Assembly: GCA_030706745.1 (NCBI GenBank)
Contig: JAUZNX010000014.1
Span: forward strand, 9,527-73,526
Length of the DNA: 64,000 nt
Direction of reading: 5' to 3'
Origin: Bacteroidota bacterium
GTDB lineage: Bacteria > Bacteroidota > Ignavibacteria > Palsa-1295
Part shown: positions 1-64,000 of the stretch, one piece after another
Layout of the letters: each line of letters starts with the position of its first letter
Position numbering within the stretch: the stretch's first letter is position 1
Position numbers and translations under genes: made by a program
Notes under the pieces: generated by a model
The model's input: only the letters and a program-made list of their open reading frames with translations
Told to the model about the DNA's origin: nothing
Databases searched by the model: none

Positions 1-3000
1 ATAGATATCGTTGGGATCTGGATCGCGACTCGTCTCTTCGATGCGAAGATAAGACTCGCTCGAAACAGCGCCGACAAAGCTTGCCCAAAGGCTCGAATCG
101 GTTCGAAGATGAAACATCTCGCGTGGAGCAACCCGCAACCGGAAGCTCGAACGAAGATCGGTCGTCGGAAAGAGCTGCTCGGTAGGAATCGTGATGAGAA
201 TGAAATCGCCCTGATCGGTATACCGCGCCGGAGCAAACTCTTCGGGATCGGGCCGGCCGTTATTATTGAGATCGCCAACGTAATAATATCCTCCAAGCCC
301 CTTCTGGACAGGCAGGAATATGCGCTCCATTCGTGCCGTTCGCTCATTCGAAATCTCGTACAATACGTCCGCGCTGAGTCCCTGCGAAGCCATCGCATAG
401 CGAGGCTCGAACCGGAGCAGCAAGGTCGATTGATCGCCGCCGTTCACGACTTTGGCAATAGAATCCGTATACCGCTTATCGCGCCACGTAACGTCAAGGG
501 TGGAGCTGAACCCGGCAAGATTTGCGAGTGAGGCCGTAGCACGCGTCGTCTTTGCGTCGCTGATCGGCACAAACTGACCGAACCGTGCGCTGTCTTCCGT
601 TCGCGTCGTGTATTCGCCTCCAATAGTCAAGAGATTGCCGAGATGCAATTGCGCGAGTGGACCCAACGTCTCGTATCGAAAGCTGCGACCGGTCAGAGAA
701 TCGGTTGGAAGTGCTGGCGATTCAAACGGCGTGGCTACTTTCGATTCGCGGCCATAGCGCCCGCCCAGGGTGAGGGCATTCGATCCGATTCGCAGAGTCT
801 TCGAAAGCTCACCGCTCAGCCGATTCCAGAGTGCCTGCTCGTGCTGCGACGAATCGTATGTTGGCAGATGCTCGATGCTCGCCGAGATGTGCGGCAGAAA
901 GCCGGTATCTTCGTATACCTCCGCATGACCGTAGAGCCGCGTTGAAGCAAATTCGAGTTCGCGGTGCTTGAGCGCCCCATATCCTCCTTCCAGTAGCAAT
1001 GGCCGCAGCGGATGCATTCGCAAGCTTGCTTCGCGGTTGAGTTCGCTGGTCGGTGCCAGTTGCGTGAACGTTGTCGCACTCGCAGCATCATCGCCGTATC
1101 GCCGCTCAAACTCGACATCCTGAATGCGGTCGATTGGGGTGAATTGCCTGCCGATGAATCGTTGTGTTCCCTTTAGCTCCGTGTAGCCGAGAAGTGGCAA
1201 TGTGTCGGCGAAGAGCGCACCCGCGCGATAGGCATTGTCGGTAATCGAGGGTAGTGCCGCAAACCGATTGGGGTCGAGCGCGCTCGTGGCGAACTCGCCC
1301 GTGAGTCCGAAGTTTTTGGACACACGGAGATTCCCGCTCATCGCCATGACCTGATGCAACTCCGGCAGCGGCAAGAACGAAAGCGTATCATAATCGCCAT
1401 GACCGTGACCAACATACTGATACTGTCCGATCGAAAGCCGCGAGTACGCACCCTGATTCGTGCCTGCATATCCAAAGCTGACATTGTACACCGCTTTCAC
1501 GGTGTCGAACGGATCGTACCGATACATGATGGCACGACCGCTATCGGTCACGGTATCGACTCGCACATAGCTGCCGAGCGCGTGACCGGTTGGACTCACG
1601 CCGGCAAGTGTCACTGCAGATTTCGCGGCAAGGTCCAGATTTGTCCCGGCCCTCGCCAGCAGCGCTCGGTCGCTATCCGAAAGCGTTAGATCGAGTGGAG
1701 CATCCGGATTGTCACCTTCGCGAAGATAGGTCGCGGAAAGCTGAAATGCACCATCGAACAACTCTCCCTTCCCATTTGCAGCCAACAGAGACCGGCTGTA
1801 TTGCTGCGTCGAGTATTCGAAGTCGATCGTAATACGCGAGTCCGATGTGATTAGCCGTCGCGGCTGAAAGCGGATCTCACCCAGCGCATAATCAATGATG
1901 TAATCATTCTTCTCGCCGCGCGTCTGAAGCGTGCCATCCACATAGACATGTTCGGTGCCGGCAACGATGATGATCGCGCGTTCGCCAGCCTTGCCGGCAA
2001 GGCGATAGGGTCCCTGATACGCTTCCTGACCCTGAAACGTGTTGCTTGTGAATTGCCCGCGCGGCGATGCACCGGCGACGGTGACAGACCCCGGATCGAA
2101 CATCGCGGACGCCTCGGCACCAATTAGCTTCCGCGAAACGACATCAAAGGTACTCTGACTGAACACTTTGAATGCGTCATCCGGACCACTTGTGACTCCG
2201 AGGGGCGAATTCGATTGGAACAGACGTGCCGGATCCGTTGGCGAATTCATGTCGAGCACAAAATCACCAAGCGTCGATGTAAAATGATCGGTCGCCTTGA
2301 TCTTGATAAAGACTTTGTCGATCTCATTCAGCGTCTGCGTCGTGCCTTCCGGCTGGATGGGCGTTTGCTCCTCCGTCAGCGCGCCAGTGATGTTAACATC
2401 TTTTGCTACGTCACCGGAGAACTGCAGATTGAATCCACTGGTCAGCCCGAGATCGCGATTCGATCCGGCCTGGAAGCCCCGGCTGATCGAGCCGGACTTC
2501 TGGAAATTGTTGAGTATGTCGGCGTGACTCTCGGCAGGTTCGACTGTTGTGATGCGCCGTGGTGCCCGGCCCGTTGTATCGAAGAGTGCTCGCAGGCTGT
2601 CGCTGGCACGAGTCTGATCAAGCCCGTGACGCGAAAAATCGAGCGGTAGCTCAATCGGTAACGCGTAATAGCTGACCGTGAGATTGACTGTCGCACTCGA
2701 CTGTGAATTAGCCGGAAACAGGACACTTCGAAATGACTGGGCAAGAAACAGCGACCGGTGCAGGGTGTCGATTCGATAGTCCTCCCCGCTTCTGAGCTGC
2801 GACGCGTCGAGGCGGACATGGAGCGACGAGAAATCGGGAAAGTTATCCGGCAGAACGAGGGCAGAATCGGCAGCCGAATGGAGCGTGACCGTCAGCGTTC
2901 GCTCTTGTGCGTAAACCGAGGAGCCAATGGCAAGATAAAGCGAAACAACAAATATGCTAACGCTCGCGATGAGGAGTCCGCGCAGCAACTCGGCGTGCCG

Positions 3001-3003
3001 CAC
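1..3003 (-). CDS. Large signal-peptide-bearing outer-membrane/secreted protein. Its N-terminal ~1000 aa lie in the window and the C-terminus lies beyond the left edge. Possibly an SprA/Sov-like T9SS-associated OMP. The start (GTG 3003 or TTG 2988) overlaps the rsmI 3' end.
   Basis: Hand translation of the minus strand from 3003 gives M/V-RHAELLRGLLIASVSIFVVSLYLAIGSSVYA|QERTLTVTLHSAADSALVLPDNFPDFSSLHVRLDASQLRSGEDYRIDTL, a clean signal peptide plus mature sequence, with no stop over the several hundred nt I checked. The five other frames give only short Arg-rich shadow ORFs over 3 kb. The ORF track omits it because it has no stop within the window. Confidence 0.55.
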   Translation of the reverse strand, partial: MRHAELLRGLLIASVSIFVVSLYLAIGSSVYAQERTLTVTLHSAADSALVLPDNFPDFSSLHVRLDASQLRSGEDYRIDTLHRSLFLAQSFRSVLFPANSQSSATVNLTVSYYALPIELPLDFSRHGLDQTRASDSLRALFDTTGRAPRRITTVEPAESHADILNNFQKSGSISRGFQAGSNRDLGLTSGFNLQFSGDVAKDVNITGALTEEQTPIQPEGTTQTLNEIDKVFIKIKATDHFTSTLGDFVLDMNSPTDPARLFQSNSPLGVTSGPDDAFKVFSQSTFDVVSRKLIGAEASAMFDPGSVTVAGASPRGQFTSNTFQGQEAYQGPYRLAGKAGERAIIIVAGTEHVYVDGTLQTRGEKNDYIIDYALGEIRFQPRRLITSDSRITIDFEYSTQQYSRSLLAANGKGELFDGAFQLSATYLREGDNPDAPLDLTLSDSDRALLARAGTNLDLAAKSAVTLAGVSPTGHALGSYVRVDTVTDSGRAIMYRYDPFDTVKAVYNVSFGYAGTNQGAYSRLSIGQYQYVGHGHGDYDTLSFLPLPELHQVMAMSGNLRVSKNFGLTGEFATSALDPNRFAALPSITDNAYRAGALFADTLPLLGYTELKGTQRFIGRQFTPIDRIQDVEFERRYGDDAASATTFTQLAPTSELNREASLRMHPLRPLLLEGGYGALKHRELEFASTRLYGHAEVYEDTGFLPHISASIEHLPTYDSSQHEQALWNRLSGELSKTLRIGSNALTLGGRYGRESKVATPFESPALPTDSLTGRSFRYETLGPLAQLHLGNLLTIGGEYTTRTEDSARFGQFVPISDAKTTRATASLANLAGFSSTLDVTWRDKRYTDSIAKVVNGGDQSTLLLRFEPRYAMASQGLSADVLYEISNERTARMERIFLPVQKGLGGYYYVGDLNNNGRPDPEEFAPARYTDQGDFILITIPTEQLFPTTDLRSSFRLRVAPREMFHLRTDSSLWASFVGAVSSESYLRIEETSRDPDPNDIY

Positions 3004-3682
3004 CCGGGCGCTGCGCGCCCTGGATAACGACGGCGAACTCCCCTTTGAATGGCCGGGCGCGAAACTGGTCACGCAGTGCTAAGAGCGTCCCGCGGTCAAC
3101 GCGTTCCTGATCCGTGGTCAATTCTGAGGCCACACACGCTTCGCGCGCCTCTCCAAAGCCCGCAACGAGATCATCCAGAAGCTGCGCGAGCCGATACGGC
3201 GCTTCCAGCAGGACAATCGTCTCCTCGCGCGCGGCGAGCTTACGGGCCGCCTGCTTTCTCTCTTCCCGCTCGCGTGGCAGGAAGCCGGCAAAATTAAATC
3301 GGCTCGACTCGAAGCCACTCACCGCAAGCGCCGCAAGTATGCTCGACGCTCCGGGCACAGCGGTCACGCGCATACCATTCGCAATCGCGAGCCGCACCAG
3401 ATGCTGTCCCGGATCGGCGACGAGCGGGGTGCCGGCGTCCGAGATCAGCGCAAGGTCCTTGCCAGCGCGAAGCAGTTCGAGCGCCTCGGCGCTGGCCGTC
3501 TTCTCCGTATGCTCGTTGAGCGGCAGAAGTTCTTTCTCGATCTTTAAGTCATGCAGCAACCGGCGCGCGGGCTTCAGGTCCTCGCAAAGGATGATGGTTG
3601 CGTTGCGGAGCGTTTCGATCGCGCGAAGCGTAATGTCGCCACTGTTCCCGATGGGGACGGAGATGATGGAAAGTGTTGCCAC
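2957..3682 (-). CDS. rsmI: 16S rRNA (cytidine1402-2'-O)-methyltransferase RsmI
   Basis: The 241-aa product starts MATLSIISVPIGNSGDITLRAIETLRNATIILCEDLKPARRLLHDLKIEKELLPLNEH, the tetrapyrrole-methylase-like fold signature of RsmI. Confidence 0.85.
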   Translation of the reverse strand: MATLSIISVPIGNSGDITLRAIETLRNATIILCEDLKPARRLLHDLKIEKELLPLNEHTEKTASAEALELLRAGKDLALISDAGTPLVADPGQHLVRLAIANGMRVTAVPGASSILAALAVSGFESSRFNFAGFLPREREERKQAARKLAAREETIVLLEAPYRLAQLLDDLVAGFGEAREACVASELTTDQERVDRGTLLALRDQFRARPFKGEFAVVIQGAQRPGAARRVAARTPHRER

Positions 3683-3798
3683 AGGGCGGACTAATTAGAT
3701 TGGATGGAATTTCGTTCGGCAGCTGAGTGGCATATTGTTCGAGCCATTCCGAAGCATCACGCGTTTTGAAGTATTACTAAACAAGAAACCGCTCGCTC

Positions 3799-5601
3799 GT
3801 GGCAGGTATATTCGGAATTCGCTCCTCAAATCACGTTCGAGACCTGCATGAGGATAGCTCGAAGCTCTTGCACGCGGCGCAGCAGGGATTCAATCATCCT
3901 CACACCATACACTTCTTCGAGGATTCGGCGATTGGGTGTGCCACGCCTCATCATTACTCACAAACGAAGTGGCCGATCCTCTCGTCCGATCGCCGCTATG
4001 CGCTGGCGGTCTTTGGCGAAATCTATTTGCCGGATGGATCGCCGCTTCGGAGCGAGAATTTCGAAGTGGGCTTCCTTAGACCATTTCTGAAGTCGAAGCA
4101 AGAATTCCTTCGGAAGCTCGATGGCGCGTTTGTCTTTGCGCTGATGAACGAGGATGAATGCACGATCGCGAATGATCCATTCGGTAACTTCGCACTCCAT
4201 TACGCGCTGCTGCCCGACGGCTTCGTATTTGCATCGCAAATGGAAGGGCTCCGTTCCCTTCTGGCAAACAGAGTCCTCGATAAGACTGGGATTCAACAGT
4301 ATCTCGGTCTTGGGGTGACGCTTGGCGGGAGGACTACCTTTGAAGGTATCACCCGACTAGCCGGAGGTTCGTACCTCGTCATATCCCGAAATGGTATCGA
4401 GCGATGCCGGTATTTCAAGCCAACATATCGCGAAGAACCGAGCGATGCCACTAACACTAATCTCGCTACCATCGAGGAAGCTCTCCAAACTGCTGTCAAG
4501 AAGCGAACGGCATATTCCAAGGTCGTGGCTGGCTTTACCGGAGGGTTCGATAGCCGTGCAACCTGGAGCATCATATTGAACCAGAAGCGGCAGGTTGCCG
4601 CTCATACGCATGGTTTGCCCGATTGCACCGACCTTCAGCTCGCGAATCGGATAACGACTGAACTCGGAATACCGCTCGACCGGATCCCGTTCGATCGCGA
4701 GTTTCTTCGAGCGGTACCAGACCGCTGGAATGAGATTGTGCGGCTGACCGAGGGAGGTATTTCCATCGCACACGCGCCGACAATCCAAGTATGGCACGAG
4801 TTGGGCAGCCGGTATTCCGTTGAGATCGATAGCTATGGCGGCGCATTCTATCGGCGGCAGCGTATGAAAGTCGCGGAACGGCTCATTGATGCCAAAAAAG
4901 ATCTCATTTTGGAACTCCTTCGCTTCGAGCAGTCTCCCCTGCTCTCATCATCTTTGTTGAAACCGGATGCCCGCCACGCCGTGCACGAGTCAGCGATGGA
5001 TGCTTTGCGCGAATATTACGACTCGATTGCGGACACGATGCTGCTTGGCGACAAACTCGATCGTTTCCACTTCGAGCAAGTAGATGCGATGAAGGACTCG
5101 CTCGGCGGGAATGCACAGATGAACTTCATTGGTCTCGCACATCCTTTTCTGAATCTGACTGCTATCGAAGCTGTAGGCAAAATACCACTCGCGCTTCGCC
5201 GTCGTGATGCTATTCATAAGCACATAGTACACTCGCAGTACCCATGCCTCGAAGATTTCCCGGTGGATAGTTCCGGTTTCGTCCTGCCCTACCGGGGATT
5301 TACGACACTCCGGTATGCGCCAATAATCTCAGAACGTGCGCTCCAGACTGCGGCGAGGCTGCTTCCTTCGGTCTTTGGGAATCTCAGTCTTCGACGGCCG
5401 ACGATGGATACCGAACACATGCTAAGACCGGGCCTTTCCAAGCTCCGTGAGAGACTGCTGGCACCACACCCGGAATATGATACATACGTGGACCGGCGAG
5501 CGGTAGAGACAATGATTGACCGATTCAATGTTGGAAGCGACGTGGGAAGTCCTCTCGTGCAACTCCTGACATTCCGATTATTCCTCGACCTCTTTGGCTG
5601 A
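3799..5601 (+). CDS. Asparagine synthetase B family protein that lacks the N-terminal Cys nucleophile (GTG start, MAGIFG instead of MCGIFG). The PP-loop ATP-pyrophosphatase motif TGGFDS is present.
   Basis: The N-terminal domain aligns with the class-II glutamine-amidotransferase domain of AsnB (AGIFG...LAVFGEIY), but Cys2 is Ala. The central GFTGGFDSRATW matches the SGGxDS PP-loop. The product is 600 aa. Confidence 0.7.
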   Translation: MAGIFGIRSSNHVRDLHEDSSKLLHAAQQGFNHPHTIHFFEDSAIGCATPHHYSQTKWPILSSDRRYALAVFGEIYLPDGSPLRSENFEVGFLRPFLKSKQEFLRKLDGAFVFALMNEDECTIANDPFGNFALHYALLPDGFVFASQMEGLRSLLANRVLDKTGIQQYLGLGVTLGGRTTFEGITRLAGGSYLVISRNGIERCRYFKPTYREEPSDATNTNLATIEEALQTAVKKRTAYSKVVAGFTGGFDSRATWSIILNQKRQVAAHTHGLPDCTDLQLANRITTELGIPLDRIPFDREFLRAVPDRWNEIVRLTEGGISIAHAPTIQVWHELGSRYSVEIDSYGGAFYRRQRMKVAERLIDAKKDLILELLRFEQSPLLSSSLLKPDARHAVHESAMDALREYYDSIADTMLLGDKLDRFHFEQVDAMKDSLGGNAQMNFIGLAHPFLNLTAIEAVGKIPLALRRRDAIHKHIVHSQYPCLEDFPVDSSGFVLPYRGFTTLRYAPIISERALQTAARLLPSVFGNLSLRRPTMDTEHMLRPGLSKLRERLLAPHPEYDTYVDRRAVETMIDRFNVGSDVGSPLVQLLTFRLFLDLFG

Positions 5602-5606
5602 GCAAG

Positions 5607-7358
5607 TCACACATTCAGCGCGAAGCGGTCCTGCGCCAGCGTATAGAGCCTGCGCCAGACGAACTTGTTCAGCAACACGACCATCAGGCATAGCGTGAAG
5701 ATGCCAGCGCCGAGCAATGCGAACTGGCCCTTATTGTATGCAATCGAGAGAAGTGCACCAACACCGTGCGCGGCATACGTCTTATCTTTGAACTGGACGA
5801 ACTCGCTGACGATACTAGCATTCCAAGCACCACCTGCGGCGGTGATTGCCCCGGTTACGATGGCGGGAAAGATCGCCGGAAGCGCAAGCTTCCACCACCA
5901 CATTTTGCGCGGAATCCGGTAGCTTGCAAACATCTCCTGCAGATCGGTCGGCACCGCGCTGGCACCGGCGATCACGTTAAACAGCATGTACCATTGTGTC
6001 CCGAGCAGCATGAGAAAGATCGAGCCGTACTCGATCGAAACACCCCAGGCTTCGAAGAAGAAGATAAAGATTGGAAAGAACATCGGGGCGGGAAAGGACG
6101 AGATGAACTGTACGATCGGCTGCATCCTCTGTGCATATCGCGGATTCATCCCGATAATTACACCGACTGGGATCGTCCATGCGGCACCGAGAAGAACGGC
6201 CGCGAGGGTGCGTAACAATGTGAGTCCAGAATCGCCAACAACGACAAGCCATTGGTGCGCGGTAACATCGCGGGTAAAGACCCGGAAGAGTTCAAATACG
6301 CCATACGCGAGCAGCAACCCCATGACTCCAACGAGCGCCAAGCTCAGCCCCTTTCGCACATGCGACTCTTCTTCGATCTTTTGTTCGAACGCTTCGCGAT
6401 CGAGTTCTTGGCGCGTCGCGCGAAATTCCTGCTCGGTATGCTCCTGTGCATGCGCACGCCGGCGGGCCACCCACGTGCGCATCGTCGCAACGAACGCAGA
6501 GCGGCCGAGAATATCGAGTACGAACGACTTCCCTTCCGGCTCGGAGCTCAATTCTTCGACACGGAACTTGCGGCTCCAAATGACGAGGGGTCGCCACAGC
6601 AGGCGATCAAGGAGCAAGATCATCACTCCCATCGCCACAATCGCGCCGATCATCGCCGGCACATTCCCCTGCGATAGTGCCGCGGACATGTAACTTCCAA
6701 TCCCCGGAAGTTTGAAGTCCTTCCCGCCGAATGCAATCGCCTCGCTGATCGACAAGAAGAACCAGCCCCCTGCCATGGACATCATGGAATTCCAGACCAG
6801 CGGAATTGCACTCGCCGGAAGCTCCAACTTCCAAAGTTGCTCACGTTTGCTGAGATAAAAACTTCGCGACGCGTCACGCAGATCGTTTGGAATTGCCTTC
6901 AGTGAGTGATAAAATGCAAACGTCATGTTCCAGACCTGACCGGTAAAGACAGTCAGTACGCTGGCAATCTCAAGTCCGACATAGGAATGCGGAAACAGGT
7001 ACACCCCGACAACTACGAGTTCCGGCAGGAAGCTAACCACTGGTACGCTCTGCAGGATGTCGAGGATTGCGAGCATCGTCTTCTCTAATCTGGGCGAGTG
7101 CGCCATGGTGTAACCATAGCCAATGGTGAAGAGCAGCGAAATCACATAAGCCGAGAGTCCTCGCGAAAGTGAATAGAGCGTATAGATCGGAAGATAGGCG
7201 AACTCCGTATGGATCACCGAATGTGGCTGCAATGCCGAGGACCACTCACGGCTCACGAGAATCAGCCAGTAGAGCACTCCGCCGAGCGCGGCAAACACGA
7301 CCAGATCGGCAAGGCCGATCCGTCTCGGGATGCTCAGAATGTCGCGGACGAAGCTCAC
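5607..7358 (-). CDS. Fused double ABC-transporter permease (two binding-protein-dependent type transmembrane domains, NitT/TauT-like). No ATPase or binding protein is adjacent.
   Basis: The 583-aa polytopic membrane protein has two repeated permease halves separated by a charged cytoplasmic linker (RRRAHAQEHTEQEFRATRQELDREAFEQKIEEE). Confidence 0.65.
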   Translation of the reverse strand: MSFVRDILSIPRRIGLADLVVFAALGGVLYWLILVSREWSSALQPHSVIHTEFAYLPIYTLYSLSRGLSAYVISLLFTIGYGYTMAHSPRLEKTMLAILDILQSVPVVSFLPELVVVGVYLFPHSYVGLEIASVLTVFTGQVWNMTFAFYHSLKAIPNDLRDASRSFYLSKREQLWKLELPASAIPLVWNSMMSMAGGWFFLSISEAIAFGGKDFKLPGIGSYMSAALSQGNVPAMIGAIVAMGVMILLLDRLLWRPLVIWSRKFRVEELSSEPEGKSFVLDILGRSAFVATMRTWVARRRAHAQEHTEQEFRATRQELDREAFEQKIEEESHVRKGLSLALVGVMGLLLAYGVFELFRVFTRDVTAHQWLVVVGDSGLTLLRTLAAVLLGAAWTIPVGVIIGMNPRYAQRMQPIVQFISSFPAPMFFPIFIFFFEAWGVSIEYGSIFLMLLGTQWYMLFNVIAGASAVPTDLQEMFASYRIPRKMWWWKLALPAIFPAIVTGAITAAGGAWNASIVSEFVQFKDKTYAAHGVGALLSIAYNKGQFALLGAGIFTLCLMVVLLNKFVWRRLYTLAQDRFALNV

Positions 7359-7419
7359 AGATCTCTAACGGGTAAGGAATGATGAGTAACGAGTAACGAG
7401 TGAGAGGCCTCAGAAGTCC

Positions 7420-8934
7420 CTAAGATTTTGGCCGGATAAAGATTCTGTGCATATCCAGTTCCGGGTCAAGGGTAATCGAAAGCTCGTTCAAAATCATTGA
7501 CTGGGAGTGACGTCCACTATATTCCAACTCAAAACCGCCCGGATAATGCACGGGCTGCAACGGATGTAATTTCTCAACCGGCACGTAAATCACCGTTGGG
7601 CCGGCCATCGGGCGACCTCGGAGAAGAAGCTCAAACTCCTTTGAGCGAATATTGAATTGCATATGCACGGGTTCCGCGCTCGCCGCCATGACGTAGGGCC
7701 GACACGCGATGTCGAGATTGCGCGGCTCCTGGTTCACACCCAGCAGCGAAAAATCCTCGCGCATAAATCCGTCGAACGTTTCCGGTGTGTTATAGAGATT
7801 CACATTCCAATATGTCGCGCTGACGAGCGCTTGCTCGATCGCTTCGTATTGCCAGTTCATTTGGCGGCGCACAACGGGCCGCATCCAGTTCTGCCTCGCA
7901 CCAAACTCGGTCAGGAAGGGCGCCATCCCCTTGCTCCGAGCACTCGCCACTCCTGCCCGTTGCGCCGCAACGTACTCATCCCGCTTGGAATCGTGGAAGA
8001 TATAGCCGCCGAAGCCAGTCAGTAGCGAATCATAATAATGATAGGCAAATACGGCGCGATGGTCCCTCGATGCCATGCGAAGATATGATTCCTGCTCTTT
8101 TCCACCGACATTGACATTCCAGTCACTTTGCGGTGCGAGGAGTGCAAAGGTTTGCTGAGAGTGCCTGCGAATGCGCTCGGTAGCACCCTCATAAAATTTG
8201 GGCAGGATCTCTTCTTCGAATTCCCGGCTCTCGATGGTAGCTGGGTGCGGCTCATTGAAGATTTCGATACCAAAGACTCCGGGACGTGTAGCCGCTTCTT
8301 CGGCAACACGCTCGACCATATCGAGATAGCGATCGCGCACAGCAAAGTGAACGAGCGGCGGCGTGACCGCAGAGTTCGTCAGATCGTTGGACCAGAAATC
8401 GGTGAACGTCCGGCGCAAGTGACGATTGAACAGGTAGTTTAATCCCCAGAGCGCCGTATTCGGCAGCAGCGTTTGATCGGCGGCTTTATCCGACCGCACC
8501 CAGTCGGGCATGCCGCTACCACCATAGGCCTTGCCGACAAGATCCTGGTGAAGATCGAGAATAATCAGGAAGCCCTTTTCGATTAAGAGATCGACGTATT
8601 CGAAAAAGCTTGCCATGTAACTTTCATCGTATTCCGGCGATTCCGGATTACACGTTGGCTCGAGTGCCGACCAAATGAACGCAAGTCGTAACACTCGCCA
8701 CCCGCATGCCCACAGGAGATCGACGTATGTTTCGAAGCGCGGCCAGTCCTCCCGCGAACGGAGTGGCGTATGAGGAGGCTCCTTTGCGGATGGGCCAAAG
8801 CAAATCCCACGCAGGAGCGCATAGCGCCCATCCGTGAGCCGAAACCACGCCCCATCACTGTAGATATCTTCCACGTGCCACGTCATTGCGCGGCCAGAAC
8901 GTATTGCAGGCCTTGCGCACTCCCTCGTGCCCAC
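7420..8934 (-). CDS. Glycoside hydrolase family 5 (endoglycoceramidase-like cellulase-family enzyme). It has no signal peptide, and the real start is probably M at ~8886.
   Basis: The GH5 catalytic-acid motif appears as GIEIFNEPH, together with LDLHQD and a (beta/alpha)8-type pattern. Confidence 0.7.
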   Translation of the reverse strand: MGTRECARPAIRSGRAMTWHVEDIYSDGAWFRLTDGRYALLRGICFGPSAKEPPHTPLRSREDWPRFETYVDLLWACGWRVLRLAFIWSALEPTCNPESPEYDESYMASFFEYVDLLIEKGFLIILDLHQDLVGKAYGGSGMPDWVRSDKAADQTLLPNTALWGLNYLFNRHLRRTFTDFWSNDLTNSAVTPPLVHFAVRDRYLDMVERVAEEAATRPGVFGIEIFNEPHPATIESREFEEEILPKFYEGATERIRRHSQQTFALLAPQSDWNVNVGGKEQESYLRMASRDHRAVFAYHYYDSLLTGFGGYIFHDSKRDEYVAAQRAGVASARSKGMAPFLTEFGARQNWMRPVVRRQMNWQYEAIEQALVSATYWNVNLYNTPETFDGFMREDFSLLGVNQEPRNLDIACRPYVMAASAEPVHMQFNIRSKEFELLLRGRPMAGPTVIYVPVEKLHPLQPVHYPGGFELEYSGRHSQSMILNELSITLDPELDMHRIFIRPKS

Positions 8935-9174
8935 CTGAAGATCATTGCTTTTCTCGCAAGATCGGCCGCATAATTACCCGGCAAGAAGATTACGCACCGC
9001 TATAAGCTATTCTTACGCCGGAGATGCGCTTACATGAATTTCCGGCGTCTGCCTCAGGGAACGGCTGGAATCTACCCTGTGGTGGCCGAATATTTCCAGC
9101 GGCTGATCAGATCTGGTGTACCCTCGGCACGGTACGAGGTTTGAGGTCGATAAGTCAGAAAGGGGCACTCTGCC

Positions 9175-9495
9175 ATGTTAGTCGATTATACACTCGTACC
9201 ATTGGGCTCAGGAACGCACCTGAGTTCTCACATTTCAAAGATCGTGGATATCATCGATGCCTCCGGTCTGCCATATCGCTTGACTCCGTCCGGAACGTGC
9301 ATCGAAGGGGAATGGGATGATATCATGAACGTACTTCGTGACTGCCAGGATGAAGCACGGAAGCGATCATCGCATATCATGTCGTTTATTCAGATCGAGG
9401 ACGAAGTCGGCGAGCACTCAAAGCTTACTCGCAATATCGCTTCGATCGAAGAGAGCCTGGGCCGCGCCGTAAAGCACGACTTAATAGAAGCATGA
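9175..9495 (+). CDS. MTH1187/YkoF-family (DUF77) thiamine-binding-like protein
   Basis: The 106-aa product MLVDYTLVPLGSGTHLSSHISKIVDIIDASGLPYRLTPSGTCIEGEWDDIM is a classic MTH1187 fold sequence. Confidence 0.8.
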   Translation: MLVDYTLVPLGSGTHLSSHISKIVDIIDASGLPYRLTPSGTCIEGEWDDIMNVLRDCQDEARKRSSHIMSFIQIEDEVGEHSKLTRNIASIEESLGRAVKHDLIEA

Positions 9496-10187
9496 GGAAG
9501 GAAACCTCAATGTTCTCTCGCCACAGACCTGCACTCTACCACGATCGCAGAGAGGCCGGACGCAAGCTCGCACAACTTCTATCCGCATACAAGGATCGGC
9601 CGGACGTAATTGTTCTGGGGTTGACGCGCGGTGGCGTGCCCGTTGCCCATGAGGTGAGCGAAAGTTTACATGCCGCATTCGACGCACTTATCGTTCGAAA
9701 ACTGGGAGTACCGGCTCAGTCTGAACTTGCGATGGGCGCAATTGCATCAGGCAATGTGACTGTTTTGAACGATGATATCATTGCCGACCTCAATATCTCC
9801 ATCGCGGAAATCGAACGTGTGCGAGCATGCGAAGCCAAAGAAATCTCGCGGCGTGAAGCCCTTTATCGCAATAATCGCCCCTTCCCCGTACTCAAAGGCA
9901 AAGCAGTCATCGTAGTTGATGATGGAGTTGCCACAGGCTCTACGATGCGGGCCGCACTGCGAGCGGTCCGCCTGCAAAAGCCGGCACGGATAATTATGGC
10001 AGTCCCCGTGGCATCCAGGCAAGCGTGCGATGAACTCCGAACGGACGCCGACGAAGTCATTTGCCCGAACAAACCTGAACCCTTCTTCGCCGTCGGGATC
10101 TGGTATGAGGAGTTCTCGCCGGTCGCCGATCGTGAAGTTCGCGAGATGCTCTCAGAAGCCATAGAGGCAGAACCCGCAGCAGCATAA
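9492..10187 (+). CDS. Predicted phosphoribosyltransferase (PRTase type I fold)
   Basis: The PRPP-binding motif VIVVDDGVATGSTM is present. It overlaps the upstream gene as ATGA, which implies coupled translation. Confidence 0.7.
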   Translation: MRKETSMFSRHRPALYHDRREAGRKLAQLLSAYKDRPDVIVLGLTRGGVPVAHEVSESLHAAFDALIVRKLGVPAQSELAMGAIASGNVTVLNDDIIADLNISIAEIERVRACEAKEISRREALYRNNRPFPVLKGKAVIVVDDGVATGSTMRAALRAVRLQKPARIIMAVPVASRQACDELRTDADEVICPNKPEPFFAVGIWYEEFSPVADREVREMLSEAIEAEPAAA

Positions 10188-10192
10188 CGAAC

Positions 10193-10864
10193 ATGCGACG
10201 AAACATCAACATGGTAATCGGTGCCACAACCCACGCCGGATTTCTCGATCTGCCGGCAGGCCTACCAAAGGGCATCATTATCTTCGCACATGGCAGTGGC
10301 AGCAGCCGATTGAGCAAACGCAATCAATTCGTTGCTGAGACTCTCGTAAATGAAGGCTTTGCGACGCTGCTCTTCGATCTGCTAACTGAGGATGAGGATC
10401 AAACGTACGAGAACCGCTTCGATATTCCGTTGCTCGCGGCACGTCTCACTCAAACAGCAAAGTGGGTGATGCAACAAGACGATCTGCACGATCTTCCGAT
10501 CGGCTACTTTGGGGCAAGCACTGGTGCGGCGGCTGCACTTATTTCCGCCGCTAATAATCCGGAGCCCATCGGCGCGGTCGTCTCGCGTGGCGGTCGACCG
10601 GATCTCGCCCTCGAGAGCCTGCCGCGAGTGAAGGCACCAACGCTCCTCATCGTAGGCGGCAGGGACGAGCCGGTGATCGGGATGAATCAGGTCGCACTCC
10701 GGGCATTACAATGCGAGAAGAAACTCGTCACCATCCCCGGCGCGACACATCTCTTCGAAGAACCAGGGACCCTGGAACAAGTTGCGGGACTAGCGCAAGA
10801 CTGGTTCACCTCTTTCTTAACCCGGCAAATCAGCCACATGAGGGCCAAAACTTTTATTGCATGA
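10193..10864 (+). CDS. Dienelactone hydrolase-family alpha/beta hydrolase
   Basis: The motifs IIFAHGSGSS and the nucleophile elbow GASTG are present. It follows the PRTase in the conserved PRTase+DLH pair. Confidence 0.7.
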   Translation: MRRNINMVIGATTHAGFLDLPAGLPKGIIIFAHGSGSSRLSKRNQFVAETLVNEGFATLLFDLLTEDEDQTYENRFDIPLLAARLTQTAKWVMQQDDLHDLPIGYFGASTGAAAALISAANNPEPIGAVVSRGGRPDLALESLPRVKAPTLLIVGGRDEPVIGMNQVALRALQCEKKLVTIPGATHLFEEPGTLEQVAGLAQDWFTSFLTRQISHMRAKTFIA

Positions 10865-10892
10865 ATTAGCTGGCTCGTGCGTTTACTGTCCA

Positions 10893-11933
10893 ATGGCGAA
10901 CGAGCAACGAGCAGGCTGGCGGAATACGCAGCCGATCCAGCGTGAATCAATTACAGTCCAGCGGTTCTACGACGCGATGAAGGACCGATTCCGGCTGACC
11001 CTGGTGGCCGGTCAGGAGGGACTGCCAAATCTTATCACCGATAAGAATCTGCATCGACCCGGTTTGGCCCTGGCCGGCTATGTCGGACTTTTTACTTATC
11101 ATCGAATTCAGGTCTTCGGAAATACGGAGATCTTTTATCTGCGGAGTCTGAAACTCGACGAGCGAGTGAAGGCATTCTCGACACTTGCATCATTCGCAAT
11201 CCCGTGCATCATTGTTACAGGTGGCAACACGATCGATCGCGAACTTCTCGAAATCTGTAACCAGCAAAAGATCCCGCTGTTCGAGACGCCGTTCGAGACA
11301 ACAAAGGCCGTCTTCCTCCTGGGCGATTATCTGGAAGATCAATTCAACCCGCAGACAGTCATCCATGGCGCGTTCGTCGATGTCTACGGCGTCGGAGTCT
11401 TATTCGTGGGGCGGAGCGGGATCGGGAAATCCGAGGTCGCTCTCGATCTCATCGAGAGAGGACACCGGCTCGTCGCCGATGATGTCGTCATGGTCACTCA
11501 AAAAGGTGAGAACATCCTGATGGGAGCCGGGACCGATTTGGTCCGTCACTTCATGGAGATTCGAGGTCTCGGTTTGATCAATGTCCGAGAAATGTTTGGC
11601 ATTCGTGCGATCCGATTCCAAAAGCGTGTCGAAGTCGTCGTCGAATTAGAAGAATGGCGCCCGGATGGTGAATATACCCGGACCGGTCTTGACGAAAAGA
11701 CGGCGTCGATCTTAGGGGTCGACTTGCTACATGTGAAACTCCCGATCATTACCGGCAAGAACATCACGGTCATTGCCGAAGTCATCGCGTTGAATTACCT
11801 TTTGAAGCACTACGGCTACGACGCCAGCAAGGAGTTTGCGTCAAAGCTCGAGCAGGTATTATTGCAGCGAGGCAACCAGCGGCTTGCGGGCGGCGACAGA
11901 GTCATTCCTTATTTTGAGCACGATTTCGAGTAG
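10893..11933 (+). CDS. hprK: HPr kinase/phosphorylase. The start is uncertain: the ORF track gives 10857, and ATG alternatives are 10893 or 10978.
   Basis: The N-terminus aligns with Bacillus HprK (LTLVAGQEGLPNLITDKNLHRPGLALAGY), and the P-loop GRSGIGKSE is present. Confidence 0.8.
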   Translation: MANEQRAGWRNTQPIQRESITVQRFYDAMKDRFRLTLVAGQEGLPNLITDKNLHRPGLALAGYVGLFTYHRIQVFGNTEIFYLRSLKLDERVKAFSTLASFAIPCIIVTGGNTIDRELLEICNQQKIPLFETPFETTKAVFLLGDYLEDQFNPQTVIHGAFVDVYGVGVLFVGRSGIGKSEVALDLIERGHRLVADDVVMVTQKGENILMGAGTDLVRHFMEIRGLGLINVREMFGIRAIRFQKRVEVVVELEEWRPDGEYTRTGLDEKTASILGVDLLHVKLPIITGKNITVIAEVIALNYLLKHYGYDASKEFASKLEQVLLQRGNQRLAGGDRVIPYFEHDFE

Positions 11934-11988
11934 TTCTCTCGGAATCACAGGCGTCCGTTGGCGCAATGATTGCGCGCGTGATGGCTAC

Positions 11989-12273
11989 ATGCTGTCACAA
12001 GTTACTATGGATGAGCTTCGGCGGTCGCTTTCCGGCCCACGCCCGCCAAAACTGATTGATGTTCGGGAGGCGGAAGAATTTGCCAAAGGCCACCTGAAAG
12101 GTGCGGAATTGATACCACTCTCCGATCTTGCCCGCGAAATCAAGAATCGACTGCCAAACCCTCAGGAGCCGGTCGTTCTCTATGATGATCTCGGTGTTCG
12201 ATCGCATCATGCTGCACGTTTGCTCCGAGCAATGGGTTACCGGAATGTCAAAGAAGCGATTGGGATGATTTAG
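11989..12273 (+). CDS. Single-domain rhodanese-like sulfurtransferase
   Basis: LIDVREAEEFAKGHLKGAELIPLSDL...VVLYDDLGVRSHHAARLLRAMGYRNV fits a rhodanese domain. The in-frame ATG is at 11989. Confidence 0.7.
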   Translation: MLSQVTMDELRRSLSGPRPPKLIDVREAEEFAKGHLKGAELIPLSDLAREIKNRLPNPQEPVVLYDDLGVRSHHAARLLRAMGYRNVKEAIGMI

Positions 12274-12437
12274 GCGTTGAAAGTCCACCACCTCCCAGAG
12301 GCTGGCGCTTCTGAATTTCTGGCGCTTTTTGACAATTGCGGACGAAAAGTTTCGTATATTTACAGTCTGAACTATGCACATTTTCCGTGATGTGCGCGTG
12401 TTCTGAGGCCGCGACTTTTCAAAGTCCTTTAATTTCA

Positions 12438-14510
12438 ATGAAGTATATCATGATGAAGAGAGTACTATCGCTGAGCGCAGTAGCGCTTGTTGTCTGGTCT
12501 GTGATGGTCGTCGTGCCATCTGGAAAGGCCATCGCACAGAACAAAGTATTAATTGAAGAATTTACGAGTTCGACTTGCCCGCCGTGTGCGGCGACAGATC
12601 CGATGGTTCGCCAAGTGGTATCGGATCTCCATGACAGTGTCGTCATCATTCGATGGCACCAAAATTATCCAGAGCCAGGTGATCCGAGCAACCTGATGTT
12701 CCCGGCAGGAAGAAGCCGTGGCGATTACTACGGTGTGCAGGGAATTCCCGCGGCATCAGTGAATGGCGGCATCAATTTCAATCCTGGAATTGGAGTCGCG
12801 GCATTCGAAGATAATGTTAATACTGCGCTCAGTGAGATGCAAAATTATTTCACCATGTCAGTCAGTCAAAGCACGACTCCGGATAGCGTCATCGTGTTAG
12901 TGACGGTGAAAACAGGTCCAACAGTACCAACTGACCCAGCCATGCGCTTAGCTGTTGTTGTTTGCGAGCGCTTTGCTGTTTATGCGGGATCTAATGGATT
13001 GCCGATGCATGACTATATGGCCCGAGCGGCGATTCCTGCGCTCGCAACGAACGGCAGCATTCCAGTATCAGCGGCATTCAACCAGGCTGCGAATACCACT
13101 CAAACCTACCGTTACGCGGCACAGATTAAGTCAACCTGGAATCCTGCCATGCTCGAAGCGGTAGCCTTTATTCAAAGTGAACAAGCCGCAGGAGCTATTG
13201 TCAAGCCTGTATATCAAGCTGCTTGGACTGAGAATGTAAATTTGGATATTTCACCAAACGCTACGACCGGCATTCTAATGGGTGATGGCAATACCCTCGA
13301 TTACACCGTTACGAACAATTCTTCGACTCAGCAAAAAGTCTTTTTGTCCATCGCTCCTTCGGCCTCGGTGGCGCCAAATGTTCTGACACTTAAAGGCGAT
13401 AACCTGAATGCAGATGGCTCGATCACGCTCGCGCCAATGACATCTGCCCAGGTTTCGGTCGTTGCTCCAACCTCCGGCCCATATACTGGTTGGGGTTTCT
13501 TCGGACTGATGGCCCGCACTGCTGACAGCATCGGAATTGGTGGAACGTACGGATTAGCAGTGGGTAAAGATGTAAAGACGCTCATCCTCGATAACGGAGC
13601 TGGTTTTGAAGGCATGGGGGCCGCACAGCTTTCACCCCCAAATACTCTAAAGTCGCTGAACAATATCGGTATTCCAGCGGCATTGATTCGTTATGAGAAC
13701 ATGACCGCTGCATTTAGCGATGATTGGTCTAATTTCAACAATGTGATTATTGACGGTGGTCCATATTATACAGGTGTGTTCACCAACGATGGCAGCATGG
13801 ACCGGATTACTCAGCACTTAGCCGGCGGAGGCAATTTGATCCTCGAGGACGCGCCATTTGCCGCCGTTTATTCTCGACCGAGTGTTGGCATGATTGATTT
13901 TGTCGAAGGTACATTCCATTGTGATTCTGTCAAAAACAATAGTACCACTTGGACTTCGATCAATGGTGTAGCAGGCGATCCCATTGGCGATGGCTTGTCA
14001 TCAGTAAGCGTGTCCTCTGTTACGGGCACTCAGTCCTTGAAATCATTCGATGCAGGTGGTCATGCGATTTTCACGACCAACCGAGGGGATACTGTCGGAA
14101 TTCGCTCTGAGAGTGGTCCGGGCAAGGCGGTCTATACGACATTTGAGCTTGGCAATATCTCTAGCGGCGGTGGGAAACGAGACACCGTTTTCAAGCGCAT
14201 TTTTAATTGGTTTAATTCAGCGCCATCGGCAGTCGCGACTGCTCCGGACGTTCCGAGTAATTTCGTTGCGGCGCCGAATCCATTCCACGGTATCACGCAG
14301 ATCGCCTACACCCCGTCCAAGGACGAGCATGACGTATCATTCTCTGCTTATGATCTATTGGGCCGCGAGGTTGCGAAACTGTCAGCAAAGCCGACCGGTG
14401 CATCGTATGAAGCAACGTTCGATGCAAACAGCCTTTCTGCTGGCTCGTATGTGATCGTCGTTCATTCGTCCACTGGCTCCAGGGAGCTGAAAGTACTTAA
14501 TCAAGAGTAA
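12438..14510 (+). CDS. Secreted protein with an N-terminal thioredoxin-like CPPC motif and a T9SS C-terminal sorting domain
   Basis: There is a signal peptide (MKYIMMKRVLSLSAVALVVWSVMVVVPSGKAIAQ) followed by EEFTSSTCPPCAATDP. The C-terminus NPFHGITQIAYTP...YDLLGREVAKL...LSAGSYVIVVHSSTGSRELKVLNQE is a T9SS CTD. Confidence 0.7.
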   Translation: MKYIMMKRVLSLSAVALVVWSVMVVVPSGKAIAQNKVLIEEFTSSTCPPCAATDPMVRQVVSDLHDSVVIIRWHQNYPEPGDPSNLMFPAGRSRGDYYGVQGIPAASVNGGINFNPGIGVAAFEDNVNTALSEMQNYFTMSVSQSTTPDSVIVLVTVKTGPTVPTDPAMRLAVVVCERFAVYAGSNGLPMHDYMARAAIPALATNGSIPVSAAFNQAANTTQTYRYAAQIKSTWNPAMLEAVAFIQSEQAAGAIVKPVYQAAWTENVNLDISPNATTGILMGDGNTLDYTVTNNSSTQQKVFLSIAPSASVAPNVLTLKGDNLNADGSITLAPMTSAQVSVVAPTSGPYTGWGFFGLMARTADSIGIGGTYGLAVGKDVKTLILDNGAGFEGMGAAQLSPPNTLKSLNNIGIPAALIRYENMTAAFSDDWSNFNNVIIDGGPYYTGVFTNDGSMDRITQHLAGGGNLILEDAPFAAVYSRPSVGMIDFVEGTFHCDSVKNNSTTWTSINGVAGDPIGDGLSSVSVSSVTGTQSLKSFDAGGHAIFTTNRGDTVGIRSESGPGKAVYTTFELGNISSGGGKRDTVFKRIFNWFNSAPSAVATAPDVPSNFVAAPNPFHGITQIAYTPSKDEHDVSFSAYDLLGREVAKLSAKPTGASYEATFDANSLSAGSYVIVVHSSTGSRELKVLNQE

Positions 14511-14535
14511 CGCCTATCCAAAGTAATTATTCATG

Positions 14536-14563
14536 GCCGGAGCGGAAACGCTCCGGCTTTTTG
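14536..14563 (+). terminator. Rho-independent terminator after the T9SS gene
   Basis: The hairpin GCCGGAGCG-GAAA-CGCTCCGGC is followed by TTTTTG. Confidence 0.6.
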
Positions 14564-14671
14564 TTTGAAATACCGGCACTTATGACTCGCAACGCAACTC
14601 CTCCCGCGTCCGTTAAGATAACCGTGAGTCCCCAAACCGATTTCCAAAACCCACCCGAGCTCCATTAGCAG

Positions 14672-15433
14672 ATGATCCTCACTCCTGATGTATTTGTGAG
14701 CACTGGGCTGCTTGGTTGGCTTCCCCTCGCACATCCGCTTCTCCATTCGCTCGGACACCCAGAGACTGCGAAGCTCTTCGACGGCGTTTTGACCTTTCTT
14801 CAGGGCGCTCTCGAAAGGTACGGGTATATCATTGTGTTCATGGCCATCATGATCGAAAGCATGGGCGTGCCGTTCCCGGGCGAGACCATGCTGCTAATCG
14901 CTGCGGCCTATGCTGCGTCATCAAGCGAACTCTCCATTTTCGGCGTTATCGGCAGCGCTGCAGGTGGTGCGATCCTTGGCGATAGTCTTGGTTACTGGAT
15001 TGGCCGCGAAGGTGGCCGCAAACTCATCCGCAAGTATGGTAAGTTCGTCGGACTGACCGATGATCGCTACCAAAAGGCACAGGATTACCTAAAAAAGCAC
15101 GGTGGCAAAGCGGTATTTTTTGGCCGGTTCGTATCGATTGCCCGCACCTGGATTGCCGTGCTTGTGGGGGCACACCATTTCAACTATCCGCAATTTCTTG
15201 TTTATAATGTGCTCGGCGGAATCGTATGGGCGACACTTTATGGGACGATCGGCTATGTCTTCGGCACAAATTTGCCGCTCGTCGAGAAGTGGGTCAGCCG
15301 CGCCGGGATTACACTGACCATTATTGCTGCGGCGGTCCTCGTGTATCTGTGGTATCTTCGAAAGAAGCGCAAGGAAGCGAAGGAGTTGGCAGAGCCGACT
15401 GCGATAGTAGACGGCTCAGACGAATCACTGTGA
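14672..15433 (+). CDS. DedA/SNARE-associated (TVP38) family membrane protein
   Basis: The motifs ESMGVPFPGETMLLIAAAYAA...GRFVSIARTWIAVLVGA are DedA signatures. Confidence 0.8.
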   Translation: MILTPDVFVSTGLLGWLPLAHPLLHSLGHPETAKLFDGVLTFLQGALERYGYIIVFMAIMIESMGVPFPGETMLLIAAAYAASSSELSIFGVIGSAAGGAILGDSLGYWIGREGGRKLIRKYGKFVGLTDDRYQKAQDYLKKHGGKAVFFGRFVSIARTWIAVLVGAHHFNYPQFLVYNVLGGIVWATLYGTIGYVFGTNLPLVEKWVSRAGITLTIIAAAVLVYLWYLRKKRKEAKELAEPTAIVDGSDESL

Positions 15434-16516
15434 TTGCTTCAGCAGCTTCTCCGAGTGCTCTTCGACAAGTTTGAGGATTGTATTGACGATCGTAGCCAGC
15501 CCTTTTCTCGAGACATAGCGCGACGGACTATCCCTCTCTCGTTTGTGAACGAGTGGGAGAATTTCCGCAGCCTGTTTCACTTCGAGCATCCGGCGCTCAG
15601 AGATCAACCAGCGATCGACAGCACCTTCAGGTCCTTTGAAAATGGTAACAACCGGTACCCCGAGCGCGGCAGCCTCACGATTCACTGTGCCGCCTCCACC
15701 GATGACCAAATCAGAGGCAGCGAGCAGGTCGAGACCCTCAACCGCCGCTCGGGGGATAATGATGGTCTCGGATGTCCCCCATTTTTCAATGAGTTCGGCT
15801 CGTTGCTTGCGAGTGCGTGGCAGTAGCACGCTCAGAACGTCACTGCGGTTGGACAGCAGCGACAGAATATCGTTAAACAACTTAAAGGATTCCTCACTAC
15901 GATAGTGCGCAGAATGTGAAGGCGGTCGGATGGTCACGACAATTTTGGAAAAGTCCCACTGTTGGCCCATCCCCCTCTCGGTATCTATGATTGGACTTGG
16001 CGTGGTCGGTTCGAATTCGCACGCGTATATCTCCTCTTTCAAACCCGGATAGGTTAAATGTTTGGAACGCGCGAGACCAAGGGCGGCTAGAGATTCGAAC
16101 GGTATGACTTCCGGAGTCATCACCCAGGTACTGAGGCGATTGAATAACCGCACCGAAGCCCCCTCATAATCATAGAGCGTCAGCGAAGGAACACGCATAA
16201 GCTTTGCGGCCAGGACGAGGCCACGAGATCCATGACCGACCGCAAGCGTGGGTTTCACCCGTTTCAGGTGCAATGCAAGTCGAATTGCGCGCAGGAGAAT
16301 ACCCATGACTTTCGGCAGAGTTGTATTGCCGTATTCATGGCCAATGAAGGTCGCTCGCAAGCGTGACTTCTCGATCAGCTCGCGGGTTTGAGCAAAATCG
16401 CGGGCGGTGATAACGACGTTACAGCCGGCATGTTCGAGATCGCGAATGATCGGCATGAAGAACGGCACATGTGGTGTGTTCTCGAGGTCGATCCAGATCC
16501 TTGGCGTATTACTCAT
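15425..16516 (-). CDS. DUF354-family protein (GT-B-like, glycosyltransferase/epimerase fold). The start is chosen at MSNTPRIWIDLENTPH.
   Basis: The family-typical N-terminus (xIWIDLxNxPH) and C-terminal GGGTVNREAAALGVPVV are present. It overlaps the next gene by 8 nt. Confidence 0.65.
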   Translation of the reverse strand: MSNTPRIWIDLENTPHVPFFMPIIRDLEHAGCNVVITARDFAQTRELIEKSRLRATFIGHEYGNTTLPKVMGILLRAIRLALHLKRVKPTLAVGHGSRGLVLAAKLMRVPSLTLYDYEGASVRLFNRLSTWVMTPEVIPFESLAALGLARSKHLTYPGLKEEIYACEFEPTTPSPIIDTERGMGQQWDFSKIVVTIRPPSHSAHYRSEESFKLFNDILSLLSNRSDVLSVLLPRTRKQRAELIEKWGTSETIIIPRAAVEGLDLLAASDLVIGGGGTVNREAAALGVPVVTIFKGPEGAVDRWLISERRMLEVKQAAEILPLVHKRERDSPSRYVSRKGLATIVNTILKLVEEHSEKLLKQSQ

Positions 16517-17684
16517 GCGATAGAACCTCGCATAATCCACGAAACATCCATGCATTCGACCAGCGCATATACCCGATTCGATTCGTGAGAAGGCGGCGCC
16601 GCTGATAATAGAAATATCCCGTTTCAGAACGCATGTGCTCGCAAGACCATCGTGCAACGTTCCGGGCCGTGTCGACATCACCGAACACGCACAGCGTCAC
16701 CATAGCCTGTCCAAGTGCGTGGGAGTCAATCGGGTAACGACCATTTGGAAAATATCGAACCGCGAAATCCGGTTCGATAAAATTATTGCGATAATACTCG
16801 AATCCCTGAACTGCTGAGTCATGCAGGACATCATCACCCACAACGTCCGCTATCGTCTTCAAGGAGAGTACGGTGTATCCGGTGTGAAACGAGTCAATCC
16901 AGTGCTGCGATGGCTCGAGTCCATAGGGCCATGAACCATCGGTGCGTTGATGGTTTACAACAAATCTAGCGGCGCGGTGTGCAAGTTCTATATAATCGGT
17001 GCGTTCCAGCAATCGACCGGCCTGAACCAGAAACTCCGCACCAAGCAGGGAGGCATTGAACACGATTTGGGGATCACTCTCGGCATATCCGAATGCGACG
17101 CCGTCCTGGTCCAATCTTGGGATTCGATTCACGATATACTCTGCAGCCCGACCGATCGGGACTCTGCCATCGGGCATCAAGCTCAGACGTTGCCACTCTA
17201 GTAACGCCATCCCGGCGAATGAAGTCGTTACGATATTCGGCGTATTGGATCCGAGGAAATGCGTTCGTGACTGCCAGGGAAATGGATAGCCCCAACCGCC
17301 CGAATCTAGGCTGACATCCGCCAAGCGCATCGCTAGTCTTGAACTCTCCGTGGCCCAATTGGCAGATACCCGCTCGTTCGCTCGGATGAGTCCCATCAAA
17401 AATAGGGCAAGCGCCTTCGGATTTTCCGATTTCGGTACGTGGAGTAGCGTTCGAAGATTAAGCACCGATCGGCGGCCCAATTGAAGCAACAGCAGTCGAG
17501 CCATCGGGCTTTCAATTCCGGACAAAATTGGTGAACTCAGCAAGTCATGCGGATCATGCCCCGCGAATTTCGTCTCCACAGCCCATTTCAGGACTCCCCG
17601 GGCAGCATCTGCGATATCACTCATTCCCATTCTTGGCAAAATACGGAAATTTGACGACGGCCTTGTTGAATCCGTCGGCGCCAT
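16509..17684 (-). CDS. Alpha/alpha-toroid-like protein with QW-type motifs (DGSWPYG, SGGWGYPFPW), of terpenoid-cyclase / prenyltransferase / polysaccharide-modifying type
   Basis: QW-like repeats appear (HQRTDGSWPYGL, LDSGGWGYPFPWQ). It is co-directional with and overlaps the DUF354 gene. The start is uncertain (17684 or 17630). Confidence 0.45.
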   Translation of the reverse strand: MAPTDSTRPSSNFRILPRMGMSDIADAARGVLKWAVETKFAGHDPHDLLSSPILSGIESPMARLLLLQLGRRSVLNLRTLLHVPKSENPKALALFLMGLIRANERVSANWATESSRLAMRLADVSLDSGGWGYPFPWQSRTHFLGSNTPNIVTTSFAGMALLEWQRLSLMPDGRVPIGRAAEYIVNRIPRLDQDGVAFGYAESDPQIVFNASLLGAEFLVQAGRLLERTDYIELAHRAARFVVNHQRTDGSWPYGLEPSQHWIDSFHTGYTVLSLKTIADVVGDDVLHDSAVQGFEYYRNNFIEPDFAVRYFPNGRYPIDSHALGQAMVTLCVFGDVDTARNVARWSCEHMRSETGYFYYQRRRLLTNRIGYMRWSNAWMFRGLCEVLSHE

Positions 17685-17788
17685 TCTCACGCGAGAATCT
17701 ATTTTTGGTGTTATATTGCAGGGTATTAATGTGCTCGAAACTGACCGGTCACCAGCACAAGTCGTTCGATAATCGAAATTTCCACAAT

Positions 17789-20700
17789 ATGAAAGCAATT
17801 GTTACGGGCTTTTGGATTCTTCTAATTCTGGCTTCGTCGCTTACAGCCCAAACGCGGTACCGTCGTGGTAACCCGACCTCCACATCCGCAAGATTAGAGT
17901 ACTATGTGGTGGATTCGGATGATGACTCCCCATTGAAACCCACATATCATTGGGTTGACACCTCTTGGGTGCGAAGTCAGAAATTTCAATGGCATCGGGT
18001 CACAGGATTCTCAAACAACGATGATGCTTCGGTATTCTTGCCGAAGACTTACGACTCTGCCTCAATATTCTATTTTCGAACGTGGGACACTATTCTGCCA
18101 CCGCCATCAAGCTATGTCGTCTCCACACCGAATGGAAACATAACGGTCAATTTGCCCGGCGGATCAATTTGTACGAATGGGACGATCTGCCTGTCTGGCA
18201 AGGATAGCTCTGCGTACAACGTCCCGATGGATGATTTCGGCGATGTCGGCAACGAACTTGTCGCGGCGCTTTGGAGTGACTGGGAATTGCTGCCTTCGGG
18301 TACCAACGCATCGAGCGTTTGGGTCCGGCCGGCAGCGGACACATTTATCGTAAGCTACTATAACCTTGGCCTGAAAGGGACCAACGGCCAGGTGCGCGCG
18401 ACGTTCCAAACACTGTTCAACGCTACTGATAGCACTATCACCTTCGAATACAAGTCATTCGACGGCTCATGGAACGGCGTTCCAGCCGCGACAATCATTC
18501 AGCGGGTCGCCACGATCGGTCTTAGTAGCGCAGGCCCGACTGGTACCAATATGGCCGTCACGTATCTTCATCGCGGCTACTACAATGCAACAAACCCAAG
18601 CAGCACGTATGCGCTTAACCTTCACAATGGGCTGGGCGTCAGGTTCGTGCACGTCCCGGTCGATGCATTCCTAGTTTCCAGCATCCTGACTCCGCCCAAG
18701 GACCATTACGAACTCACACCCGGATCTTCGTCATTCACACCGCAGTGCTCGATCCTGAATATGACGGACACGACCATTAATTTTTATGTGCGGACCGTGA
18801 TCACAAATATAACGACAGGATCGGTCTTCTATCTTAAGAATGACAGCATCCTGATTACGCAAACCCAGGCCAGCACCTACACTGCCCCTCCAACGGGCAC
18901 AGTGCCGTGTGGAAACTACAAGCTTACATTTACAATAGGTTACCCAAGTGGCGTGAGTGATGCTTGGCCTTCGAATAACACAATGACTCGGTATTTCTCG
19001 GCTCTCAATGGCCAGACGGTGCCCTTCCGCGAGGAGTTCGATGCTGGAATTTCGCCGTGCACCTGGACCAATGTTGGCGTTCAGGCCCTGAATGCGGATT
19101 CAATCATGACCGTCCCCATGCCACCGATTGCCACGGGATTGGGACCGAAGGCCGCAGTTCTCAATCGGCTCGATGGTAGTGGAAATTACTATCTGCAGAT
19201 TGGCACGGGCGGGGATACGCTAATATCCGCGCCGATCGATCTTAGTACTGCGGGAAACAACGTGTATCTCAGTTTCCATTATCAGCGTGGGCTTTCGACC
19301 GATAGCTCGAAAGCCGGGATTTTGAGCCGGCTTCGCTCAGGGCCGGAAGTTCAAGTCCGTGGCGCGCTCGGCGGGCTCCCGACACCCGGAGATTCCCTTG
19401 TGTTGGAAGGACTCCTGAAGGCCGGCAGTACCAAATGGAATCCACCGGATTCCGCGTGGAAGCTTATCACTACAATCCCCGGTGGATTTGATGTGAAAAC
19501 TCAAACCTTCATGGTCAAGCTGGATGCGGGATTTCTTAGCGATCACTTCCGGCTGCGGTTCCGTGTCAAGGCGTACAACTCGGCATCACCGGTGAACCTG
19601 CTCGAAGACGCCGATAATTGGGCCATCGATGGACTGCATGTTGAGCCATTCGTCTTTGGCAAAACAGAACTGGAACCAGTCGATGTCGATCTTGGAAATG
19701 GAAACTTCACCCATATTCCACGAGACCTATCGGACAATCTCGTCCCAAAAGTTCGCATTTTGAATCGAGGTGATGGCGTGCCGCTCGGAGCAGGTATTAT
19801 TCGCCTCGTTGTAAAAGATGCGCTTGGACGCTATGTCTACGATAAGACTCGCACATTCGATTTCAGCTACCCACTTCGCGATTCTGTATTCTCCATGCCA
19901 AACTGGGACCTTCACGGTACGCAGGGCGGAGTCCTGACCGCGATCGCGCAGCTCGAAGGTATCTATTTCGATAGCTATAACAAGAACGATACAAACGTCT
20001 TCTATAAGACGATGTACATTGACGATTCCTATGCTATCGATGACGGCGGTATCGATACGACCGGTACAGTAACGACAGCCCCATCGGAGTGGTACTACAA
20101 ATTCACCCCCGTCAGCGATGATACGCTGAAGGGTGTCTCCATGTACTACGTAAGCGGAGGCGCCTCGACGAATTGGAGTCTTACAATCTCTGGCGGAGGG
20201 CTGAACCCGGTTACGAAGAGTCTGACGTATAATCCAACTGCTGCGAACTGGTTCACGGTGACACTTACGACTCCTGTAGCCCTTGCGAAGGACTCGACCT
20301 ACACGATGCACTTTGTTTGGAATTACGGTCCAAAAACACTCGGCGGTGATGGCTCCCAGGGACTCGCATATTATACTGTTGTGGATTCCAGCGGCACGAG
20401 CAGCCAGTATGGCGTGCTCCATCCGGAAATCCTGAGCACGTTCTACTATCCGGGAGGTACTCTCCCGTATACCATACCTTATAAGACAGATGTCGATCAA
20501 GGCGGATTTCTCCTACCAATGGTCCGCCTCAAATATAGCGGCGCCTTGAACTACTTGCCGGTCGAGTTGGCCTCGCTGTCTGCGAATCGAAATACAGACG
20601 GATCGGTCTCTATCACATGGAAGACTACCAACGAAGTGAATGCCGCGCGATACGAAGTCATCCGGAGTGCGTCGACTCCTGTCGGGTCGCTATTGGCAAA

Positions 20701-21076
20701 AAATGAATTGACCGGAGCGAATTATGCCGTGATCGATCGTCTTGCGCCAGCGCTTCTTAGCACCTATCACCTCGATGAGATTGACCTGAACGGTGAGCGC
20801 CGCACATTAGGGACGGTTGAAGTTGGACCGACCGGCTTCGACGGACTTACTCTTTCCTACTTTCCCAATCCGGCATCCAATACGCTTTCAGTCGCTGGAA
20901 GCCAGATGATGGATGTCGTCGAGTTGGTCGATATGCTTGGTCGCACGGTCCAGGAGTTGAATCCTAGGTCGCAGACCGTCGACATTAACCTCACCGATGT
21001 TCCGAATGGAAGCTATTGGCTCATCGCCTCGTCCGGAGGTAAATTCGTAAGGTCGCAGATATCGGTGATCCACTGA
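17789..21076 (+). CDS. Large (~1095 aa) secreted protein with a T9SS C-terminal sorting domain
   Basis: The signal peptide MKAIVTGFWILLILASSLTAQ starts at the in-frame ATG 17789. The C-terminus LSYFPNPASNTLSVAGSQ...MLGRTV...VPNGSYWLIASSGGKFVRSQISVIH is a CTD. Confidence 0.7.
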   Translation: MKAIVTGFWILLILASSLTAQTRYRRGNPTSTSARLEYYVVDSDDDSPLKPTYHWVDTSWVRSQKFQWHRVTGFSNNDDASVFLPKTYDSASIFYFRTWDTILPPPSSYVVSTPNGNITVNLPGGSICTNGTICLSGKDSSAYNVPMDDFGDVGNELVAALWSDWELLPSGTNASSVWVRPAADTFIVSYYNLGLKGTNGQVRATFQTLFNATDSTITFEYKSFDGSWNGVPAATIIQRVATIGLSSAGPTGTNMAVTYLHRGYYNATNPSSTYALNLHNGLGVRFVHVPVDAFLVSSILTPPKDHYELTPGSSSFTPQCSILNMTDTTINFYVRTVITNITTGSVFYLKNDSILITQTQASTYTAPPTGTVPCGNYKLTFTIGYPSGVSDAWPSNNTMTRYFSALNGQTVPFREEFDAGISPCTWTNVGVQALNADSIMTVPMPPIATGLGPKAAVLNRLDGSGNYYLQIGTGGDTLISAPIDLSTAGNNVYLSFHYQRGLSTDSSKAGILSRLRSGPEVQVRGALGGLPTPGDSLVLEGLLKAGSTKWNPPDSAWKLITTIPGGFDVKTQTFMVKLDAGFLSDHFRLRFRVKAYNSASPVNLLEDADNWAIDGLHVEPFVFGKTELEPVDVDLGNGNFTHIPRDLSDNLVPKVRILNRGDGVPLGAGIIRLVVKDALGRYVYDKTRTFDFSYPLRDSVFSMPNWDLHGTQGGVLTAIAQLEGIYFDSYNKNDTNVFYKTMYIDDSYAIDDGGIDTTGTVTTAPSEWYYKFTPVSDDTLKGVSMYYVSGGASTNWSLTISGGGLNPVTKSLTYNPTAANWFTVTLTTPVALAKDSTYTMHFVWNYGPKTLGGDGSQGLAYYTVVDSSGTSSQYGVLHPEILSTFYYPGGTLPYTIPYKTDVDQGGFLLPMVRLKYSGALNYLPVELASLSANRNTDGSVSITWKTTNEVNAARYEVIRSASTPVGSLLAKNELTGANYAVIDRLAPALLSTYHLDEIDLNGERRTLGTVEVGPTGFDGLTLSYFPNPASNTLSVAGSQMMDVVELVDMLGRTVQELNPRSQTVDINLTDVPNGSYWLIASSGGKFVRSQISVIH

Positions 21077-21100
21077 CGGACCTTTTGATCGTTAATTGAA

Positions 21101-21131
21101 ATCCCCGCCTGACAACAGGCGGGGATTTTTT
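21101..21131 (+). terminator. Rho-independent terminator
   Basis: The hairpin ATCCCCGCCTG-ACAA-CAGGCGGGGAT is followed by TTTTTT. Confidence 0.65.
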
Positions 21132-21132
21132 G

Positions 21133-21204
21133 TAGCGCGTACGGGAATCGAACCCGTGTACCCGCCTTGAGAGGGCGGTATCCTAGCCGCTAGATGAACG
21201 CGCC
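21133..21204 (-). tRNA. tRNA-Glu (anticodon CUC)
   Basis: A manual cloverleaf on the minus strand gives acceptor GGCGCGT/ACGCGCT, an anticodon stem CCGCC/GGCGG with loop CTCTCAA, a T-arm ACGGG-TTCGATT-CCCGT and discriminator A, for a length of 72 nt. Confidence 0.8.
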
Positions 21205-21302
21205 GGATTTACTTCTGAGTCGATGAGTCGCGGGTAACCCGTCCCTCTGCCCTCATCGAGCGGCCATAGTACACTATGAACAGTAACTGGGTTCCAGAAC
21301 GA

Positions 21303-22901
21303 TTATCCTTGCGACGAAAAGTCCCCATCGTCTTCACGCATCAGTCGCGCGACTTCCGACCGGACAAGTTGGTCCAACTCTTCGAATGTCGCCTTGCCGG
21401 CCAAAGGAGGAAATTCCGTTTCGTACTGATGGAGCTGGGAAGGATCGAGCCGTAGCGCAACCAGCACTTCGACCGCCGCCTCATCCCGATTTCCTTCGCG
21501 GAAAAAGAGTTTGGCCCGGCCCATATGTGCGTCCGGAAACGCCGGCTCGAACGCGATCGCCGTCTCATAGGCGTTCATTGCTTCGCGATACCGTTTCGTC
21601 TCGACGAGCGTCTCGGCATAATCATACCATGCCTCGAAATCTTTCGGTGCAAGCTCGAGGACCATTCGATATGCCAGAATTGCCTCTTCGTGCCGGCCAA
21701 GATTATAGAGCGCATCCGCCTTGGCGTACCACAATTCCGAATACTTGTTGTTGATCGCCAGCGCCAGATCGTAATCCTCGAGCGCCTTGGCATGCTGGTC
21801 CATTGCATCGTAGCAGGACCCGCGGCCAAAGTAGCTCTCAGCGTGGCGTGGATCGTATTTTACGGCCTGTGAAAAACACCGGATTGCATCACGCCACCGG
21901 CGTTGCTCCTCGTAGGCATTTGCCAGGTTGTGCCAGGCGTTCACGTCCTCGGCCTCGTATTTCAGGCATTCCTTGTAGGACTCGATCGCATCATTCAGCT
22001 TGCCGATATTCGCGCAGGCATTGCCTCGGTTATACCACGCCGATGCAAAATCTTCTTTGATGGCCAGCGCCATCTCATAGCTCTCGATCGCCTTATGGTA
22101 CATTCCCATTTGGTTGAGAATGATCCCATGGTTATACCAGCCGTTATGGTTGAAAGGATCGAGGTCCAGATGACTCTCATAGGCCTGAAGCGACTTCTCA
22201 TACTGGTTCGTCGAGTCATAGCAGAAGCCAAGCTCGTAGAACGCGTCCTTCGCAAGCTCTTTCGTATCCTTAAGGTAGAGGAAGATTGCAATGGCATCAT
22301 CGTACTTCTCGGCCTTCTCGAAGCAGATGCCCTTATTGAACAGCGCCTCATCGTTAGAGGGATCGGTTGACAGCGTTCGGTCGAAGATTTCCAGGGCCTC
22401 GCGTGTACGGCCAACGGCGTCCAGGGCGATACCGTAGTTGATGAGCAATTCGTTGTCTGTCGGGTTCAACGCCAGAGCTCGCTCGTAGCTCGCCAGCGCT
22501 TGTTCGAATTTCCCGTGATGCGCCTCGAGCATGCCGCGACGATGCCAGCCATCGCCATTGAACGGCGCGCGCTCGGTAAGCAACAAAACGAAATCCAAAG
22601 CCTCGTCGAATTTCTCGTTCTCGACGCAGTAATCGACAAGCTCTTCCAGAATATCGGGGTGCAAGAATTGCCGGGTCGGACGCTCGCTGTCGTTCGTATC
22701 ATCCGAATGTCCCGCATCGCTCGATAGCTTCCGGCGCTTCTCCTCGCGATAACGCTTCAGTTCTTCCTCAAAATATTTTCTGCGGCGCTCGGCAGCGGAC
22801 GAGGCTTCATCGCGAGACCCGGAGCTTCCACCGCTTCCCTCGCCGCCAAACTCGTCCTCGCCTTCAAACGGGAAGGCTCCGAAATCGTCGAATACGTTCA
22901 T
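21303..22901 (-). CDS. Tetratricopeptide (TPR) repeat protein with an acidic disordered N-terminus
   Basis: About 12 tandem 34-aa TPR units are present (AWYNRGNACANIGKLNDAIESYKECLKYEAED and similar). Confidence 0.8.
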   Translation of the reverse strand: MNVFDDFGAFPFEGEDEFGGEGSGGSSGSRDEASSAAERRRKYFEEELKRYREEKRRKLSSDAGHSDDTNDSERPTRQFLHPDILEELVDYCVENEKFDEALDFVLLLTERAPFNGDGWHRRGMLEAHHGKFEQALASYERALALNPTDNELLINYGIALDAVGRTREALEIFDRTLSTDPSNDEALFNKGICFEKAEKYDDAIAIFLYLKDTKELAKDAFYELGFCYDSTNQYEKSLQAYESHLDLDPFNHNGWYNHGIILNQMGMYHKAIESYEMALAIKEDFASAWYNRGNACANIGKLNDAIESYKECLKYEAEDVNAWHNLANAYEEQRRWRDAIRCFSQAVKYDPRHAESYFGRGSCYDAMDQHAKALEDYDLALAINNKYSELWYAKADALYNLGRHEEAILAYRMVLELAPKDFEAWYDYAETLVETKRYREAMNAYETAIAFEPAFPDAHMGRAKLFFREGNRDEAAVEVLVALRLDPSQLHQYETEFPPLAGKATFEELDQLVRSEVARLMREDDGDFSSQG

Positions 22902-23557
22902 TTATCAAGTCCTAGCAAACCACTGCGCCGCGAGGCGCGACCTCACCAAAAGCAACACAGGTGTGGATGGAATGCTCCCTGTTGCCCATAGTATACTCTC
23001 AAATTGCCCTAAAGTCAAGCCTTCGAATTCGATTGTGGATAACTCTCGAATCCATTGAAATGGGAATTGACTAATACGAATACCATTTCTGTCGTACGTT
23101 TCTTTTGGCATGGTAGGATAATGGGAGCGCAAGCGTTTGTGCTTCATGAAGAATGTCCTCCCAATTCTCTAATCGCCATTCCTTCAATTCTTCAAATCTA
23201 GTCTTGAGCCTGACATTTTGTCATTCCACCACCTCAATTTGGGAGCCAAGCGCTTTCCGTTAGCTTGGTGCCTATCAATCTCAGGGTTAATATACGATAC
23301 GATGATGGGATTTGCTACGCACATTCCTCAAGAATGCGATTTTGTTGATCGTATCTCTCGGCGTTTCTGCCCTAATCAGCAATGCCCGATGTGGTCATGG
23401 CTTCCCCCATCGGCGGAGTCACCGTCGGATAATATGCCTAGCCGCACTGGGGCCGACCCCCGGCAGGAGATTATTCGGTAATCACCTTTCGCTATCCCGT
23501 GAACCGGACTTTTTATCCGTCGTAGCCAGTTGGTACGAATACACCCTACTGATCCTG

Positions 23558-24118
23558 ATGAAGCTCTACATAAAATATATGGTCAGCATCCGCTGCAAAC
23601 TTATGGTAAAGGCCGAGTTAGAACGACTCGGCCTTCATCATACGATTGTGGAATTGGGCGAAGTTGAAATCAGCGACATCATTACCCAGCCACAGCGCGT
23701 GGATCTGGCGCTTGCCCTCAAACGCTCCGGGCTGGAATTAATGGACGACAAGAAGGCAATTCTTATCGAGCGGATCAAGAATGTCATAATCGAGTCAATC
23801 CATTATGCGGATGAGGCCCTGAAGGTGAATTTTTCCGAGCACTTGACGCAAAAACTGAATTACGACTACACCTACCTCGCCAATTTGTTTTCTGAAGTCG
23901 AAGGCACGACGATCGAACACTTCATCATCAAACATAAGATCGAACGCGTTAAGGAGTTGCTCGTCTATGATGAACTCTCACTCACCGAAATCGCATACAA
24001 GCTCCATTATAGCAGCGTTGCACATCTTTCGAATCAATTCAAGAAAGTGACCGGCCTGACACCGACCTTTTTCAAGAAAATCAAGCATAAACGATTGGGT
24101 GGTCTCGAGAATGTGTGA
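23558..24118 (+). CDS. Short AraC-family transcriptional regulator (Bacteroidota-type, ~186 aa, MKLYIKYMVSIRCK... N-terminus plus a C-terminal AraC HTH)
   Basis: The C-terminal region LSLTEIAYKLHYSSVAHLSNQFKKVTGLTPTFFKK fits an AraC HTH. The in-frame ATG is at 23558. The stop TGA lies inside the first copy of the repeated cis element. Confidence 0.7.
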   Translation: MKLYIKYMVSIRCKLMVKAELERLGLHHTIVELGEVEISDIITQPQRVDLALALKRSGLELMDDKKAILIERIKNVIIESIHYADEALKVNFSEHLTQKLNYDYTYLANLFSEVEGTTIEHFIIKHKIERVKELLVYDELSLTEIAYKLHYSSVAHLSNQFKKVTGLTPTFFKKIKHKRLGGLENV

Positions 24119-24149
24119 ATGATGTAATAGATTGCTGAAGTTATGTAAT
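24110..24149 (+). promoter_or_regulatory. Conserved 40-bp cis element, copy 1 (AATGTGTGAATGATGTAAT-N15-TGTAAT), 34 bp upstream of the YceI gene
   Basis: Four same-orientation copies share the identical 18-nt core AATGTGTGAATGATGTAA. The TGTAAY second box sits at a fixed +35 offset. Confidence 0.6.
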
Positions 24150-24182
24150 GCTTTTTGATTTTGTTTGTCGTAGATTTGCCCT

Positions 24183-24791
24183 ATGATAAGCGCCCGACAA
24201 AGAAAGCTTGGACAACACATCGCATTTAGCCTCATCCTGACGCTTTCGCTTGCATTTCCACATGTTTTATTCTCGCAGTCAAGCTACAAAGTCGATGGTG
24301 TATCCGAGATCGATTTGAAAGGGACATCGACCCTCCGCGATTGGACAATGATGGCGCATTCTTTCACCGGTTCCGCCCTCTTTACGTTTGCCCCAGATCA
24401 TCAGTTGAGTTCAGTCACAGAGTTTTCGCTGCGCCTGCCAGTCCACAATCTTCGAAGCGAGAGTGCTGAAACGCAAAAGAACGCATACAAAGCCTTGAAG
24501 GATGATCGATACAAAGACATTGTATTCGATCTCACGTCTGCTCAATTCATCCAAAGTGGGCTCGCAAATTACCTGATTCTGCTGCACGGACACTTGACGA
24601 TTGCTGGAGTCACACAGCCCACAACGCTCAAACTTTCTGCGGCGATCAATGAGGACGGCACCATCCTTTGCAGCGGATCGATGCCGGTTTTGTTGTCCGA
24701 CTATGACATCGCACGGCCATCCTTTCTCCTTGGAGCGATGAAGATTGGAGATGTTCTGACGCTCACCTATCGGCTCCTGCTGGTACAATGA
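24183..24791 (+). CDS. YceI-like periplasmic (polyisoprenoid-binding) protein
   Basis: There is a signal peptide and a YceI-like beta-barrel sequence (IDLKGTSTLRDWTM...LKLSAAI). Confidence 0.75.
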   Translation: MISARQRKLGQHIAFSLILTLSLAFPHVLFSQSSYKVDGVSEIDLKGTSTLRDWTMMAHSFTGSALFTFAPDHQLSSVTEFSLRLPVHNLRSESAETQKNAYKALKDDRYKDIVFDLTSAQFIQSGLANYLILLHGHLTIAGVTQPTTLKLSAAINEDGTILCSGSMPVLLSDYDIARPSFLLGAMKIGDVLTLTYRLLLVQ

Positions 24792-24826
24792 TGCCCGTAA
24801 CGACATGATAGCGGTATTCCAACGGT

Positions 24827-24866
24827 AATGTGTGAATGATGTAACATATTGTAGGATTTGTGTAAC
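24827..24866 (+). promoter_or_regulatory. Conserved 40-bp cis element, copy 2
   Basis: The sequence is AATGTGTGAATGATGTAACATATTGTAGGATTTGTGTAAC. It sits ~80-115 bp upstream of the 24948/24981 start. Confidence 0.6.
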
Positions 24867-24947
24867 GCATTTACCATTCGCATTCCGTACCTTTGTAAGC
24901 TCTTCGAATCGTTCGCCGCGAACATGTTGTAGTATTGAATATTTGTT

Positions 24948-26624
24948 GTGGGCGGATGGATTGCCGAAGAAGCACACACAATGACCAGAAGAACCATCAT
25001 CCGGCGACTGCTTTATACACTCGGCTCACTCGCGATCATTCTTTCGCTTGCCACTTGGATTTTTCTCTCATTCTATTTCGAGAAAACACTCAACACTGTC
25101 GTCGTCCCCAAACTCGAACAAGCGACATTCAAGGCGACGCATGGCCGGTTTACCCTGACACTCGATAAGATTTCCTACGCCCATGGGCGGCTGGTCTGCA
25201 ATACATTCATCCTCACGCGAGTGGCGTACGCAGGCGGCGAGCATGGATTGGTACTCGGTCATATGACGCTCGATAGCGCTCGATTCGAAGGAATCAGTTG
25301 GTGGGACGTGCTATGGGGAAATGATTTGGCGCTGACGAGTCTGCAACTCGACGCTCCCCGCGCGTACATGACCAATGCCGATTCCGATATCGTTCTTCCA
25401 CGCATACAGCCTGCAGCTTCGGCTCCTTCCATCTCGAAGATTTCACTCATTTCCTTTGATAGCGTTGTCTTGCGAAATGCCGACGTGTATCTTCCTCAAC
25501 GTGCCGGTAACGCCAGCGAACCAGCCTATCGCAACATCACAGTCTGGCTCACAGATTTTTCGCTCGATCCAAGTCACAAGGTGGTCATTCCCAGTTTATT
25601 TTCCGGCCACGTCGAGTTTAACTTCCCAGGAGGAGACTATCCTATCGGCGATAGCACTTACTCGATCCATGTTCGTGGGATTCACGGGAGTCTGACCGAT
25701 TCTCTCGTCACGATCGATAGCCTGTCCTATCTGCCGAATTACAACGAGCAGGCATTCGCCGATTTACACAAGTACTTTCAGGACCGGTTAGAGTATCGGT
25801 GCAATGGGATTCGCGTTCGCGGAATAGATTTCAGCAAGCTCATGGGATCGGCTGGCCTGTTTGTTCGATTGTTCGAAGTAACCTCCTGGTCGGTTGACTA
25901 CTACGGAGACATGCGAAAAGCGCACAACCCACATCCTGTCGTTGCAGTATTGCCTCACACGATCGTGAATGGAATCACGTCTGCTATCACAATCGACTCA
26001 ATTGTGATGAACAATGGCCACATTCAACATCGAGAGCGCATCGCCGGAAGCACGCACGCAAGTCTGCTGACATTCACGCACGCGCGAGTAACCGCGCATC
26101 CATTCAGTACGGATCACTCCAGCACCTACTATAAGGCGCCGCTGCAAATCAGCGTAAGTGCCCTGTTTCTCGATCAGGCGCGCGTACTGGGTACGATCAT
26201 CTACCCTATTCACGATAGATCATTTAATCTTCATGTCGATGCGACAGTCAGTGCATTCGATTTGACTCGATTAAACTCATACCTGATCTCCAACGAGCGC
26301 AAAGAGATTACCAGTGGGAAGTGTCTTGCCAGCACGCTTTCCATGGATGTTCGATCTGGAACCGCAACCACCACGGTCTGCCCGCGGTATTCGGATGTCT
26401 CGATGAGAGTGCTGGCAACGAATGTGAAAGAGAAACGGGGCTTCATGGAGGGACTAAAGTCCTTCATCGCCAATACCTTTGTGCTTCGAACAAACAATGT
26501 GGACGACGGGAGTTCGAAGGCATTCTCGGGCACCACTACCTACGTTCGGCAGAATACACAAGAGTTTTTCGAGTTTATTTGGCTTGCATTGCGCAAGTCT
26601 ATTCAGAAGGTTGTTGGCTTCTAA
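24948..26624 (+). CDS. Membrane-anchored AsmA/DUF748-like protein (N-terminal TM, then a long beta-rich periplasmic region). An alternative start is 24981.
   Basis: It has a single N-terminal TM (LLYTLGSLAIILSLATWIFLSF), a C-terminal ...EFFEFIWLALRKSIQKVVGF, and no enzymatic motifs. Confidence 0.45.
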   Translation: MGGWIAEEAHTMTRRTIIRRLLYTLGSLAIILSLATWIFLSFYFEKTLNTVVVPKLEQATFKATHGRFTLTLDKISYAHGRLVCNTFILTRVAYAGGEHGLVLGHMTLDSARFEGISWWDVLWGNDLALTSLQLDAPRAYMTNADSDIVLPRIQPAASAPSISKISLISFDSVVLRNADVYLPQRAGNASEPAYRNITVWLTDFSLDPSHKVVIPSLFSGHVEFNFPGGDYPIGDSTYSIHVRGIHGSLTDSLVTIDSLSYLPNYNEQAFADLHKYFQDRLEYRCNGIRVRGIDFSKLMGSAGLFVRLFEVTSWSVDYYGDMRKAHNPHPVVAVLPHTIVNGITSAITIDSIVMNNGHIQHRERIAGSTHASLLTFTHARVTAHPFSTDHSSTYYKAPLQISVSALFLDQARVLGTIIYPIHDRSFNLHVDATVSAFDLTRLNSYLISNERKEITSGKCLASTLSMDVRSGTATTTVCPRYSDVSMRVLATNVKEKRGFMEGLKSFIANTFVLRTNNVDDGSSKAFSGTTTYVRQNTQEFFEFIWLALRKSIQKVVGF

Positions 26625-26653
26625 CGTCCTAAACTACCCTTCGAAAGGATCCA

Positions 26654-26881
26654 ATGGAAACATACCAAAAAACTACCGCGAGCGATGCCGCTGAGCAAGT
26701 GCTTCTCGATGACGAGCCGTATGCAAAACGAAATGCATTCTCCACGTATCGAAGCCGGGCGTTTGAAACCCGCTATGGCATGGAAGTCCCACGGCCCGGC
26801 GAGCGTGAGGATCGCCCGCTCCTGCCTGGTGCAATCGAGTGCGCAGATCCATCCATTAATGATGCCGAACTGAATTGGTGA
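26654..26881 (+). CDS. Small hypothetical protein (75 aa)
   Basis: This ORF sits immediately downstream of the DUF748-like gene. No motifs were found. Confidence 0.3.
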   Translation: METYQKTTASDAAEQVLLDDEPYAKRNAFSTYRSRAFETRYGMEVPRPGEREDRPLLPGAIECADPSINDAELNW

Positions 26882-26917
26882 TGTCGCACTACCAACATTC
26901 GATCAGCCAGAAAGAGC

Positions 26918-26957
26918 AATGTGTGAATGATGTAACACCTTCCTAAAGTTATGTAAT
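26918..26957 (+). promoter_or_regulatory. Conserved 40-bp cis element, copy 3
   Basis: The sequence is AATGTGTGAATGATGTAACACCTTCCTAAAGTTATGTAAT. It sits ~145 bp upstream of the Ser/Thr-rich ORF. Confidence 0.6.
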
Positions 26958-27100
26958 AGTTTTCGACGAATAGTTTCATATCTTTGCAGCGTAGACGAGA
27001 CTCCGGGTTTAACGGCATACATTTATGTCGAACCCATCTCACTGCATCGTCACTTAGAATGCATAATAATGTGTGTTCTTCTATTTATAGAAATATCACA

Positions 27101-27529
27101 ATGAGTAATTCAACGTCAACCCCAATTGTCGATTCCGCATCAGGATTATCCGGCCAGGCCTCTTCAACACCGGGCAGCACGCCGGCCAAATCACCGATAG
27201 GCAGCTCGACATCCACGCCTTCCAGCAGCTCGACATCCACACCTGCCAGCACCTCGACGTCCATGCCTGTCGGCAGCTCACCATCGAAGTCGGTCAGCAC
27301 GTCCCAGAGCCAGCCCTCCGGCAATTCGAATTCACAGCATTCCAGTACTTCGACCTCGAAGCCGGTCAGTACCTCTTCGACAACTTCAGATTCGCGCACA
27401 CAGTCTGGCTTTCAGACGGGCTCCGATTCGCGTCCGACGACAACACCATCTGCAGTTGGCGGCGACCAGCGCAGTGAGTCATCGAGCAATGACGTCGTAA
27501 AGCACAATAAAGTTATTACTGCCGCCTAA
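27101..27529 (+). CDS. Ser/Thr/Pro-rich low-complexity (intrinsically disordered) protein with 24-bp in-frame tandem repeats (SSTSTP units) and no signal peptide
   Basis: The product begins MSNSTSTPIVDSASGLSGQASSTPGSTPAKSPIGSSTSTPSSSSTSTPASTSTS... The DNA repeat cagctcgacatccacNccNNccag occurs x3.5 at 27199-27290. Strand choice is supported by the upstream cis element. Confidence 0.45.
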   Translation: MSNSTSTPIVDSASGLSGQASSTPGSTPAKSPIGSSTSTPSSSSTSTPASTSTSMPVGSSPSKSVSTSQSQPSGNSNSQHSSTSTSKPVSTSSTTSDSRTQSGFQTGSDSRPTTTPSAVGGDQRSESSSNDVVKHNKVITAA

Positions 27530-27631
27530 GCTCCACGTACCGAGCGACCCATGGATGATGTGACCTCTTCTCAAAGCCATGTTGCACATTCATATACGTA
27601 TATACGTATTTCGTTCGCTCGGACCTTGACA

Positions 27632-27677
27632 GGGCTGTCACGGTTAGGCTATATCGCCTAACCGTGACACAATGCCC
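27632..27677. repeat. Near-perfect palindrome (13-bp arms GTCACGGTTAGGC around a TATATC loop, extended by GGGC/GCCC)
   Basis: The sequence reads GGGCTGTCACGGTTAGGCTATATCGCCTAACCGTGACACAATGCCC. It lies between the Ser/Thr-rich gene and the cupin gene, with no T-run. Confidence 0.5.
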
Positions 27678-27861
27678 GTCTCGGTCATTGCCGAGGCGGG
27701 TTGCCTGCCAATAGATTGGAGTATTGGATAGATATGCTAATAATAACAATCATACTGTAATGACACAACACTCTCGGAGCGATAGACATACAACTCCTCA
27801 AGCGCCATCGTCGAATGGCATTCCGAGAGTTGAACGCGAACAATTAGAGCCGTCAAAGGGA

Positions 27862-28167
27862 ATGATCATGGTGGAAATCATCGAATATGTACCGAATGCA
27901 ATCCTGAGTAAAACAATTATTAAGAAATCGACGGGCAATATCAGCATCATGTCGTTCGATACGGGCGAGGGCTTGACAGAGAAGACATCTCCGTTCGATA
28001 CCTTTGCGCAAATCATCGATGGAAAGGCGGAAATTGTTATCGACGGTGTTTCGACCTTACTCGAAACTGGCCACGGCATCATTCTGCCGGCGCATCTGCC
28101 GAACATATTCCGAGCGAACGAACGGTTTAAAATGATCCTGACCGTTATCAAAAGCGGCTATGAATAG
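27862..28167 (+). CDS. Cupin-domain protein (~100 aa)
   Basis: The beta-barrel pattern ...SIMSFDTGEGLTEKTSPFDTFAQIIDGKAEIVIDG...GHGIILPA is typical of cupins. Confidence 0.65.
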   Translation: MIMVEIIEYVPNAILSKTIIKKSTGNISIMSFDTGEGLTEKTSPFDTFAQIIDGKAEIVIDGVSTLLETGHGIILPAHLPNIFRANERFKMILTVIKSGYE

Positions 28168-28210
28168 GCCGCGCATAATCTTTTCAACAATCACTTTTTA
28201 CTAACAGCAT

Positions 28211-28366
28211 ATGGGAAGTCTTTTATATCTTGTTGCCGTAATCCTGATCCTCGCCTGGGCGATCGGATTCATTGGCTTCGGTGCCGGTGGGCTGATTCAC
28301 ATCCTGCTCGTCATCGCAATCATTGCCATTCTGATGCGCATCATCAGTGGCCGTCGGGTTCTCTGA
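28211..28366 (+). CDS. Small 51-aa two-TM membrane protein (lmo0937/DUF5670-like). It is not in the ORF track because it is under 60 aa.
   Basis: The product is MGSLLYLVAVILILAWAIGFIGFGAGGLIHILLVIAIIAILMRIISGRRVL. Its stop overlaps the next start as TGATG. Confidence 0.6.
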   Translation: MGSLLYLVAVILILAWAIGFIGFGAGGLIHILLVIAIIAILMRIISGRRVL

Positions 28367-28650
28367 TGGCCATTCCATTTGATACTAAGAATATGTCACA
28401 CAATAACAACAGCCATCTATTATTCGGACTCATCGCTGGTGCAACGCTCGGCGCGGTTGCAGGCATGTTGTTCTCCCCACACAAGGGAAGCGTGTCGCGA
28501 AGAATTATTCTCCGCAAGGGAGAAGACCTCGCCGATGTGGCACTCGAGACGATCGAGGACCGCATCGAAAAGCTTGGCGACGCACTGAACAAGCATCTTG
28601 AGACATTCACGTCCGATCTGAAATCCCGTTATCGCGAAGTGTGCGGGTGA
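28366..28650 (+). CDS. YtxH-domain (general-stress) protein
   Basis: LLFGLIAGATLGAVAGMLFSPHKGSVSRR is the YtxH signature, followed by a C-terminal helical region. Confidence 0.7.
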   Translation: MAIPFDTKNMSHNNNSHLLFGLIAGATLGAVAGMLFSPHKGSVSRRIILRKGEDLADVALETIEDRIEKLGDALNKHLETFTSDLKSRYREVCG

Positions 28651-28938
28651 AAGCCGCTTCTCGTAAACAGAGCCAATGTCACCATTCGATAGCCCCATTG
28701 GGGCTATCATGCGTTTTGCCGAATCTACGAAGCATTCATATTCCACAACGCTCTCTCCTCTAATGGTCTAATACTCGCAAGAGCGTCGAGAATGCGATCC
28801 CTGGTCGAGAATGCATTCCCTGATGTAACAGGCCCTAATAAACCACAGTATTTGCATTAGGCACGACTATTGCCTCATCACCGAACATGAAGAGCAGCAT
28901 CACGACCGTAATTGGTCATTTCTGGGTCCGCAGCCGCG

Positions 28939-28978
28939 AATGTGTGAATGATGTAACATATACCCAGAGGAGTGTAAC
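28939..28978 (+). promoter_or_regulatory. Conserved 40-bp cis element, copy 4
   Basis: The sequence is AATGTGTGAATGATGTAACATATACCCAGAGGAGTGTAAC. It is the nearest element upstream of the OmpA-family gene (~245 bp). Confidence 0.55.
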
Positions 28979-29224
28979 ACTTTTTGTCTGCCCACTTCGT
29001 AGCTTTGTATCAGAGAGCAGCAACAGTATCTGCTTCTTACACGAAAGACATTGTTCGAGTAGAACCGACGTGAATTAACTGGATGATCAGTCATTCAGCG
29101 TCCAGTCCCTTCGACTTCCGCGAGGCCTTATTTGTAAGCCGCCGTCCTCTGTGAGTGACGGGTAACTCACCTGCACGATTATTTGCCGTGCATGTACTAC
29201 ACTTTTTTTTTACACAATCTAATC

Positions 29225-30451
29225 ATGAAGAATCTAATAAATCGCAGCCTCGCGCTGCTCACTTTGGGTATTATCGGAATCGCAGGATTGAGCCAAACGA
29301 CTCGTGCACAGGATGTCGCTGGCAGAATTGCATTTGGTATCGATGCCGGCGGCAATAAATACTATGGCAACTATACAGATAATCAATTTGCCTTTCATGG
29401 TGATGCGTTTATCCGCTGGAATATCTTCGATTGGTTGTCGTTGCATGCAGCATATAACGGCGGACAGTTGAAGTACAAAGCATCGACGGCGTCGATTGCG
29501 AATGAGGCCGCCCTCTTCCCGAACAGCACTGCCAGCACTGGTACGCTGGGCACCGTCAACCACACTCGGGTCGGAGGATGGGACATCATGGCATCGTACA
29601 ATGTCTTCCCGGATCAGACATTCGTACCCTACGTCATTGCCGGTGTCGAAGCACTGAACTTCGAGCCGAATGATGCGAATGATGCCAACCTGAGAGGCAA
29701 CGCCTCAGCCGCATACAGCAAGAATGTAATTGGTGGCGTGATGGGCGTTGGATTCGAAATGTTCATTTCGCCCAAGGTTACGTTCAACGGCAAGGGCTTG
29801 CTTCATCTAACGGGCACCGATTGGATCGACGACTATTCCAATCCGAATGATTACCGTCAGGATGCATTCGTGACCATGGGTCTCGGATTCAGTTATTACA
29901 TTTTCGCACCTGATGTGGAAGCCGCTCCGGCCCAGGCGGAAGTATCAGAGCGGACGATCATCCATGATATCACAGAAAAGACCGTCTATCACACCGATAC
30001 GATCTTCGTCAAGGACCCGACCGATACCGTCTACATCTCGAATCCAAAGATCAACACGGTCTTCAATTTCCCGGGCACGCTCTTTATCGTGAATACCGAT
30101 CAATTCAATACCGCCGAGCCGAACAATATGGCCAATCTTTACCAGATCAAGCGACTGGTCGAGCAATGCCCAAATCTGAAAGTGGAGATTCAAGGCTTTG
30201 CGAGTGAAGAAGGTACCACGCAGCACAATCAAGAGCTTTCCGAGCGCCGCGCCGCTCGCATCAAGAGCTGGCTCATCGAGCAAGGTGTCAACTCGAATAA
30301 GGTGACACGAACGGTGGGATTCGGAGAGACCAACAATGCAGTCCGCGAACGCTCTGATGTTTCCGCAAAGACCCTTGAAGCCGAGCGTACACAGAACCGA
30401 CGAATTGCAGTGAAGGTCGTTCAGGCCTGCAGCGACGAATCGTCGCGCTAA
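29225..30451 (+). CDS. OmpA-family outer-membrane protein (N-terminal beta-barrel plus C-terminal OmpA peptidoglycan-binding domain)
   Basis: The signal peptide is MKNLINRSLALLTLGIIGIAGLSQTTRAQ. The C-terminal motif is NTAEPNNMANLYQIKRLVEQCPNLKVEIQGFASEEGTTQHNQELSERRAARIKSWL. Confidence 0.8.
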   Translation: MKNLINRSLALLTLGIIGIAGLSQTTRAQDVAGRIAFGIDAGGNKYYGNYTDNQFAFHGDAFIRWNIFDWLSLHAAYNGGQLKYKASTASIANEAALFPNSTASTGTLGTVNHTRVGGWDIMASYNVFPDQTFVPYVIAGVEALNFEPNDANDANLRGNASAAYSKNVIGGVMGVGFEMFISPKVTFNGKGLLHLTGTDWIDDYSNPNDYRQDAFVTMGLGFSYYIFAPDVEAAPAQAEVSERTIIHDITEKTVYHTDTIFVKDPTDTVYISNPKINTVFNFPGTLFIVNTDQFNTAEPNNMANLYQIKRLVEQCPNLKVEIQGFASEEGTTQHNQELSERRAARIKSWLIEQGVNSNKVTRTVGFGETNNAVRERSDVSAKTLEAERTQNRRIAVKVVQACSDESSR

Positions 30452-30484
30452 GAACAACAACTCATCATACAAGGAATTATGAAC

Positions 30485-33214
30485 ATGAAAGACTATACAA
30501 CGTTACGAATGAGAGGGGTATGCGCTATCGCATGCCTCTCCATTCTCTTCTACTTTAGTACGCAAGCCATTGGGCAATTGCGTCCGAATCTTGGCACAGC
30601 ATCGACCTACGCCATATTCACGGGCGGCGGAGCGATTAACGTCGCCACTGGCGACACAGCTGTTCTGACGGGCGATGTCGGTCAGGATGGCGCGTATGCC
30701 TTCAATGGGTTTCCTCCGAGTACTTATACCGGCACGTTGAATCAAAACAACAGCGCATCGGCACTCGCGAAACAAGATCTGATTAGCGCTCAGACGGCCG
30801 ACGGTCTCGTGGCCTGCGGTACGGTGCTCAGCACCACTGTCGTGGACGGACAATCGTTCGATCCTGGCGTCTATTGCTCTGGAGGTGCTACGACGACCGT
30901 CGGGAACATAACATTCAATGCGCATGGCGATGGGACCGCCATCTTTATCGTCAAGATCGGCGGTGCGTTGACCGCGCACTCGACCACGCATATCTTGCTG
31001 TCGAACAACGCGCGCGCGGCCAACATCTATTGGTTCGTCAATGGCCAGGTAACGGTAGCCGATAGCTCGAGCTTCACGGGGACGATTATCGCGAACGGCG
31101 CAATTTCGTTCGCTGGTAAGTCCTCACTCAATGGCAGGGCACTCGTTGCTCCCTTGGGCGCGATTAACTTAGCGGCAAACCACATGTCGATCTCGACCGA
31201 TACGGGTTCGACGGTGAACAATCTTACCGTTGTAAAACCCGCCTCGGGAGATTCAATCCTAAGAAACACGCTCAACGATACGATCCGTTGGACGGGAACA
31301 GGCATCGCACGGGTGAAGACGCTGCAATACTCACTCGACAGCGGGCGAACCTGGAGCACGATTGCTACCATCACGACCGATTCGTTGATGTATCTTTGGC
31401 ACGTTCCAGATACGACCTCGACGAAAGCAATGGTTCGCGTCACCGACACGAACAACTTAAGAGGTGAGAGCAGAATTTTTAAGATCATATCGAATCAGAT
31501 CACCGTCACCCATCCTGCGCTTGCGGAAGTGATCACGGGCGGTACACAAAACTACCAAGTAACCTGGACCGGCACGGGACTTACCAAAAAGAAGATCTTC
31601 GAATATTCGCTCGATAGCGGTCTGACATGGAAGACCATCGGCACCATCTCCGCTGATACATTCGCGTATCGCTGGAATGTTCCGGATACGGCCTCGAAGC
31701 GTGCGATGGTACGCATCACCGATTCGCTTGGGGTTACCGGCAAGAGTGGCCTCTTTACGATCGGATCGAGCAGAATCACCGTGCTGCATCCTGCTTCCGG
31801 AGAGATACTCGCAAGTGGAACACTGAATTACCAGATCACCTGGAGCGGCACGGGACTGACCGCTCGAAAGACGTTTGAGCTATCGCTCGATGGCGGCCTC
31901 ACGTGGAAATTGATCGGCACGCTAACGGCGGATGTGTTCAACTACTATTGGCGCGTTCCGGACACGGCATCGACAATGGCTGTGATTCGCATTACCGATT
32001 CAAATGGTATCTCAGGAAAGAGCAGCATATTTGCGATTCAATCCACCAAGACTCTCATAGTCGTCCGTCCCGTCGCTGGCGAGGTAGTCGCCTCGGGAAT
32101 GCAAGGATATCAGATTACTTGGGCCGGCAACGGACTCACGGCGCAGAAGTCGTTCGAGCTATCGCTCGATGGCGGACTGACCTGGGTATCGATTGGCAGC
32201 ATCTCGGCGGATGTCTTTACCTATTCCTGGAATGTTCCGGATACAGTCTCTTCACAGGCCGTAATCCGTATCACGAACAATAACGGCACAACGTCCGTCT
32301 CCGGTGTGAGCGGGGTCTTTTCGATCCGTCGCAATGTCGGTAGTATTGTCGTCACACATCCAGTTGCCGGAGAAGTCGTCGATGGCGGCTATGTGAACTT
32401 CCCGATTAACTTCACCGCGACGAACGTCACAGCACAAAAGACCTTCGAGTATTCACTCAATGGTGGTGCAACGTGGAGTTTGATTGGCATCATGAACTCG
32501 GACGGACAGAGCTACGCATGGGCGAGCGTGCCTAATGTCGCCACGACGCAAGCACTCGTTCGCATTCGGGATGCCAATGGCATCACCGGAATCAGTGGCC
32601 TCTTCACAATTTCCGTAAAACCGAATATTGGCACGATCAACGAAGTTATTTTGAGTGGGCTCGACAACGCACAAAACATCGGCAACCGTCGTCAGTTGGG
32701 AATTTCCTGGACCTATACGCCCGATATCGGGACATCCGTCGAGGTCGAATACTCGCTCGATTATATGGTCACCTGGAGCCACATTGCAACAGTACCGGTT
32801 ACGGAATCTCCGAACTCCACCGCATGGCTGACCACCGCGTCTGGATATTACAATCCAGTGTTCATTCGCGTCACCAGTTCACTGGGTATGACGAGACTTT
32901 CATCTGCATTCTCGATCGGATCGAGTGCTTCGGTCGCTTCCGAGGCTTCCAAGAATGGATACTCTGTTTCGAACTACCCCAACCCGGCCAGCAGCCAGAC
33001 GACGATCAAGTTGATCCTTCCGGTGCCCAGCGACGTCACGTTGACATTGCTTGACGCACTCGGAAGAGAAGTCGATATGATTGCTTCGGGGCATTTGGGT
33101 GCCGGTTCGGTTGAGATTCCTTTCATTACCGATAAGCTGCTCGCAGGCAACTACATCTATGTATTGCAGGCTGGAGCGACAAGACTCGTCGGTCATCTTA
33201 CTTTAATCAAGTGA
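30485..33214 (+). CDS. Secreted adhesin-like protein with an N-terminal DUF3494 ice-binding-like domain, six ~95-aa tandem beta-sandwich repeats and a T9SS C-terminal sorting domain
   Basis: LGTASTYAIFTGGGAINVATGDTAVLTGDVG matches the IBP/DUF3494 start. The repeats carry Y.W.VPDT.S..A.VRITD. The CTD is NYPNPASSQTTIKL...LLAGNYIYVLQAG. Confidence 0.65.
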   Translation: MKDYTTLRMRGVCAIACLSILFYFSTQAIGQLRPNLGTASTYAIFTGGGAINVATGDTAVLTGDVGQDGAYAFNGFPPSTYTGTLNQNNSASALAKQDLISAQTADGLVACGTVLSTTVVDGQSFDPGVYCSGGATTTVGNITFNAHGDGTAIFIVKIGGALTAHSTTHILLSNNARAANIYWFVNGQVTVADSSSFTGTIIANGAISFAGKSSLNGRALVAPLGAINLAANHMSISTDTGSTVNNLTVVKPASGDSILRNTLNDTIRWTGTGIARVKTLQYSLDSGRTWSTIATITTDSLMYLWHVPDTTSTKAMVRVTDTNNLRGESRIFKIISNQITVTHPALAEVITGGTQNYQVTWTGTGLTKKKIFEYSLDSGLTWKTIGTISADTFAYRWNVPDTASKRAMVRITDSLGVTGKSGLFTIGSSRITVLHPASGEILASGTLNYQITWSGTGLTARKTFELSLDGGLTWKLIGTLTADVFNYYWRVPDTASTMAVIRITDSNGISGKSSIFAIQSTKTLIVVRPVAGEVVASGMQGYQITWAGNGLTAQKSFELSLDGGLTWVSIGSISADVFTYSWNVPDTVSSQAVIRITNNNGTTSVSGVSGVFSIRRNVGSIVVTHPVAGEVVDGGYVNFPINFTATNVTAQKTFEYSLNGGATWSLIGIMNSDGQSYAWASVPNVATTQALVRIRDANGITGISGLFTISVKPNIGTINEVILSGLDNAQNIGNRRQLGISWTYTPDIGTSVEVEYSLDYMVTWSHIATVPVTESPNSTAWLTTASGYYNPVFIRVTSSLGMTRLSSAFSIGSSASVASEASKNGYSVSNYPNPASSQTTIKLILPVPSDVTLTLLDALGREVDMIASGHLGAGSVEIPFITDKLLAGNYIYVLQAGATRLVGHLTLIK

Positions 33215-33477
33215 GCGCTTGCGAAGTGCAACAAGCATTATGAACGCCTATTAGGCGACGCATCACTACTTGTTGCTGTTATCCCGCTGCAGAAGGACTG
33301 GGAAGCTACTCTTCATCAGCCAGTCATAGTCGCCCGATAACCTCAACAGGATGATATCGAACGCTCCGCACACAACGCGGAGCGTTCCCCGGTGATGGCA
33401 AGCCTGCGTTTTCAGAATACGTCTTCGGGCAGAGGTCCGGACAAACCAGTAACATTCGATTCATTATCTTACGCGCT

Positions 33478-34773
33478 TTGCCTCAGTATTTTATGTCACC
33501 ATCATGGCAGGCTGCCCCGCTTCCAATTCTACCTGAAGGCAAACGCCACAGCCTCTTCACGATTGCGTTCAAGTTTTTCCCGACGACCTTCCTGGTCAAG
33601 GCGATCGGTATTACACTGACGTCTTCGCTGTTCATCTACAATTACCTACTAAATAATCACGTTGATTCCATCGTGACCCGCGCGCTGCTCACTGCGGCGA
33701 TTGTTGTGGCGGCTCCGACGATTGCGCTCTACCTCATCACCCTGGCGCGCGCCCCGCGAATCCGAAAACGCGAAGAACGTGAAGCGCTACACTTGCAACA
33801 CATCGCACATGGCGACTTAGAGGCCCTCCAGGCGAAGGAGCAAAAGGAGGCGAACGAGATCGTGCGACTCGAACAGGTCGCTTCCAGGGTCTTAAAGGCA
33901 AGTACGGTCAAGGACCAGAAGGAGAACGATCGGTGGGATTTGTTAAACGAATCCCTCCGCCTGCAGAAAGAAACGGTCGAGTTGGCGACAGAAGAAAGAC
34001 TTCTCGTTGCACAGCAGGTCAAAGAAATCAAAGAGGAAGGTGAAGTAATCCGGAAGGGATTGGTCTCGGATGATTTGGAAGCGCGGCACAAGAAGGACTT
34101 AAAAGAAGATAAGCGCTGGGATGTGCTCACCGAATCGCTCCGCATTCAACGGGAGACTGTGGAATTAGCATCAGAAGAGAGGCTTTTGGTTGCCCAGCAA
34201 GTTAAGGATGTCAAGGATGAGCGAGAGATTGTACGTATTGGCTTAGCCCTGGACGACCTGAAAGCCAGAGACGTGAAGGATCGCAAAGAAGACGAACGGT
34301 GGGAGTTGTTGAACGAGTCACTCCGGCTGCAGAAGAAGACTGTTGATTTGGCCTCGGAGGAGCGACTCCTTGTCGCCAAGCAGGTCAAAGACATCAAGGA
34401 CGAGGGCGAGGTCATGAGAAAGGGATTAGTGTCCGATGACTTGGAGGCCCGACACATCAAGGAGGAAAAAGAAGAGAAGCGTTGGAACGCGCTCTACGAA
34501 CGCCTGCGGATTCAGGACGAACGAAATGAGGAACGGGAACAACGGCAACTACGCCGAGATGAAGAACAGACTCGGATTCGGCATGAGGAAGAACTCAAGG
34601 ACAAATATCGAACGCTCTTCGACCGATACCTGAGAAATTCTTCGGGGGACACTTTGAATCGGGACGTTGCCGATGGGTTGGCGCCGATCCCGGACGATTG
34701 GCTCAACAAGCAGCCGGAAATACTCAAGAATCCGGCGCTGCTGCGATTACTTGATCCCTACAATGGACAGTAA
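33478..34773 (+). CDS. Membrane-anchored coiled-coil protein with four tandem ~51-aa repeats
   Basis: It has two N-terminal TM segments, then four copies of KE(N/D)xRWxLLNESLRLQKETVELA(T/S)EERLLVAQQVK(E/D)(I/V)K(E/D)EGEV(I/M)RKGLVSDDLEARH. Confidence 0.6.
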   Translation: MPQYFMSPSWQAAPLPILPEGKRHSLFTIAFKFFPTTFLVKAIGITLTSSLFIYNYLLNNHVDSIVTRALLTAAIVVAAPTIALYLITLARAPRIRKREEREALHLQHIAHGDLEALQAKEQKEANEIVRLEQVASRVLKASTVKDQKENDRWDLLNESLRLQKETVELATEERLLVAQQVKEIKEEGEVIRKGLVSDDLEARHKKDLKEDKRWDVLTESLRIQRETVELASEERLLVAQQVKDVKDEREIVRIGLALDDLKARDVKDRKEDERWELLNESLRLQKKTVDLASEERLLVAKQVKDIKDEGEVMRKGLVSDDLEARHIKEEKEEKRWNALYERLRIQDERNEEREQRQLRRDEEQTRIRHEEELKDKYRTLFDRYLRNSSGDTLNRDVADGLAPIPDDWLNKQPEILKNPALLRLLDPYNGQ

Positions 34774-34814
34774 CCCTCCTGTACATTTATACACGACAAT
34801 TTTAGACGCTAACA

Positions 34815-35288
34815 ATGATGCCGAACCCTCTGATTCTTATCCTGGCCGACGATGACAAAGACGATTGCCTCTTCTTCACAGACGCGTTAGGAGAGTTGCC
34901 GGTAACGGCGAACCTCACGACTGTGCATAATGGCGAGCAGCTCATGCAGCTTCTTGCCGATGAGACGGTCGCGCCTCCGCCCCCACACGTTCTGTTCCTC
35001 GATCTGAATATGCCCCGCAAGAATGGCTTTGAATGCCTGGCGGAGATCAAAAGCGACGAACGATTGAGGCAACTTCCCGTCATTATCTTTTCAACCTCAT
35101 TTGAGCAGGACGTCGTGAATTTGCTCTATAAGAAGGGTGCGCACTACTATATCCGAAAGCCAGCCGAATTTGCATTACTTAAAAAAGTAATTTATCAGGC
35201 GCTGCTTCTGGCAACGGAAAATACATCGTTGCAGCCGGCGCAAGAGCACTTTGTTCTCAAAGGAGATTCGGAGGCCGTTCAAATATGA
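34815..35288 (+). CDS. Stand-alone response-regulator receiver (CheY-like) protein
   Basis: ILILADDDKDDCLFF...LFLDLNMPRKNG...VIIFSTS are receiver-domain signatures. Confidence 0.8.
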   Translation: MMPNPLILILADDDKDDCLFFTDALGELPVTANLTTVHNGEQLMQLLADETVAPPPPHVLFLDLNMPRKNGFECLAEIKSDERLRQLPVIIFSTSFEQDVVNLLYKKGAHYYIRKPAEFALLKKVIYQALLLATENTSLQPAQEHFVLKGDSEAVQI

Positions 35289-35830
35289 ATAAAACACCAA
35301 GTATGATGCTCACTACACAAGTTTCTGTTGCCAAGAGTGGCGCGTCGGCCATACCGGGGGCCGCGAACCGAAGTTCGATTCTTCTTGCCGATGACGACAG
35401 GGACGATTGCAACTTTTTTAAGGATGCGTTGGACGAACTGCCGGTAACAGCAGCCCTGACAACCGTGCGTGATGGCGAGCAACTCATGAAGGTACTTGCA
35501 GAAGTAGCCATCGCGCCGCCGTCGCCTTATGTGTTGTTTTTGGATCTTAACATGCCACGGAAGAATGGCTATGACTGTCTGGCGGAGATAAAGCTTGACG
35601 AACGATTACGGCGCATTCCGGTCATTATTTTTTCCACATCCTATGATCCGCGTGTCGTCGACTTGCTCTACACCGTGGGAGCCGACTATTACATTCGGAA
35701 ACCCGCCGACTTTGCGGAACTCAAGAAGGTCATTTATCAAGCGCTGGTGCTTGCGACAAAGGGATACTCTTCGCAGCCGCTGAAAGAGGATTTCGTTCTC
35801 AAGGGAGAATTAGGAACGATACAACAATGA
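35285..35830 (+). CDS. Stand-alone response-regulator receiver protein, a tandem paralogue of the upstream receiver
   Basis: ILLADDDRDDCNFF...LFLDLNMPRKNG is present. It is ~60% identical to the upstream receiver and overlaps it by 4 nt. Confidence 0.8.
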   Translation: MNKTPSMMLTTQVSVAKSGASAIPGAANRSSILLADDDRDDCNFFKDALDELPVTAALTTVRDGEQLMKVLAEVAIAPPSPYVLFLDLNMPRKNGYDCLAEIKLDERLRRIPVIIFSTSYDPRVVDLLYTVGADYYIRKPADFAELKKVIYQALVLATKGYSSQPLKEDFVLKGELGTIQQ

Positions 35831-37929
35831 ATACCGAACGACCAACCCAAACCGCGAACCGATTCCCCTCAGGCGATGCCGCCACCGCTGCAGTCACTTC
35901 GGCGGCTCTCGCATCCGCGGCCGTCGCCAAAGCCGCTGTTGCCACGGTAGAGATGGCTAAGTCCGCCGTTGCAAAAGCTGGTGTTGCCCAAGCAGCGGTC
36001 ACCGAAGCAGCAGTTACGACGATGGGCAACGGAGCCTTCCAACGTGATCGCTTCCGAAGCAAAAAGTCGGATAAGTTAATCATTGCGAACAAGGAGCTTG
36101 CGTTTCAGAATGATGAGAAGGAGAAGCGGGCGGCAGAGCTGATCATTGCAAACAAAGAGCTTGCATTCCAAAACAAGGAAAAGGCGAAACGGGCAGCCGA
36201 GTTGCGGATCGCGAACAAGGAGCTTGCATTCCAGAACGATGAAAAGGAAAAGCGTGCGGCCGAGTTGGGGATTGCGAACAAAGAGCTTGCCTATCAGGAT
36301 GAGGAGAAGGAGAAGCGAGCGGCCGAACTCAATATCGCGAACAAAGAGCTTGCCTTCCAAAATAAAGAGAAGGAGAAGCGGGCCGCCGAGCTGAGCATTG
36401 CGAACAAGGAACTCGCATTTCAGAACGATCAAAAGGAAAAACGCGCGGAAGAGCTCGTCGTTGCAAATAAGGAACTTGCTTACCAAAATCAGGTCAAGGA
36501 AAAACGAGCCGCAGAGTTAGTGGTTGCCAACGATGAGCTTGCATTCCAGAATAAGGAAAAGGAGAAGCGAGCCGCGGAACTCGCCATTGCCAATATTGAA
36601 CTCGCATTTCAAAATGACGAGAAGGAGAAGAGGGCAGCGGAATTAGGTGTTGCCAACCAGGAGCTCGCATTCCAAAATGAAGAGAAAGAAAAGCGAGCGG
36701 CTGAGTTACGGATTGCGAACAAGGAGCTCGCCTTCCAAAACAAAGAAAAGGAAAAGCGTGCGGCGGAATTGAGTATTGCGAATAAAGAGCTGGCGTTTCA
36801 AAACGATCAGAAGGAGAAGCGAGCCGGGGAGTTGGTAGTTGCGAATAAGGAACTCGCCGTACAAAATCAGGTGAAGGAAAAGCGCGCGGCAGAGCTCAAC
36901 GTCGCCAATATCGAGCTCGCCTTCCAAAACCATGAGAAGGAAAAACGGGCGGCAGAGCTTAATATTGCGAATATTGAGCTTGCCTACCAAAACGATGAAA
37001 AAGAAAAGCGGGCGGCGGAGCTAAGCGTTGCAAACGAGGAACTTGCTTTCCAGAACAATGAAAAGGAGAAGCGAGCGGAAGAGCTGAGCATAGCCAATAA
37101 GGAGCTGGCCTTTCAAAACGACGAGAAAGAAAAACGCGCGGCGGAGCTCATTGTCGCCAATAAGGAACTGGCCTTCCAAAACGACGAAAAAGAGAAGCGC
37201 GCCGAAGAATTGAGCATCGCAAACAAAGAGTTGCTGGCTTTTACATACGTGTCGAGCCATGACTTGCAGGAGCCGCTACGGAAGATACAGACCTTCGTGA
37301 GCCGGATCAGCGACAACGAGGATGCGAACCTTACTGATAAAGGTCGTGACTATTTCCACCGAATCCAAGAAGCCGCGAAGCGGATGCAAACCCTGATTGA
37401 AGACCTGCTTGCATTTTCTCGCGTCAATACAGCTGAACGAATATTCGTCAACACCGATCTTAACATTATTATCGAAGAAGTAAAGACCGAACTGAAGGAC
37501 ACCATAGATGAAAAGCGGGCGACCATTGATGTCACAGAAGTGTGCCCGGCTAATGTCATTCGGTTTCAGTTTCGTCAGTTGATGCTCAATCTCGTCGGCA
37601 ACGCGCTTAAATTCTCAGATCCTCAGATCCCACCCCACATCATTATCACGAGCAAGATTGAAACCGGCAGTCAGTTGAACAACGAGAAGCTCTCTTCTGA
37701 AAAACAATATTGTCACATCACAGTCACCGACAACGGGATCGGCTTTGAGCCCAAGTTCAACGATCGCATTTTTGAGGTATTCCAAAAACTTCACGACAAA
37801 GAAGAATATGCCGGTACCGGCATTGGGCTGGCTATTGTGAAGAAAATCGTTGAGAACCATAATGGGATCATCACCGCAACGAGCGAACTCAACAAGGGCG
37901 CGCGATTCGATATTTATATACCGGCATAA
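35827..37929 (+). CDS. Sensor histidine kinase (HisKA + HATPase_c) whose N-terminal region consists of an Ala-rich segment plus ~18.5 tandem 22-aa coiled-coil repeats (ELxIANKELAFQNxEKEKRAAE)
   Basis: The H-box is LAFTYVSSHDLQEPLRKI. The ATPase motifs are VGNALKFS, DNGIGF and GTGIGLAIV. No PAS/GAF or periplasmic sensor domain is seen. Confidence 0.85.
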   Translation: MNTERPTQTANRFPSGDAATAAVTSAALASAAVAKAAVATVEMAKSAVAKAGVAQAAVTEAAVTTMGNGAFQRDRFRSKKSDKLIIANKELAFQNDEKEKRAAELIIANKELAFQNKEKAKRAAELRIANKELAFQNDEKEKRAAELGIANKELAYQDEEKEKRAAELNIANKELAFQNKEKEKRAAELSIANKELAFQNDQKEKRAEELVVANKELAYQNQVKEKRAAELVVANDELAFQNKEKEKRAAELAIANIELAFQNDEKEKRAAELGVANQELAFQNEEKEKRAAELRIANKELAFQNKEKEKRAAELSIANKELAFQNDQKEKRAGELVVANKELAVQNQVKEKRAAELNVANIELAFQNHEKEKRAAELNIANIELAYQNDEKEKRAAELSVANEELAFQNNEKEKRAEELSIANKELAFQNDEKEKRAAELIVANKELAFQNDEKEKRAEELSIANKELLAFTYVSSHDLQEPLRKIQTFVSRISDNEDANLTDKGRDYFHRIQEAAKRMQTLIEDLLAFSRVNTAERIFVNTDLNIIIEEVKTELKDTIDEKRATIDVTEVCPANVIRFQFRQLMLNLVGNALKFSDPQIPPHIIITSKIETGSQLNNEKLSSEKQYCHITVTDNGIGFEPKFNDRIFEVFQKLHDKEEYAGTGIGLAIVKKIVENHNGIITATSELNKGARFDIYIPA
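36070..37245 (+). repeat. About 18.5 tandem 66-bp in-frame repeats inside the histidine-kinase gene, with a higher-order duplication (units 5-7 nearly equal units 11-13)
   Basis: The protein repeats were counted directly. Both strands show repeat-shadow ORFs. Confidence 0.8.
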
Positions 37930-37979
37930 TCCGTTGTCCCATCGGGGCCGGTGAGGGTCAGAGAGCGGAAGAGAGAGTA

Positions 37980-38327
37980 TTAACCCGCCACTTTCTCCTC
38001 AGCCTCTTCGCCTTCGTGGACAATATCGCCGGTGGTGAAGAGGATTCCCTGCATAATCTCCCGCCACTGGGGCGTGCGACGAAGCAAGAATTCGAGGTCC
38101 ATGCCGAAGTGCTTGAATTCCTCTTTCTGGGCATTCCGCATGATTGCTTTGGCAGTCGCGTCCGACTCCACCGAGATGCGTTGTTGGTACCAACCGATGG
38201 CCTCAGCTTCTTCGGTGAGCGAAGTGATCATGCGCGCGAATGTGCGCGTCTCTTTCGAAAGTTCGTTCGGCGGTTCGTGGTATTGGGTAGTGGCCATGAT
38301 TTTGGTAAAAGCGTGCAGTATGGTCAC
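37980..38327 (-). CDS. Ferritin-like four-helix (EncFtn/rubrerythrin-like) small protein. The likely start is MATTQYHEPP at 38297.
   Basis: LTEEAEAIGWYQQRI...AIMRNAQKEEFKHFGMDLEFLLRR fits the E...E..H diiron/ferroxidase-type motif pattern. Confidence 0.5.
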   Translation of the reverse strand: MTILHAFTKIMATTQYHEPPNELSKETRTFARMITSLTEEAEAIGWYQQRISVESDATAKAIMRNAQKEEFKHFGMDLEFLLRRTPQWREIMQGILFTTGDIVHEGEEAEEKVAG

Positions 38328-38549
38328 AATACAAATATTGGGCTAATCCCAACGAACGATCTCCGAAATCGCAAGCGAACTCGGGTTTGGTTGGAAGAAC
38401 ATGCCTTCGGCTCACGGAGAGCACTCCGCTATGCCCCGAGCGGGCATGTCAAATCCTGCACAATGATTTTACAAAAGTGAGAATCCCCGGAACATACGAT
38501 GCGAAGGGGCTTCAACTCTTTCTATATTAGAGAATCGCTCTCGATGCGC

Positions 38550-39374
38550 CTATGGCACCTTCGCGCCAATGACGGGCGACGGAGTTTGGTTGATTGCAGT
38601 AAGCACATACTGCTTGATGGCAGGATCGTAGTAGTCCCACCCTTCATAATAGGGCACGCCATACGCAACGACATATACTGAATCCCCAGACTGAAAGGTA
38701 GAGCCTAAGGGACTTACCATGTCCATTGGATACCCAAAAGTACTCTTAGCCGTATCGATATGACGCCCGTCAGGATCGTCATAGGTCGTATAATAATAGG
38801 CTGAATAGTGGCCCGGTACCGCCGATACGTCCGAAGTATGTGAAACATAGAGAACGACTGCGTCTTCCTTCTGGGGTCGCGCGGAATCCGGCAATATGTC
38901 TCCGGATGCGATGAGGTAACCGCCGCCAAGCCGATCGCTTACAGAGCGCAAGGTTACAACTTCATCAGAGTATTTGTACAGGATTGCGACGGTGTAGTCA
39001 CTATACCACTTGACGGTCGTTCCATCTGTATCCGTGACCACGATTGAAACCCATCGCACATCTCCATAACCAGGCTTAGAGAAGTGAGCCGTATACGTTC
39101 CGACTGGAACATTCCTGAATGTGAAGTAGCCACTGTCGTCAGTCACCGCGGAGAATGATGTTCCCTCGATCGTTGCAGTAACACCGCTAAACGGTGGAAG
39201 CTTTATACCCAATGCCTTTGCGAGGACGACCCGTCCGAGGATCGTTGCTGGCTTATGTGGTACAATGACAGGAGGATCGATTGGCGGCTGGGTACTGCTG
39301 CAGCCGGCCAAAACAAGAACTGCAGTAATGGTCAAGGCCCGCCGCCAAACACCAGATGTATGATTTCGACACAT
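38550..39374 (-). CDS. Lipoprotein with a carboxypeptidase-regulatory-like (CarbopepD_reg) domain
   Basis: The lipobox is VLVLAGCSS. The domain sequence is ILGRVV...TIEGTSFSAVTDDSGYFTFRNVPVGTYTAHF. Confidence 0.6.
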   Translation of the reverse strand: MCRNHTSGVWRRALTITAVLVLAGCSSTQPPIDPPVIVPHKPATILGRVVLAKALGIKLPPFSGVTATIEGTSFSAVTDDSGYFTFRNVPVGTYTAHFSKPGYGDVRWVSIVVTDTDGTTVKWYSDYTVAILYKYSDEVVTLRSVSDRLGGGYLIASGDILPDSARPQKEDAVVLYVSHTSDVSAVPGHYSAYYYTTYDDPDGRHIDTAKSTFGYPMDMVSPLGSTFQSGDSVYVVAYGVPYYEGWDYYDPAIKQYVLTAINQTPSPVIGAKVP

Positions 39375-39419
39375 CGAACGCTCGCTAACTGCTAATTTTT
39401 ACCGACTGCAATTTGGACA

Positions 39420-40391
39420 TCACTGCTTGACAGCCGCCAGTTCCACTGTCGCCTTCTTCACCATCTCGTAAAGATAGATCTTCCCGCCATCACTGTAAAC
39501 CAGCATCGTTTCCTTCGGAGCGATGGCGAGTGGTCGCGCGGCGGCGGGCAGCGAGAGGTCCGTGTTCGTCGCTATATCATGCACGCGCCACTTGTCGCCG
39601 TCATCGAAGATTTGGTACTTGCCATTCGGTGAGTAATCGGTCCATGCGCTGGCACTCATCACTAAGTTTCCGGCGGGATCGAGTAAGGCGCCCATGAAGC
39701 TCCCGGTATTGCCCGGATCGCCAAGTCGCGTGCGTTCTGTCGATTCGATATCGTACAGCATCAGTGCGGCTCCGGGGTTGGGACGCGCAATCAAAATCTT
39801 CTTTTGATCGCGAGTCCAGGAGAGGACGCGCCAATTGCGATCATTAGGAAGGATCAGATCACTCGTGTATTGCTGGGTATCGTAGCGGTAGCAATCGACT
39901 TTGTCCTTGTGGACTTTGTTCGCCGTGTAATAGACGTAGCGGCCGTTATACGATAGACCTATGATCTCCGCGTTGGCGTCGCCGGACAAATCCTGCGGTT
40001 GATCGGAGCCATCATCTTTTTGTTTGTAGATGTGATAATCCTTGCCATTCTCACCAAGCCGCATAAATATGATTTCGGGCCGATTGGTCAGATGCACAAA
40101 GCGAACGATTGGACGATCGGTGAACTTGGTAACCTGCGTTGGCGTCATCCCCGGAGTCGCCGTGATACGGCTGTATTTATCGGCGATGACGAGGCTAAAA
40201 ACATTTCCACCTGAGAGATAGAAGACCCGTTTCTCGTCGTTCGAGAAGGTGGCGTCCCCCACGTTGCCAATACCATTTCTCGTGCTGGAATCAATGGCTG
40301 GCAGCGCATGCCAGAACTGCGCGTGCGCCGAGGAATCCGTGATTATAGAATAAAGCGCGAAGAGAGCGAAAATAATGATCGTGCGTTTCAT
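39420..40391 (-). CDS. Secreted beta-propeller-like hypothetical protein
   Basis: There is a signal peptide (MKRTIIIFALFALYSIITDSSAHAQ). Repeated YxxxGxxVYY / DGxxI motifs resemble TolB/PD40-type blades. Confidence 0.45.
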   Translation of the reverse strand: MKRTIIIFALFALYSIITDSSAHAQFWHALPAIDSSTRNGIGNVGDATFSNDEKRVFYLSGGNVFSLVIADKYSRITATPGMTPTQVTKFTDRPIVRFVHLTNRPEIIFMRLGENGKDYHIYKQKDDGSDQPQDLSGDANAEIIGLSYNGRYVYYTANKVHKDKVDCYRYDTQQYTSDLILPNDRNWRVLSWTRDQKKILIARPNPGAALMLYDIESTERTRLGDPGNTGSFMGALLDPAGNLVMSASAWTDYSPNGKYQIFDDGDKWRVHDIATNTDLSLPAAARPLAIAPKETMLVYSDGGKIYLYEMVKKATVELAAVKQ

Positions 40392-40393
40392 AG

Positions 40394-40423
40394 ATCATCA
40401 TTCATCATTCTTCATTCATCATT
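40394..40423. repeat. Short tandem repeat (TCATCAT/TCATTCA units; minus-strand reading GAATGATGAATGA x2) in the 38-nt gap between two co-directional genes, ending 3 nt upstream of the start codon
   Basis: The sequence is atcatcattcatcattcttcattcatcatt. Confidence 0.5.
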
Positions 40424-40429
40424 AGTTCT

Positions 40430-40909
40430 CTAATGCCCGAGAGAGCAGGCTTCTAAAGCACTTTGATCTTCAAATTCAAGGAGGCGGACGGTCCCCTTGC
40501 CGTATCCCAGCATATAATGGATTTCCTCATTATCCCAGATCCAGTAGACGCCTTGCTCGTCTCTGGCTCTGGCAGGTGGAGCGCCCAGAGACTTGCCAAG
40601 ATCCTTTGCGATACTATCGACCCGAAACTTTTCGACCGGCATGTAGGTAAGCCAATCGACTTTGGTCAGGCGTTGGCTGGTGTCAATATGATAAACCATA
40701 TGGCCGTCCAAATCCCAGAAGCGGACGCCGAGACACGATGAATCGCCGTGATCGGCAGGGAGTGGCTTAGCATCCCAGTGTTCCAGGCAGGAATCAACAC
40801 TCGTTGCAGGTGCTCCAATCGCCAAAGGTTGGGCGCGAAGTTGCGCTGCGCCTGCCAGAATGATAGCGGCGATGAAGAAAGAGAAACGACAATTGGCGAG
40901 CACTTTCAC
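40430..40909 (-). CDS. Secreted hypothetical protein (159 aa)
   Basis: There is a signal peptide (FFIAAIILAGAAQLRAQ). No motifs were found. Confidence 0.4.
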   Translation of the reverse strand: MKVLANCRFSFFIAAIILAGAAQLRAQPLAIGAPATSVDSCLEHWDAKPLPADHGDSSCLGVRFWDLDGHMVYHIDTSQRLTKVDWLTYMPVEKFRVDSIAKDLGKSLGAPPARARDEQGVYWIWDNEEIHYMLGYGKGTVRLLEFEDQSALEACSLGH

Positions 40910-42888
40910 TTAATGTGAACAAATGGAAAGACGTGTATCTCACCGGACGAAATGCGCAAGAAATAGGTTCCGGCAGGGAGCCCTTCCAGTCCTATTTGAG
41001 CAATCCCGCCGTCCGATAGAAGCGCGACTCCTCGCCGGACCGCAACTCCCTTTGCGTCAAGAATTTCATACGGCGCAGCACCCGAAATAGGACTCGTTAA
41101 TGTCAGAATCTCTCCGGCGGGCTCTGGTGCAATTGAAAAGCTTGCGAAGGTAGCTGCGGGCTGCACACCACTGGGACTGGGGATGACGGAAAAGAAGAGC
41201 AAGCTTGTATCCGCAATTGCGGGGTCCAACTCATCCATTACACGAACCATCATCCTGTCCGATTTGACATTCGGCACAGGCCACGTATACTGTCCATCCG
41301 TGGCGGGCACCGCGGATGCAATCGGCATCCACGATGACCCGCCATCCGGTGAGTATTCGAGAGCCACCGTTGCGACATGCGCAAAACTCCAATTGATCGA
41401 GACCAGCGAATCTGCTCGATACGATTCGCTCCCTCGTGGTGATATTAGAATCAGCGTCGTATCCTTTGGCGGCTGGATGCACTGCGCCAATCCTGCAAAT
41501 TTTCGAAGCGAATCATCGCCGCGCGCACTGAAGGTCATCTGAACGCGATATTGGCTAAAATCACCGGAAATGGCATAGTTGGCATTCTGGCAATAGCTCA
41601 TGATCGTACCTGGAGACCGGCGTGGTGTAACTGGCAGGCCCCAACATGCATCGCCGAGTCTCAGGCCAAGCTTCGATGTATCATCGTTGGTGAAGCAAGT
41701 GTCGAGCGGCGGATTCCACCAACAGCTATGCGAGTGTTGCAGGCTGAAGTTATGCCCGATTTCATGCGCGACAATGTAGGCGTCATACGTAAATGCAAAT
41801 GTCGGGTACTGATGCTTTGTTTGCGGGGAGCTTACACTATAGGACGAAGCCGGATCGCAGAGCGAGTACCATCCATAGCCACCGCCTCCATTACCAATGG
41901 ACGTCATGACGTGCGCGAGATCGCGCGGGACGTTTGCGTAATGGGTCTGCCAGTAGCTTGGCACGAGCGGTTCCAGAGCATAGGCATTCCCGGCCACCTT
42001 GTACGGATCGCCACTCGTCCAAACTTTCACCCATGTTAAATGCCAGGTAATGTTTGCCTCGTCTTCGTAGATGCTGCTTGCCATCCCAAAGAGCGAAGAT
42101 ATATAACCGAGAACCGCGGGCATGGCGTTGCCAGCCGCCGCGAAGAAACACGAATCGGCTTCGACCGCAATGTCCGTCTGCAGCAGCGTGGAACTTGAAG
42201 TCATGGTCTTCTGCGCACGGTCATCGCCCGGAGATAGTTCGCCGTTTGGAGCGTGTTTTGCGGGCTGCGCAATGTCATCAGCGATGCAATTGAGGCGGGC
42301 AAATCCGCTCAGAGCAAGTAAATCGGTTTCGCGTGTCAGGATGTGCAGACCGCCATCTGCTTGTGTCTTCGCGGGTCCGAGTACTAGCACCTCACCCGAT
42401 TCACGCGTGATTGAACAGAGCATCTTCCCCGAGAAGATCGTCAGAAACACCCGCGAGTTCGGCTCACCAAGGACCTTCCCGCGGTACGCGACAAACAGCG
42501 GAGCCGAAATGCGAACATCGCCCTTAGCCGTCCCTTCTACAAACTGGGTAGTGGCATCGATTGGCGAGTGCGCCGGCTTGAGATCGAGTGTAATGGCACC
42601 GGTCAGGCATGGAAAATTAGCAATCTGAATTTGCTCGTGCGAAGTGAGCAACACGGCAAGCTCCGTGCTGTCCACGAAGAAGTATTTGGACGAAACAGAA
42701 GCGGACTTATCTGCCGCCGGGCGGGCCATCATTAGTTTCGAGGCATCAATCGTATGCCCTGTTGCAGAGTCGAGACCACCAAATGTAAATACAAGGACCA
42801 GCGCGACAATCGGTAGAAGTGAATGCTTCGCTTTCAGCATGTAGAGTAAATGATGCAGGATGGAAGAACACAGTGGATTATCGGCCAT
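40906..42888 (-). CDS. Secreted metzincin-type zinc metalloprotease (HEIGHNFSLQH, M43/cytophagalysin-like) with one Y.W.VP repeat module and a T9SS C-terminal sorting domain
   Basis: HExxHxxxxxH is present. The C-terminus GEILTLTSPISGAAPYEILDAKGVAV...LPAGTYFLRISSGEIHVFPFVHIK is a CTD. The probable start is MLKAKHS at 42840. Confidence 0.7.
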   Translation of the reverse strand: MADNPLCSSILHHLLYMLKAKHSLLPIVALVLVFTFGGLDSATGHTIDASKLMMARPAADKSASVSSKYFFVDSTELAVLLTSHEQIQIANFPCLTGAITLDLKPAHSPIDATTQFVEGTAKGDVRISAPLFVAYRGKVLGEPNSRVFLTIFSGKMLCSITRESGEVLVLGPAKTQADGGLHILTRETDLLALSGFARLNCIADDIAQPAKHAPNGELSPGDDRAQKTMTSSSTLLQTDIAVEADSCFFAAAGNAMPAVLGYISSLFGMASSIYEDEANITWHLTWVKVWTSGDPYKVAGNAYALEPLVPSYWQTHYANVPRDLAHVMTSIGNGGGGYGWYSLCDPASSYSVSSPQTKHQYPTFAFTYDAYIVAHEIGHNFSLQHSHSCWWNPPLDTCFTNDDTSKLGLRLGDACWGLPVTPRRSPGTIMSYCQNANYAISGDFSQYRVQMTFSARGDDSLRKFAGLAQCIQPPKDTTLILISPRGSESYRADSLVSINWSFAHVATVALEYSPDGGSSWMPIASAVPATDGQYTWPVPNVKSDRMMVRVMDELDPAIADTSLLFFSVIPSPSGVQPAATFASFSIAPEPAGEILTLTSPISGAAPYEILDAKGVAVRRGVALLSDGGIAQIGLEGLPAGTYFLRISSGEIHVFPFVHIK

Positions 42889-42962
42889 TTACAGTTGCCA
42901 ATGAACACTCGCAAGGTTACCTTCCGTTTGCCTTCGCGCATTTCAGCCGTCCAAGTAATTTA

Positions 42963-43775
42963 TTAGCCCTCGGCTTCGAGGGACTCCGCGATCCGTCGGA
43001 ACGGCTCGCACAACTCATGCATATAGCCCCAAAACTCTTCCATCGAGTGTACTGCGGTCCGCGAGACTTCCGTGCCGGATCGTCGGATGAGCTCATGTTC
43101 TTTCAACTCGATCGTCTCTTCGGGCTTACCTACAATACAAAAGTATTTGGAGTTGAAGCTCGGAATACCTTCGATATAGGCGCAGATCTCGTTGAACTCA
43201 TGCAATTGGCGCGGCGTAGGATCGAACCGAAATTCCGGCACCCACTCCCCTTTCCGTTCGGCTTCTACGAAGTATTCTTCGCCATCTCTCCGCACTCGGT
43301 ATGTCCCTTTCGGATGTACGTAGGGAGTACCATCGAGGCTCATCACCCGCGGAAATGACTTTGCGAAACCAACCTCGGCGAGATATGGCTGATCCAGATG
43401 GACGACGGTCGTCAAATGTTCATCCGGAGTGCCGTAGCTTCCGTCGCCACGACGCACGCGCCCTGAGAGTGTATCGACTTTATAGCCGAGCGCGCGCAGC
43501 AACATCGCGAACAAGCCATTCAGCTCATAGCAGAATCCTCCACGATTATGGATGACGATCTTGGAATACAAATCGTCTTCATTGAGGCTGAGCGGCTTCC
43601 GCCGCATGATATCGATGTTCTCAAAGGGCACAGACCAGAGATGAGCGTCCAGCAACCGTTGGAGCAACGCGAGATCGGGCAGTTCCCGACCGGGAACGAC
43701 GTCATAAATTCCGATCCGCGCCAGATATTGGGTGGCATCGAATAATTGCGCCATGCGAAGGCTAACATTCGCCAT
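42963..43775 (-). CDS. Arylamine N-acetyltransferase (NAT) family protein
   Basis: The catalytic-Cys motif RGGFCYELN is present, within a ~270-aa NAT fold. Confidence 0.8.
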   Translation of the reverse strand: MANVSLRMAQLFDATQYLARIGIYDVVPGRELPDLALLQRLLDAHLWSVPFENIDIMRRKPLSLNEDDLYSKIVIHNRGGFCYELNGLFAMLLRALGYKVDTLSGRVRRGDGSYGTPDEHLTTVVHLDQPYLAEVGFAKSFPRVMSLDGTPYVHPKGTYRVRRDGEEYFVEAERKGEWVPEFRFDPTPRQLHEFNEICAYIEGIPSFNSKYFCIVGKPEETIELKEHELIRRSGTEVSRTAVHSMEEFWGYMHELCEPFRRIAESLEAEG

Positions 43776-43851
43776 TTAGGAGGCGTGCCGATTATAGCCC
43801 ATCTCTGCTGGTGGAACCCGACGTGCCGTGCTCGGATTCTACGGCTTGCCC

Positions 43852-45384
43852 ATGAAGAAGGTCTATATCGAAACATACGGTTGCCAGATGAATGTCGCCG
43901 ACACGGAGGTTGTACTCTCCGTGCTGAACAAGGCTGGCTATCAACCAACGACTGAGCTGGAAGGCGCTGATCTCGCCCTAATGAACACCTGTGCCATCCG
44001 CGAAAATGCGGAGGAAAAAGTCTGGAATCGGCTCACGCACTGGAAGAATCTTAGAAAAAGGAATCCAGAAGTAGTCGTTGGCGTGCTCGGATGCATGGCG
44101 GAGCATCTGCGAAAGGATTTGCTCAAGAACTCTGGTGCGATTGTCGATCTTGTTGTTGGACCAGATGAATACCGCAAATTGCCCTCCCTGCTGGAGTCTA
44201 TTCGTCCCGAAGACGCGACCCAAATGGCGGTCAGACTTTCCCGGACCGAGACATATGACGATATCCTTCCTTTCCGAAGCGAAGGCATCAGCGCGTTCAT
44301 TTCGGTCATGCGTGGTTGCGACAAGTTTTGTACATACTGCGTCGTGCCCTATACTCGCGGCCGCGAACGTTCACGCAGCATGCAATCCATAGTCGATGAG
44401 TGCAAGGAATTGGAGCAACAGGGATTCCGAGAGATCACGCTACTGGGACAGAATGTAAATTCATACAGGGATCAAATCCCCCTCCAACCTTCCCCCAACC
44501 CCCGCCTTGAAAAGGTAGCGGAGCTTGATTTCTCTGATTTGCTCGCAGCTTGTGCCAGCGCCGTGCCGAGTGTTCGCATCCGTTACACCACCAGCCATCC
44601 GCAGGACTTTGACCAGAAGTTGGTCGATACTATGGCCGAGCACGACAACATCTGCAAGTACATTCACTTGCCGCTGCAATCGGGCTCGGATCGCATCCTC
44701 AAGCTGATGAACCGGACTTATACCCGCGAGCACTATCTGTCGATTATCGAGATGATTCGCCGCGCAATGCCGAATGTCGCGCTTTCAACCGATCTCATCG
44801 TTGGGTTCTGCACCGAGACGCTCGAGGACCATGAGATGACCATGCAAGTCATGCGGGATGTCGAATATGATGGCGCGTACACGTTCAATTATTCCGAGCG
44901 TCCAAATACTCGCGCGGCAAGCACGCTTCCGGATGATATTCCACTTGAGGAGAAGACACGGCGCTTGCAAGAGATAATCGCGCTCCAAAACGAACACGCG
45001 ACGCGGCGCAATCTTTTGGATGTTGGCTGCGAACACACCGTCCTTGTCGAGGGCCGCTCGAAGAAGAACGCCGGTGAATGGAAGGGCCGTACTGATACGA
45101 ACAAGACTGTCATCTTCCCACGCGCGGATGCTGAGGTCGGCGAGTACCGTCAAGTGAGCATCACCCGCTCGAATAGCGCAACCTTGTTTGGTGAGCTTTC
45201 TGGCCGTGAGCTTCAAGCTGCGGTGTCGCTGGACGATGCGACACACCGTGGGCTCAAGCCCACGGCTCCAAATCGCGGCGATGTCCTCTATGATCTGACC
45301 CCGCTCGTCATCTCGACTATCGAACGCGGGGAGCATTCGGGAATCCAGCAACCGATGGCCCTGCAATTGCCTGTGATGCCCTAA
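43852..45384 (+). CDS. miaB: tRNA-i6A37 methylthiotransferase MiaB (radical SAM MTTase) with a ~60-aa C-terminal extension
   Basis: MKKVYIETYGCQMN is the MTTase N-domain start. The radical-SAM motif CDKFCTYC is present, and a TRAM domain lies at the C-terminal end. Confidence 0.85.
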   Translation: MKKVYIETYGCQMNVADTEVVLSVLNKAGYQPTTELEGADLALMNTCAIRENAEEKVWNRLTHWKNLRKRNPEVVVGVLGCMAEHLRKDLLKNSGAIVDLVVGPDEYRKLPSLLESIRPEDATQMAVRLSRTETYDDILPFRSEGISAFISVMRGCDKFCTYCVVPYTRGRERSRSMQSIVDECKELEQQGFREITLLGQNVNSYRDQIPLQPSPNPRLEKVAELDFSDLLAACASAVPSVRIRYTTSHPQDFDQKLVDTMAEHDNICKYIHLPLQSGSDRILKLMNRTYTREHYLSIIEMIRRAMPNVALSTDLIVGFCTETLEDHEMTMQVMRDVEYDGAYTFNYSERPNTRAASTLPDDIPLEEKTRRLQEIIALQNEHATRRNLLDVGCEHTVLVEGRSKKNAGEWKGRTDTNKTVIFPRADAEVGEYRQVSITRSNSATLFGELSGRELQAAVSLDDATHRGLKPTAPNRGDVLYDLTPLVISTIERGEHSGIQQPMALQLPVMP

Positions 45385-45408
45385 GTTGCGGCCATGAATC
45401 GAACCCGA

Positions 45409-48003
45409 TTATCGATGAATTACCAGCATCCGACTGATCCGTAGTCTGCCGGTGTGCAATTCCACAAAGTAGACTCCTTGAGCGAGACTCGAAACGTCGA
45501 TCAATTTCTCGTTAGCCTGGAAATCTATTCTTCTCCCGAGCGCATCCCATACAGAAATGGATGCATCGGCATCTAACACACCCTTCGTTTCAATTTCCAT
45601 TCGATCTGACGCCGGATTCGGTCGAATTGAAAGCAATGGCATCTGCCCATAGTGAAGGTACGTCGTCAGCATGGAGGAAACACAAAACACTGGACCGGAA
45701 ATGTGCGAAGCAATCGCACTTTCTGATAATATAAGACAAGCTGCCGGTGTGACCTGAACCGAGTCAAAATACACGGTGTCTTGCCCCTGGACATTTGGAT
45801 ACCAACGGAACAGCGCATACACTGTGTCGGGGTTGTCACCATTGCGAGCGGCAACATGAATATGCGCGGAATTCAACCCGGTGGCATAGCTACCACTCAC
45901 CCACGTGCCATCGGACCAGACGACGGAATCAAATTCCATTATAGACGTATCGAATCGGATTCGAAAATCGATGGTCTTCAGCGCGTGATTGTGTTGGATT
46001 ATGATCGGCACCCTAACTGCTCCACCAATAGTATCTCCCATCGTAACATCGAGCGTACTCAGACTCACGATTGGTGCTGGCAATCCCTCACCTCGTAGTG
46101 GAATAGTGACCGAGGAGCCATCATCGTAGGTTACCAGCAATGATCCAATCGAAGCACCTGCCTGATTCGTCAGGAAGTGCAACGCAATCGAATCCAGGTC
46201 TTTGATCGTATCATAGACAAGCGTGTCGATCGTGTAATTTGCGGAGTTAGGACCGGAAATGGCAAGGGAGCGGATTTGTCGCAACGCACAAGCCCGGTCG
46301 ATAAAGAAATGCTGAAAGACCGGAGCATCGCAAGGGGAAAGAGTATCACGCGCAAACATCGTATCCGGCAATGGCAGGAGACGAGGCTGTAATGCTTTGC
46401 GTCCTATGCCAGCGAGCGGTATGCTGACGGTACTACCATCGTCATAGACCACTTGCAGCATGCCATGGGCCAATATCGAATCGTCGGAAGAGAATCGGAT
46501 GATAATCGAATCCGATCCTAACGATTCGACAAAGAACGATGTGTCAACTACGTAATTAGTCGAATTCGCTCCGGTGACGTGAATGGATTGGATCTGTCGC
46601 GAATCGCAAATACGGTCGATCCGCAACCCCTCGATCGCCGGGCCGCCACATGGGAAGACGCTATCGCGCTTGAAGATGGTATCCGAACTCGCGAAGAGGC
46701 GGGGCGCCCCGCGAGGAATGCAGAAGCCGCTTAGCGGCACGCTTAACGTCGTATCGCCGCTATAATGCAAGAGCAAACTGCCACTATCCTTCCCGGCGAC
46801 ACTTGGAATATATCGGATGTAGATCGAGTCGATCGCAGGCTCGCCACTGGTGTGGACCGCCGCAATTTGGTACGCGGAAGAATCACCTCCACCTCGTTGG
46901 ACAGACAGCAACGATACCGCTCCACAGGTCCTCGCAACTGCGATGGACCTCATGACTGTATCCCGGCAGAGTGAAACAGTATCGTCAGCGAATAGAGTAT
47001 CCGTATTGAGGAGAACGGGCACCGAGACGATTCTTGTCACCGGAAATTCGCCGTCGTTCGAAGTGCGCCACATGTTGCCAAACGAATCGATCACCAGCAA
47101 TATGCTATCAGCCACGACGGAAAGCGATTGATTATCCGGCGGACCCGTCGGTCCACCGATTGTAGTCCAAGTGATGCCGTGATCGGTCGAGCGGATGATC
47201 CCATCTTGCGTCTGAGTGTAGACTGCTGCTTTGGATGTGGCAATATTGCCACAATAATAATCGATACCATGCGGATTTTGCGATGTCCATGTCCAGCCAT
47301 TATCCCGGGATACAAAGATGGAGGTTACGGTATCGATCAAACCGAACTGTTGAATCTTCTCGTTGACCGCATACACAGTCGAGGCATCACAGGAATCGAG
47401 CGATAGTTGGTTGCAGTCGAGTTGAAGTGTGCCCCGCGCTTGCCACGTTGATCCGGCACCATCCGACACAACAATGGAGGAATTGTTCATATAATACACT
47501 GTACCATTTCGTGCGACAATAGGATCGATCGCATCGGCAACTGGCTGTTGCCTCGCAATCGTCCCGTTTATGTTTATCTCGATTGCGCCGCCCGAGCTGT
47601 AATAAATCGTATCCGCCGTCATGCCATAAGCCACCCATCGCTTGACAATTGATGGAAGCAGTTGCCAGGACGCACAGCCGTCACTGGTGACATACGCGCT
47701 GTATGGCGTGCTACCGGCTATCACGACCCCGTGGAGACGATCGAAGAAGGCAATCGCCGCAATGGTCGTTGGCGTTCCGGGAAAATAAATCTTCGACCAC
47801 GTAAGTCCAAGATCGCTGGAGCGCCAGAGAGAATTGCCACCGGCCCAGACAATACCGTCACTGAAATTGATCGCACATCCCTCCCTCGCGTTCATGGAAA
47901 GAAACGCGGGACCGGTCACACGCTGCCATTGCGCTTGCGAGGTTGACCCCAGTGCGGATAGCGGGAGCAGTACGAATAAGAACTTGAACGAGAATCGAAG
48001 CAT
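45409..48003 (-). CDS. Secreted BNR/Asp-box beta-propeller protein (sialidase / Ycf48-like) with Ig-like modules and a T9SS C-terminal sorting domain
   Basis: Asp-box motifs appear (SSDLGLTWS, TSDGCASWQ, SRDNGWTWT, STDHGITWT). The CTD is IRPNPASDRMEIET...LAQGVYFVELHTGRLRISRMLVIHR. Confidence 0.7.
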   Translation of the reverse strand: MLRFSFKFLFVLLPLSALGSTSQAQWQRVTGPAFLSMNAREGCAINFSDGIVWAGGNSLWRSSDLGLTWSKIYFPGTPTTIAAIAFFDRLHGVVIAGSTPYSAYVTSDGCASWQLLPSIVKRWVAYGMTADTIYYSSGGAIEININGTIARQQPVADAIDPIVARNGTVYYMNNSSIVVSDGAGSTWQARGTLQLDCNQLSLDSCDASTVYAVNEKIQQFGLIDTVTSIFVSRDNGWTWTSQNPHGIDYYCGNIATSKAAVYTQTQDGIIRSTDHGITWTTIGGPTGPPDNQSLSVVADSILLVIDSFGNMWRTSNDGEFPVTRIVSVPVLLNTDTLFADDTVSLCRDTVMRSIAVARTCGAVSLLSVQRGGGDSSAYQIAAVHTSGEPAIDSIYIRYIPSVAGKDSGSLLLHYSGDTTLSVPLSGFCIPRGAPRLFASSDTIFKRDSVFPCGGPAIEGLRIDRICDSRQIQSIHVTGANSTNYVVDTSFFVESLGSDSIIIRFSSDDSILAHGMLQVVYDDGSTVSIPLAGIGRKALQPRLLPLPDTMFARDTLSPCDAPVFQHFFIDRACALRQIRSLAISGPNSANYTIDTLVYDTIKDLDSIALHFLTNQAGASIGSLLVTYDDGSSVTIPLRGEGLPAPIVSLSTLDVTMGDTIGGAVRVPIIIQHNHALKTIDFRIRFDTSIMEFDSVVWSDGTWVSGSYATGLNSAHIHVAARNGDNPDTVYALFRWYPNVQGQDTVYFDSVQVTPAACLILSESAIASHISGPVFCVSSMLTTYLHYGQMPLLSIRPNPASDRMEIETKGVLDADASISVWDALGRRIDFQANEKLIDVSSLAQGVYFVELHTGRLRISRMLVIHR

Positions 48004-48107
48004 AGATCGCCTCTCAGTATGAGAGACAAATATAGTCAATTTCAAGCGCTTAGCCTCTCAAATTGCCAAAATGCAAGTGGCGGGGAGTTACCTCCATCGC
48101 TTTGCGA

Positions 48108-51100
48108 TTATCGCTCGATGATGAGCGTGCGGCCAGTCTGCCAAGCACCATGCTGAGCCTGCACATAATATAGGCCTGCAGGGAATTGAGAAACATCTAT
48201 CGTCCGCGCACTTCCCGCCATTCGCAACACATCGCGTCCCAGTGCATCCGAAATTCGAATTGCATCAATTGGCGCATTACTCGCGAGTTCGATGAGATGC
48301 GAGGCAGGGTTTGGCCGGATGAACAAATCCGGCATCACGCCGCGGCGCAACTGGCTGACCAGAAACGGTGACCAGCACGATACCGCCCCGCTCAACCGGG
48401 CATCCGTTTGCTGATTCGATTCAACAATACAACCAGGAATTGTGGCCGTGGTGGTTATGGTGTCGAGCATGACCCTGGCGCCACCACTATCGGCGGGATA
48501 CCAGTCAAAAAGAGCATAAAGCACTGTCACCAAATCGGTCTCGTCGGATGTGAAGTCGACCGTAACGCGCAAGTCTGTTGCCGAGCGCAGCGTGAATGTT
48601 GGCGGAGGGCTTCCGGGTTTCGCCATCTGAAGACCCAGGAAGGCAAGCTGCGCGGTATCGAAATGAAGATCGAATGCCAAAGCCGCGAGAGGCGGGCCGT
48701 GATGAATGGTAATCGGAATATAGACCGTGCCGCCTATCGTATCGTCAGTAATATCGGATAGCGAAACCGAAGCTGGGGCCACCTCGCGGCCCTCCCCAGC
48801 GAGTGCAACCGTTACGCTCGCACCATCCGCATAGGTGAATACGAGACTTGCATTCGAAGGGCCGGCACTATCTGGAAGGAATATGAGCCGGACAGAATCC
48901 AGCCCGTGCAGCGAATCGCGGATGACGCCGGAAATACGATAGTTCGACGTATCTTTTCCAATGATCTTGACAGATGCAAGCTGCTGCTTATTACAGCTAA
49001 CATGCACCCAACAGCTATCCGGGACCGGCTCCTCACACGGATACATCTTCGCAGTGGAGAACAATGTGCTGCGTGAGCTCGCCAATACAGGCGGGGAAAG
49101 CTGAATGGCGGACCCACCGAGGGGTACTTGCACGCTCGCGCCATCGTCATAGCGGACCGTAAGCAGCGCATGGGATGGGCCGATTGTCGAATCCCAGAAG
49201 GATAAGCGGATTGTGTCGTAAAGCCGGATGCTGTCGCGACCAAAGCAACAGATTTTGTAATTAGCAGAGTCGACACCTTCGATCATACGGGACTTTACCG
49301 CTCGGCCTCGGCAGCCCTCATCGATTACAACAAAAGTATCGAGCGGCGCGTCGCAATAACTCACGCGCGCGGTTGAAAACAACGTGACGGGATTGAGCGC
49401 ATGTGGCAATGGGCCAGGTATGCCCAAGCCCGCCAATGGGATCGCTATGGTCGAATCATCATATTCGACGACGAGCTTACCGGCGGAACCGCCTGGCTGG
49501 GCGACAGTAAATCCAACAACGATCGTGTCGAGCTCCGCGCTAAAATTATGGTTGATACTTAAGATGTGATAATTCGCGGAATCCCTACCCGCGACTTGGA
49601 TCGATCTCATTATTCGGTCGCATACCGCCAATATGATGATCGTATCTGAAACTGGTTTATCGCAGGGGGTGAGCGTTGTGCCAGAAAAAAGGCTGTCCCG
49701 AGGCGCCAGCAATTCGATCGGCGGTGACTGGATGGTACGGCCTGCCAAAGCAAGCGTAATATTCGTACCATCGCCATAGAGAATTTCAAGGCTAGCAGCA
49801 TTCAAGCGAACAGCCCCCTGCCTAAAACGGAGCGTGATGGAGTCGAGAAACCTCTCGGTATCCCGCACCATGCTGAGGATTTGATAGTCTTTGGAATCGA
49901 GCCCCAGAATGCGGACCGATCGCAGGCTATCCTGCGGGCAAAAATATGCGATGACAATGGTACTGTCAAGCGGAACGGAACACGAATCGAGTCTTGCCCC
50001 TTGAAAGAGTGGATGACCATCTCCAAGGAGTGCGGGAGACGGCGCTGTTAGGACCTGCGACCGAAGCGGGACGATAATATGTGTACTATCATCATACGTG
50101 AGCAGAACGGTATCGACATAATAGCCGGGTCCGGTCGGCGAAAACTGGACTGCAAAAGTATCGAGCGCCGATGTCGAATCATAGACCAGGCTCTTGATTG
50201 AATAGAGAGCCGCATTTAAGCCCGCAATCCTCCAGCCGACAATATGAGGACCCATACATGTATGGCCGATGACGAATCCGCGCGTAAACGGCCCTTCACA
50301 TTCCGGTAGTGCTTGATTGGCAAACAGTGGGGTTGGAGTCAGTAAAGTGGGAGCGCCATAGTAGGGAGTTCCAATACCATCTGTTTTGCGCCACATCTTG
50401 CCGTCTTCATCCGCAACGAGCAAAACGGTATCGCCGGCAATAGCGATAAGTCGCTGGTCCGGCTGACCCGCCGGGCCGCCGATATTTTGCCAGGTCTGAC
50501 CTTTGTTGATCGAGCGAATGATACCTGCGTTAGTCTGGGTATAGATCGCCGTTCTGGATGATGCCGCGTTGCCACAATAGTATCCGGTATGGGTGGCAGC
50601 ATTGACGCGATGGGAATTCACCGCCTGCCAGGTAGCACCAAGATCGTGTGTAACGTACATTGCCGCGATGCTATCGGTTGGCCAGTAAAGAGCCTCATTG
50701 ACCAGATAGATCGTACCAGCATCACACGAATCAAAGGCCCAGGAATGACAATCGTAATCTGCGACCCCGGTTTGAGGTCCCCATGTCAGACCGGCATCAG
50801 ATGAAAGAAAGATGCGACTGTTATCTTTGTAGTAAAAAATGCCATCGCGAGAAGAAATCGGCTCGCGTTCCGAACTTGCAGATGAAAAGGACCAGGTTTT
50901 GCCTTGATCCGTGGTTCGTTGCACGCCCTGGTAAGTGGTAACGACAATTGTGTCGGCTGTCACGCCGAAGGCGGCGTCATCCACATTAGTCGAGCGCAAA
51001 ATATTCGTCCACCTGGTACCTTGATCGGTCGTCAGATAGAGTCCGCCCAGATCGACCATACATACAACACCGACCGAATCATCGAAGAATGAAATGTTAT

Positions 51101-51368
51101 AGACTCTGCCTGAGGGGCAGGAGGTCCGGGCCCATGTCAGCCCTAAATCTTGTGACTTCCAGACGTCACTCGCACCAGCCCAGACGATCCCCTGCTTATA
51201 AGTCATAGCGCCGCCGGCGAAAGAACTTGGCGATCGAAATAGCGGAGTAGCAGTCACCCGCTGCCACTGGGCGTGGATCGGCACTGCGAAAAAGAGCATA
51301 CTCAGCCCGAACGCGCACACGACAAGTGCGAACGCTCTCGGACTCACAGGAAGGGAACCTCGCTCCAT
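48108..51368 (-). CDS. Secreted BNR/Asp-box beta-propeller protein with repeated Cys-containing Ig-like modules and a T9SS CTD, a paralogue of the upstream gene
   Basis: Asp-box motifs appear (SQDLGLTWA, TTDQGTRW, TTDQGKTWS, SSDAGLTWG, SINKGQTWQ). The CTD is IRPNPASHLIEL...FPAGLYYVQAQHGAWQTGRTLIIER. Confidence 0.7.
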   Translation of the reverse strand: MERGSLPVSPRAFALVVCAFGLSMLFFAVPIHAQWQRVTATPLFRSPSSFAGGAMTYKQGIVWAGASDVWKSQDLGLTWARTSCPSGRVYNISFFDDSVGVVCMVDLGGLYLTTDQGTRWTNILRSTNVDDAAFGVTADTIVVTTYQGVQRTTDQGKTWSFSSASSEREPISSRDGIFYYKDNSRIFLSSDAGLTWGPQTGVADYDCHSWAFDSCDAGTIYLVNEALYWPTDSIAAMYVTHDLGATWQAVNSHRVNAATHTGYYCGNAASSRTAIYTQTNAGIIRSINKGQTWQNIGGPAGQPDQRLIAIAGDTVLLVADEDGKMWRKTDGIGTPYYGAPTLLTPTPLFANQALPECEGPFTRGFVIGHTCMGPHIVGWRIAGLNAALYSIKSLVYDSTSALDTFAVQFSPTGPGYYVDTVLLTYDDSTHIIVPLRSQVLTAPSPALLGDGHPLFQGARLDSCSVPLDSTIVIAYFCPQDSLRSVRILGLDSKDYQILSMVRDTERFLDSITLRFRQGAVRLNAASLEILYGDGTNITLALAGRTIQSPPIELLAPRDSLFSGTTLTPCDKPVSDTIIILAVCDRIMRSIQVAGRDSANYHILSINHNFSAELDTIVVGFTVAQPGGSAGKLVVEYDDSTIAIPLAGLGIPGPLPHALNPVTLFSTARVSYCDAPLDTFVVIDEGCRGRAVKSRMIEGVDSANYKICCFGRDSIRLYDTIRLSFWDSTIGPSHALLTVRYDDGASVQVPLGGSAIQLSPPVLASSRSTLFSTAKMYPCEEPVPDSCWVHVSCNKQQLASVKIIGKDTSNYRISGVIRDSLHGLDSVRLIFLPDSAGPSNASLVFTYADGASVTVALAGEGREVAPASVSLSDITDDTIGGTVYIPITIHHGPPLAALAFDLHFDTAQLAFLGLQMAKPGSPPPTFTLRSATDLRVTVDFTSDETDLVTVLYALFDWYPADSGGARVMLDTITTTATIPGCIVESNQQTDARLSGAVSCWSPFLVSQLRRGVMPDLFIRPNPASHLIELASNAPIDAIRISDALGRDVLRMAGSARTIDVSQFPAGLYYVQAQHGAWQTGRTLIIER

Positions 51369-51451
51369 TATGAGCTAGCCATGCGATTTACAGACACGGC
51401 TTACGCCGGAATTGTTACCACACCATAATAACCTCGATCCGGGCGATTTGT

Positions 51452-51482
51452 TACAAAAGAAAAAGGGCGGGTAACCCCGCCC
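51452..51482 (-). terminator. Rho-independent terminator for the 51522-54263 minus-strand gene
   Basis: On the minus strand the hairpin GGGCGGG-GTTA-CCCGCCC is followed by TTTTTCTTTT. Confidence 0.55.
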
Positions 51483-51521
51483 TCTTAAAATCGCGGCTAT
51501 TTCCTGCCACAGTTGGGCATA

Positions 51522-54263
51522 CTATCTCTCGATCACAAGCTGCTTCGAAGTGCGGAAGGGCTGGCCAGCCAAGTCCACACCTGTCACGCGGACAATGTAA
51601 GCGCCATTCGGAAGCGAAGTCCCCGCTGCATCACGGGTATCCCAATTGAAGGACGTATTCCCATGCAATGTTTCGAGTACGTTACCGAGCATATCGAATA
51701 TCTCGACATTTGCGCTCCGCGCCTGATCGAGTTGAATCGCGACACGATCCGACGTTGGGTTTGGCATAATCGCGAGGTTGATCGTAGCCGGGTCGATCGT
51801 TTCTATCACCCCGGCCGCGGCCGCGGCGACGGACTGAAGTTGGAAGGTCTGCGGCTGAATCGATTGGTTCGTCGCAACAAACATGGGGTCTGTCGCTGTC
51901 GCGCCAGATGGCGGATCGTTGCAGACCTGCACCATCGCCGGCAATGAGCTTCCAGGCGTGATCGTGACCGGAAAACTGCTCGCGTTCATAAGAGTGAAGT
52001 TCGTACTCTGTCCCAGAATGACCTGGTTCACTACGATCGAAGCCGATGTTGTATTGACGAGCATGATCGTATCGATCACGCAGGCATTCCCGGTGTTATT
52101 TACGATACCGATGACTTTCGTCCCATTACCGGTCAGACCGGCACCGAGATCGATGTCCGATGTGTCACGATTCCCCAGCATTCCTGGTACAGCGACACCT
52201 TCGACATGAACAGTGATCGGTCCACAAGTCATCGCCGAGCCTGTCGCGTTCAATGTTATGTCCGCTCCGAAACTTGATCGGTCCGTGCCAGTAGTTGGAT
52301 TGAATGCAACCATAAGTTGAGCTGTCCCACCCGATTGAATGGTGATCGGGAGCGAGCTCGAAACCGAAAAAGCCGAGCTGCCAGAACCGCTGATGGAAGC
52401 TCCATTAATGGTGACGCTCCCATTAGTCCGGTTGGTCAGGAAAATCGCGGATGTATCAGTCCCACCTCTCAGAATAGGTCCGATCACGCCAGACTCATGA
52501 CGCACGAAGATGCAGTTCGTAAGTTCACCATTATTATGCAGACTATCTATTGCATTTGCGTCAATACTGATAGTGATCCTGCTCGGTCCGGTTGTACCGG
52601 TCGCAAAGAGCTCAAGCGTCGCACTCTGATTTTCCATTGCGACGGTAGGACTGAAGCATACGTTGACAAACGCCGTTGAATGCGCAGCCACTTGCAGCAT
52701 TGACGCACCGCTGACGGTAAATGACGATGCACTCGAGCCAGTGATCGCTGCGCTATCGATTGTGACTACTGAAGCTGTTGGATTCGAGATACGAACCGCC
52801 TGGCAGTCAGTTGTACCGACCAGCACGTTGTTGAACTCAATGTTCTGAGTCGTGAGGAAGAATATCGAATCCCCAAGATCGAGACGCCCTTCGACCGATC
52901 CGTTCAACTCCACTCTCTCGGTCCCTTTCAAAGTGGTATCCGTCACGCCGGCAAATTGGAACGTCAACGTGGCATGTTGCTCGCCGCTCGCAGTCGTTGG
53001 CGTGTAACAGACCGTTACGCTCGCCGAGGAATCAGCGGCCACCTGAAGTGAACCGCTTCCTGTGAGTCGGAAGTCATTTGAATCTCCGGTGATCGTCAAG
53101 TTCGAGATAGTGACCGCACCGGTCGTGTTATTCTTGATCGAAACCGGCAGGCATTCCGTCTGTCCAGCCTTGGTCTCGAATTCGATCTCATCGGCAACGC
53201 GAAGCGAACCTTCCACCGAAAGCATCGCATGACCGATCAATGACACCGTGGCAGTATCGCCCGTCAGTGACCGCACCAGCAAGGATCCATTCGCCGTACC
53301 GGCAGTGCTCGATTTGAAAATAATCGGTACCGTCGTGCTACCGTTGGCCAGAACAGTAACGTTCGTCAGATTCACGCTGAATGCGCTACTCCCGGAAGGT
53401 ACCAGCGCTAAGGATAAGAGATTGGCCGTTTGATTGGCAATTGTCAACATCTGGGTATCCGGAACGTCAACCTTGGTATTAAATACCAGCGACCCTGCAG
53501 GGGTCAGCAAGAATGAGACGCGCGCCAGCGAATGTCCAACGAGTGAAATACGCTGCGTATCGCCCGAAGAAGAAATCGCTGTGAGCGTTGCACTGTCGTA
53601 ACCGGAAACAAGCGGAGAAAATGAGACCACCGTTGAGGACGAGCCATCGCCGGCAATCGTCAGGGAATTCGGATTGACCGAAAAGAGCGCCGCTCCACTT
53701 CCAGAAAGAGCCAAGGATACTGTCGTCGCCGAAGCGCTCCGATTGCTGATGTTCAATGTGTCGGCCGTGCTACTGCTGACATGAGAAACGAGTGTTAACA
53801 GGCCAGCGGGCGTGATTTGGAGCATGCCGCCTGCCGAGATTGCATGTCCCATAAGAAGCACACTCGCCGAGTCAAGCGCGGAGGATACCACGTTCAGTTT
53901 GGCCGTATCCAACCCCGCGACGATCGGTGAGAACGTGATAGTCGCACTCTGCGACATATATGCGCCGATTGTCATATAGGACGACGACGTCGTAAAGAGC
54001 GCCGCACCGCTACCAGAATAGGCAAGCGTTAGCGCGAGCGAATATGCTGTATTGTTTTGAATGGTTATAGTCTTTGTTGCGGTCGCCCCAGTTTGCGCCG
54101 TGAAATCAATCTCGCTCGATGGTGAGAGCGAAAAGGATGTTGCTGCATTGGCCGCATCTGATAGCATCATCCCAGTTAAGACTAGAAGTGCCGTATTTGT
54201 GAATAAGAGAAGAGTCTTGCATTTTGTAATAATACCCATAGACTTCATAGAAAAAAGTGGCAA
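51522..54263 (-). CDS. Secreted protein made of ~8 tandem ~95-aa ASH/choice-of-anchor-D-like (PapD-like beta-sandwich) modules plus a T9SS CTD
   Basis: Repeats of type ITI.N.S..S..L.L.GSGAALFS...TI.A..S..V.V.FSP...G...A.L are present. The CTD is MPNPTSDRVAIQL...LPNGAYIVRVTGVDLAGQPFRTSKQLVIER. Confidence 0.65.
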   Translation of the reverse strand: MPLFSMKSMGIITKCKTLLLFTNTALLVLTGMMLSDAANAATSFSLSPSSEIDFTAQTGATATKTITIQNNTAYSLALTLAYSGSGAALFTTSSSYMTIGAYMSQSATITFSPIVAGLDTAKLNVVSSALDSASVLLMGHAISAGGMLQITPAGLLTLVSHVSSSTADTLNISNRSASATTVSLALSGSGAALFSVNPNSLTIAGDGSSSTVVSFSPLVSGYDSATLTAISSSGDTQRISLVGHSLARVSFLLTPAGSLVFNTKVDVPDTQMLTIANQTANLLSLALVPSGSSAFSVNLTNVTVLANGSTTVPIIFKSSTAGTANGSLLVRSLTGDTATVSLIGHAMLSVEGSLRVADEIEFETKAGQTECLPVSIKNNTTGAVTISNLTITGDSNDFRLTGSGSLQVAADSSASVTVCYTPTTASGEQHATLTFQFAGVTDTTLKGTERVELNGSVEGRLDLGDSIFFLTTQNIEFNNVLVGTTDCQAVRISNPTASVVTIDSAAITGSSASSFTVSGASMLQVAAHSTAFVNVCFSPTVAMENQSATLELFATGTTGPSRITISIDANAIDSLHNNGELTNCIFVRHESGVIGPILRGGTDTSAIFLTNRTNGSVTINGASISGSGSSAFSVSSSLPITIQSGGTAQLMVAFNPTTGTDRSSFGADITLNATGSAMTCGPITVHVEGVAVPGMLGNRDTSDIDLGAGLTGNGTKVIGIVNNTGNACVIDTIMLVNTTSASIVVNQVILGQSTNFTLMNASSFPVTITPGSSLPAMVQVCNDPPSGATATDPMFVATNQSIQPQTFQLQSVAAAAAGVIETIDPATINLAIMPNPTSDRVAIQLDQARSANVEIFDMLGNVLETLHGNTSFNWDTRDAAGTSLPNGAYIVRVTGVDLAGQPFRTSKQLVIER

Positions 54264-54437
54264 ATTTACCCTCGACGTGAAGGCCCATTAATACTACGCT
54301 CACCGTATGCCGAAAAAGTGCCAAACGCAGATGGATCGGATTGTTTTCATTTGGTCAAGTATAAAGGACATTCGTAAAGGCAACTTTGCGGAGCAGTTTT
54401 CGTATATGGGCTGGCATCCTTCCCCTTCTGCGTATTT

Positions 54438-56909
54438 TTGCACAAACAATTTGAAATGACTATGGCCCAATCGACGAACGGTGTGAACCTGCCAGTTGTA
54501 CAGGCATCTACAAAGATGCCGCCCTTCCAGTTAGCGGCGCAAGCAGTAGACATGTCCGAGATCCGCGCGAACCGTCGCGCAATGGCTGTCGAGACTACGC
54601 CCGCGATGGTCGAGCGAGTTTACCAAAGTTCCGAGAAGAACATCGCGGCTGTTCGGACGAAGTTGAAACGGCCACTTACGCTTGGCGAAAAGATTGTCTT
54701 CGGGCATCTTGCCGATCCCGAAACGCAATCACTCGAACGCGGCAAAAGCTTCTTGCGCCTCATGGTCGATCGGGTCATTATGCAGGACGCGACGGCACAA
54801 ATGGCAATTCTTCAGTTTATGCAGGCCGGCAAGTTCGAATCTGCTGTTCCCGCAAGCGTCCACTGCGACCATCTCATTCAGGCCTATGAAGGCTCGGCTC
54901 CCGATCTTGGTCGCGCACTGGATTCGAACAGCGAAGTCTACAACTTTTTGAAATCCGCCTGCTCTAAATACGGCATTGGATTTTGGGGTCCTGGTTCTGG
55001 CATTATCCATCAGGTAGTGCTCGAAAACTACGCATTCCCCGGCGGGCTCATTATCGGCAGCGATTCACATACGCCAAACATGGGCGGCCTCTCGATGGTC
55101 GCCATCGGGGTTGGCGGCGCAGATACCGTTGATGCCATGGCCGGATTTGCCTGGGAAGTGCTCAATCCGAAACTGGTCGGCGTTCGACTTACTGGAGAAC
55201 TCAGTGGCTGGGCTGCGCCGAAGGACATCATCCTTCATGTCGCCGGAAAGCTCACTGTCAAAGGCGGCACCAACCGAATCATCGAATATTTCGGACCGGG
55301 CTGTGCCACGCTTTCGACAACTGGCAAGGCGACGGTTACCAACATGGGTGCGGAGATCGGTGCAACGACTTCAGTCTTCCCCTTCGATCAAAATGCTGTT
55401 CATTACCTAAATGCAACGTCTCGTGAGGAATTAGGGCAACTCGCGATTAAATACGCTCACTTGCTCGTAGCGGATCCGGAAGTCGAACGCGAGCCAGAGA
55501 AATACTTCGACGAAATCCTGGAGATCAATCTCTCGGAACTCGAGCCGCTCATCAACGGACCATTCACGCCCGATCTCGCACGGCCGGTTTCACAACTCGC
55601 CAAGGATGCGAAGGAGAATGATTATCCAGCAAAAGTGTCTGTCACGCTGGTTGGCTCCTGCACCAATTCAAGCTATGAGGACCTCTCCCGTGCGGCAAAG
55701 ATTGCCGAGCAAGCGCGAGCCGTAGGCGCTCGTGTTAAGATGCCCTTCTTCATCAATCCTGGCTCGGCGCAGATTCGCGAGACAATCGAACGCGATGGGC
55801 AACTCGAAATGCTCGAAGCTATTGGCGGTGAGGTAATGGCAAATGCCTGTGGACCTTGCATTGGGCAGTGGAAGCGCGATGACATCAAGAAGGGCGACCG
55901 CAACACGATCATCTCTTCGTACAATCGAAATTTTCCCGGCCGAAACGACGCCAATCCCGCAACGCTCGCATTCGTGGCAAGCCCGGAGGTCGTGATTGCT
56001 TATGCCCTTGCTGGTGATCTCTCGGTAAATCCGTTGAAGGACGAACTCACCGCGGAAGGCGGTAAGAAGTATCGACTTACTCCGCCGCCGAAAGTCGAGG
56101 CGTTGCCCGCACTTGGCTATGCTGGCCGCAGAAAGGGATACATGCCGCCTGCACTCGATCCGAGCAACGTATCCGTGACTGTGCCCGGGGCTAGCGAGCG
56201 CCTTCAGATTCTACAGCCATTTCGGCCAATGGTCGATGCTGAGACGACGAACTTGCCGGTCTTGATCAAAACCAAAGGGAAAACGACGACCGACCATATC
56301 TCGCCCGCCGGGACGTGGCTTCGTTTCCGCGGACATCTCGATAAGATCTCGGATAACATGCTGACTGGAGCCATCAATGCATGGACAGGCGAGACGGGTA
56401 CGACGACGAACATGTATACCCACGAGAAGAGCCTTCCTGTACCACAGGTCGCGCGTGATTACAAAGCCCGCGGTAAGCGGTGGATCGTGATCGGCGATGA
56501 GAACTATGGTGAGGGTTCAAGTCGGGAACATGCGGCGATGTCACCCCGATATCTCGGCTGCCTGGCCGTCGTTGCGAGAAGCTTCGCCCGCATTCACGAG
56601 TCCAACCTAAAGAAGCAGGGCATTTTGCCTCTGACTTTCATCGATCCAAAAGATTATGACAAGATCAAGGAAGGCGATACTGTTTCGTTCGAGTATCTCA
56701 AGGAGTTGGATCCAGTCCGCACGGTCAACATGAAAGTGGCGCACAAGGATGGCACCTCTGAAGTGATTGCACTCGCACACACGATGAACATGGAACATAT
56801 CGCTTGGTTCGAAGCCGGAAGCGCTCTGAATCTCATTCGCCTGCATTCTGGCGAATCATCGCTCTCGGCAGGCGTGAAGGAAGCGCCGCCAGAACCGGTG
56901 GAGGCGTAA
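54438..56909 (+). CDS. Aconitate hydratase (mitochondrial/AcnA-type aconitase family)
   Basis: SGIIHQVVLENYAFPG, GSDSHTPNMGG and NACGPCIGQW (Fe-S ligands) are present. The C-terminal swivel domain carries SRE. Confidence 0.85.
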   Translation: MHKQFEMTMAQSTNGVNLPVVQASTKMPPFQLAAQAVDMSEIRANRRAMAVETTPAMVERVYQSSEKNIAAVRTKLKRPLTLGEKIVFGHLADPETQSLERGKSFLRLMVDRVIMQDATAQMAILQFMQAGKFESAVPASVHCDHLIQAYEGSAPDLGRALDSNSEVYNFLKSACSKYGIGFWGPGSGIIHQVVLENYAFPGGLIIGSDSHTPNMGGLSMVAIGVGGADTVDAMAGFAWEVLNPKLVGVRLTGELSGWAAPKDIILHVAGKLTVKGGTNRIIEYFGPGCATLSTTGKATVTNMGAEIGATTSVFPFDQNAVHYLNATSREELGQLAIKYAHLLVADPEVEREPEKYFDEILEINLSELEPLINGPFTPDLARPVSQLAKDAKENDYPAKVSVTLVGSCTNSSYEDLSRAAKIAEQARAVGARVKMPFFINPGSAQIRETIERDGQLEMLEAIGGEVMANACGPCIGQWKRDDIKKGDRNTIISSYNRNFPGRNDANPATLAFVASPEVVIAYALAGDLSVNPLKDELTAEGGKKYRLTPPPKVEALPALGYAGRRKGYMPPALDPSNVSVTVPGASERLQILQPFRPMVDAETTNLPVLIKTKGKTTTDHISPAGTWLRFRGHLDKISDNMLTGAINAWTGETGTTTNMYTHEKSLPVPQVARDYKARGKRWIVIGDENYGEGSSREHAAMSPRYLGCLAVVARSFARIHESNLKKQGILPLTFIDPKDYDKIKEGDTVSFEYLKELDPVRTVNMKVAHKDGTSEVIALAHTMNMEHIAWFEAGSALNLIRLHSGESSLSAGVKEAPPEPVEA

Positions 56910-57009
56910 GAACGCGCAACGCAGTCCTAGTTCGGACTACCGCAAAGTTCAGACTGGATCAAAGAGCAGGGACGTGCGAAGCACGTCCCAACAGCCGCCG
57001 TGATCTCCC

Positions 57010-57651
57010 TTACTTTGCGTACCCGACTGACTGCGCAAACAAGACGTGCTGTCCGGGATGCAATCCGAGGCTCTGTTCAAGACCCTTGCGATCGCAGTTG
57101 TGGAACCAGGCCGCGAGCCCATGCGATGCGGCATAGAGATAAACGTTGCCCGCGATGAGACCGGTCGTCACATAGCAGTATGCATTCTGCATGTCAGGAT
57201 CGAGCAGCCCTGGCTCCTGAAATCCCGGCGTGTGAGTCAGGCGATCAATGTCTGCAACGTAGATCAGTTGGACGGGAGCGTTCGCCTGAATGCCGCGTTG
57301 TCCCGGGGTCATAACACCGGCTCGCAAGTCGCCCTCAATAATGGGTTTCAAGAGATTGTGAACCGCATCGTAGAGATACACGCCATCCTCGAACGCCACG
57401 TAAAGATCGACTTCCTGCGAGTTGCTGGCTGAAGCAGCCGTCCGTCCATAAACGCCGAACGGACCGGTGACGCGGTTCACCCCCCAGGCAGCCCACAAGA
57501 GATTTGAAATCATCTGAATTGGTAAGGGCGACGAACTGATTAGCCGTATCGTTTCTCGCCGCCGGAGAGCCTCGAACACCGAAAGGCCTCCTTCATCCAC
57601 AGGCGCCGGAAGTTGAATCTCTGTCAAAGTCTGGGTTAATATGTCACTCAT
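57010..57651 (-). CDS. Nitroreductase-family (SagB-type dehydrogenase-like) protein
   Basis: RRETIRLISSSPLPIQMISNLLWAAWGVNR plus a C-terminal nitroreductase-fold pattern are present. The start is chosen at MSDILTQ. Confidence 0.55.
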   Translation of the reverse strand: MSDILTQTLTEIQLPAPVDEGGLSVFEALRRRETIRLISSSPLPIQMISNLLWAAWGVNRVTGPFGVYGRTAASASNSQEVDLYVAFEDGVYLYDAVHNLLKPIIEGDLRAGVMTPGQRGIQANAPVQLIYVADIDRLTHTPGFQEPGLLDPDMQNAYCYVTTGLIAGNVYLYAASHGLAAWFHNCDRKGLEQSLGLHPGQHVLFAQSVGYAK

Positions 57652-58204
57652 GGTCGAGATATGAGAATTCTGTAAATAGGTGAGATGAAGCTGCTGATGC
57701 ACAGTGGAAGAAACATGCCATCCTACGGTTAGCAGTGAATTCGGCGTAGCGGGTGCAGAATGCCATCGTTTCAATAGTGCCGAATGTTAAAATAGTTATT
57801 GACAGGCGTTAGATACTGTTCGCAAACGCTTCGCACGAATTCTTCCGGATGCTCTGATCGGCGGCTTGAGAGTCCGCAACCCGCGAAGGCCCCACAAAAG
57901 CAGGCGGCTGCATTGATTACTTGAGGAGGACAAGTGACGTTATTCAACCTTTTCTGCGCGTCTGCCGCGTGGAAATCGTCATAGGAACATGAAAAAGTTT
58001 ACGATCCCTTACTCATGAGTCGTTAATTTTCTTCTCTTTCGTAAAGATTACTAACGACCCTTTGAAATCTTTCTCGAATGGATTCAACGATTTGCACTTG
58101 GATTCGCGGATTGCTGCCTCAAAACCCCGGTTGGCATAGAGAATGCCATCTCAACTGAGTTCGATGTTGCGACTTTAGTCAAGTTCTCCGTCAGTTTTAC
58201 GTCC

Positions 58205-58990
58205 ATGACCTACCGAATCAATCAGTACCGCGAAGTTGTGATAGTGGCGTTGCTTGCTATTCTATTTTGTGGAGACAGCCCGTCTCCCGGCGTGCTGACT
58301 CTTAGACCAATGCTTGCGCCAACTGGCAGCATTCGTGGACGTGTCACATTCAACGGTCCGCTTCCCCAGCTCGCCACAGCAAAGTGCATCACTCCGGAAG
58401 TATGTGGAAGAACTCACACCTATGATCGTCTGCTTGTAGGCAAGGACAAAGGCGTTCGGTATTCGTTGATCTATCTTAAGAACCCACCCCTCGGCCGCAC
58501 CTCACCAGGGCAGCCGCGGATCACCCAATCGAATTGCTCGTTCCAGCCGCATATGATTGTCGCTGCACGTGGCTCCTCGATCATCTTTCAAAACGACGAT
58601 CCTGTTCTGCACAATTGCCACGCATATAGCTTCATCGGTTCGGACCGCTCCACTGCATTCAATATCGCCCAACCGACGAAAGGCCAGCAAAGCGTCGAGC
58701 AACTCCGGAAGCCCGGCATGCTCAATATCGAGTGTGATGCGGGACATACTTGGATGTCCGCATGGGTCTGGGTTACCGATAGTCCGTTCGCCGTTGTATC
58801 CGATGAGCATGGGGAATTCAGTCTGGATGGTATCCCACCCGGCACCTATACTGTCGTGATGTGGCATGAGGGCTGGAACACGAGCGGCATGCAGGATGGT
58901 CGCGCTGTCTTCTCTGCGCCTACACTTCAGGAGCGTCAGATCGTCGTTACCGCTGGAGGCGCATCGAATGCCGACTTCCTATTACAATAA
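58205..58990 (+). CDS. Secreted type-1 copper (cupredoxin-like) protein with a C-terminal carboxypeptidase-regulatory-like domain
   Basis: There is a signal peptide. The ligand-like pattern is His in DPVLHNCHAY and Cys/His/Met in IECDAGHTWMSAW (C-x3-H-x2-M). Confidence 0.55.
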   Translation: MTYRINQYREVVIVALLAILFCGDSPSPGVLTLRPMLAPTGSIRGRVTFNGPLPQLATAKCITPEVCGRTHTYDRLLVGKDKGVRYSLIYLKNPPLGRTSPGQPRITQSNCSFQPHMIVAARGSSIIFQNDDPVLHNCHAYSFIGSDRSTAFNIAQPTKGQQSVEQLRKPGMLNIECDAGHTWMSAWVWVTDSPFAVVSDEHGEFSLDGIPPGTYTVVMWHEGWNTSGMQDGRAVFSAPTLQERQIVVTAGGASNADFLLQ

Positions 58991-59014
58991 GATCTCGTTA
59001 CACTAAGAACTCGC

Positions 59015-60340
59015 ATGGTGCAAACAACCACAGGGCGGGCGTATATTCTTATCGCTTCCGGCTTCGTACTTCTGTACTCGATCATCGGACCATCAAAGGT
59101 TCATGCTAATCCCGTCTTCGCCCGGCAATACAATACATCGTGCTTTACATGTCATACCTCGCCACCATTGCTCAACGAGTTTGGTCGTCGCTTCCAGGCG
59201 AATGGCTATCAATTGCCAAGTACGAGCGATAAGATTGCAGAAGCCGCACGGTCCACATTCCCACTCGGTCTCGTGGTAACACCGATGGTGAGTCGCTCTC
59301 AGGTCGAGGACCATTTGACTGGAATACAAAGCGAACCAACCACATCTTTCGGCGGAATCATGATGCGGTTTTTCAGCTCCGCTTCGCTCGGATCTCACTT
59401 TTCCTATTATGCCGGCATACCCGTCACCGTGGCAAATGGCGAGACGAGCATTGAGATTGAAACCATCCATCTGCTCTATACCGATGCGCTCGCCGATGGC
59501 CGGGGCACGCTGAATTTCCAGTTCGGCAAGTTTCTTCTATTCGCCCCGTTCACGCCCATGTTCCTGCTCTCCGGAGAGGATCCCATCGTGTACAATAGCA
59601 TGCATTACAACCCGCTTGGCGAGCGAACGACGGCCAACACGCTCTATCTAACCGACCCCATGTTTGGCGTCAGCGCGTTTGGCACAATTTACACCATCGG
59701 TCAAGGACTTCGCTGGCAAGTTGGAATGGTCGGCGGAAACAATAGCGATGTGGATCTGGCTTCAGCGCGCGCCGTGTTCGGCTCGCTCGATCAAACTGTG
59801 TTCCTGCAAAACGCGCCTGCCAGAGTTGGGGCATTCTTTTTCTCAGGATTTCAGGATGTATCGAATTCTGCGGCGGAAACATCGAGCACCATGGCCGGAA
59901 TGCCGGGGATGGGTGGTGGAACAAGTGCCGCACTGGCGAATCCCTGGCGGAATCACGTCACACGAGTGGGATTCGATGCGGAAATCACGGACCCATGGAC
60001 AAAGCGGATCAACCTCTTTGGCGAGTTCATGACAGGACTCGACGATAACATCGATAGCCTGGGAACAAGCTATGAAATGCGCGGCGGGTTCGTCGGCATG
60101 AACGTTATTCTCTTGCCAGAAAAGCTCTTTGCGTACGGCCGGTACGATTGGATGCAGCGACTCACGGTTGCCGAAGATCACACGGCAATCGACGTAGGAC
60201 TGCGATATCACTTTCTTCCGAATGTAGTAGCGACTGGCGGCGTGACAATCACGAAAGAGAATATCACACAGACGGCGTATCAAATGCGGCTCGATCAGAC
60301 GACAACGACGTACCGCGCTGGTTTCTTATTTGGATTCTAA
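59015..60340 (+). CDS. Cyc2-like fused monoheme cytochrome c / outer-membrane beta-barrel porin (candidate Fe(II) oxidase / EET conduit)
   Basis: The signal peptide is followed directly by NPVFARQYNTSCFTCHTSPP (a single CxxCH). About 390 aa of predicted beta-rich sequence then ends in the OMP beta-signal ...YRAGFLFGF. Confidence 0.6.
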   Translation: MVQTTTGRAYILIASGFVLLYSIIGPSKVHANPVFARQYNTSCFTCHTSPPLLNEFGRRFQANGYQLPSTSDKIAEAARSTFPLGLVVTPMVSRSQVEDHLTGIQSEPTTSFGGIMMRFFSSASLGSHFSYYAGIPVTVANGETSIEIETIHLLYTDALADGRGTLNFQFGKFLLFAPFTPMFLLSGEDPIVYNSMHYNPLGERTTANTLYLTDPMFGVSAFGTIYTIGQGLRWQVGMVGGNNSDVDLASARAVFGSLDQTVFLQNAPARVGAFFFSGFQDVSNSAAETSSTMAGMPGMGGGTSAALANPWRNHVTRVGFDAEITDPWTKRINLFGEFMTGLDDNIDSLGTSYEMRGGFVGMNVILLPEKLFAYGRYDWMQRLTVAEDHTAIDVGLRYHFLPNVVATGGVTITKENITQTAYQMRLDQTTTTYRAGFLFGF

Positions 60341-61124
60341 TCCGAACAGCATGTTGCTTCAAACTATAACTACTACCTGCGCGGTCGGCATTATTGCGGC
60401 CACGATGAAGCTAAGTCCATTCGGACTCGGTCCGGCAAGCAACGCTCCGGCCTCCAATCCGTCCGAGACGATCGCTCGTGGCAAGACTGTGTTCGACATT
60501 GCCTGTTCGCCCTGTCACGGCCTCGATGGTGCAGGCGATGGTCCGCTGTCGGCCAACATGCGCACGAGACCGAGAGACCTCACAAAAGGGGTCTATAAGA
60601 GCCGATCGACCGCCAGCGGTCAGTTGCCAACAGACGAGGATCTGGATCGATCGATCATGACCGGCGTGCACTTTAGCACGATGCCAGCCTTTCGCATGTC
60701 CCCGACCGATTGTGACGCCGTCATTCAGTACCTGAAGACTCTCTCTCCGCGCTTCTCGGATTCTACTGAGTATCCGCTGGAAGTGTTGACATTCGGCCAA
60801 ATGATCCTCCCCAGCACGCAAAGCATCGAACGAGGCCGCGCGGTCTACGTCAAGATGCAGTGCGAAAGCTGTCACGGAGCTGCCGGCAAGGGCGATGGAG
60901 TCTCTGCTGAAATCCAACACGATGACTTCGGCAGTTTCGTCCACACAACGGACCTCACGAACGTTTCCGATTTCAAATTCGCACAGTCTGCCCAAGACGT
61001 CTATCGCATTTTTTCGACCGGTCTGAACGGCGTTGCCATGCCATCCTATGCCTCGACGCTCCCAGACACCGACCGCTGGCACCTTGCCAACTACGTATGG
61101 AACCTGCACGGCATCGAGCATTAA
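60330..61124 (+). CDS. Dihaem c-type cytochrome (c4/Cyc1-like)
   Basis: Two CxxCH motifs are present (CSPCHG, CESCHG), with candidate distal Met ligands (...TMPAF; ...AMPSY). It overlaps the upstream gene by 11 nt. Confidence 0.75.
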   Translation: MDSNPNSMLLQTITTTCAVGIIAATMKLSPFGLGPASNAPASNPSETIARGKTVFDIACSPCHGLDGAGDGPLSANMRTRPRDLTKGVYKSRSTASGQLPTDEDLDRSIMTGVHFSTMPAFRMSPTDCDAVIQYLKTLSPRFSDSTEYPLEVLTFGQMILPSTQSIERGRAVYVKMQCESCHGAAGKGDGVSAEIQHDDFGSFVHTTDLTNVSDFKFAQSAQDVYRIFSTGLNGVAMPSYASTLPDTDRWHLANYVWNLHGIEH

Positions 61125-61192
61125 GTGCAGCATTCTGAAATTTTGTTCGTAGATTTGCATTAAGTTGGTTTTTTGGATTTAGAGATCATCTT

Positions 61193-61909
61193 ATGAAAAC
61201 AGTTTCCTTCTCCCTGTCGATTCTGTGTCTAGGCATCTTGATTGGTTGCAGTAGCAGCACAACTCCGCAACCACAAACGTATATCGGTGCTTCAACAACC
61301 ATTGGCTCCGGCACCGCCAATTCCTGGGTCACCGTGGATGGCTCCGGCAACATGACGGCCATCGGTGTGACCATTTCCGATGCAGCGCTCGCCAGCTTGC
61401 CCGCGATGGGCATGATGTATGAGATCCCTATGCCGGCCGGTGTGACCACAATCCCGTATAAAAGTATCAGCCTTGACTATGCTACGATGGATCCAGCTCC
61501 CTACAATGTGCCACATCTCGACGCCCATTTCTATTTTGAAGATATGATGGCACGAATGAATATCATGCAAGGGATAGATACAATGATGCCAGGCGGAATG
61601 ATGCTGCCGGCAGGATACACTCGCATCGGTGAATGTGATTCGATGATGGGCGTGCATTATATGGACACCTCGGCTCCAGAGTGGCACAAGCAGCCATTCC
61701 ATTGCGCCTTCGTTTACGGCTTTGCCAAAGGCACGATGACGTTTATGGAAGCGATGTGTGACCAAGCATCCCTGTCCAACCATACGGCGCTCAGTGGAAC
61801 AGTCAAACCCATGATGATGATGAGCATGCCAATGTCGATGCCCAAAACCTACAAGACCTCATACGACGCCACGACCAAGACGACTAAGATTGAACTAGAC
61901 GGATTTTGA
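61193..61909 (+). CDS. Met-rich lipoprotein (putative periplasmic Cu(I)-binding / metallochaperone-like)
   Basis: The lipobox is ILIGCSS. Met-rich clusters are present (MMYEIPMP, DMMARMNIMQGIDTMMPGGMMLP, KPMMMMSMPMSMP). Confidence 0.55.
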   Translation: MKTVSFSLSILCLGILIGCSSSTTPQPQTYIGASTTIGSGTANSWVTVDGSGNMTAIGVTISDAALASLPAMGMMYEIPMPAGVTTIPYKSISLDYATMDPAPYNVPHLDAHFYFEDMMARMNIMQGIDTMMPGGMMLPAGYTRIGECDSMMGVHYMDTSAPEWHKQPFHCAFVYGFAKGTMTFMEAMCDQASLSNHTALSGTVKPMMMMSMPMSMPKTYKTSYDATTKTTKIELDGF

Positions 61910-61939
61910 TGTGCGTATGGTAATTCTATTGTCCCGGTA

Positions 61940-63751
61940 ATGCGAAGCAATCGCCTTTCGTGGTTTCTCATTTGCCTTGCCGTCATTCCGTTTGTTTTTG
62001 TTCGCAATTTAATTGACCCCGCATTTACCACGCGCGCAATTTTGCTTGCGGTGTTTACGATCGCAACTTTCATCGCAAGTCGGGACCAGTCACTCCGGAC
62101 CTCCCCACTGGTTTGGATATGGTGTGTGTATGCCGCATTTTGTGTCGCCTCTATCTTCATCGCCCGCAATTCTGGTGAGGCAATCTATTCCGCCTCTCTT
62201 GCGGTGATGTATGGCGCATGGCTCCTTGCAGCAATGCAGAAAGCAAACGGTGAACTACTCCCCCACATTTTGCGAACGGTCTCGATAATTGGCCTCCTGG
62301 TGTCGCTTGTCTCTCTTCTGCAATTCTATGCGAGATTCGATTTCTTTCCTGGCGGAGAAGGCCCATTTGCCTCGATGGCCATGAAGAATCTCATGTCTTC
62401 CTTTCTTTTCCTGACGTTGCCGGCCACGCTTTATGGTACACTCTCGGAAGAACCTCGGTGGAAGCCATTTTGCCTTCTGACATTGGCGGCGAGTATGTTC
62501 GTCCTCCTCATCGCGCAGACCCGTGCGGTGTGGCTCGGATCGGTGGTAATGGCGAGCGTTGCGCTCGCGCTTCTGGCATTCTCCAGTCAGCGGAGAGCAC
62601 TTTGGCAAGAATACCGCTCGAGTCTTCGCAATATCGCAATGGTAGCGGTGGCTTGCCTTTTGGCGATCTTTGTCTTTAACATTGCTCCGCGGCATGGCTC
62701 GCACGCAAAGAGCGCCACGGAAAAGGCAAGCACATTCATCCACTATTCCTCCGACACATCATCCCGGATGCGGCTCACTGTCTGGAGCAAGTCCATCGAG
62801 ATGTTTCGCAATCATCCAATCCTCGGTGTTGGAGCCGGCAACTGGAAGATCCAACTTCCGTCTTACGGTCTAGCAGAATTTCCCCACTACGTTCAGGACG
62901 GAAGCTACCAGTGGACGGAGACTCACAATGATTTCCTTGAGCACGCGTGCGAGTCCGGGGTCGGCGGCGGATTGGCCTATCTCGCGCTCTTTGTGGCCGG
63001 CGTCAGTCTGGCAATACGTGCGGCGTGGCGAGCCCAGCCAGGAAACTCGCGCAGATCACTTTTGATGATTCTCCTCGCGGCAACGATTTCGGGTTATGCC
63101 ATCATTTCTTTCTTCGATTTTCCAGGTGCTCGCGTCGAGCATACAATACTCTTTCTGCTATGGCTGAGCATTCTTCCCAGCACTCGAGTCAAGGAGAAGG
63201 AGCAACCTCGGAATCGTTTGCCTCTTTTTGTTGCGATATTGCTCGTAATTCCGGCTCTCATGTTCTCAATCCAGCGATTTATTGCTGAACAACATGAGGT
63301 CTCTCTGCTCCAGGCACGACTCGACCAGGATTGGAATACCGAGATCGCGGAGTGTAACAAAATCTACGATGCGAAGTTATTATCGGTGGACGCACTTTCG
63401 ACTCCGTTATTGTACTATAGAGCGGAAGCCGAGTACATGCTGCAGGATTATCCTGCGGCACTTCGAGACAATTTGGAGGCACTTCGGGCGCATCCAAATC
63501 ACTTCTATACACTAAATAATACTGGGTCCTGCTACGTGAAACTTCGTAACTTTCAGGCCGGTGAAGTGTTCTACAATCGTGCGTTGGCGATTTCGCCAAA
63601 CTTTGAGGAATCCTTGCTGAACCTGACAGCCGTCAGTTTCAATCAACAGGATTATGCCCGGGCTCGGTCGTACCTGAATAAGTGCGACACGACACAACCC
63701 GGCTCCCGCGCGGCGATGTACGCGCAGGCATTGAATAGCCTGAAACATTAG
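61940..63751 (+). CDS. O-antigen ligase (Wzy_C/WaaL-like) family polytopic membrane protein with C-terminal TPR repeats
   Basis: There are many TMs. The O-antigen-ligase-type loop is VWSKSIEMFRNHPILGVGAGNW...TETHNDFLE. The C-terminal TPR-like region is YRAEAEYMLQDYPAALRDNLEAL... Confidence 0.7.
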   Translation: MRSNRLSWFLICLAVIPFVFVRNLIDPAFTTRAILLAVFTIATFIASRDQSLRTSPLVWIWCVYAAFCVASIFIARNSGEAIYSASLAVMYGAWLLAAMQKANGELLPHILRTVSIIGLLVSLVSLLQFYARFDFFPGGEGPFASMAMKNLMSSFLFLTLPATLYGTLSEEPRWKPFCLLTLAASMFVLLIAQTRAVWLGSVVMASVALALLAFSSQRRALWQEYRSSLRNIAMVAVACLLAIFVFNIAPRHGSHAKSATEKASTFIHYSSDTSSRMRLTVWSKSIEMFRNHPILGVGAGNWKIQLPSYGLAEFPHYVQDGSYQWTETHNDFLEHACESGVGGGLAYLALFVAGVSLAIRAAWRAQPGNSRRSLLMILLAATISGYAIISFFDFPGARVEHTILFLLWLSILPSTRVKEKEQPRNRLPLFVAILLVIPALMFSIQRFIAEQHEVSLLQARLDQDWNTEIAECNKIYDAKLLSVDALSTPLLYYRAEAEYMLQDYPAALRDNLEALRAHPNHFYTLNNTGSCYVKLRNFQAGEVFYNRALAISPNFEESLLNLTAVSFNQQDYARARSYLNKCDTTQPGSRAAMYAQALNSLKH

Positions 63752-63776
63752 GTCTTTACAGTTGAGGGGAAACAAT

Positions 63777-64000
63777 ATGAGACGATTGATTCTCGGTATT
63801 TTCATCGTGGCAGTCGGAATTATGGCGTTTGGCTCTGGAGTTCGCGCCCAGACACTTCGGATCACACCCGATTCCAGCGCGCCGACATCTGCTCTCCAAG
63901 TCTCGATTGCAGGTGTAGGTACACACTTTCGGCCTACGGTCGGACTTTCCATGGTGGCAATCTCGCTCCAGCGCTCGGGCAGACCCTATGTTGTGACCTA
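63777..64000 (+). CDS. Secreted protein, N-terminal fragment (runs off the right edge)
   Basis: The product is MRRLILGIFIVAVGIMAFGSGVRAQ|TLRITPDSS... There is no stop before the window end. Confidence 0.4.
   Translation, partial: MRRLILGIFIVAVGIMAFGSGVRAQTLRITPDSSAPTSALQVSIAGVGTHFRPTVGLSMVAISLQRSGRPYVVT

Follow-up and report, generated by a model that had tools for sequence, protein, structure and literature searches.

AraC at araI1-I2 (pBAD), XylS at Pm and RhaS/RhaR are the closest described counterparts of the locus analyzed here, a 64-kb stretch of DNA (the window) in which the gene of a 186-aa regulator is accompanied by four copies of one element. In these systems a pair of half-sites, each about 17-19 bp long and in direct repeat, occurs with a 21-bp periodicity, the distal half-site is the better conserved, the proximal one abuts or overlaps the -35 region as in class II activation, the DNA-binding domain is a C-terminal two-HTH domain, and the regulator gene adjoins its targets. 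The locus is alike in these respects, and its proximal half-site would take the corresponding place if transcription starts where predicted. It differs in having a promoter of Bacteroidota type (-7 TAnnTTTG, no -10/-35), in that the N-domain is a 65-aa HMA-like fold and not a cupin or sugar-binding one, and in that the targets would be dozens of dispersed stress/envelope-type genes instead of one catabolic operon. Moreover, the regulator's stop codon falls within the first putative operator, and the system is known from sequence alone.

MarA, SoxS and Rob are also small AraC-type proteins with a dispersed multi-gene stress regulon (the stress role being putative here), and their asymmetric site of about 20 bp likewise has two recognition elements one helical turn apart. 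However, MarA and SoxS act as monomers on degenerate marboxes found in either orientation and at varied distances, whereas the sites of the window are bipartite, near-invariant and rigidly phased, and the regulator has an N-domain that MarA, SoxS and Rob do not have. The comparison with the general stress regulons of sigma-B (Firmicutes) and of RpoS and EcfG/PhyR (Proteobacteria) is one of gene content only: CsbD, YtxH, DUF5670 (lmo0937-like), OmpA-like, cupin, DUF892, bacterioferritin and LEA_2 proteins are shared with sigma-B-type regulons, but control here would be exerted by an activator with the housekeeping sigma and not by an alternative sigma. With respect to the Bacteroidota sigma-A promoter (-33 TTTG / -7 TAnnTTTG), the -7 box is found at one fixed position in all four copies, but the -33 TTTG is missing from its canonical place, where a proximal TGTAAY stands instead at -39 to -34. 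Each copy is probably an activator-dependent promoter for the housekeeping sigma of Bacteroidota, of the araI1-I2 / XylS type and driven by the adjacent regulator.

Four copies of one element in the window

The 18-mer AATGTGTGAATGATGTAA occurs at 24110, 24827, 26918 and 28939, always on the + strand and with 0 mismatches, as the earlier note had described, and the 64 kb contain no fifth site even when up to 3 mismatches are allowed. Given that 4 exact copies are found against 0.03 expected, chance is excluded; at least 4 matches were reached in 0 of 100 shuffles. In each of the four copies the second box, TGTAA(C/T), starts at 0-based offset 34, which means that the spacer after 'YA' is N14 throughout and does not vary as claimed before (N14-15). 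The 40-bp element reported before is real but extends further, as the ungapped alignment of the copies spans about 70 nt, with the core at 0-18, TGTAAY at 34-39 and TAnnTTTG at 61-68 in four of four copies. The combination GTAAY-N19-23-TAnnTTTG is absent from both strands of the rest of the window. The flanks of the copies are unrelated to each other, CGTA directly precedes the T-rich box in three of the four, and the elements have a GC content of 32-40%, compared with 52.8% for the whole window, in agreement with the AT-richness remarked earlier.

The three direct half-sites initially proposed are better described as the unit AATnRTGTAAC present twice, 21 bp apart, with the distal one extended 5' by AATGTGTG. 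In this extended form (AATGTGTGAATnATGTAAC) the distal repeat lies at about -73 to -55 relative to the predicted start, and its TGTG and TGTAA are about 10 bp apart, which is the spacing expected for the two HTH units of one AraC-type DNA-binding domain. The features of the locus are as follows.

23558-24118, +, regulator gene, 186 aa (Pfam HTH_18 7.9e-17, HTH_AraC 9.2e-10); stop codon within copy 1
24110-24178, +, copy 1: distal site 24110-24128, proximal TGTAAT 24144-24149, -7 box TAGATTTG 24171-24178; predicted +1 24183
24183-24791, +, YceI-like gene, putative target of copy 1 (Pfam YceI 4.7e-09)
24827-24895, +, copy 2: distal site 24827-24845, proximal TGTAAC 24861-24866, -7 box TACCTTTG 24888-24895; predicted +1 ~24900
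24948/24981-26624, +, membrane-anchored protein of 547-558 aa, putative target of copy 2; no Pfam match
26654-26881, +, 75-aa ORF after the copy-2 target
26918-26986, +, copy 3: distal site 26918-26936, proximal TGTAAT 26952-26957, -7 box TATCTTTG 26979-26986; predicted +1 ~26991
26984-28650, +, putative operon of copy 3: Ser/Thr-rich ORF, cupin, DUF5670, YtxH
26984-27529, +, Ser/Thr-rich ORF, first of the putative copy-3 operon
27546-27614, +, possible degenerate fifth copy before the cupin gene: GACCCATGGATGATGTGACCTCTTCTCAAAGCCATGTTGC...CGTATTTCG; composite score 16/25, weak evidence
27724/27760-28167, +, cupin gene (Pfam Cupin_2 E 0.0016, 18.6 bits, under the 27.2-bit Pfam cut-off)
28211-28366, +, DUF5670 gene (Pfam)
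28366-28650, +, YtxH gene (Pfam)
28939-29007, +, copy 4: distal site 28939-28957, proximal TGTAAC 28973-28978, -7 box TAGCTTTG 29000-29007; predicted +1 ~29012
29183-30451, +, OmpA-family gene (Pfam OmpA 2.7e-16)
30479-33214, +, ice-binding-like gene (Pfam Ice_binding 1e-27), starting 27 nt after the OmpA gene

The search for weaker copies elsewhere in the window gave chance-level matches only, save for the possible relic at 27546, which resembles copy 3 also at unscored positions; about 3 such matches per window are expected by chance.

Every copy stands ahead of a + strand gene, as had been noticed: YceI at 24183, the 547-558 aa protein at 24948/24981, the Ser/Thr-rich ORF and the OmpA gene. 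The AsmA/DUF748-like label once given to the copy-2 target is not confirmed for this protein, which has no Pfam match; in NCBIfam, too, no named family was found for it (as the 547-aa protein), nor for the Ser/Thr-rich protein, the 75-aa ORF and a 426-aa protein. A similar 549-aa protein is encoded 3' of a motif copy in another locus (L001, cluster 11), and YceI genes are also present in the motif-rich surroundings of the regulator in L001 and L002. Copy 1 does sit at the stop codon of the AraC-type regulator, with the TGA (24116-24118) inside the core, and its predicted +1 coincides with the A of the YceI ATG, implying a leaderless mRNA. The putative copy-3 operon is closed by a terminator-like hairpin at 28688-28708. 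The OmpA and ice-binding-like genes (29183-33214) are likely transcribed together from copy 4, behind a leader of about 170-215 nt. A receiver-receiver-kinase gene set is found 6 kb downstream in the window.

The regulator and the motif across Bacteroidota

The regulator comprises an HMA-like N-domain (beta-alpha-beta-beta-alpha-beta), a linker helix and an AraC/XylS two-HTH DNA-binding domain. It belongs to the AraC/XylS family with 61.8 bits to HTH_18 (cut-off 33.6) and 38.9 bits to HTH_AraC (cut-off 26.6). The AF2 model (pLDDT 88) has a seven-helix domain at 92-180 for which Foldseek gives TM values of 0.75-0.82 to the DNA-binding domains of YesN, MarA, AraC and SoxS, with AraT and Rob also among the matches, and the modeled fold is that of an AraC-type two-HTH protein. 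Sequence matches in the PDB cover the DNA-binding domain only. Residues 1-65 have weak Foldseek matches to CopZ, GolB and Atx1, and Cys13 is invariant in this domain, which, with its single invariant cysteine, is likely a dimerization and/or signal-sensing module. The protein falls in no named subfamily, given that 22 of 22 NCBIfam matches are far under their cut-offs (the best, AryK, at 50 bits versus 850). Its homologues are 72-87% identical, from sources that name Ignavibacteriota, Kapabacteria, Chitinophagaceae and Bacteroidia, and this conservation parallels that of the near-invariant site; clustered at 50% identity, the family has 481 representatives at E<=1e-30. A 179-aa AraC gene, THC0290_1150, appears in the supplementary gene list of a Flavobacterium psychrophilum transcriptome paper, and is taken here as a lead only.

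Extension of the scan to related loci, as had been proposed, yielded 406 unique instances of the composite motif in the fetched loci and 0 in shuffles. These counts refer to loci and genome stretches, and in the matrix of the 406 instances the information values are inflated wherever a position served for the selection. The motif is conserved in many Bacteroidota lineages and not in one genome, and the window copies share 18 identical nt because the distal site is strongly conserved in the Bacteroidota sampled, not through a peculiarity of the window genome.

The rigid phasing of the -7 box was also directly observed in instances selected independently of it. Of 161 instances picked without the -7 box, 46 have TAnnTTTG at offset 61 and 3 at offset 60, and 2 stray matches lie elsewhere. 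When only the distal core was used, in loci chosen by their protein (n=140, again without the -7 box), TGTAA is found exactly at offset 34 in 112 and A62 together with TTT65-67 in 105, while shuffles gave 0 core matches. The half-site repeat reads AATnATGTAAC at offsets 8-18 and AATTRTGTAAC at 29-39, where offsets 29-33 (A A T T R), unused in the selection, mirror offsets 8-12. Only 2% of 417 instances fall inside ORFs, compared with 74% of random positions, which bears out the view of a cis-regulatory element and not a random repeat. With downstream ORFs called crudely, as the first ATG yielding at least 45-50 aa, the median gap between box and ORF is 43 nt; in copy 1, as in 5 of 382 instances, an ATG begins right at the predicted +1.

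The motif is linked to the regulator gene. In loci selected by the protein only, it is present in 71 of 83. It overlaps the regulator stop codon in a register identical to that of the window in 38 of 77 loci, an arrangement that is hard to account for without a functional tie, and in about 12 further loci it is at most 110 nt downstream of the stop. In 9 loci a copy precedes the regulator gene itself. The stop codon carries no motif in about half of the regulator homologues (the ...IEDI C-terminal class), and the regulator is encoded in 24 of 120 motif-selected 8-kb genome stretches and lacking from the other 96. The putative regulon that the earlier note had seen next to an AraC regulator is thus not only local. 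This linkage is strong but correlative, and the site would be bound by the 186-aa regulator rather than by another protein. No prior description of motif or regulator, nor of the pairing of a probable promoter type of about 70 bp with such a regulator ahead of stress/envelope-type genes in many Bacteroidota, was found in NCBIfam or in the full-text literature searched, from whose coverage most subscription journals are absent.

A probable activator-dependent sigma-A promoter and its alternatives

In Flavobacterium, TAnnTTTG at -12 to -5 is the mapped sigma-A box (PMC9723704); the promoter table of Flavobacterium psychrophilum in the same work gave no match to the motif, its entries being too short to include the distal core. 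If TAnnTTTG is this "-7 box", the core is located at about -73 to -55 and the second box at -39 to -34, the usual place of the -33 element. The -33 TTTG itself is not seen, since the offsets for -36 to -33 read AAC(a) and the region is occupied by TGTAAY. The end of the proximal box is 21 nt upstream of the -7 box, which puts it at about -34 provided that TAnnTTTG spans -12 to -5, the starts being predicted. Two protomers of the regulator may bind the 40-bp bipartite site in tandem, on direct repeats whose 21-bp separation corresponds to two helical turns; the proximal protomer would abut RNA polymerase and activate scattered genes of envelope and stress type. Activation rather than repression, the stoichiometry and the inducing signal are inferred.

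It is unlikely that the same promoter layout is served by another factor, with a Crp/Fnr-type dimer on TGTGA-N6-TAACA or a response regulator reading the upstream site and the AraC gene being a mere regulon member or neighbor. The distal core fits 9 of 10 positions of TGTGA-N6-TCACA in the window, and the center of TGTGA-N6-TAACA would be at -61.5 from the predicted start, where class I dimers of CRP type classically sit. Nonetheless, the 406 instances have no dyad symmetry, position 16, which would have to be C in a CRP-type site, is A in 99%, the would-be spacer is conserved (T13 98%, G14 89%), and the proximal box is a direct and not an inverted TGTAAC repeat. Given the lack of a TGTGA-N6-TCACA inverted repeat and the conserved spacer, the CRP-site reading is disfavored, and no cNMP-binding family is among the 25 families listed in the neighborhood census. 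Another factor would be in line with the recurrence of receivers and histidine kinases among the targets, with the gene set 6 kb downstream, and with the regulator gene being itself a target in some genomes; the overlap with the AraC-gene stop codon in identical register in 38 of 77 loci speaks against it.

Repression, or a dual role, is established for some members of the AraC family. A regulator that binds but mainly represses or acts dually, on constitutively competent promoters, would fit this behavior and the -7 box close to consensus in all four copies. The site, however, is entirely upstream of the -7 box, ending at about -34, and it replaces the -33 element and leaves the predicted start site uncovered, a geometry that is textbook AraC/XylS/RhaS activation and makes repression rather improbable.

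That the copies are promoters of an ECF-type alternative sigma, with TGTAAC as -35 and CGTA as -10, is more doubtful still. GTAAC resembles ECF -35 elements, CGTA lies just before the T-rich box in three of the four window copies, and ECF sigma genes are among the targets. In the 406 instances, however, CGT is not conserved (C59 46%; position 60 T 41%, C 26%, G 22%), and the conserved signal is A62 with T65-67(G68), the sigma-A -7 box. The usual AAC-to-CGT spacing of ECF promoters is 16-17 nt, and here it is 19 nt. This reading, disfavored by spacing and by the unconserved -10, would also leave unexplained the far more conserved distal 19-mer at -73 to -55. Between the two options of the earlier note, AraC-type operator and ECF-sigma promoter, the evidence thus favors the former, as an upstream activator site in fixed phase to the TAnnTTTG box of the housekeeping sigma-A.

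It is barely credible that the element is a mobile or REP-like repeat without regulatory role, that it forms a structured RNA motif at the 5' end of transcripts, or that RNA-guided transcription (dCas12f + ECF sigma) targets it: exact 18-nt identity is unusual for protein-binding sites and RNA-guided transcription with fixed-distance starts is known in Bacteroidetes, but it needs no promoter motifs (PMC13472631) and was rejected on that ground and as no Cas12f/TnpB-like gene was found among the larger ORFs of the window; the repeat was rejected by the unrelated flanks, the intergenic placement (2% versus 74% inside ORFs), the fixed phase with the -7 box and the many-lineage spread; and the RNA motif by folding z-scores of 0.15, -1.58, 0.55 and 0.68 without a common fold in the four copies and by the lack of any Rfam match at gathering score or E<=1.

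Target families and a possible stress regulon

The families encoded 3' of the motif in other loci match those of the window itself. Among 150 downstream ORFs, the census counted Ice_binding (11), DUF5670 (7), Cupin_2 (7), CsbD (6), OmpA (5), PAP2 (4), Response_reg (3) and two each of YtxH, M48, ECF sigma and DUF748, and 11 of the 150 are HTH_18 proteins. OmpA and Ice_binding, the presumed targets of copy 4, are among the commonest, and the families of the copy-3 operon are found again. Receiver-domain proteins and histidine kinases recur as well, as do bacterioferritin and LEA_2. The general-stress-like character seen by the earlier note is shared by other loci through YtxH, DUF5670, CsbD, OmpA and cupin; the label 'stress' is suggested by family names alone.

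We know of no general-stress regulator in Bacteroidota, nor of an equivalent of sigma-B, RpoS or EcfG there. It is conceivable, as a tentative proposal, that across Bacteroidota, including Ignavibacteria- and Kapabacteria-like lineages, a response to general stress, or one of dormancy or survival, has the regulator and its 40-bp site as its master switch. Such a switch would act through an activator and the housekeeping sigma, without an alternative sigma, and would sense redox or metal by the degenerate HMA domain and the one invariant cysteine in it. In laboratory conditions the regulon may stay largely silent, which would account for the lack of a description.

Soils, waters, sediments and guts are habitats in which Bacteroidota are dominant. 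Should the link with the regulator fail, the motif would still mark a large, conserved and unexplained regulon. The element could also be put to use in Bacteroidota genetics, as a promoter that is portable and tightly controlled. With a 40-bp cis-code that is near-invariant and tied rigidly to the promoter type of the phylum, a candidate regulator and a recurrent target set, the question is directly testable, and a pattern scan makes the regulon readable in any genome.

The four copies and their surroundings

The 18-mer AATGTGTGAATGATGTAA is found four times in the window, at 24110, 24827, 26918 and 28939, on the + strand every time, against a chance expectation of 0.03 matches (shuffle mean); none of 100 shuffles held four, and no further site was found in the window with up to three mismatches tolerated. 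This bears out the four same-orientation copies with an identical 18-nt core described in the earlier note, which was also right to call the motif DNA AT-rich (the elements have 32-40% GC versus 52.8% for the window) and to place copy 1 at the stop codon of a short AraC-type gene.

Features around the four copies
23558-24118, + strand: gene of the regulator, an AraC-family protein of 186 aa, with its TGA stop (24116-24118) within copy 1
24110, + strand: copy 1, with a YceI gene 3' of it
24827, + strand: copy 2, with the gene of a 547-558-aa protein without Pfam match 3' of it
26918, + strand: copy 3, with a Ser/Thr-rich ORF and then cupin, DUF5670 and YtxH genes 3' of it
28688-28708: terminator-like hairpin that ends the copy 3 unit
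28939, + strand: copy 4, with an OmpA-family gene and, 27 nt on, an ice-binding-like gene 3' of it

When the four copies are aligned without gaps, with offsets counted from 0 at the core start, the core (0-17) is followed by a pyrimidine (18) and an A (19). TGTAA(C/T) lies at offsets 34-39 in all four copies, and the spacer is therefore constant. Conservation runs past this second box, with a T-run at offsets 43-46 and a box of the form TAnnTTTG at offsets 61-68 (TAGATTTG, TACCTTTG, TATCTTTG and TAGCTTTG). The 40-bp element with a second box at a fixed offset, as proposed earlier, is thus correct in the phase of the box and too short, given that it extends to offset 68. The combination GTAAY-N19-23-TAnnTTTG is absent from the rest of the window on both strands, and the sequences flanking the four copies are unrelated to one another.

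The Ser/Thr-rich ORF contains a 24-nt tandem repeat of 3.3 copies (27201-27279), and between this ORF and the cupin gene lies a possible decayed fifth copy (27546-27614). Its score of 16/25 is at chance level, yet positions outside the scoring resemble those of copy 3; the -7 box, TATTTCG, is imperfect. At 28785-28829, a 19-nt sequence, GTCGAGAATGCNATCCCTG, is duplicated in tandem (two copies), and the end of the duplication is a pseudo-core, AATGCATTCCCTGATGTAAC, that agrees with the core at 14/19 positions with a 1-nt insertion and is preceded by GTCGAG (compare CTCGAG at the regulator 3' end). This stretch, ~110 nt upstream of copy 4, may be the relic of a duplicated regulator end and operator.

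The remainder of the window is ordinary chromosome from an organism with a T9SS, with genes that include HPr kinase, aconitase, a MiaB-like enzyme and several Por_Secre_tail proteins. In a histidine kinase gene (35827-37929), a 63-nt unit is repeated in tandem ~18 times (36081-37234). It encodes the 21-aa repeat IANKELAFQNxEKEKRAAEL directly N-terminal to the HisKA domain, and the array probably explains the AT-skew spike at 36-38 kb. Upstream of the kinase gene lie two stand-alone receiver genes (34815-35288 and 35285-35830); in other genomes, genes for receivers and kinases are direct targets of the motif.

The regulator and its link to the motif

A protein of a 'MAG: Bacteroidota bacterium' matches the regulator at 100% identity. 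The best 120 matches have 72-87% identity, and those few that bear a source name are labelled Ignavibacteriota, Kapabacteria, Chitinophagaceae and Bacteroidia. Of the representatives in a library clustered at 50% identity, 481 match at E<=1e-30, mostly full-length (~186 aa). Judged from these sequences, the conservation of the regulator is unusually high; no NCBIfam model matched it at its cut-off. In the AF2 model (pLDDT 88), residues 1-62 form an N-domain of beta-alpha-beta-beta-alpha-beta topology, residues 65-83 a long helix, and residues 92-180 an AraC DNA-binding domain of seven helices, for which the Foldseek matches are the corresponding domains of YesN, AraT, MarA, SoxS, Rob, AraC and AdpA. 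Matches of the N-domain are weaker and are the metallochaperones CopZ, GolB and Atx1 (TM ~0.64-0.69, E ~0.1). The HMA metal motif MTCxxC is degenerate in the regulator (M8-V-S-I-R-C13), with Ser at the first Cys position and an invariant second Cys.

Three orthologous loci that were retrieved by protein have 4, 9 and 8 element copies within 10 kb, and in all three copy 1 lies over the regulator stop codon (...CTCGAGAATGTGTGA = L-E-N-V-stop). When these were combined with 80 loci from a metagenome scan, to give 83 loci picked by protein alone, at least one motif copy was present in 71, with divergent copies in several. The motif covers the stop codon in the exact register of the window in 38 of the 77 loci with enough 3' sequence, and in about a dozen more it lies within 110 nt downstream of the stop. 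These counts uphold the tie between the motif and the adjacent AraC regulator. Homologues fall into two C-terminal classes: those ending in ...LENV or ...ENM have the stop codon within the motif, and those ending in ...IEDI(GN) are without the motif at the stop and often have kinase-like genes 3'.

In nine loci a co-oriented copy lies ~110-240 nt ahead of the start of the regulator gene itself, which suggests that the regulator is autoregulated in some genomes. In contrast to these nine of 83, the window has ~650 nt without a convincing ORF between a divergent TPR-protein gene and the regulator gene (22902-23557), and because no motif copy is found there its regulator is not obviously autoregulated.

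The scan of related genomes that had been proposed was performed on one genome per species with the pattern TGTGAATNNTGTAAY-N15-TGTAA, and at least 120 stretches matched. Among the matches listed, nearly all are Bacteroidota (with Bacteroidales, Chitinophagales, Flavobacteriales, Cytophagales, Saprospiraceae, Lentimicrobiaceae and Prolixibacteraceae) and two are isolates; 24 of the 120 motif-selected 8-kb stretches among them encode a regulator homologue, some with two or three paralogues. Loci with 2-3 paralogues include L024, L026, L040 and L069. In the isolate Lacihabitans sp. LS3-19 (L072), the motif occurs together with the regulator gene. Motif-bearing contigs also occur in bins assigned to Polyangiaceae (L019) and Woesearchaeota (L082). 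Given that L019 also encodes a regulator homologue, 62% identical, both are probably misbinned Bacteroidota contigs.

Architecture and promoter register

A composite score recovered 406 unique instances from the fetched loci; shuffled sequence gave none. Since the matrix built from them is inflated at scored positions, two cleaner checks were made. With the -7 box unused in the choice of instances, TAnnTTTG lies at offset 61 in 46 of 161; 3 have it at offset 60, and 2 further matches are stray, at other offsets. With instances chosen by the distal core alone in protein-chosen loci, TGTAA falls exactly at offset 34 in 112 of 140, and A62 with TTT65-67 is present in 105 of 140. Conserved positions that were not scored are A0, T2, T19, T22-23, A29-A30, T31-T32, C39, T43, C64 and G68. 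The element is a direct repeat with 21-bp periodicity, formed by a distal AATnATGTAAC (8-18), which carries an extra AATGTGTG, and a proximal AATTRTGTAAC (29-39); within the distal site, TGTG (4-7) and TGTAA (13-17) are ~10 bp, or one helical turn, apart. In L001 and L002, loci of AT-richer relatives, the copies of each genome are near-identical over all 40 bp, the spacer CTTTTTTCTAAAATTT included, unlike the window copies, which have only the boxes conserved. With its T-tract/A-tract, the spacer may help to bend the DNA.

TAnnTTTG spans -12 to -5 in the start-site map of Flavobacterium psychrophilum (PMC9723704), and the box at offsets 61-68 is the -7 element of the Bacteroidota housekeeping sigma factor. 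Carrying this register over, the predicted start is offset 73, 5 nt past the G of the box, and the distal core would span -73 to -55 and the second TGTAAY -39 to -34. The predicted starts of copies 2, 3 and 4 are thereby ~24900, ~26991 and ~29012. The site of the expected -33 TTTG reads AAC(a), and the canonical upstream promoter element is therefore missing. For copy 1, the predicted +1 (24183) coincides with the A that opens the YceI start codon and the ORF has no alternative start codon, so that the YceI mRNA would be leaderless. An ORF-opening ATG falls on offset 73 in 5 of 382 instances, the top count among offsets 68-80, which lends modest support to the register; the first ATG ORF begins a median of 43 nt beyond the -7 box. 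From the predicted copy 4 start to the OmpA start codon (29008-29225) there is a long leader of ~170-215 nt, with no match in Rfam, and in the OmpA-type target cluster of other genomes (18 members) the representative also has a long gap, 281 nt.

Mechanism, alternatives and target genes

Given the geometry, the fold of the regulator and the genomic linkage, the best explanation is probably that the adjacent regulator binds the half-sites in tandem and activates sigma-A promoters. A strong distal half-site would be followed, 21 bp downstream, by a weaker proximal one that abuts the polymerase, at promoters with the upstream element missing. This would be the geometry of AraC at araI1-I2, XylS at Pm, and RhaS, and AraC-type activation as a mechanism class is already known. 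We infer binding and its stoichiometry, the direction of regulation, the start sites and the signal; repression by the regulator at the site is also possible.

The distal core can be read as TGTGA-N6-TAACA centred at -61.5, which is notable for a CRP/FNR-type site, but such a site is contradicted by the instances, which have no dyad symmetry (position 16 is A in 99%) and conserve the 'spacer' bases T13 and G14, and by the second box, which is direct and not inverted. The ECF-sigma-like promoter considered earlier is unlikely, given that CGT is not conserved across instances and the spacing is 19 nt. Nor is the motif a repeat strewn over genes and strands, as just 9 of 417 instances (2%) have most of their length within an ORF of at least 120 aa, versus 74% of random positions; with this intergenic placement and unrelated flanks, a mobile repeat is unsupported. 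An RNA motif is unsupported by tests, and an RNA-guided transcription target is likewise unsupported.

Targets were taken as the first ORFs 3' of the instances and clustered. The Pfam census of 150 ORFs gave Ice_binding (11, often with T9SS tails), HTH_18 (11), DUF5670 (7), Cupin_2 (7), CsbD (6), OmpA (5), PAP2 (4), Response_reg (3), two each of M48, DUF6600, YtxH, ECF sigma, DUF748 and histidine kinase, and one match each to DUF892, KaiC and MlaE; LEA_2, SHOCT, PPK2, P-type ATPase and bacterioferritin also occur in neighbourhoods or clusters. This list is a close match for the genes of the window itself. The stress-like gene set of the earlier note thus stands insofar as the same families recur 3' of the motif elsewhere, and we infer the 'stress' label. 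In the searched literature, NCBIfam and Rfam, no description was found of the regulator subfamily, of an operator fused to a Bacteroidota promoter with its first copy in the regulator stop codon, or of the widely conserved stress-like regulon.

It is conceivable, albeit doubtful, that the regulator and motif form a general-stress or survival switch of Bacteroidota. Supplementary file 5 of the F. psychrophilum study (PMC9723704) lists the 179-aa AraC-family gene THC0290_1150 with a 64-aa ORF, a hybrid kinase and many neighbours of unassigned function, and this list looks like the 'low expression in all samples' set. If THC0290_1150 is orthologous to the regulator, the regulon may be silent under standard conditions.

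Follow-up and report, generated by a model that had tools for sequence, protein, structure and literature searches.

The window, the 64,000-nucleotide stretch of DNA analysed here, belongs to a Kapabacteria-like genome and contains a signalling operon of four co-directional genes, which encode a membrane coiled-coil protein, two stand-alone receivers (RR1 and RR2) and a histidine kinase with a long tandem-repeat array (Table 1). Within the operon the intergenic gaps are short or the genes overlap, with 4-bp overlaps at both the RR1/RR2 and the RR2/kinase junctions. The order membrane protein, receiver, repeat kinase is kept in 13 Kapabacteria/Ignavibacteriota loci with unrelated flanking genes. 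The genes of the operon are real, and gene order, synteny and the integrity of the catalytic and receiver motifs are established. This agrees with a preliminary description of the locus, which had grouped the four genes into one signalling module and had recognized, upstream of the kinase, a pair of stand-alone receivers and a long helical repeat protein with two hydrophobic segments.

Table 1. Features of the signalling operon (positions are those of the window).
Feature	Position	Strand	Remarks
Membrane coiled-coil protein	33493..34773	+	ORF opens with TTG at 33478; likely start ATG 33493, giving 426 aa
Two hydrophobic segments	33583..33747	+	~aa 36-58 and 69-90 (431-aa ORF numbering); Kyte-Doolittle scan
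Three full 61-aa repeats	33928-34476	+	RWDLLNESLRLQ...DDLEARH; self-match at offset 61
Start of fourth 61-aa repeat	34477-34515	+	partial unit; whole repeat region 33928..34515
Conserved C-terminal ~67-aa domain	34570..34770	+	YRTLFxRYxRN...VADGLAPIPxxWLxxQPEIxKNPAL; alignments of homologues
RR1 receiver, 157 aa	34815..35288	+	Pfam Response_reg 4.3e-15
RR2 receiver, 181 aa	35285..35830	+	Pfam Response_reg 6.7e-15
Histidine kinase, 700 aa	35827..37929	+	start codon overlaps RR2 stop (ATGA)
Ala/Val-rich low-complexity tract, aa 17-65	35875..36021	+	roughly pentameric xAAVA; read from sequence
Array of 18 full 21-aa / 63-bp units, aa 84-461	36076-37209	+	TRF and register
Partial 19th unit LSIANKEL	37210-37233	+	fused in register to H-box
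DHp (HisKA), aa 472-534	37240..37428	+	Pfam HisKA 4.1e-12
Phospho-accepting His478	37258-37260	+	within H-box SHDLQEPLRK
HATPase_c ATP-binding domain, aa 581-699	37567..37923	+	Pfam HATPase_c 2.1e-20

Profile searches of the kinase against Pfam and NCBIfam gave no credible domain beyond HisKA and HATPase_c, which bears out the earlier statements that both domains are canonical and that a recognizable sensor domain is absent. The N box (NLVGNALKF), G1 (DNGIGF), F (FEVFQKL) and G2 (GTGIGL) motifs of the ATP-binding domain could all be read from the translation. An AF2 model showed a DHp plus CA fold, which Foldseek matched to bacteriophytochrome kinase modules and HK853 (E 1e-16), and the kinase core was 34% identical to the bacteriophytochrome kinase module 8f71. 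Ahead of the array lies a low-complexity N-terminus of 83 aa. Its Ala/Val-rich tract contained no DNA repeat detectable by TRF, was modelled by AF2 as a helix (aa 19-61, pLDDT 52-69) and, on comparison of N-termini, was confined to one sub-clade of orthologues. The kinase probably lacks a transmembrane segment, as described before, but the hydropathy of this tract is borderline (maximum 1.58 over 19 aa).

TRF analysis of the kinase gene returned a period of 63 bp and 18.3 copies. The unit therefore consists of exactly three heptads, with the consensus LxIANKELAFQNxEKEKRAAE, and the array totals 386 aa (~18.4 units; ~57 nm if helical). The tandem repeats reported previously (~390 aa) were thus found at nearly the same extent, but not the 22-residue, 66-bp unit with 'two heptad-compatible turns'. 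A degenerate DNA motif pattern had 17 matches in the window, all within the kinase gene, against an expectation of 0.00. AF2 predicted the array to be all-helical, and it is phased in heptads, both in line with the earlier description. In this model, which is that of a monomer, a helix (aa 341-497) extends unbroken from the repeats across the junction through His478, while there is a low-confidence break at aa 333-340 and the pLDDT is ~50-60 over half of the array. The H-box lies exactly 33 aa past the last full AN-motif, and the same spacing was found in 12 of 12 orthologues and in all of the top 120 homologues with an SHD[LI] H-box directly after the array. We regard the 21-aa period, the heptad phasing and the continuity of the helix into DHp as established. 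The core can be read with N,N,A at a and L,L,K at d, or with L,L,K at a and A,Q,R at d; in either register this putative coiled-coil core is unusually polar.

The repeat is not a peculiarity of this one kinase, a point missed in the earlier description. The 21-aa motif marks a large family of signalling proteins, with ~1,000-1,500 clusters when grouped at 50% identity. It is old and widespread but apparently undescribed; neither a Pfam or NCBIfam model nor a solved structure or paper could be found for it. Arrays within the family comprise 5-22 repeats, and family-wide 1295 of 1302 inter-motif spacings of up to 130 aa (99.5%) were multiples of 7. Near-invariant residues occupy 15 of the 21 motif positions; over 1451 units from many species, conservation reached 85% for I3 and 91% for F10, and heptad positions b, c and f were nearly invariant. 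I3 and F10 occupy heptad position 'f', on the face opposite L1/L8. This placement, together with the invariance of b, c and f, is not explained by a plain dimeric coiled coil.

Among 72 family representatives, we found HisKA in 56, PAS in ~34, REC in 17 and CHASE3 in 6, and more rarely GGDEF (4), HD-GYP (3), GAF (3), SpoIIE (1) and cyclase (1) domains. The arrays sit between sensors (PAS, CHASE3, GAF, REC) and dimeric outputs (HisKA, GGDEF, cyclase, PP2C, HD-GYP); in P0016, TM-CHASE3-TM is followed by 21 contiguous units and then DHp. Many other members consist of ~10 N-terminal residues, the repeats and the kinase, and nothing more. One to five stand-alone receiver genes regularly precede repeat kinases, and at one locus (L009) paralogous kinases with the same motif adjoin each other. 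This range of architectures indicates that the 21-aa motif is a general signal-transduction module, in the same architectural position as the S-helix and the PAS-DHp linker.

The DNA repeats had been called near-perfect and recently expanded. In fact, DNA identity among the 18 units was only 62-86% (mean 72.5%, protein 80.5%), with 1868 of the 2647 unit-to-unit differences (71%) at codon position 3 and synonymous sites nearly saturated. The reported match of units 5-7 to units 11-13 holds for the protein (95%) but not for the DNA (just 76-79%), and this six-unit duplication must be ancient because most orthologues share the block. Unit variants follow a conserved order in >10 related species, and positionally orthologous units were 78-79% identical in DNA as compared to 71-72% for paralogous units. 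The third-position divergence and the conserved variant order across species imply that the array is old and under selection. Its length does vary between species, as had been suggested: orthologue arrays span 37 to 67 heptads, with 8 of 12 at 51-55. Internal motif gaps in the 12 orthologues were all 21, 28, 42 or 49 aa, and the distance from the first motif to the H-box (271 to 481 aa) was 5 mod 7 in every one of them. This variation would suit a recently expanded, hypervariable stalk of the contingency type, as would six near-identical 'EE' units in a row at the N-terminal end of the array in orthologue L016, which could be a local expansion. Such a stalk, or a collapsed or expanded assembly artefact, is nonetheless extremely improbable, since it is already contradicted by the divergence of the units (~27% in DNA), by their conserved order and shared duplication, and by two other assemblies that carry the same 18.4-unit array with 99.9% identity, the three being assemblies of one population. 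Neither recent expansion nor misassembly accounts for the array.

Public assemblies call the membrane protein in its 426-aa form, which is the same as P0124. Searches of Pfam, NCBIfam and PADLOC gave no match, and each of its 82 homologues came from Kapabacteria-like MAGs. It had been described as a two-TM protein with four repeats of 51 aa; the hydrophobic segments and the helical repeats were confirmed, while the period proved to be 61 aa, with three full copies and a partial fourth. Self-identity peaked at offset 61 with 52.5% and did not exceed 13.5% at any other offset. The units share 64-79% identity in protein and 64-75% in DNA, and their copy number differs from homologue to homologue (protein lengths of 304, 362, 426 or 495-508 aa). 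Basic stretches flank the hydrophobic pair (GKRH before, RAPRIRKREERE after), so that by the positive-inside rule the protein would form an N-in/C-in hairpin with its long helical part in the cytoplasm. AF2 placed helices at aa 31-54 and 60-234 (426-aa numbering), with TM2 running on into a 175-residue helix. The C-terminal domain was modelled with a pLDDT of 84-95, and a profile search with it matched only fragments of the same membrane-protein family. The lengths of the membrane protein and the kinase array did not co-vary (Spearman rho 0.08, p 0.81, n=12), which argues against the earlier notion that both repeat proteins act as precise 'rulers'.

RR1 contains an acidic pocket (D12-D14), the phospho-acceptor D63 and the motifs 'FSTS' and 'YIRKP', and among solved structures it comes nearest to the phytochrome receivers RcpA (1k68) and Rcp1 (1i3c). 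RR2 has an N-terminal extension of 24 aa and its phospho-acceptor at D87. The two are indeed receiver-only duplicates, although their identity is 70% in protein and DNA alike rather than ~60%. RR1 was 72-80% identical to the single receiver of 10 related loci, RR2 only 65-72%, and RR2 was not present at the other syntenic loci. RR1 is the orthologue of the lone receiver in related loci and RR2 a lineage-specific, older duplicate of RR1.

The likeness to Cph1/Rcp1 and bacteriophytochrome systems concerns the kinase core, which is closest to bacteriophytochrome kinase modules, and the single-domain receivers beside the kinase gene, which are closest to RcpA, Rcp1 and RcpB. Unlike in Cph1/Rcp1, Pfam and NCBIfam searches found no PAS-GAF-PHY photosensory module in the kinase, the receiver genes lie upstream of it, and a membrane coiled-coil partner is present. 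With PAS-DHp and PAS-PAS linkers, such as the FixL/YF1 'J-alpha' linker with its DIT motif (reportedly covered by Möglich et al. 2009), the array shares a heptad-periodic length and a helix continuous into DHp alpha-1. The repeats also flank PAS domains as the DIT linker does, and in relatives that contain PAS domains 'DVTEQKWAKDLRIANKEL' at the PAS C-terminus lines up with 'QNDEKEKRAAELIIANKEL', the unit running into the PAS N-cap. Known PAS linkers, however, comprise a few heptads after a sensor, whereas here there are 54 heptads and no sensor, and the linker sequence is itself a conserved tandem repeat. In YF1, activity follows linker length with a heptad period, a behaviour taken to mark an unbroken signalling coiled coil (PMC6798134). 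The S-helix is a single ~40-residue module of 5 heptads with 'ERT' at c, d and e (Anantharaman, Balaji & Aravind 2006; PMC1592074). Like the array, it is a heptad-based helix with polar interface residues between N-terminal sensors and C-terminal dimeric outputs, with the same output repertoire (HK, cyclase, PP2C, GGDEF), and its 'ERTxELxxANxxL', in our own, unscored comparison, resembles the half-motif 'KRAAELxIANKEL'. The present unit differs in having 21 residues, no Thr, another spacing in the N-terminal half and 5-22 repetitions. Some family members (e.g. P0239) carry the repeats and then a separate canonical ERT S-helix, which means that these are distinct modules. The CHASE3 TM kinases of the repeat family itself (e.g. 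P0016) have 21-aa units identical to those of the window kinase and the same DHp junction; they differ in possessing TM segments and, joined directly to the array, a periplasmic CHASE3 sensor.

We favour, with modest confidence, the reading that the operon encodes a cytoplasmic, phytochrome-type (Cph1/Rcp1-like) two-component system in which a sensor-less kinase carries a very long S-helix-like coiled coil. The array resembles an extreme version of a device already familiar from bacterial sensor proteins, the coiled-coil "signal wire". Most likely, the array would be one continuous parallel dimeric coiled coil of ~57 nm, fused in fixed register to helix alpha-1 of DHp, so that the balance of kinase and phosphatase activity at His478 would be governed by changes in its coiling, register or dimer stability at any point of its length. 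The kinase would phosphorylate the Rcp-like receivers RR1, as the ancestral partner, and RR2; as neither has an output domain, they would have to work through contacts with other proteins or serve as a phosphate sink. In Kapabacteria, the probable source of input is the two-TM membrane protein inherited together with the kinase; its helical repeats and C-terminal domain would both lie in the cytoplasm, and it may supply a signal or membrane anchoring as a 'split' membrane sensor or scaffold. In the Caulobacter pair PleC-PodJ, a separate membrane-anchored scaffold rich in coiled coils is reported to determine the activity or location of the kinase (PMC8980812). Synteny, as the one indication, suggests a comparable scaffold role for the 61-aa-repeat protein; there is no sequence relationship to that system, and PleC has its own PAS sensor. 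The membrane protein cannot be the general input, since other Bacteroidota commonly encode sensor-less repeat kinases behind receiver genes but no homologue of it.

An alternative that we consider unlikely is that the array is a multivalent docking or assembly platform rather than a signal wire. Each unit surface would then bind single-domain receivers, paralogous repeat kinases or membrane-protein helices, or the units would make kinase dimers pack laterally into bundles or clusters. The conservation of all helix faces, including I3, F10 and K17 at 'f' and E7, E14 and E21 at 'c', would fit this, as would the position-specific identities of units across species, the stand-alone receiver genes ahead of repeat kinases and the adjoining paralogues at L009. 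The strict heptad phasing and the 33-aa H-box register, on the other hand, suit a transmitting helix and would be needless for a rack, and the location of arrays between CHASE3 or PAS sensors and outputs also speaks against docking.

TlpA is a coiled-coil thermosensor, and the array might similarly be the sensor itself, a marginally stable, highly charged zipper whose dimerization or supercoiling would shift with temperature, ionic strength or pH. A separate sensor domain would then be unnecessary. The idea is in line with the members that are little more than repeats and kinase, with large hydrophobics at only ~1/3 of the core positions and with two Asn per unit on the core face; long arrays would be expected to give cooperative transitions. 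We nevertheless think this quite unlikely, because the same repeats also follow genuine sensor domains, no comparative link to temperature or salt was found, and array length among orthologues follows no obvious ecological pattern. Very unlikely, finally, is a passive spacer or 'ruler' that does no more than keep the kinase domains a fixed distance away from an anchor, with all regulation coming from other sources, for instance receivers that act on DHp. The array is long, uniform and helical, and two-thirds of the orthologues (8 of 12) do cluster in length, but the kinase has no anchor of its own, array length is not conserved overall and does not follow that of the membrane protein, and a spacer would not need near-invariant residues at most positions of its unit.

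Four open reading frames lie in one direction between 33.4 and 37.9 kb of the window and encode a membrane protein, two receivers (RR1 and RR2) and a histidine kinase, which together make up an operon-like module. The RR1/RR2 and RR2/kinase junctions are 4-bp overlaps and 41 bp separate the membrane protein gene from RR1. Since these gaps are short or overlapping and the next downstream gene, encoding an EncFtn-like protein (Pfam 6.7e-24), is convergent with the kinase gene, the four genes plausibly form an operon. A terminator scan gave background level only.

Features of the four-gene locus and its surroundings in the window
Feature	Position	Strand	Details
OmpA-family gene	29183-30451		
Ice-binding-like protein	30479-33214	+	911 aa, secreted
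Membrane protein	33478-34773	+	431 aa; public assemblies call a 426-aa form from the ATG at 33493
Receiver RR1	34815-35288	+	157 aa
Receiver RR2	35285-35830	+	181 aa
Open frame opposite the Ala/Val-rich tract	35799-36092	-	
Histidine kinase	35827-37929	+	700 aa
Ala/Val-rich tract of the kinase	35875-36021	+	aa 17-65
Tandem repeat of the kinase gene (TRF)	36081-37234	+	period 63 bp, 18.3 copies
EncFtn-like gene	37980-38327	-	
ORF	39420-40391	-	
7-bp tandem repeat	40395-40423		TCATCAT × 4.1, in a 38-bp gap
ORF	40430-40909	-	

The kinase has a HisKA match at aa 472-534 (Pfam, E 4.1e-12) and a HATPase_c match at aa 581-699 (Pfam, E 2.1e-20). An H-box SHDLQEPLRK with His478, an N box NLVGNALKF, a G1 box DNGIGF, an F box FEVFQKL and a G2 box GTGIGL can be read from its translation. 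Foldseek matched the protein to HK853 and to bacteriophytochrome kinase modules (E about 1e-16), the latter being closest to its core. With a DHp H-box and a GHKL domain it would be a class I (HisKA-type) histidine kinase, and its motifs indicate that it is catalytically intact. That it has no recognisable sensor domain, as previously proposed, was borne out by profile searches of the 700-aa protein with Pfam and NCBIfam, which found the kinase core only and no match to PAS, GAF or PHY. A known sensor domain was accordingly rejected, the matches to PH_SLA1 and OM14_C having no individually significant stretch. The PH_SLA1 match (PF24081; whole-protein E 1.2e-10, no stretch passing individually) is a low-complexity false positive, because it lies on the repeats (aa 264-308) and contains no single significant stretch; the matched region is predicted to be all-helical by AF2.

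Response_reg is the sole domain matched in RR1 and RR2 (Pfam, NCBIfam), and among solved structures they come closest to RcpA, Rcp1 and RcpB, receivers of phytochromes (best PDB matches RcpA at 4.3e-17 and Rcp1 at 3.8e-14). RR1 contains the acidic pocket D12-14, the phospho-acceptor D63 and the motifs 'FSTS' and 'YIRKP', and RR2 keeps the equivalents, with D87 as phospho-acceptor. By these motifs both appear phosphorylatable, and both would be single-domain receivers of the Rcp1/RcpA type without an output domain. Their putative phosphotransfer pairing with the kinase is supported by the adjacency and overlap of the genes. Identity between RR1 and RR2 is 70%, whether protein or DNA is compared. 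The single receiver of related loci is 72-80% identical to RR1 and 65-72% to RR2, which makes RR1 its orthologue. Because of the 70% identity and the single receiver elsewhere, the duplication is taken to be lineage-specific yet not recent.

Most of the remaining kinase is made up of an array of 18 full 21-residue units (aa 84-461; consensus LxIANKELAFQNxEKEKRAAE), as shown by in-register translation, and a partial 19th unit, 'LSIANKEL', leads straight into 'LAFTYVSSHDLQEPL', the H-box. The preliminary description had given the repeat as 22 residues (66 bp), a length in which the Glu/Leu that opens the following unit was included twice; the actual period is 21 residues (63 bp), a difference of consequence, since 21 residues make up three complete heptads. 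When the motif core was searched for as a degenerate DNA pattern, the 64-kb window gave 17 matches, all within the kinase gene, against 0.00 expected.

The units are on average 72.5% identical in DNA (range 62-86%) and 80.5% in protein, 12 of the 21 columns being invariant, and 1868 of the 2647 nucleotide differences between them (71%) fall at third codon positions. The likeness of units 5-7 to units 11-13 that had been reported earlier does hold for the protein (95% each), but as DNA these units are only 76-79% identical rather than near-perfect copies. Read at residues 13-14, the order of unit variants (...EE KE DQ QV KE DE EE KE DQ QV HE DE NE DE DE) is kept in 12 syntenic orthologues from other species, with one orthologue (L005) lacking the six-unit duplication. 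Between species, units at the same position are 78-79% identical in DNA, compared with 71-72% for units at different positions. Two other assemblies from the population to which the window belongs carry the same array at 99.9% identity. No strain-level variation in copy number was found among these close relatives, which belong to the same population. A recent expansion, as inferred in the preliminary description, is contradicted by the third-position differences, the conserved unit order and the positional orthology; an assembly that collapsed or expanded the repeats, which had been named as the alternative, is contradicted by the divergence of the units and the same array in the other assemblies. 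Together these observations also argue against homogenisation by gene conversion, and we regard recent expansion or artefact as very improbable indeed. By these comparisons the repeats are instead old and under purifying selection. In one of the two assemblies (L001, GCA_030706365, 11013-13114), 1 bp that is present in the window and in the other assembly, L002, is missing, and the kinase is thereby split into ORFs of 616 and 84 aa, probably through a sequencing or assembly error and not as a pseudogene.

The array is phased in heptads and continuous with the first helix of the DHp domain. In all 12 orthologues the first motif and the H-box are separated by a length that is 5 mod 7, within a range of 271-481 aa, and internal irregularities are insertions or deletions of whole heptads (gaps of 28, 42 or 49 aa). 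In the best 120 homologues, 1295 of the 1302 inter-motif spacings of up to 130 aa are multiples of 7, and wherever an SHD[LI] H-box follows the array, the last full motif lies 33 aa before its His. Array length varies across species from 37 to 67 heptads, with 51-55 heptads in 8 of the 12 orthologues. Heptad-periodic natural linker lengths are an accepted signature of a continuous signalling coiled coil, and the activity of the engineered kinase YF1 follows linker length with a heptad period (PMC6798134). By its spacings, the array has the unbroken heptad periodicity of a canonical left-handed coiled coil. In the AF2 monomer the whole repeat region is helical, and a single helix (aa 341-497) leads out of the repeats and past His478 without a break, as far as the end of DHp alpha-1; a normal alpha-2 (aa 504-532) and CA domain follow. 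The model also places a hairpin in the array (break at aa 333-340), which we took as an artefact of monomer modelling given its pLDDT below 50, the lack of a conserved turn motif and the varying number of units among orthologues. Since the model is a monomer, it is the continuity of the array with DHp that suggests a parallel dimer. A few homologous proteins, P0031 and P0043 among them, have spacings off the multiples of 7 (59, 38, 80 and 104 aa); 59 aa is 63 minus 4 and would be a classical coiled-coil 'stutter', and such spacings may be deliberate register shifts.

The faces of this helix are unusual. Heptad positions {1,8,15} are L, L and K, {5,12,19} are N, N and A, and {7,14,21} are E, E and E, so that L1 and L8 are the only large hydrophobics of the core face, the rest being N, N, A, K or A, Q, R, K depending on the register. 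Positions {3,10,17} (I, F and K) lie on the face opposite L1/L8. Across 1451 units, at positions outside the fixed residues of the search pattern, conservation was 100% for L1, 85% for I3, 91% for F10, 96% for E14, 99% for K15, 95% for K17, 99% for R18, 97% for A19 and 99% for E21. This conservation on all faces is the main reason why the finding exceeds the routine.

The membrane protein has no domain match (Pfam, NCBIfam) and no fold match in the PDB with E < 3 (Foldseek). Its two hydrophobic segments have basic flanks, which suggests an N-in/C-in topology, and AF2 extends a helix ~175 residues past TM2 (pLDDT 77.8, pTM 0.27). At this pTM the overall predicted shape, including a break at 235-243, was not trusted. 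Instead of the four 51-residue repeats first proposed, it contains three full 61-residue repeats and part of a fourth, seen at the protein level only, TRF finding no tandem repeat in the gene. They are followed by a conserved C-terminal domain of about 67 aa, for which a profile search for remote homologues returned two short fragments of its own family only. This family comprises 82 proteins confined to Kapabacteria/Ignavibacteriota-type MAGs, and their lengths (304, 362, 426 and 495-508 aa) track repeat copy number. In 13 loci with differing flanking genes, the genes stand in the order membrane protein, receiver, repeat kinase, and no other available evidence speaks as strongly for a functional link between them. 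The idea that the two repeat proteins are helical rulers fared less well: matched rulers were rejected since their lengths do not co-vary (rho 0.08). The preliminary description had recorded something real and interpreted it partly correctly, with repeat periods that were wrong. A second, shorter paralogue (303 aa) lies between the 362-aa copy and the receiver in L005 (7079-7990), and 304-aa family members stand alone, without an adjacent receiver-kinase pair, in L022 and L023.

At E cut-offs of 1e-3, 1e-10 and 1e-30, a six-unit query searched against 1.84 billion cluster representatives matched 1,549, 965 and 394 proteins, respectively, with hosts among Chitinophagaceae, Flavobacterium, Cyclobacteriaceae, Mariniphaga and Kapabacteria. 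A Pfam scan of 72 among the best representatives found HisKA in 56, PAS in about 34, Response_reg in 17, CHASE3 in 6, GGDEF in 4, HD of the HD-GYP type, GAF and Hpt in 3 each, and SpoIIE and a class III cyclase in 1 each. Family-wide, sensors lie on one side of the array and dimeric outputs on the other. The repeats run directly into GGDEF, cyclase and H-boxes of several types, and in P0016 a TM-CHASE3-TM segment is followed by ~5 residues, 21 contiguous units and the DHp domain. Many members consist of ~10 N-terminal residues, repeats and kinase, and nothing more. In PAS-containing members the unit continues into the PAS N-cap, and the PAS C-terminus 'DVTEQKWAKDLRIANKEL' aligns with 'QNDEKEKRAAELIIANKEL'; on this evidence the unit resembles a linker helix from the flank of PAS that has turned into a repeat. 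Beyond the Kapabacteria-type clade, one to five genes for stand-alone receivers still lie upstream of sensor-less repeat kinases, and no membrane-protein homologue was found at the loci examined there. In a Chitinophagaceae locus (L025/L026, 1-6509), five tandem single-domain receivers and a 1565-aa CheB-CheR-PAS-HisKA-REC hybrid precede such a kinase, which suggests that repeat kinases can sit in multi-receiver phosphorelay networks.

Source databases give these proteins generic names ('PAS domain S-box protein', 'ATP-binding protein'). With seven units as the query, no PDB sequence matched at better than E = 0.2, and the motif strings were absent from the literature searched, where keywords led to general coiled-coil, S-helix or linker papers only. 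The family that the motif defines is large and apparently undescribed. PF24081, a model of a eukaryotic PH-like domain, exceeds its gathering threshold on the bacterial repeat through summed weak matches; this false positive occurs in the precomputed annotations of most members (e.g. P0001-P0120) and in 15 of the 72 scanned representatives.

The closest known element is the S-helix, a single module of about 40 residues (5 heptads) with polar interface residues and an ERT signature at c, d and e of the central heptad (PMC1592074). The two share polar interface residues and a niche between N-terminal sensors and dimeric outputs: in the family PAS, CHASE3, GAF or REC lie upstream and HisKA, GGDEF, cyclase or SpoIIE downstream, of which the window kinase has the downstream half only. 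Unlike the S-helix, the unit has R18 (99%) followed by Ala (97%) without a Thr, with a different spacing as well, and instead of forming a single module its 21 residues recur 18.4 times here and 5-22 times in relatives. Some members even carry a separate canonical ERT S-helix after the repeats. The unit would work like an S-helix or linker yet stands outside the S-helix family. With receivers closest to phytochrome receivers and a core closest to bacteriophytochrome kinase modules, the locus is by its sequence a phytochrome-type (Cph1/Rcp1) two-component system without the photosensor, the kinase lacking the PAS-GAF-PHY photosensory module of Cph1/BphP systems.

We propose that the array is a parallel dimeric coiled coil of about 57 nm, whose coiling or stability would set kinase versus phosphatase activity. 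Input to the sensor-less kinase could come from the co-inherited membrane coiled-coil protein, acting as an anchor or split sensor, from the stability of the zipper itself, or from both, and the phosphoryl group would pass to RR1 and RR2, which would act via protein contacts. We are highly confident in the structural and identity part of this explanation. The membrane protein as the kinase input is a tentative suggestion, and for the explanation as a whole, structure and membrane-partner input jointly, we have a slight leaning in favour.

For a simple dimeric zipper there is no need of an Ile/Phe stripe facing outward or of invariance at b, c and f, which leaves room for a second interface that may serve partner binding or lateral assembly. 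The conservation of all faces also speaks for the array as a docking or assembly platform, a reading that we nevertheless consider unlikely. Similarly doubtful is that the array is a distinct structural module beyond a long linker, with a polar Asn/Leu zipper face and an opposite Ile/Phe stripe. Such a module might carry signals across 50-70 nm, a distance that CHASE3-TM-21-unit-DHp proteins would call for, or it might assemble kinases, receivers and, in Kapabacteria, the membrane coiled-coil partner into an ordered higher-order lattice, which would be a cytoplasmic analogue of chemoreceptor arrays made from two-component kinases. That the array is an intrinsic physical sensor seems rather improbable, and that it is a passive spacer still less probable.

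Coiled-coil linkers are an accepted route by which sensors control histidine kinases, cyclases and diguanylate cyclases. To our knowledge, those studied so far span a few heptads only. The array family stretches this element to 37-67 heptads with nearly every residue invariant over many species, and the array is often the enzyme's only 'input'. It offers a natural system in which to ask over what distance, and through what kind of motion, a signal can travel along a coiled coil, and whether a kinase can be regulated in the complete absence of a sensor domain, for instance through a separate membrane partner, through receivers or through zipper stability. What the locus encodes is an extreme, repeated, sequence-frozen signalling coiled coil, set in a two-component system of the phytochrome type whose putative membrane partner is clade-specific; no new principle is involved, yet the motif is widespread, unannotated and without a solved structure. 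Neither Pfam nor NCBIfam has a model for it, and PF24081 labels it wrongly; with a curated model, ~1,000+ protein clusters in Bacteroidota and related phyla would be better annotated.

Ahead of the array, the Ala/Val-rich tract of the kinase has a rough 5-residue rhythm (xAAVA / KAAVA / KSAVA ...) and a hydropathy borderline for a membrane segment; TRF found no tandem repeat in its DNA, and the opposite strand is also open across it. The tract is restricted to a sub-clade of orthologues (the window, L007, L012 and L013), the others having a short basic N-terminus ('MKTxKxTK...KKSDK') and then the repeats directly. Promoter-like matches within the units were rejected as one chance match recurring with each unit, and a role in anti-phage defence was rejected because PADLOC returned nothing relevant. 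The EncFtn-like (encapsulin-associated ferritin-like) gene also lies 3' of the kinase in L001 and L002, and no encapsulin shell gene was evident in the ORFs immediately next to it in the window. Two (-) ORFs farther downstream are separated by a gap containing the 7-bp tandem repeat. Upstream of the module, the OmpA-family gene precedes that of the ice-binding-like protein, which carries an ice-binding-like domain (1e-27) at its N-terminus, about six ~90-aa repeats in its interior (…W.G.GL…SLDGGLTW…VPDT.S…RITD…) and, C-terminally, a weak signal for T9SS sorting; this gene pair is absent from the same place in L003, L007 and L009 and present in L005.

Follow-up and report, generated by a model that had tools for sequence, protein, structure and literature searches.

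Four genes in the 64,000-nucleotide stretch of DNA analysed here (the window) form a real operon around a Cyc2-family cytochrome-porin, in the genome of a Kapabacteria-like member of the Bacteroidota/Ignavibacteriota lineage. The operon probably encodes a Cyc2-type conduit that would carry electrons from Fe(II) at the outer membrane into the periplasm and on to an oxidase.

Organization of the locus

An earlier note on this DNA had described four co-directional, tightly packed genes. ORF1 to ORF4 were indeed found at the coordinates and in the direction it gave, closely spaced on the + strand, and they are annotated as genes in the public record of the contig (GCA_030706365.1, JAUZOP010000015.1). 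Of the gaps it claimed (25, -11 and 69 bp), the second had to be changed. The longest open reading frame of ORF3 begins at TTG 60330; the start is most likely ATG 60351, because the NCBI call and the homology with relatives begin there, and the ORF2-ORF3 spacing would thus be +10 bp and not an 11-bp overlap. Similarly, the proposed 430-bp gene-free leader is better described as a divergent intergenic region of about 553 bp (57652..58204, unstranded, limits from gene calls) between ORF1 and the nitroreductase gene on the - strand, since the latter more likely spans 57010-57651 (213 aa, the call of the public record). The promoter of the operon presumably lies here. An Rfam search of it returned no matches at E<=1, no sigma-70-like or terminator-like sites were found in it, and reading the sequence revealed no recognisable element. 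The aconitase and nitroreductase genes are placed differently in the closest relative and are mere neighbours of the operon.

ORF2 is a Cyc2-family cytochrome-porin

ORF2 (59015..60340, + strand, 441 aa) is, by its sequence and predicted structure, a Cyc2-family fused monohaem cytochrome-porin. The criteria for Cyc2 given by Keffer et al. include a signal peptide, the motif AXPXFAR[Q/K][T/Y], a single CXXCH, PXL and a length of at least 365 aa, and ORF2 shows every one of these features, with its single haem site after the signal peptide. Its signal peptide, as read from the sequence, is predicted to comprise residues 1-31 (59015..59107, + strand), with R8 in the n-region, a hydrophobic core at residues 10-24 and VHA before the cut (...SKVHA/NP). 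The Cyc2 cytochrome signature follows (59105..59173, + strand; A31-N-P-V-F-A-R-Q-Y39, C43-F-T-C-H47, P51-L-L53) and recurs in each of the 80 related loci with readable sequence. The haem attachment motif C43FTCH47 (59141-59155, + strand), within HANPVFARQYNTSCFTCH, is the only CxxCH of the protein, as had been claimed; it sits 12 residues past the predicted cut, outside the cleaved region, and is invariant in 44/44 relatives.

The remainder of the protein is predicted to form a 16-strand outer-membrane beta-barrel, which spans about residues 85-441 (59267..60337, + strand) and is thus shorter than the approximately 390 aa proposed earlier. It does terminate in GFLFGF, with the aromatic residue F441 at the C-terminus. 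The best structural match of the model is OprP, and the OprP template family is also reported for Cyc2 by Keffer et al. Confidence is low for the cytochrome domain of the model (pLDDT 42-65, residues 28-80). Homology to Cyc2-motif proteins from other phyla extends over the whole of ORF2. According to Keffer et al., function is least certain in the more divergent Cyc2 clusters.

ORF1 and ORF3 are periplasm-facing redox proteins

ORF1 (58205..58990, + strand, 261 aa) is a type-1 cupredoxin by fold, profile and invariant ligands, and it faces the periplasm. A hydrophobic N-terminus (anchor or signal) precedes a type-1 (blue) copper domain at about residues 100-187 and a C-terminal transthyretin-like/CarboxypepD_reg domain at about residues 188-260. 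The blue-copper assignment of the earlier note stood, and the extra domain means that ORF1 is not a plain cupredoxin. The HN...C-x3-H-x2-M pattern is present as HN(136-137) and C177-x3-H181-x2-M184. The four predicted copper ligands lie within 58610..58756 (+ strand; His136, 58610-58612; Cys177, 58733-58735; His181, 58745-58747; Met184, 58754-58756); they are invariant in 27/27 relatives and their columns align with the ligand positions of known T1Cu domains. A Chlorobia homolog clears the Pfam Copper-bind threshold. Rusticyanin was considered and rejected, as neither the sequence nor the fold comparison placed it among the best matches; the only cupredoxin of A. ferrooxidans that ORF1 matched was AcoP, with modest scores.

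ORF3 (60351..61124, + strand, 257 aa; start from the NCBI call and relatives) is a periplasm-facing dihaem class-I cytochrome c, in agreement with its first description as a dihaem c-type cytochrome. A hydrophobic segment and a linker at the N-terminus are followed by two haem motifs on the + strand, CSPCH (60504-60518) and CESCH (60861-60875), and Pfam Cytochrom_C and Cytochrome_CBB3 each match two stretches. The whole mature protein matches PDB 6h5l chain B (E 9e-49), the dihaem subunit of a Kuenenia HAO-like complex and the closest solved relative. Identity with Cyc1 was rejected, c4/Cyc1 of A. ferrooxidans not being matched at E<=1e-3.

ORF4 is an accessory lipoprotein

ORF4 (61193..61909, + strand, 238 aa) is a Met-rich lipoprotein, as first described, with a LIGC lipobox (Cys19); Met makes up 28 of its 238 aa (12% of the mature protein). 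Pfam assigns it to the DUF5602/TTHB210-like family (33.8 bits for TTHB210-like, cutoff 26.6). Only 11 homologs were found; H108, D110, H112, H155 and M188 are invariant among them, and the Met clusters are kept in close relatives only. Downstream of one relative come genes for an HMA protein and a CusCBA-like pump (L091), and another adjoins a P1B ATPase (L093). ORF4 is probably copper-related and most likely a periplasmic Cu(I)-binding lipoprotein, which would serve copper handling (supply to ORF1, or protection) and not electron transfer. Of about 30 clade loci only 2 have it together with the other three genes, L091 being the only other Cyc2 locus with it; it is an accessory, an occasional add-on that does not belong to the conserved core.

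These copper-efflux neighbours and the Met content of ORF4 could also suggest that the operon primarily handles copper, the cupredoxin, the lipoprotein and the porin acting on Cu(I)/Cu(II) and not on iron, for example in Cu(I) oxidation or in trafficking across the outer membrane. In several relatives the next gene after the cluster encodes a CcoI-type Cu-ATPase; it belongs, however, to the cbb3 oxidase assembly genes located there. The rarity of ORF4 beside the trio, the His/Cys/His/Met ligands of ORF1, which make an electron-transfer and not a trafficking site, and the Cyc2-specific haem signature of ORF2 all argue against this explanation, which we regard as very improbable.

Conservation of the trio and proposed electron path

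About 20 independent genomes show the ORF1-ORF2-ORF3 order again, with protein identities of 32-56%, and the arrangement is therefore not due to chance. That the four genes are accidental neighbours with no joint function would fit the flanking aconitase, nitroreductase and O-antigen ligase genes, which are unrelated and rearranged in the closest relative, as well as the rare linkage of ORF4. But Kapabacteria, Ignavibacteriota and Kryptoniota retain the trio in this order, its genes -3 to about 200 bp apart, at identities as low as 32%, and no terminator-like sites were found between the operon genes, so that we give accident almost no credence.

Every clade locus that could be assessed has the dihaem gene directly after the Cyc2 gene, and 20/29 have the cupredoxin gene directly before it. 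The copper protein is dispensable, because its gene is missing from the closest relative (L008, 73% identity) and from nine clade loci, mostly Kryptonium-type. Two distant ORF1 homologs adjoin no Cyc2 gene; in several further phyla, Chlorobia among them, related cupredoxins stand beside distant Cyc2-like genes. In the literature, we found no paper describing a copper partner that recurs beside Cyc2 genes.

The surroundings of the trio in relatives support a conduit from Fe(II) to an oxidase and add to the case made in the earlier note. Directly downstream of the trio, L001/L014, L009/L011, L015 and L021 carry a cbb3 oxidase with CcoI/G/S. Directly upstream of it, L003/L026 and L023 carry an aa3 oxidase together with SCO1 and haem O synthase, and L012-L016 have Rieske and cytochrome b genes upstream. 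As had been noted, there is no terminal oxidase in the window; none was found in the 6.5 kb past its end either, nor any oxidase or bc complex in the 77.6-kb contig region examined. Dissolved Fe(II) would be oxidised at the ORF2 haem in the outer membrane and the electron passed to the copper protein ORF1 and/or the dihaem cytochrome ORF3, both seemingly anchored in the inner membrane in this clade by an N-terminal helix and linker. The next acceptor would be a cbb3 or aa3 cytochrome c oxidase whose genes would lie in another part of the genome, while some electrons may be sent uphill by way of a Rieske/cytochrome b complex. For a member of a mostly heterotrophic lineage the benefit would probably be supplementary energy or Fe(II) detoxification and not obligate lithotrophy.

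The same conduit may instead oxidise Fe(II) at the surface mainly for redox sensing or for protection, whereby Fe(II) and Fenton chemistry would stay outside the periplasm, and would conserve little energy. This is consistent with the heterotrophy of the lineage (Ignavibacteriales are obligate heterotrophs by description, yet carry Cyc2 genes), with the VIT1 iron-export/sequestration gene that adjoins the cluster in L007 and with the operon in the window not being linked to an oxidase. The tight linkage to cbb3/aa3 and Rieske/cytochrome b genes in many relatives suggests respiratory-chain integration, and the two purposes are not mutually exclusive; we consider protection as the main purpose unlikely, if a serious candidate.

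The Rieske/cytochrome b genes that adjoin the cluster, as seen in L012-L016 and the Chlorobia/Ignavibacteriota type, would also suit an outward conduit, from quinol through Rieske/cytochrome b and periplasmic carriers to ORF2 and on to a soluble acceptor outside the cell (for example chelated Fe(III), Mn(III) or humics), and Ignavibacteriales MAGs have been reported with both iron-oxidation and iron-reduction genes. However, according to Keffer et al. every biochemically tested Cyc2 protein is an Fe(II) oxidase. A single haem with a potential near +200 mV is ill suited to reducing Fe(III) minerals, and the adjacent genes encode terminal oxidases and not multihaem outer-surface reductases. Outward flow therefore appears improbable, and the inward path from Fe(II) to an oxidase is preferred.

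Comparison with known systems

The operon resembles the neutrophilic Cyc2 pathway of Mariprofundus PV-1 and Gallionellaceae, with which it shares the N-terminal signature and predicted 16-strand OprP-like barrel of ORF2, a periplasmic dihaem cytochrome c encoded alongside and, in relatives, adjacent cbb3/aa3 oxidase and Rieske/cytochrome b genes. McAllister 2020 has that pathway run from Cyc2 to a periplasmic dihaem cytochrome and then to cbb3/aa3 or complex III, a model with which the path proposed here agrees; the periplasmic carrier in it is dihaem Cyc1 or a different cytochrome, and Keffer et al. give Cyc2 of PV-1 a potential of about +208 mV. The present operon differs in its host, which is Kapabacteria-like and not a proteobacterium, in ORF3, which is of the Kuenenia 6h5l-B type and not Cyc1/c4, and in including a type-1 copper protein with a transthyretin-like domain. 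The available parts of Keffer 2021 and McAllister 2020 make no mention of a copper carrier for neutrophiles.

The parallel drawn earlier with the rus operon of A. ferrooxidans holds for functional logic and fails for orthology. Each operon groups the gene of a Cyc2 in the outer membrane with those of two periplasmic carriers, a dihaem cytochrome and a blue-copper protein, from which the electrons would reach a cytochrome c oxidase. The components here are not orthologous, the copper protein not being rusticyanin nor the cytochrome Cyc1. The rus operon consists of cyc2, cyc1, coxBACD and rus; the operon described here has no oxidase genes, places the copper protein first and adds a transthyretin-like domain to it.

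Leptospirillum, an acidophile, likewise combines an outer-membrane Cyc2-family cytochrome (Cyt572) with a periplasmic c-type cytochrome (Cyt579), and we know of no copper protein described for this pair. The N-terminal domain of ORF3 matches NCBIfam cytochrome 579 weakly, far below the cutoff (42.6 bits; family cutoff 280 bits). Keffer et al. assign Cyt572, a Cyc2 homolog, to Cluster 3.

Chlorobium cyc2 is Cyc2-family and belongs to the same broad Bacteroidota/Chlorobi lineage, where the electron sink would be a photosystem. With its adjacent c5-family cytochrome it is a marker of photoferrotrophy. ORF2 shows full-length profile-profile homology to Chlorobia Cyc2-motif proteins, which may not be the published cluster-1 cyc2; those retrieved are only about 18% identical to ORF2. 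They may represent a second Chlorobia type, because the Chlorobia locus L068, unlike Chlorobium cyc2, has no c5 cytochrome directly upstream. Finally, the operon resembles the MtoAB/PioAB/MtrAB porin-cytochrome complexes, which are also outer-membrane conduits made from a barrel and c-type haem.

Gene organisation and start sites

The four genes that the earlier note had placed on the + strand are all present: ORF1 (58205-58990, 261 aa), which encodes a predicted cupredoxin with a transthyretin-like (TTR) domain; ORF2 (59015-60340, 441 aa), the candidate Cyc2; ORF3, a dihaem cytochrome c gene (60330-61124 as the longest reading frame, 257 aa when translated from the ATG at 60351); and ORF4 (61193-61909, 238 aa), which encodes a methionine-rich lipoprotein. 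The ORF2 product is identical to a protein of a public metagenome-assembled genome (MAG) labelled 'Bacteroidota bacterium', and the same four genes are called on its 77.6-kb contig (GCA_030706365.1, JAUZOP010000015.1). Two details of the layout had to be revised. Public annotation puts the start of ORF3 at the ATG at 60351 and homology with its relatives begins compatibly, so that ORF2 and ORF3 are separated by a gap of 10 bp and do not share the 11-bp overlap first described. Similarly, the nitroreductase gene occupies 57010-57651 in the public annotation, and the divergent intergenic region is therefore about 553 bp long instead of the 430 bp attributed to a gene-free leader. No Rfam match was found in the intergenic region 5' of ORF1. 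A scan for sigma-70-like sites, which was not designed for this lineage, counted 9, the figure for shuffled sequence being 5.3 +/- 2.1, and placed none of them upstream of ORF1; terminator-like sites were not enriched in the scan. The four ORFs have the same GC and third-position GC content as the neighbouring genes.

The aconitase and nitroreductase genes were discarded as functional parts of the cluster, their order being changed in the closest relative and the genes being missing from other loci. As the earlier note had remarked, there is no terminal oxidase in the window: COX/Cco genes were detected neither there nor in the 6.5 kb past its end. Oxidase genes inside the operon, as in a rus-type arrangement, are thus absent here, and oxidases adjoin the ORF1-ORF2-ORF3 gene order (the trio) only in relatives.

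ORF2 is a predicted Cyc2-family cytochrome-porin

According to Keffer et al. 2021 (PMC8406198), Cyc2 proteins have a signal peptide, a single CXXCH motif and a length of at least 365 aa; the motif AXPXFAR[Q/K][T/Y] just 5' of CXXCH is stated to be unique to Cyc2, PXL lies just downstream, and the porin has 16 strands and resembles OprO/OprP. Each of the sequence features is found in the 441 aa of ORF2, the N-terminus of which reads ...SKVHA31/NPVFARQY39-NTS-C43FTCH47-TSP-P51LL53... (the slash marks the predicted cleavage site). The signal peptide was recognised by inspection (R8, hydrophobic core 10-24, cleavage between VHA31 and N), and the predicted model has a helix at residues 7-23. The stretch A31-N-P-V-F-A-R-Q-Y39 corresponds to the upstream motif and P51-L-L53 to the downstream one. 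C43FTCH47 is the sole CXXCH of the protein. The earlier note had asked whether this motif might fall inside the cleaved signal region or be lost in orthologues, and neither is the case: it is located 12 residues past the predicted cleavage site and is invariant in 44/44 aligned relatives. In the same alignment P33, F35, C43, C46, H47 and L53 are invariant, and A36, K/Q38, Y39 and P51 nearly so. The 16-strand, OprO/OprP-like barrel, on which the earlier reading also depended, is present in the predicted structure.

No Pfam or NCBIfam model matches ORF2, and none of the solved structures is related to it in sequence. Comparison by hhalign of the profile of the clade (Kapabacteria, Ignavibacteriota and Kryptoniota loci with related Cyc2) with a profile of Chlorobia Cyc2-motif proteins gave a full-length alignment (probability 99.7%, E 9e-27). 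A profile search of 1.84 billion representatives with ORF2 returned 4007 matches at E<=1e-3 and 1798 at E<=1e-10; ten clusters sampled among the distant matches consist of metagenome proteins, apart from one labelled 'Pseudomonadota bacterium'. Together, these results identify ORF2, on sequence grounds, as a Cyc2-family cytochrome-porin with the architecture first proposed for it, a signal peptide followed by a single CxxCH. Surveys describe Ignavibacteriales as heterotrophs bearing FeGenie-detected Cyc2 genes. As Cyc2 has already been surveyed in Ignavibacteriales MAGs, the gene by itself is one more member of a known family and is not new as a kind.

ORF1 is a predicted type-1 copper protein fused to a transthyretin-like domain

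In the relatives of ORF1, residues H136, C177, H181 and M184, the classical His/Cys/His/Met copper ligand set, are invariant (27/27) down to 28% identity. The loop from Cys to Met is C-x3-H-x2-M or C-x2-H-x2-M in the family, and a C-x2/3-H-x2-M loop was present in all 50 of the 50 neighbouring ORF1 homologs examined. The family profile matches T1Cu domains with the ligand columns aligned (9cck, 5.8e-8; 5fc9, 3.9e-6; amicyanin, about 1e-3), in agreement with the blue-copper assignment originally made from the pattern HN...C-x3-H-x2-M. The AlphaFold2 model (pLDDT 89) shows the Greek-key beta-sandwich of a cupredoxin. Pfam recognised in ORF1 a C-terminal CarboxypepD_reg domain alone, below threshold, and returned nothing at E<=1 for Copper-bind (PF00127) or Cupredoxin_1; a Chlorobia homolog scores 25.5 bits with PF00127 (cutoff 21.2), and several homologs are named 'plastocyanin' in JGI records. 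The N-terminus is a hydrophobic anchor in the clade of ORF1 and a cleavable signal peptide in Kryptoniota relatives, which indicates that the protein faces the periplasm. Taken with the model, the ligand conservation points clearly to a type-1 copper protein fused to a transthyretin-like domain; none of the solved proteins joins these two domains. Rusticyanin was considered as an identity for ORF1 and rejected, as it appears neither in the profile matches nor in the best 50-60 fold matches listed and ORF1 carries the extra transthyretin-like domain.

The dihaem cytochrome ORF3 and the lipoprotein ORF4

ORF3 matches Pfam Cytochrom_C and Cytochrome_CBB3, each over two stretches, and has two class-I cytochrome c domains with the haem motifs CSPCH and CESCH, which bears out its original description as a dihaem c-type cytochrome. 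Its best structural match covers the entire mature protein (6h5l chain B, E 9e-49). This structure is that of the Kuenenia stuttgartiensis HAO-like complex. Chain B is the dihaem redox partner within it. The other PDB matches at E<=1e-3 are two cytochrome subunits of alternative complex III and one subunit of an actinobacterial bc1 complex. Orthology to Cyc1 was rejected: the PDB sequence search at E<=1e-3 returned no c4/Cyc1 entry, and ORF3 is therefore a dihaem cytochrome, yet not a Cyc1 orthologue.

ORF4 passes the gathering threshold of TTHB210-like (PF18197; 33.8 bits, cutoff 26.6) over residues 49-96, and the identical protein is named DUF5602 domain-containing by NCBI. It has a lipobox, and methionine makes up 12% of the mature protein, as expected for the Met-rich lipoprotein of the earlier note. 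The methionine clusters pointed out there exist; their conservation is limited to close relatives. Three His, one Asp and one Met are invariant in the family, for which 11 homologs were found. At the Cyc2 loci examined ORF4 is missing everywhere save L091, and it was accordingly rejected as a core component. In that locus (L091, 1019-11718) the trio and the ORF4 homolog are followed by an HMA-domain protein and then by a CusC/CusB(+CusF)/CusA-like efflux pump; in another (L093, 5471-8723), the ORF4 homolog is encoded divergently to the gene of a P1B-type metal ATPase. Because it is rare at Cyc2 loci and its homologs lie beside copper-efflux genes, ORF4 is read as a putative copper-handling accessory. 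The contexts in L091 and L093 tie the DUF5602 family to copper homeostasis.

Conservation and respiratory context in the clade

A scan of one genome per species yielded 80 loci. In the clade loci (Kapaibacterium, Ignavibacteriota, Kryptoniota), where Cyc2 identity is 31-51%, an ORF3-like gene lies directly 3' of the Cyc2 gene in every assessable case and an ORF1-like gene directly 5' of it in 20 of 29 assessable loci. The ORF1-like gene is missing from Kryptonium-type loci and from the closest relative, a 'Candidatus Kapaibacterium' MAG in which ORF2 is 73% and the neighbouring aconitase 88% identical. This locus (L008, 1404-10424, Candidatus Kapaibacterium sp. Chersky) retains the aconitase, Cyc2, dihaem cytochrome and nitroreductase genes and is devoid of ORF1 and ORF4; the nitroreductase gene is downstream, not upstream, and the stretch ahead of cyc2 holds two genes without annotation (254 and 344 aa) and a gap of 725 bp.

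Respiratory genes adjoin the trio in several relatives. A cbb3 cluster (CcoNO, Q, P, G and S, together with the CcoI ATPase) follows it directly in L001/L014, L009/L011, L015 and L021; in L003/L026 and L023 it is directly preceded by genes for an aa3 oxidase, SCO1 and haem O synthase; and Rieske and cytochrome b genes are found upstream in L012-L016. L001 and L014 belong to one genome. In L001 (1843-5584), a second gene of the Cyc2 family (466 aa, ...MPNFARKYSLGCSSCH...) is located just 5' of genes for a cytochrome c, a Rieske protein and a fusion of cytochrome b with cytochrome c. The trio and the full cbb3 cluster are found a few kb beyond these Rieske and cytochrome b genes, making up a near-complete respiratory 'supercluster'.

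A further member of the Cyc2 family (P0024, Q8922_00135, 423 aa), with 47% identity to ORF2, was also noted on a 510-kb contig; it probably comes from the same MAG as ORF2, since the locus-tag prefix Q8922 is shared. In L007 the gene next to the end of the Cyc2 cluster, on the other strand, is of the VIT1 family (10768-11484; iron sequestration/export), and beyond it are encoded a sigma-54 two-component pair, HemN and a hemerythrin/ScdA-type protein.

Cupredoxin-TTR genes beside distant Cyc2-like genes

Genes similar to ORF1, with the copper loop intact, also adjoin far more distant Cyc2-motif genes (L044, L047-L050, L052, L055, L056, L059, L061-L066, L070, L071, L073). These cupredoxin-TTR proteins have about 200 aa and the loop CN[VI]HP[ED]M, and the Cyc2-motif proteins encoded beside them share about 17-21% identity with ORF2. 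The cupredoxin gene is situated 6-180 bp 3' of the Cyc2-motif gene in 11 loci from Ignavibacteriota, 'Deltaproteobacteria', Thermodesulfobacteriota and Acidobacteriota, and in L059, the twelfth locus of the same sequence group, just upstream instead. The downstream position recurs in single loci of Myxococcota, Fibrobacterota and Bryobacterales, and the order of the genes tracks the Cyc2 sequence cluster.

In Chlorobia the cupredoxin gene lies about 6.1-8.2 kb 3' of the Cyc2-motif gene in 11/11 assessable loci. At L068 (9920-18408, Chlorobium sp. L227-S-6D) the Cyc2-motif gene heads a same-strand cluster. Next in order come genes for a Rieske protein, a 2x[4Fe-4S] ferredoxin and a cytochrome b split into N and C parts, then those for two c-type cytochromes, the first multihaem (873 aa) and the second monohaem; the cupredoxin-TTR gene follows, and after it the gene of one more cytochrome c. 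The layout is the same in L053, L058, L076, L081 and L084-L089. The cupredoxin-TTR protein of L068 passes the Pfam thresholds of both Copper-bind and CarboxypepD_reg. The Rieske/cytochrome b/multihaem set recurs in loci of Ignavibacteriota, 'Delta' and Bryobacterales. Tsuji et al. reported a c5 cytochrome beside every cyc2. In L068, the locus checked, no c5 cytochrome is found directly upstream of the Cyc2-motif gene; we therefore did not equate the Chlorobia sequences (alignment A3) with the published photoferrotroph cyc2, and the Chlorobia locus may differ from the published photoferrotroph one.

In a reverse test, two distant ORF1 homologs were found to lie away from Cyc2, one of them standing alone and the other behind a monohaem cytochrome c lipoprotein, which rules against a cupredoxin family exclusive to Cyc2. 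In L095 (7357-8831) the gene of a distant ORF1 homolog (a lipoprotein with the loop CEAGHPWM) overlaps that of a 215-aa monohaem cytochrome c lipoprotein by 4 bp; Cyc2 is absent nearby, and the cytochrome-cupredoxin pair thus stands outside a Cyc2 setting. A full-text search of incomplete coverage retrieved no paper joining Cyc2 with a cupredoxin-TTR protein. We propose tentatively, and with rather more doubt than conviction, that the cupredoxin-TTR protein could be a widespread, dedicated periplasmic partner of Cyc2-type iron oxidases for which we found no described precedent.

Other features of the window

Proteins bearing sorting domains for type IX secretion abound in the window. Together with the match to the 'Candidatus Kapaibacterium' MAG, this marks the organism as a Kapabacteria-like member of the Bacteroidota/Ignavibacteriota lineage. 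In six large proteins predicted to be secreted, such a domain is found at the C-terminus (12336-14510, 17528-21076, 30479-33214, 45409-48045, 48108-51368 and 51522-54263); among them that at 30479-33214 has an ice-binding-like domain, two have BNR/sortilin repeats and one is made up of ASH/Cep192-type Ig repeats. A CarboxypepD_reg-domain protein of 274 aa (38550-39374, - strand), the position of which is unrelated to the operon, has no cupredoxin match in Pfam. Four predicted ORFs of 323-558 aa gave no Pfam match, three at E<=1e-3 (24948-26624, 33478-34773, 39420-40391) and one at E<=1e-4 (16509-17798). A full-length HPr kinase/phosphorylase is encoded at 10857-11933, with strong Pfam matches to both domains.

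Discussion

The finding is real, and as regards what the genes are and what they probably do, the overall reading of the locus as a Fe(II)-oxidation conduit is supported. The nature of each part is established, as is their conserved linkage, mutually and to oxidases in relatives. In the published model for neutrophiles, Cyc2 takes electrons from dissolved Fe(II) and passes them to a periplasmic dihaem cytochrome or other carrier, and the path ends at a cbb3 or aa3 oxidase or runs uphill via complex III. The anatomy of the operon, as predicted here, fits this model, and the copper protein ORF1 would be an additional or alternative carrier between Cyc2 and the oxidase. We infer the substrate, the direction and order of electron transfer and the physiological payoff. 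Since the Ignavibacteriales with Cyc2 are described as heterotrophs, obligate lithotrophy seems less likely than a supplementary energy gain or Fe(II) detoxification. Three rival readings were weighed and considered unlikely: electrons flowing outward, a function mainly concerned with copper, and genes adjacent by accident.

Microbial iron oxidation is inferred from genomes chiefly with Cyc2 as the genetic marker, and the path from the outer membrane to the oxidase is poorly defined beyond a few Proteobacteria. The locus and its approximately 30 relatives constitute a compact three-gene module in lineages that are not regarded as iron oxidisers (Kapabacteria, Ignavibacteriota and Kryptoniota), and its location beside cbb3/aa3 oxidases and Rieske/cytochrome b genes in several genomes provides a concrete, testable electron path. 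A specific copper protein family, which recurs by distant Cyc2-like genes in several phyla, is nominated as periplasmic carrier. If this were confirmed, more organisms in soils, permafrost and groundwater would be credited with iron oxidation, and a second marker gene would sharpen Cyc2-based predictions. Should the cupredoxin prove functional, the carriage of electrons by copper would extend beyond acidophiles with their rusticyanin and would be in common use among neutrophilic and anoxygenic-phototroph lineages, the cupredoxin filling the 'unknown periplasmic carrier' slot of current pathway models.

The parallel drawn in the earlier note with the rus operon of Acidithiobacillus ferrooxidans holds in part: the logic of Cyc2, dihaem cytochrome and cupredoxin is common to both, but there is no rusticyanin or Cyc1 orthology and no oxidase gene inside the operon, so that the likeness is one of logic and not of ancestry. 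The three-gene module is a distinct variant of known Cyc2 systems, from which it differs in that Cyc2 is paired with a cupredoxin-transthyretin fusion and a dihaem cytochrome of the 6h5l-B type.
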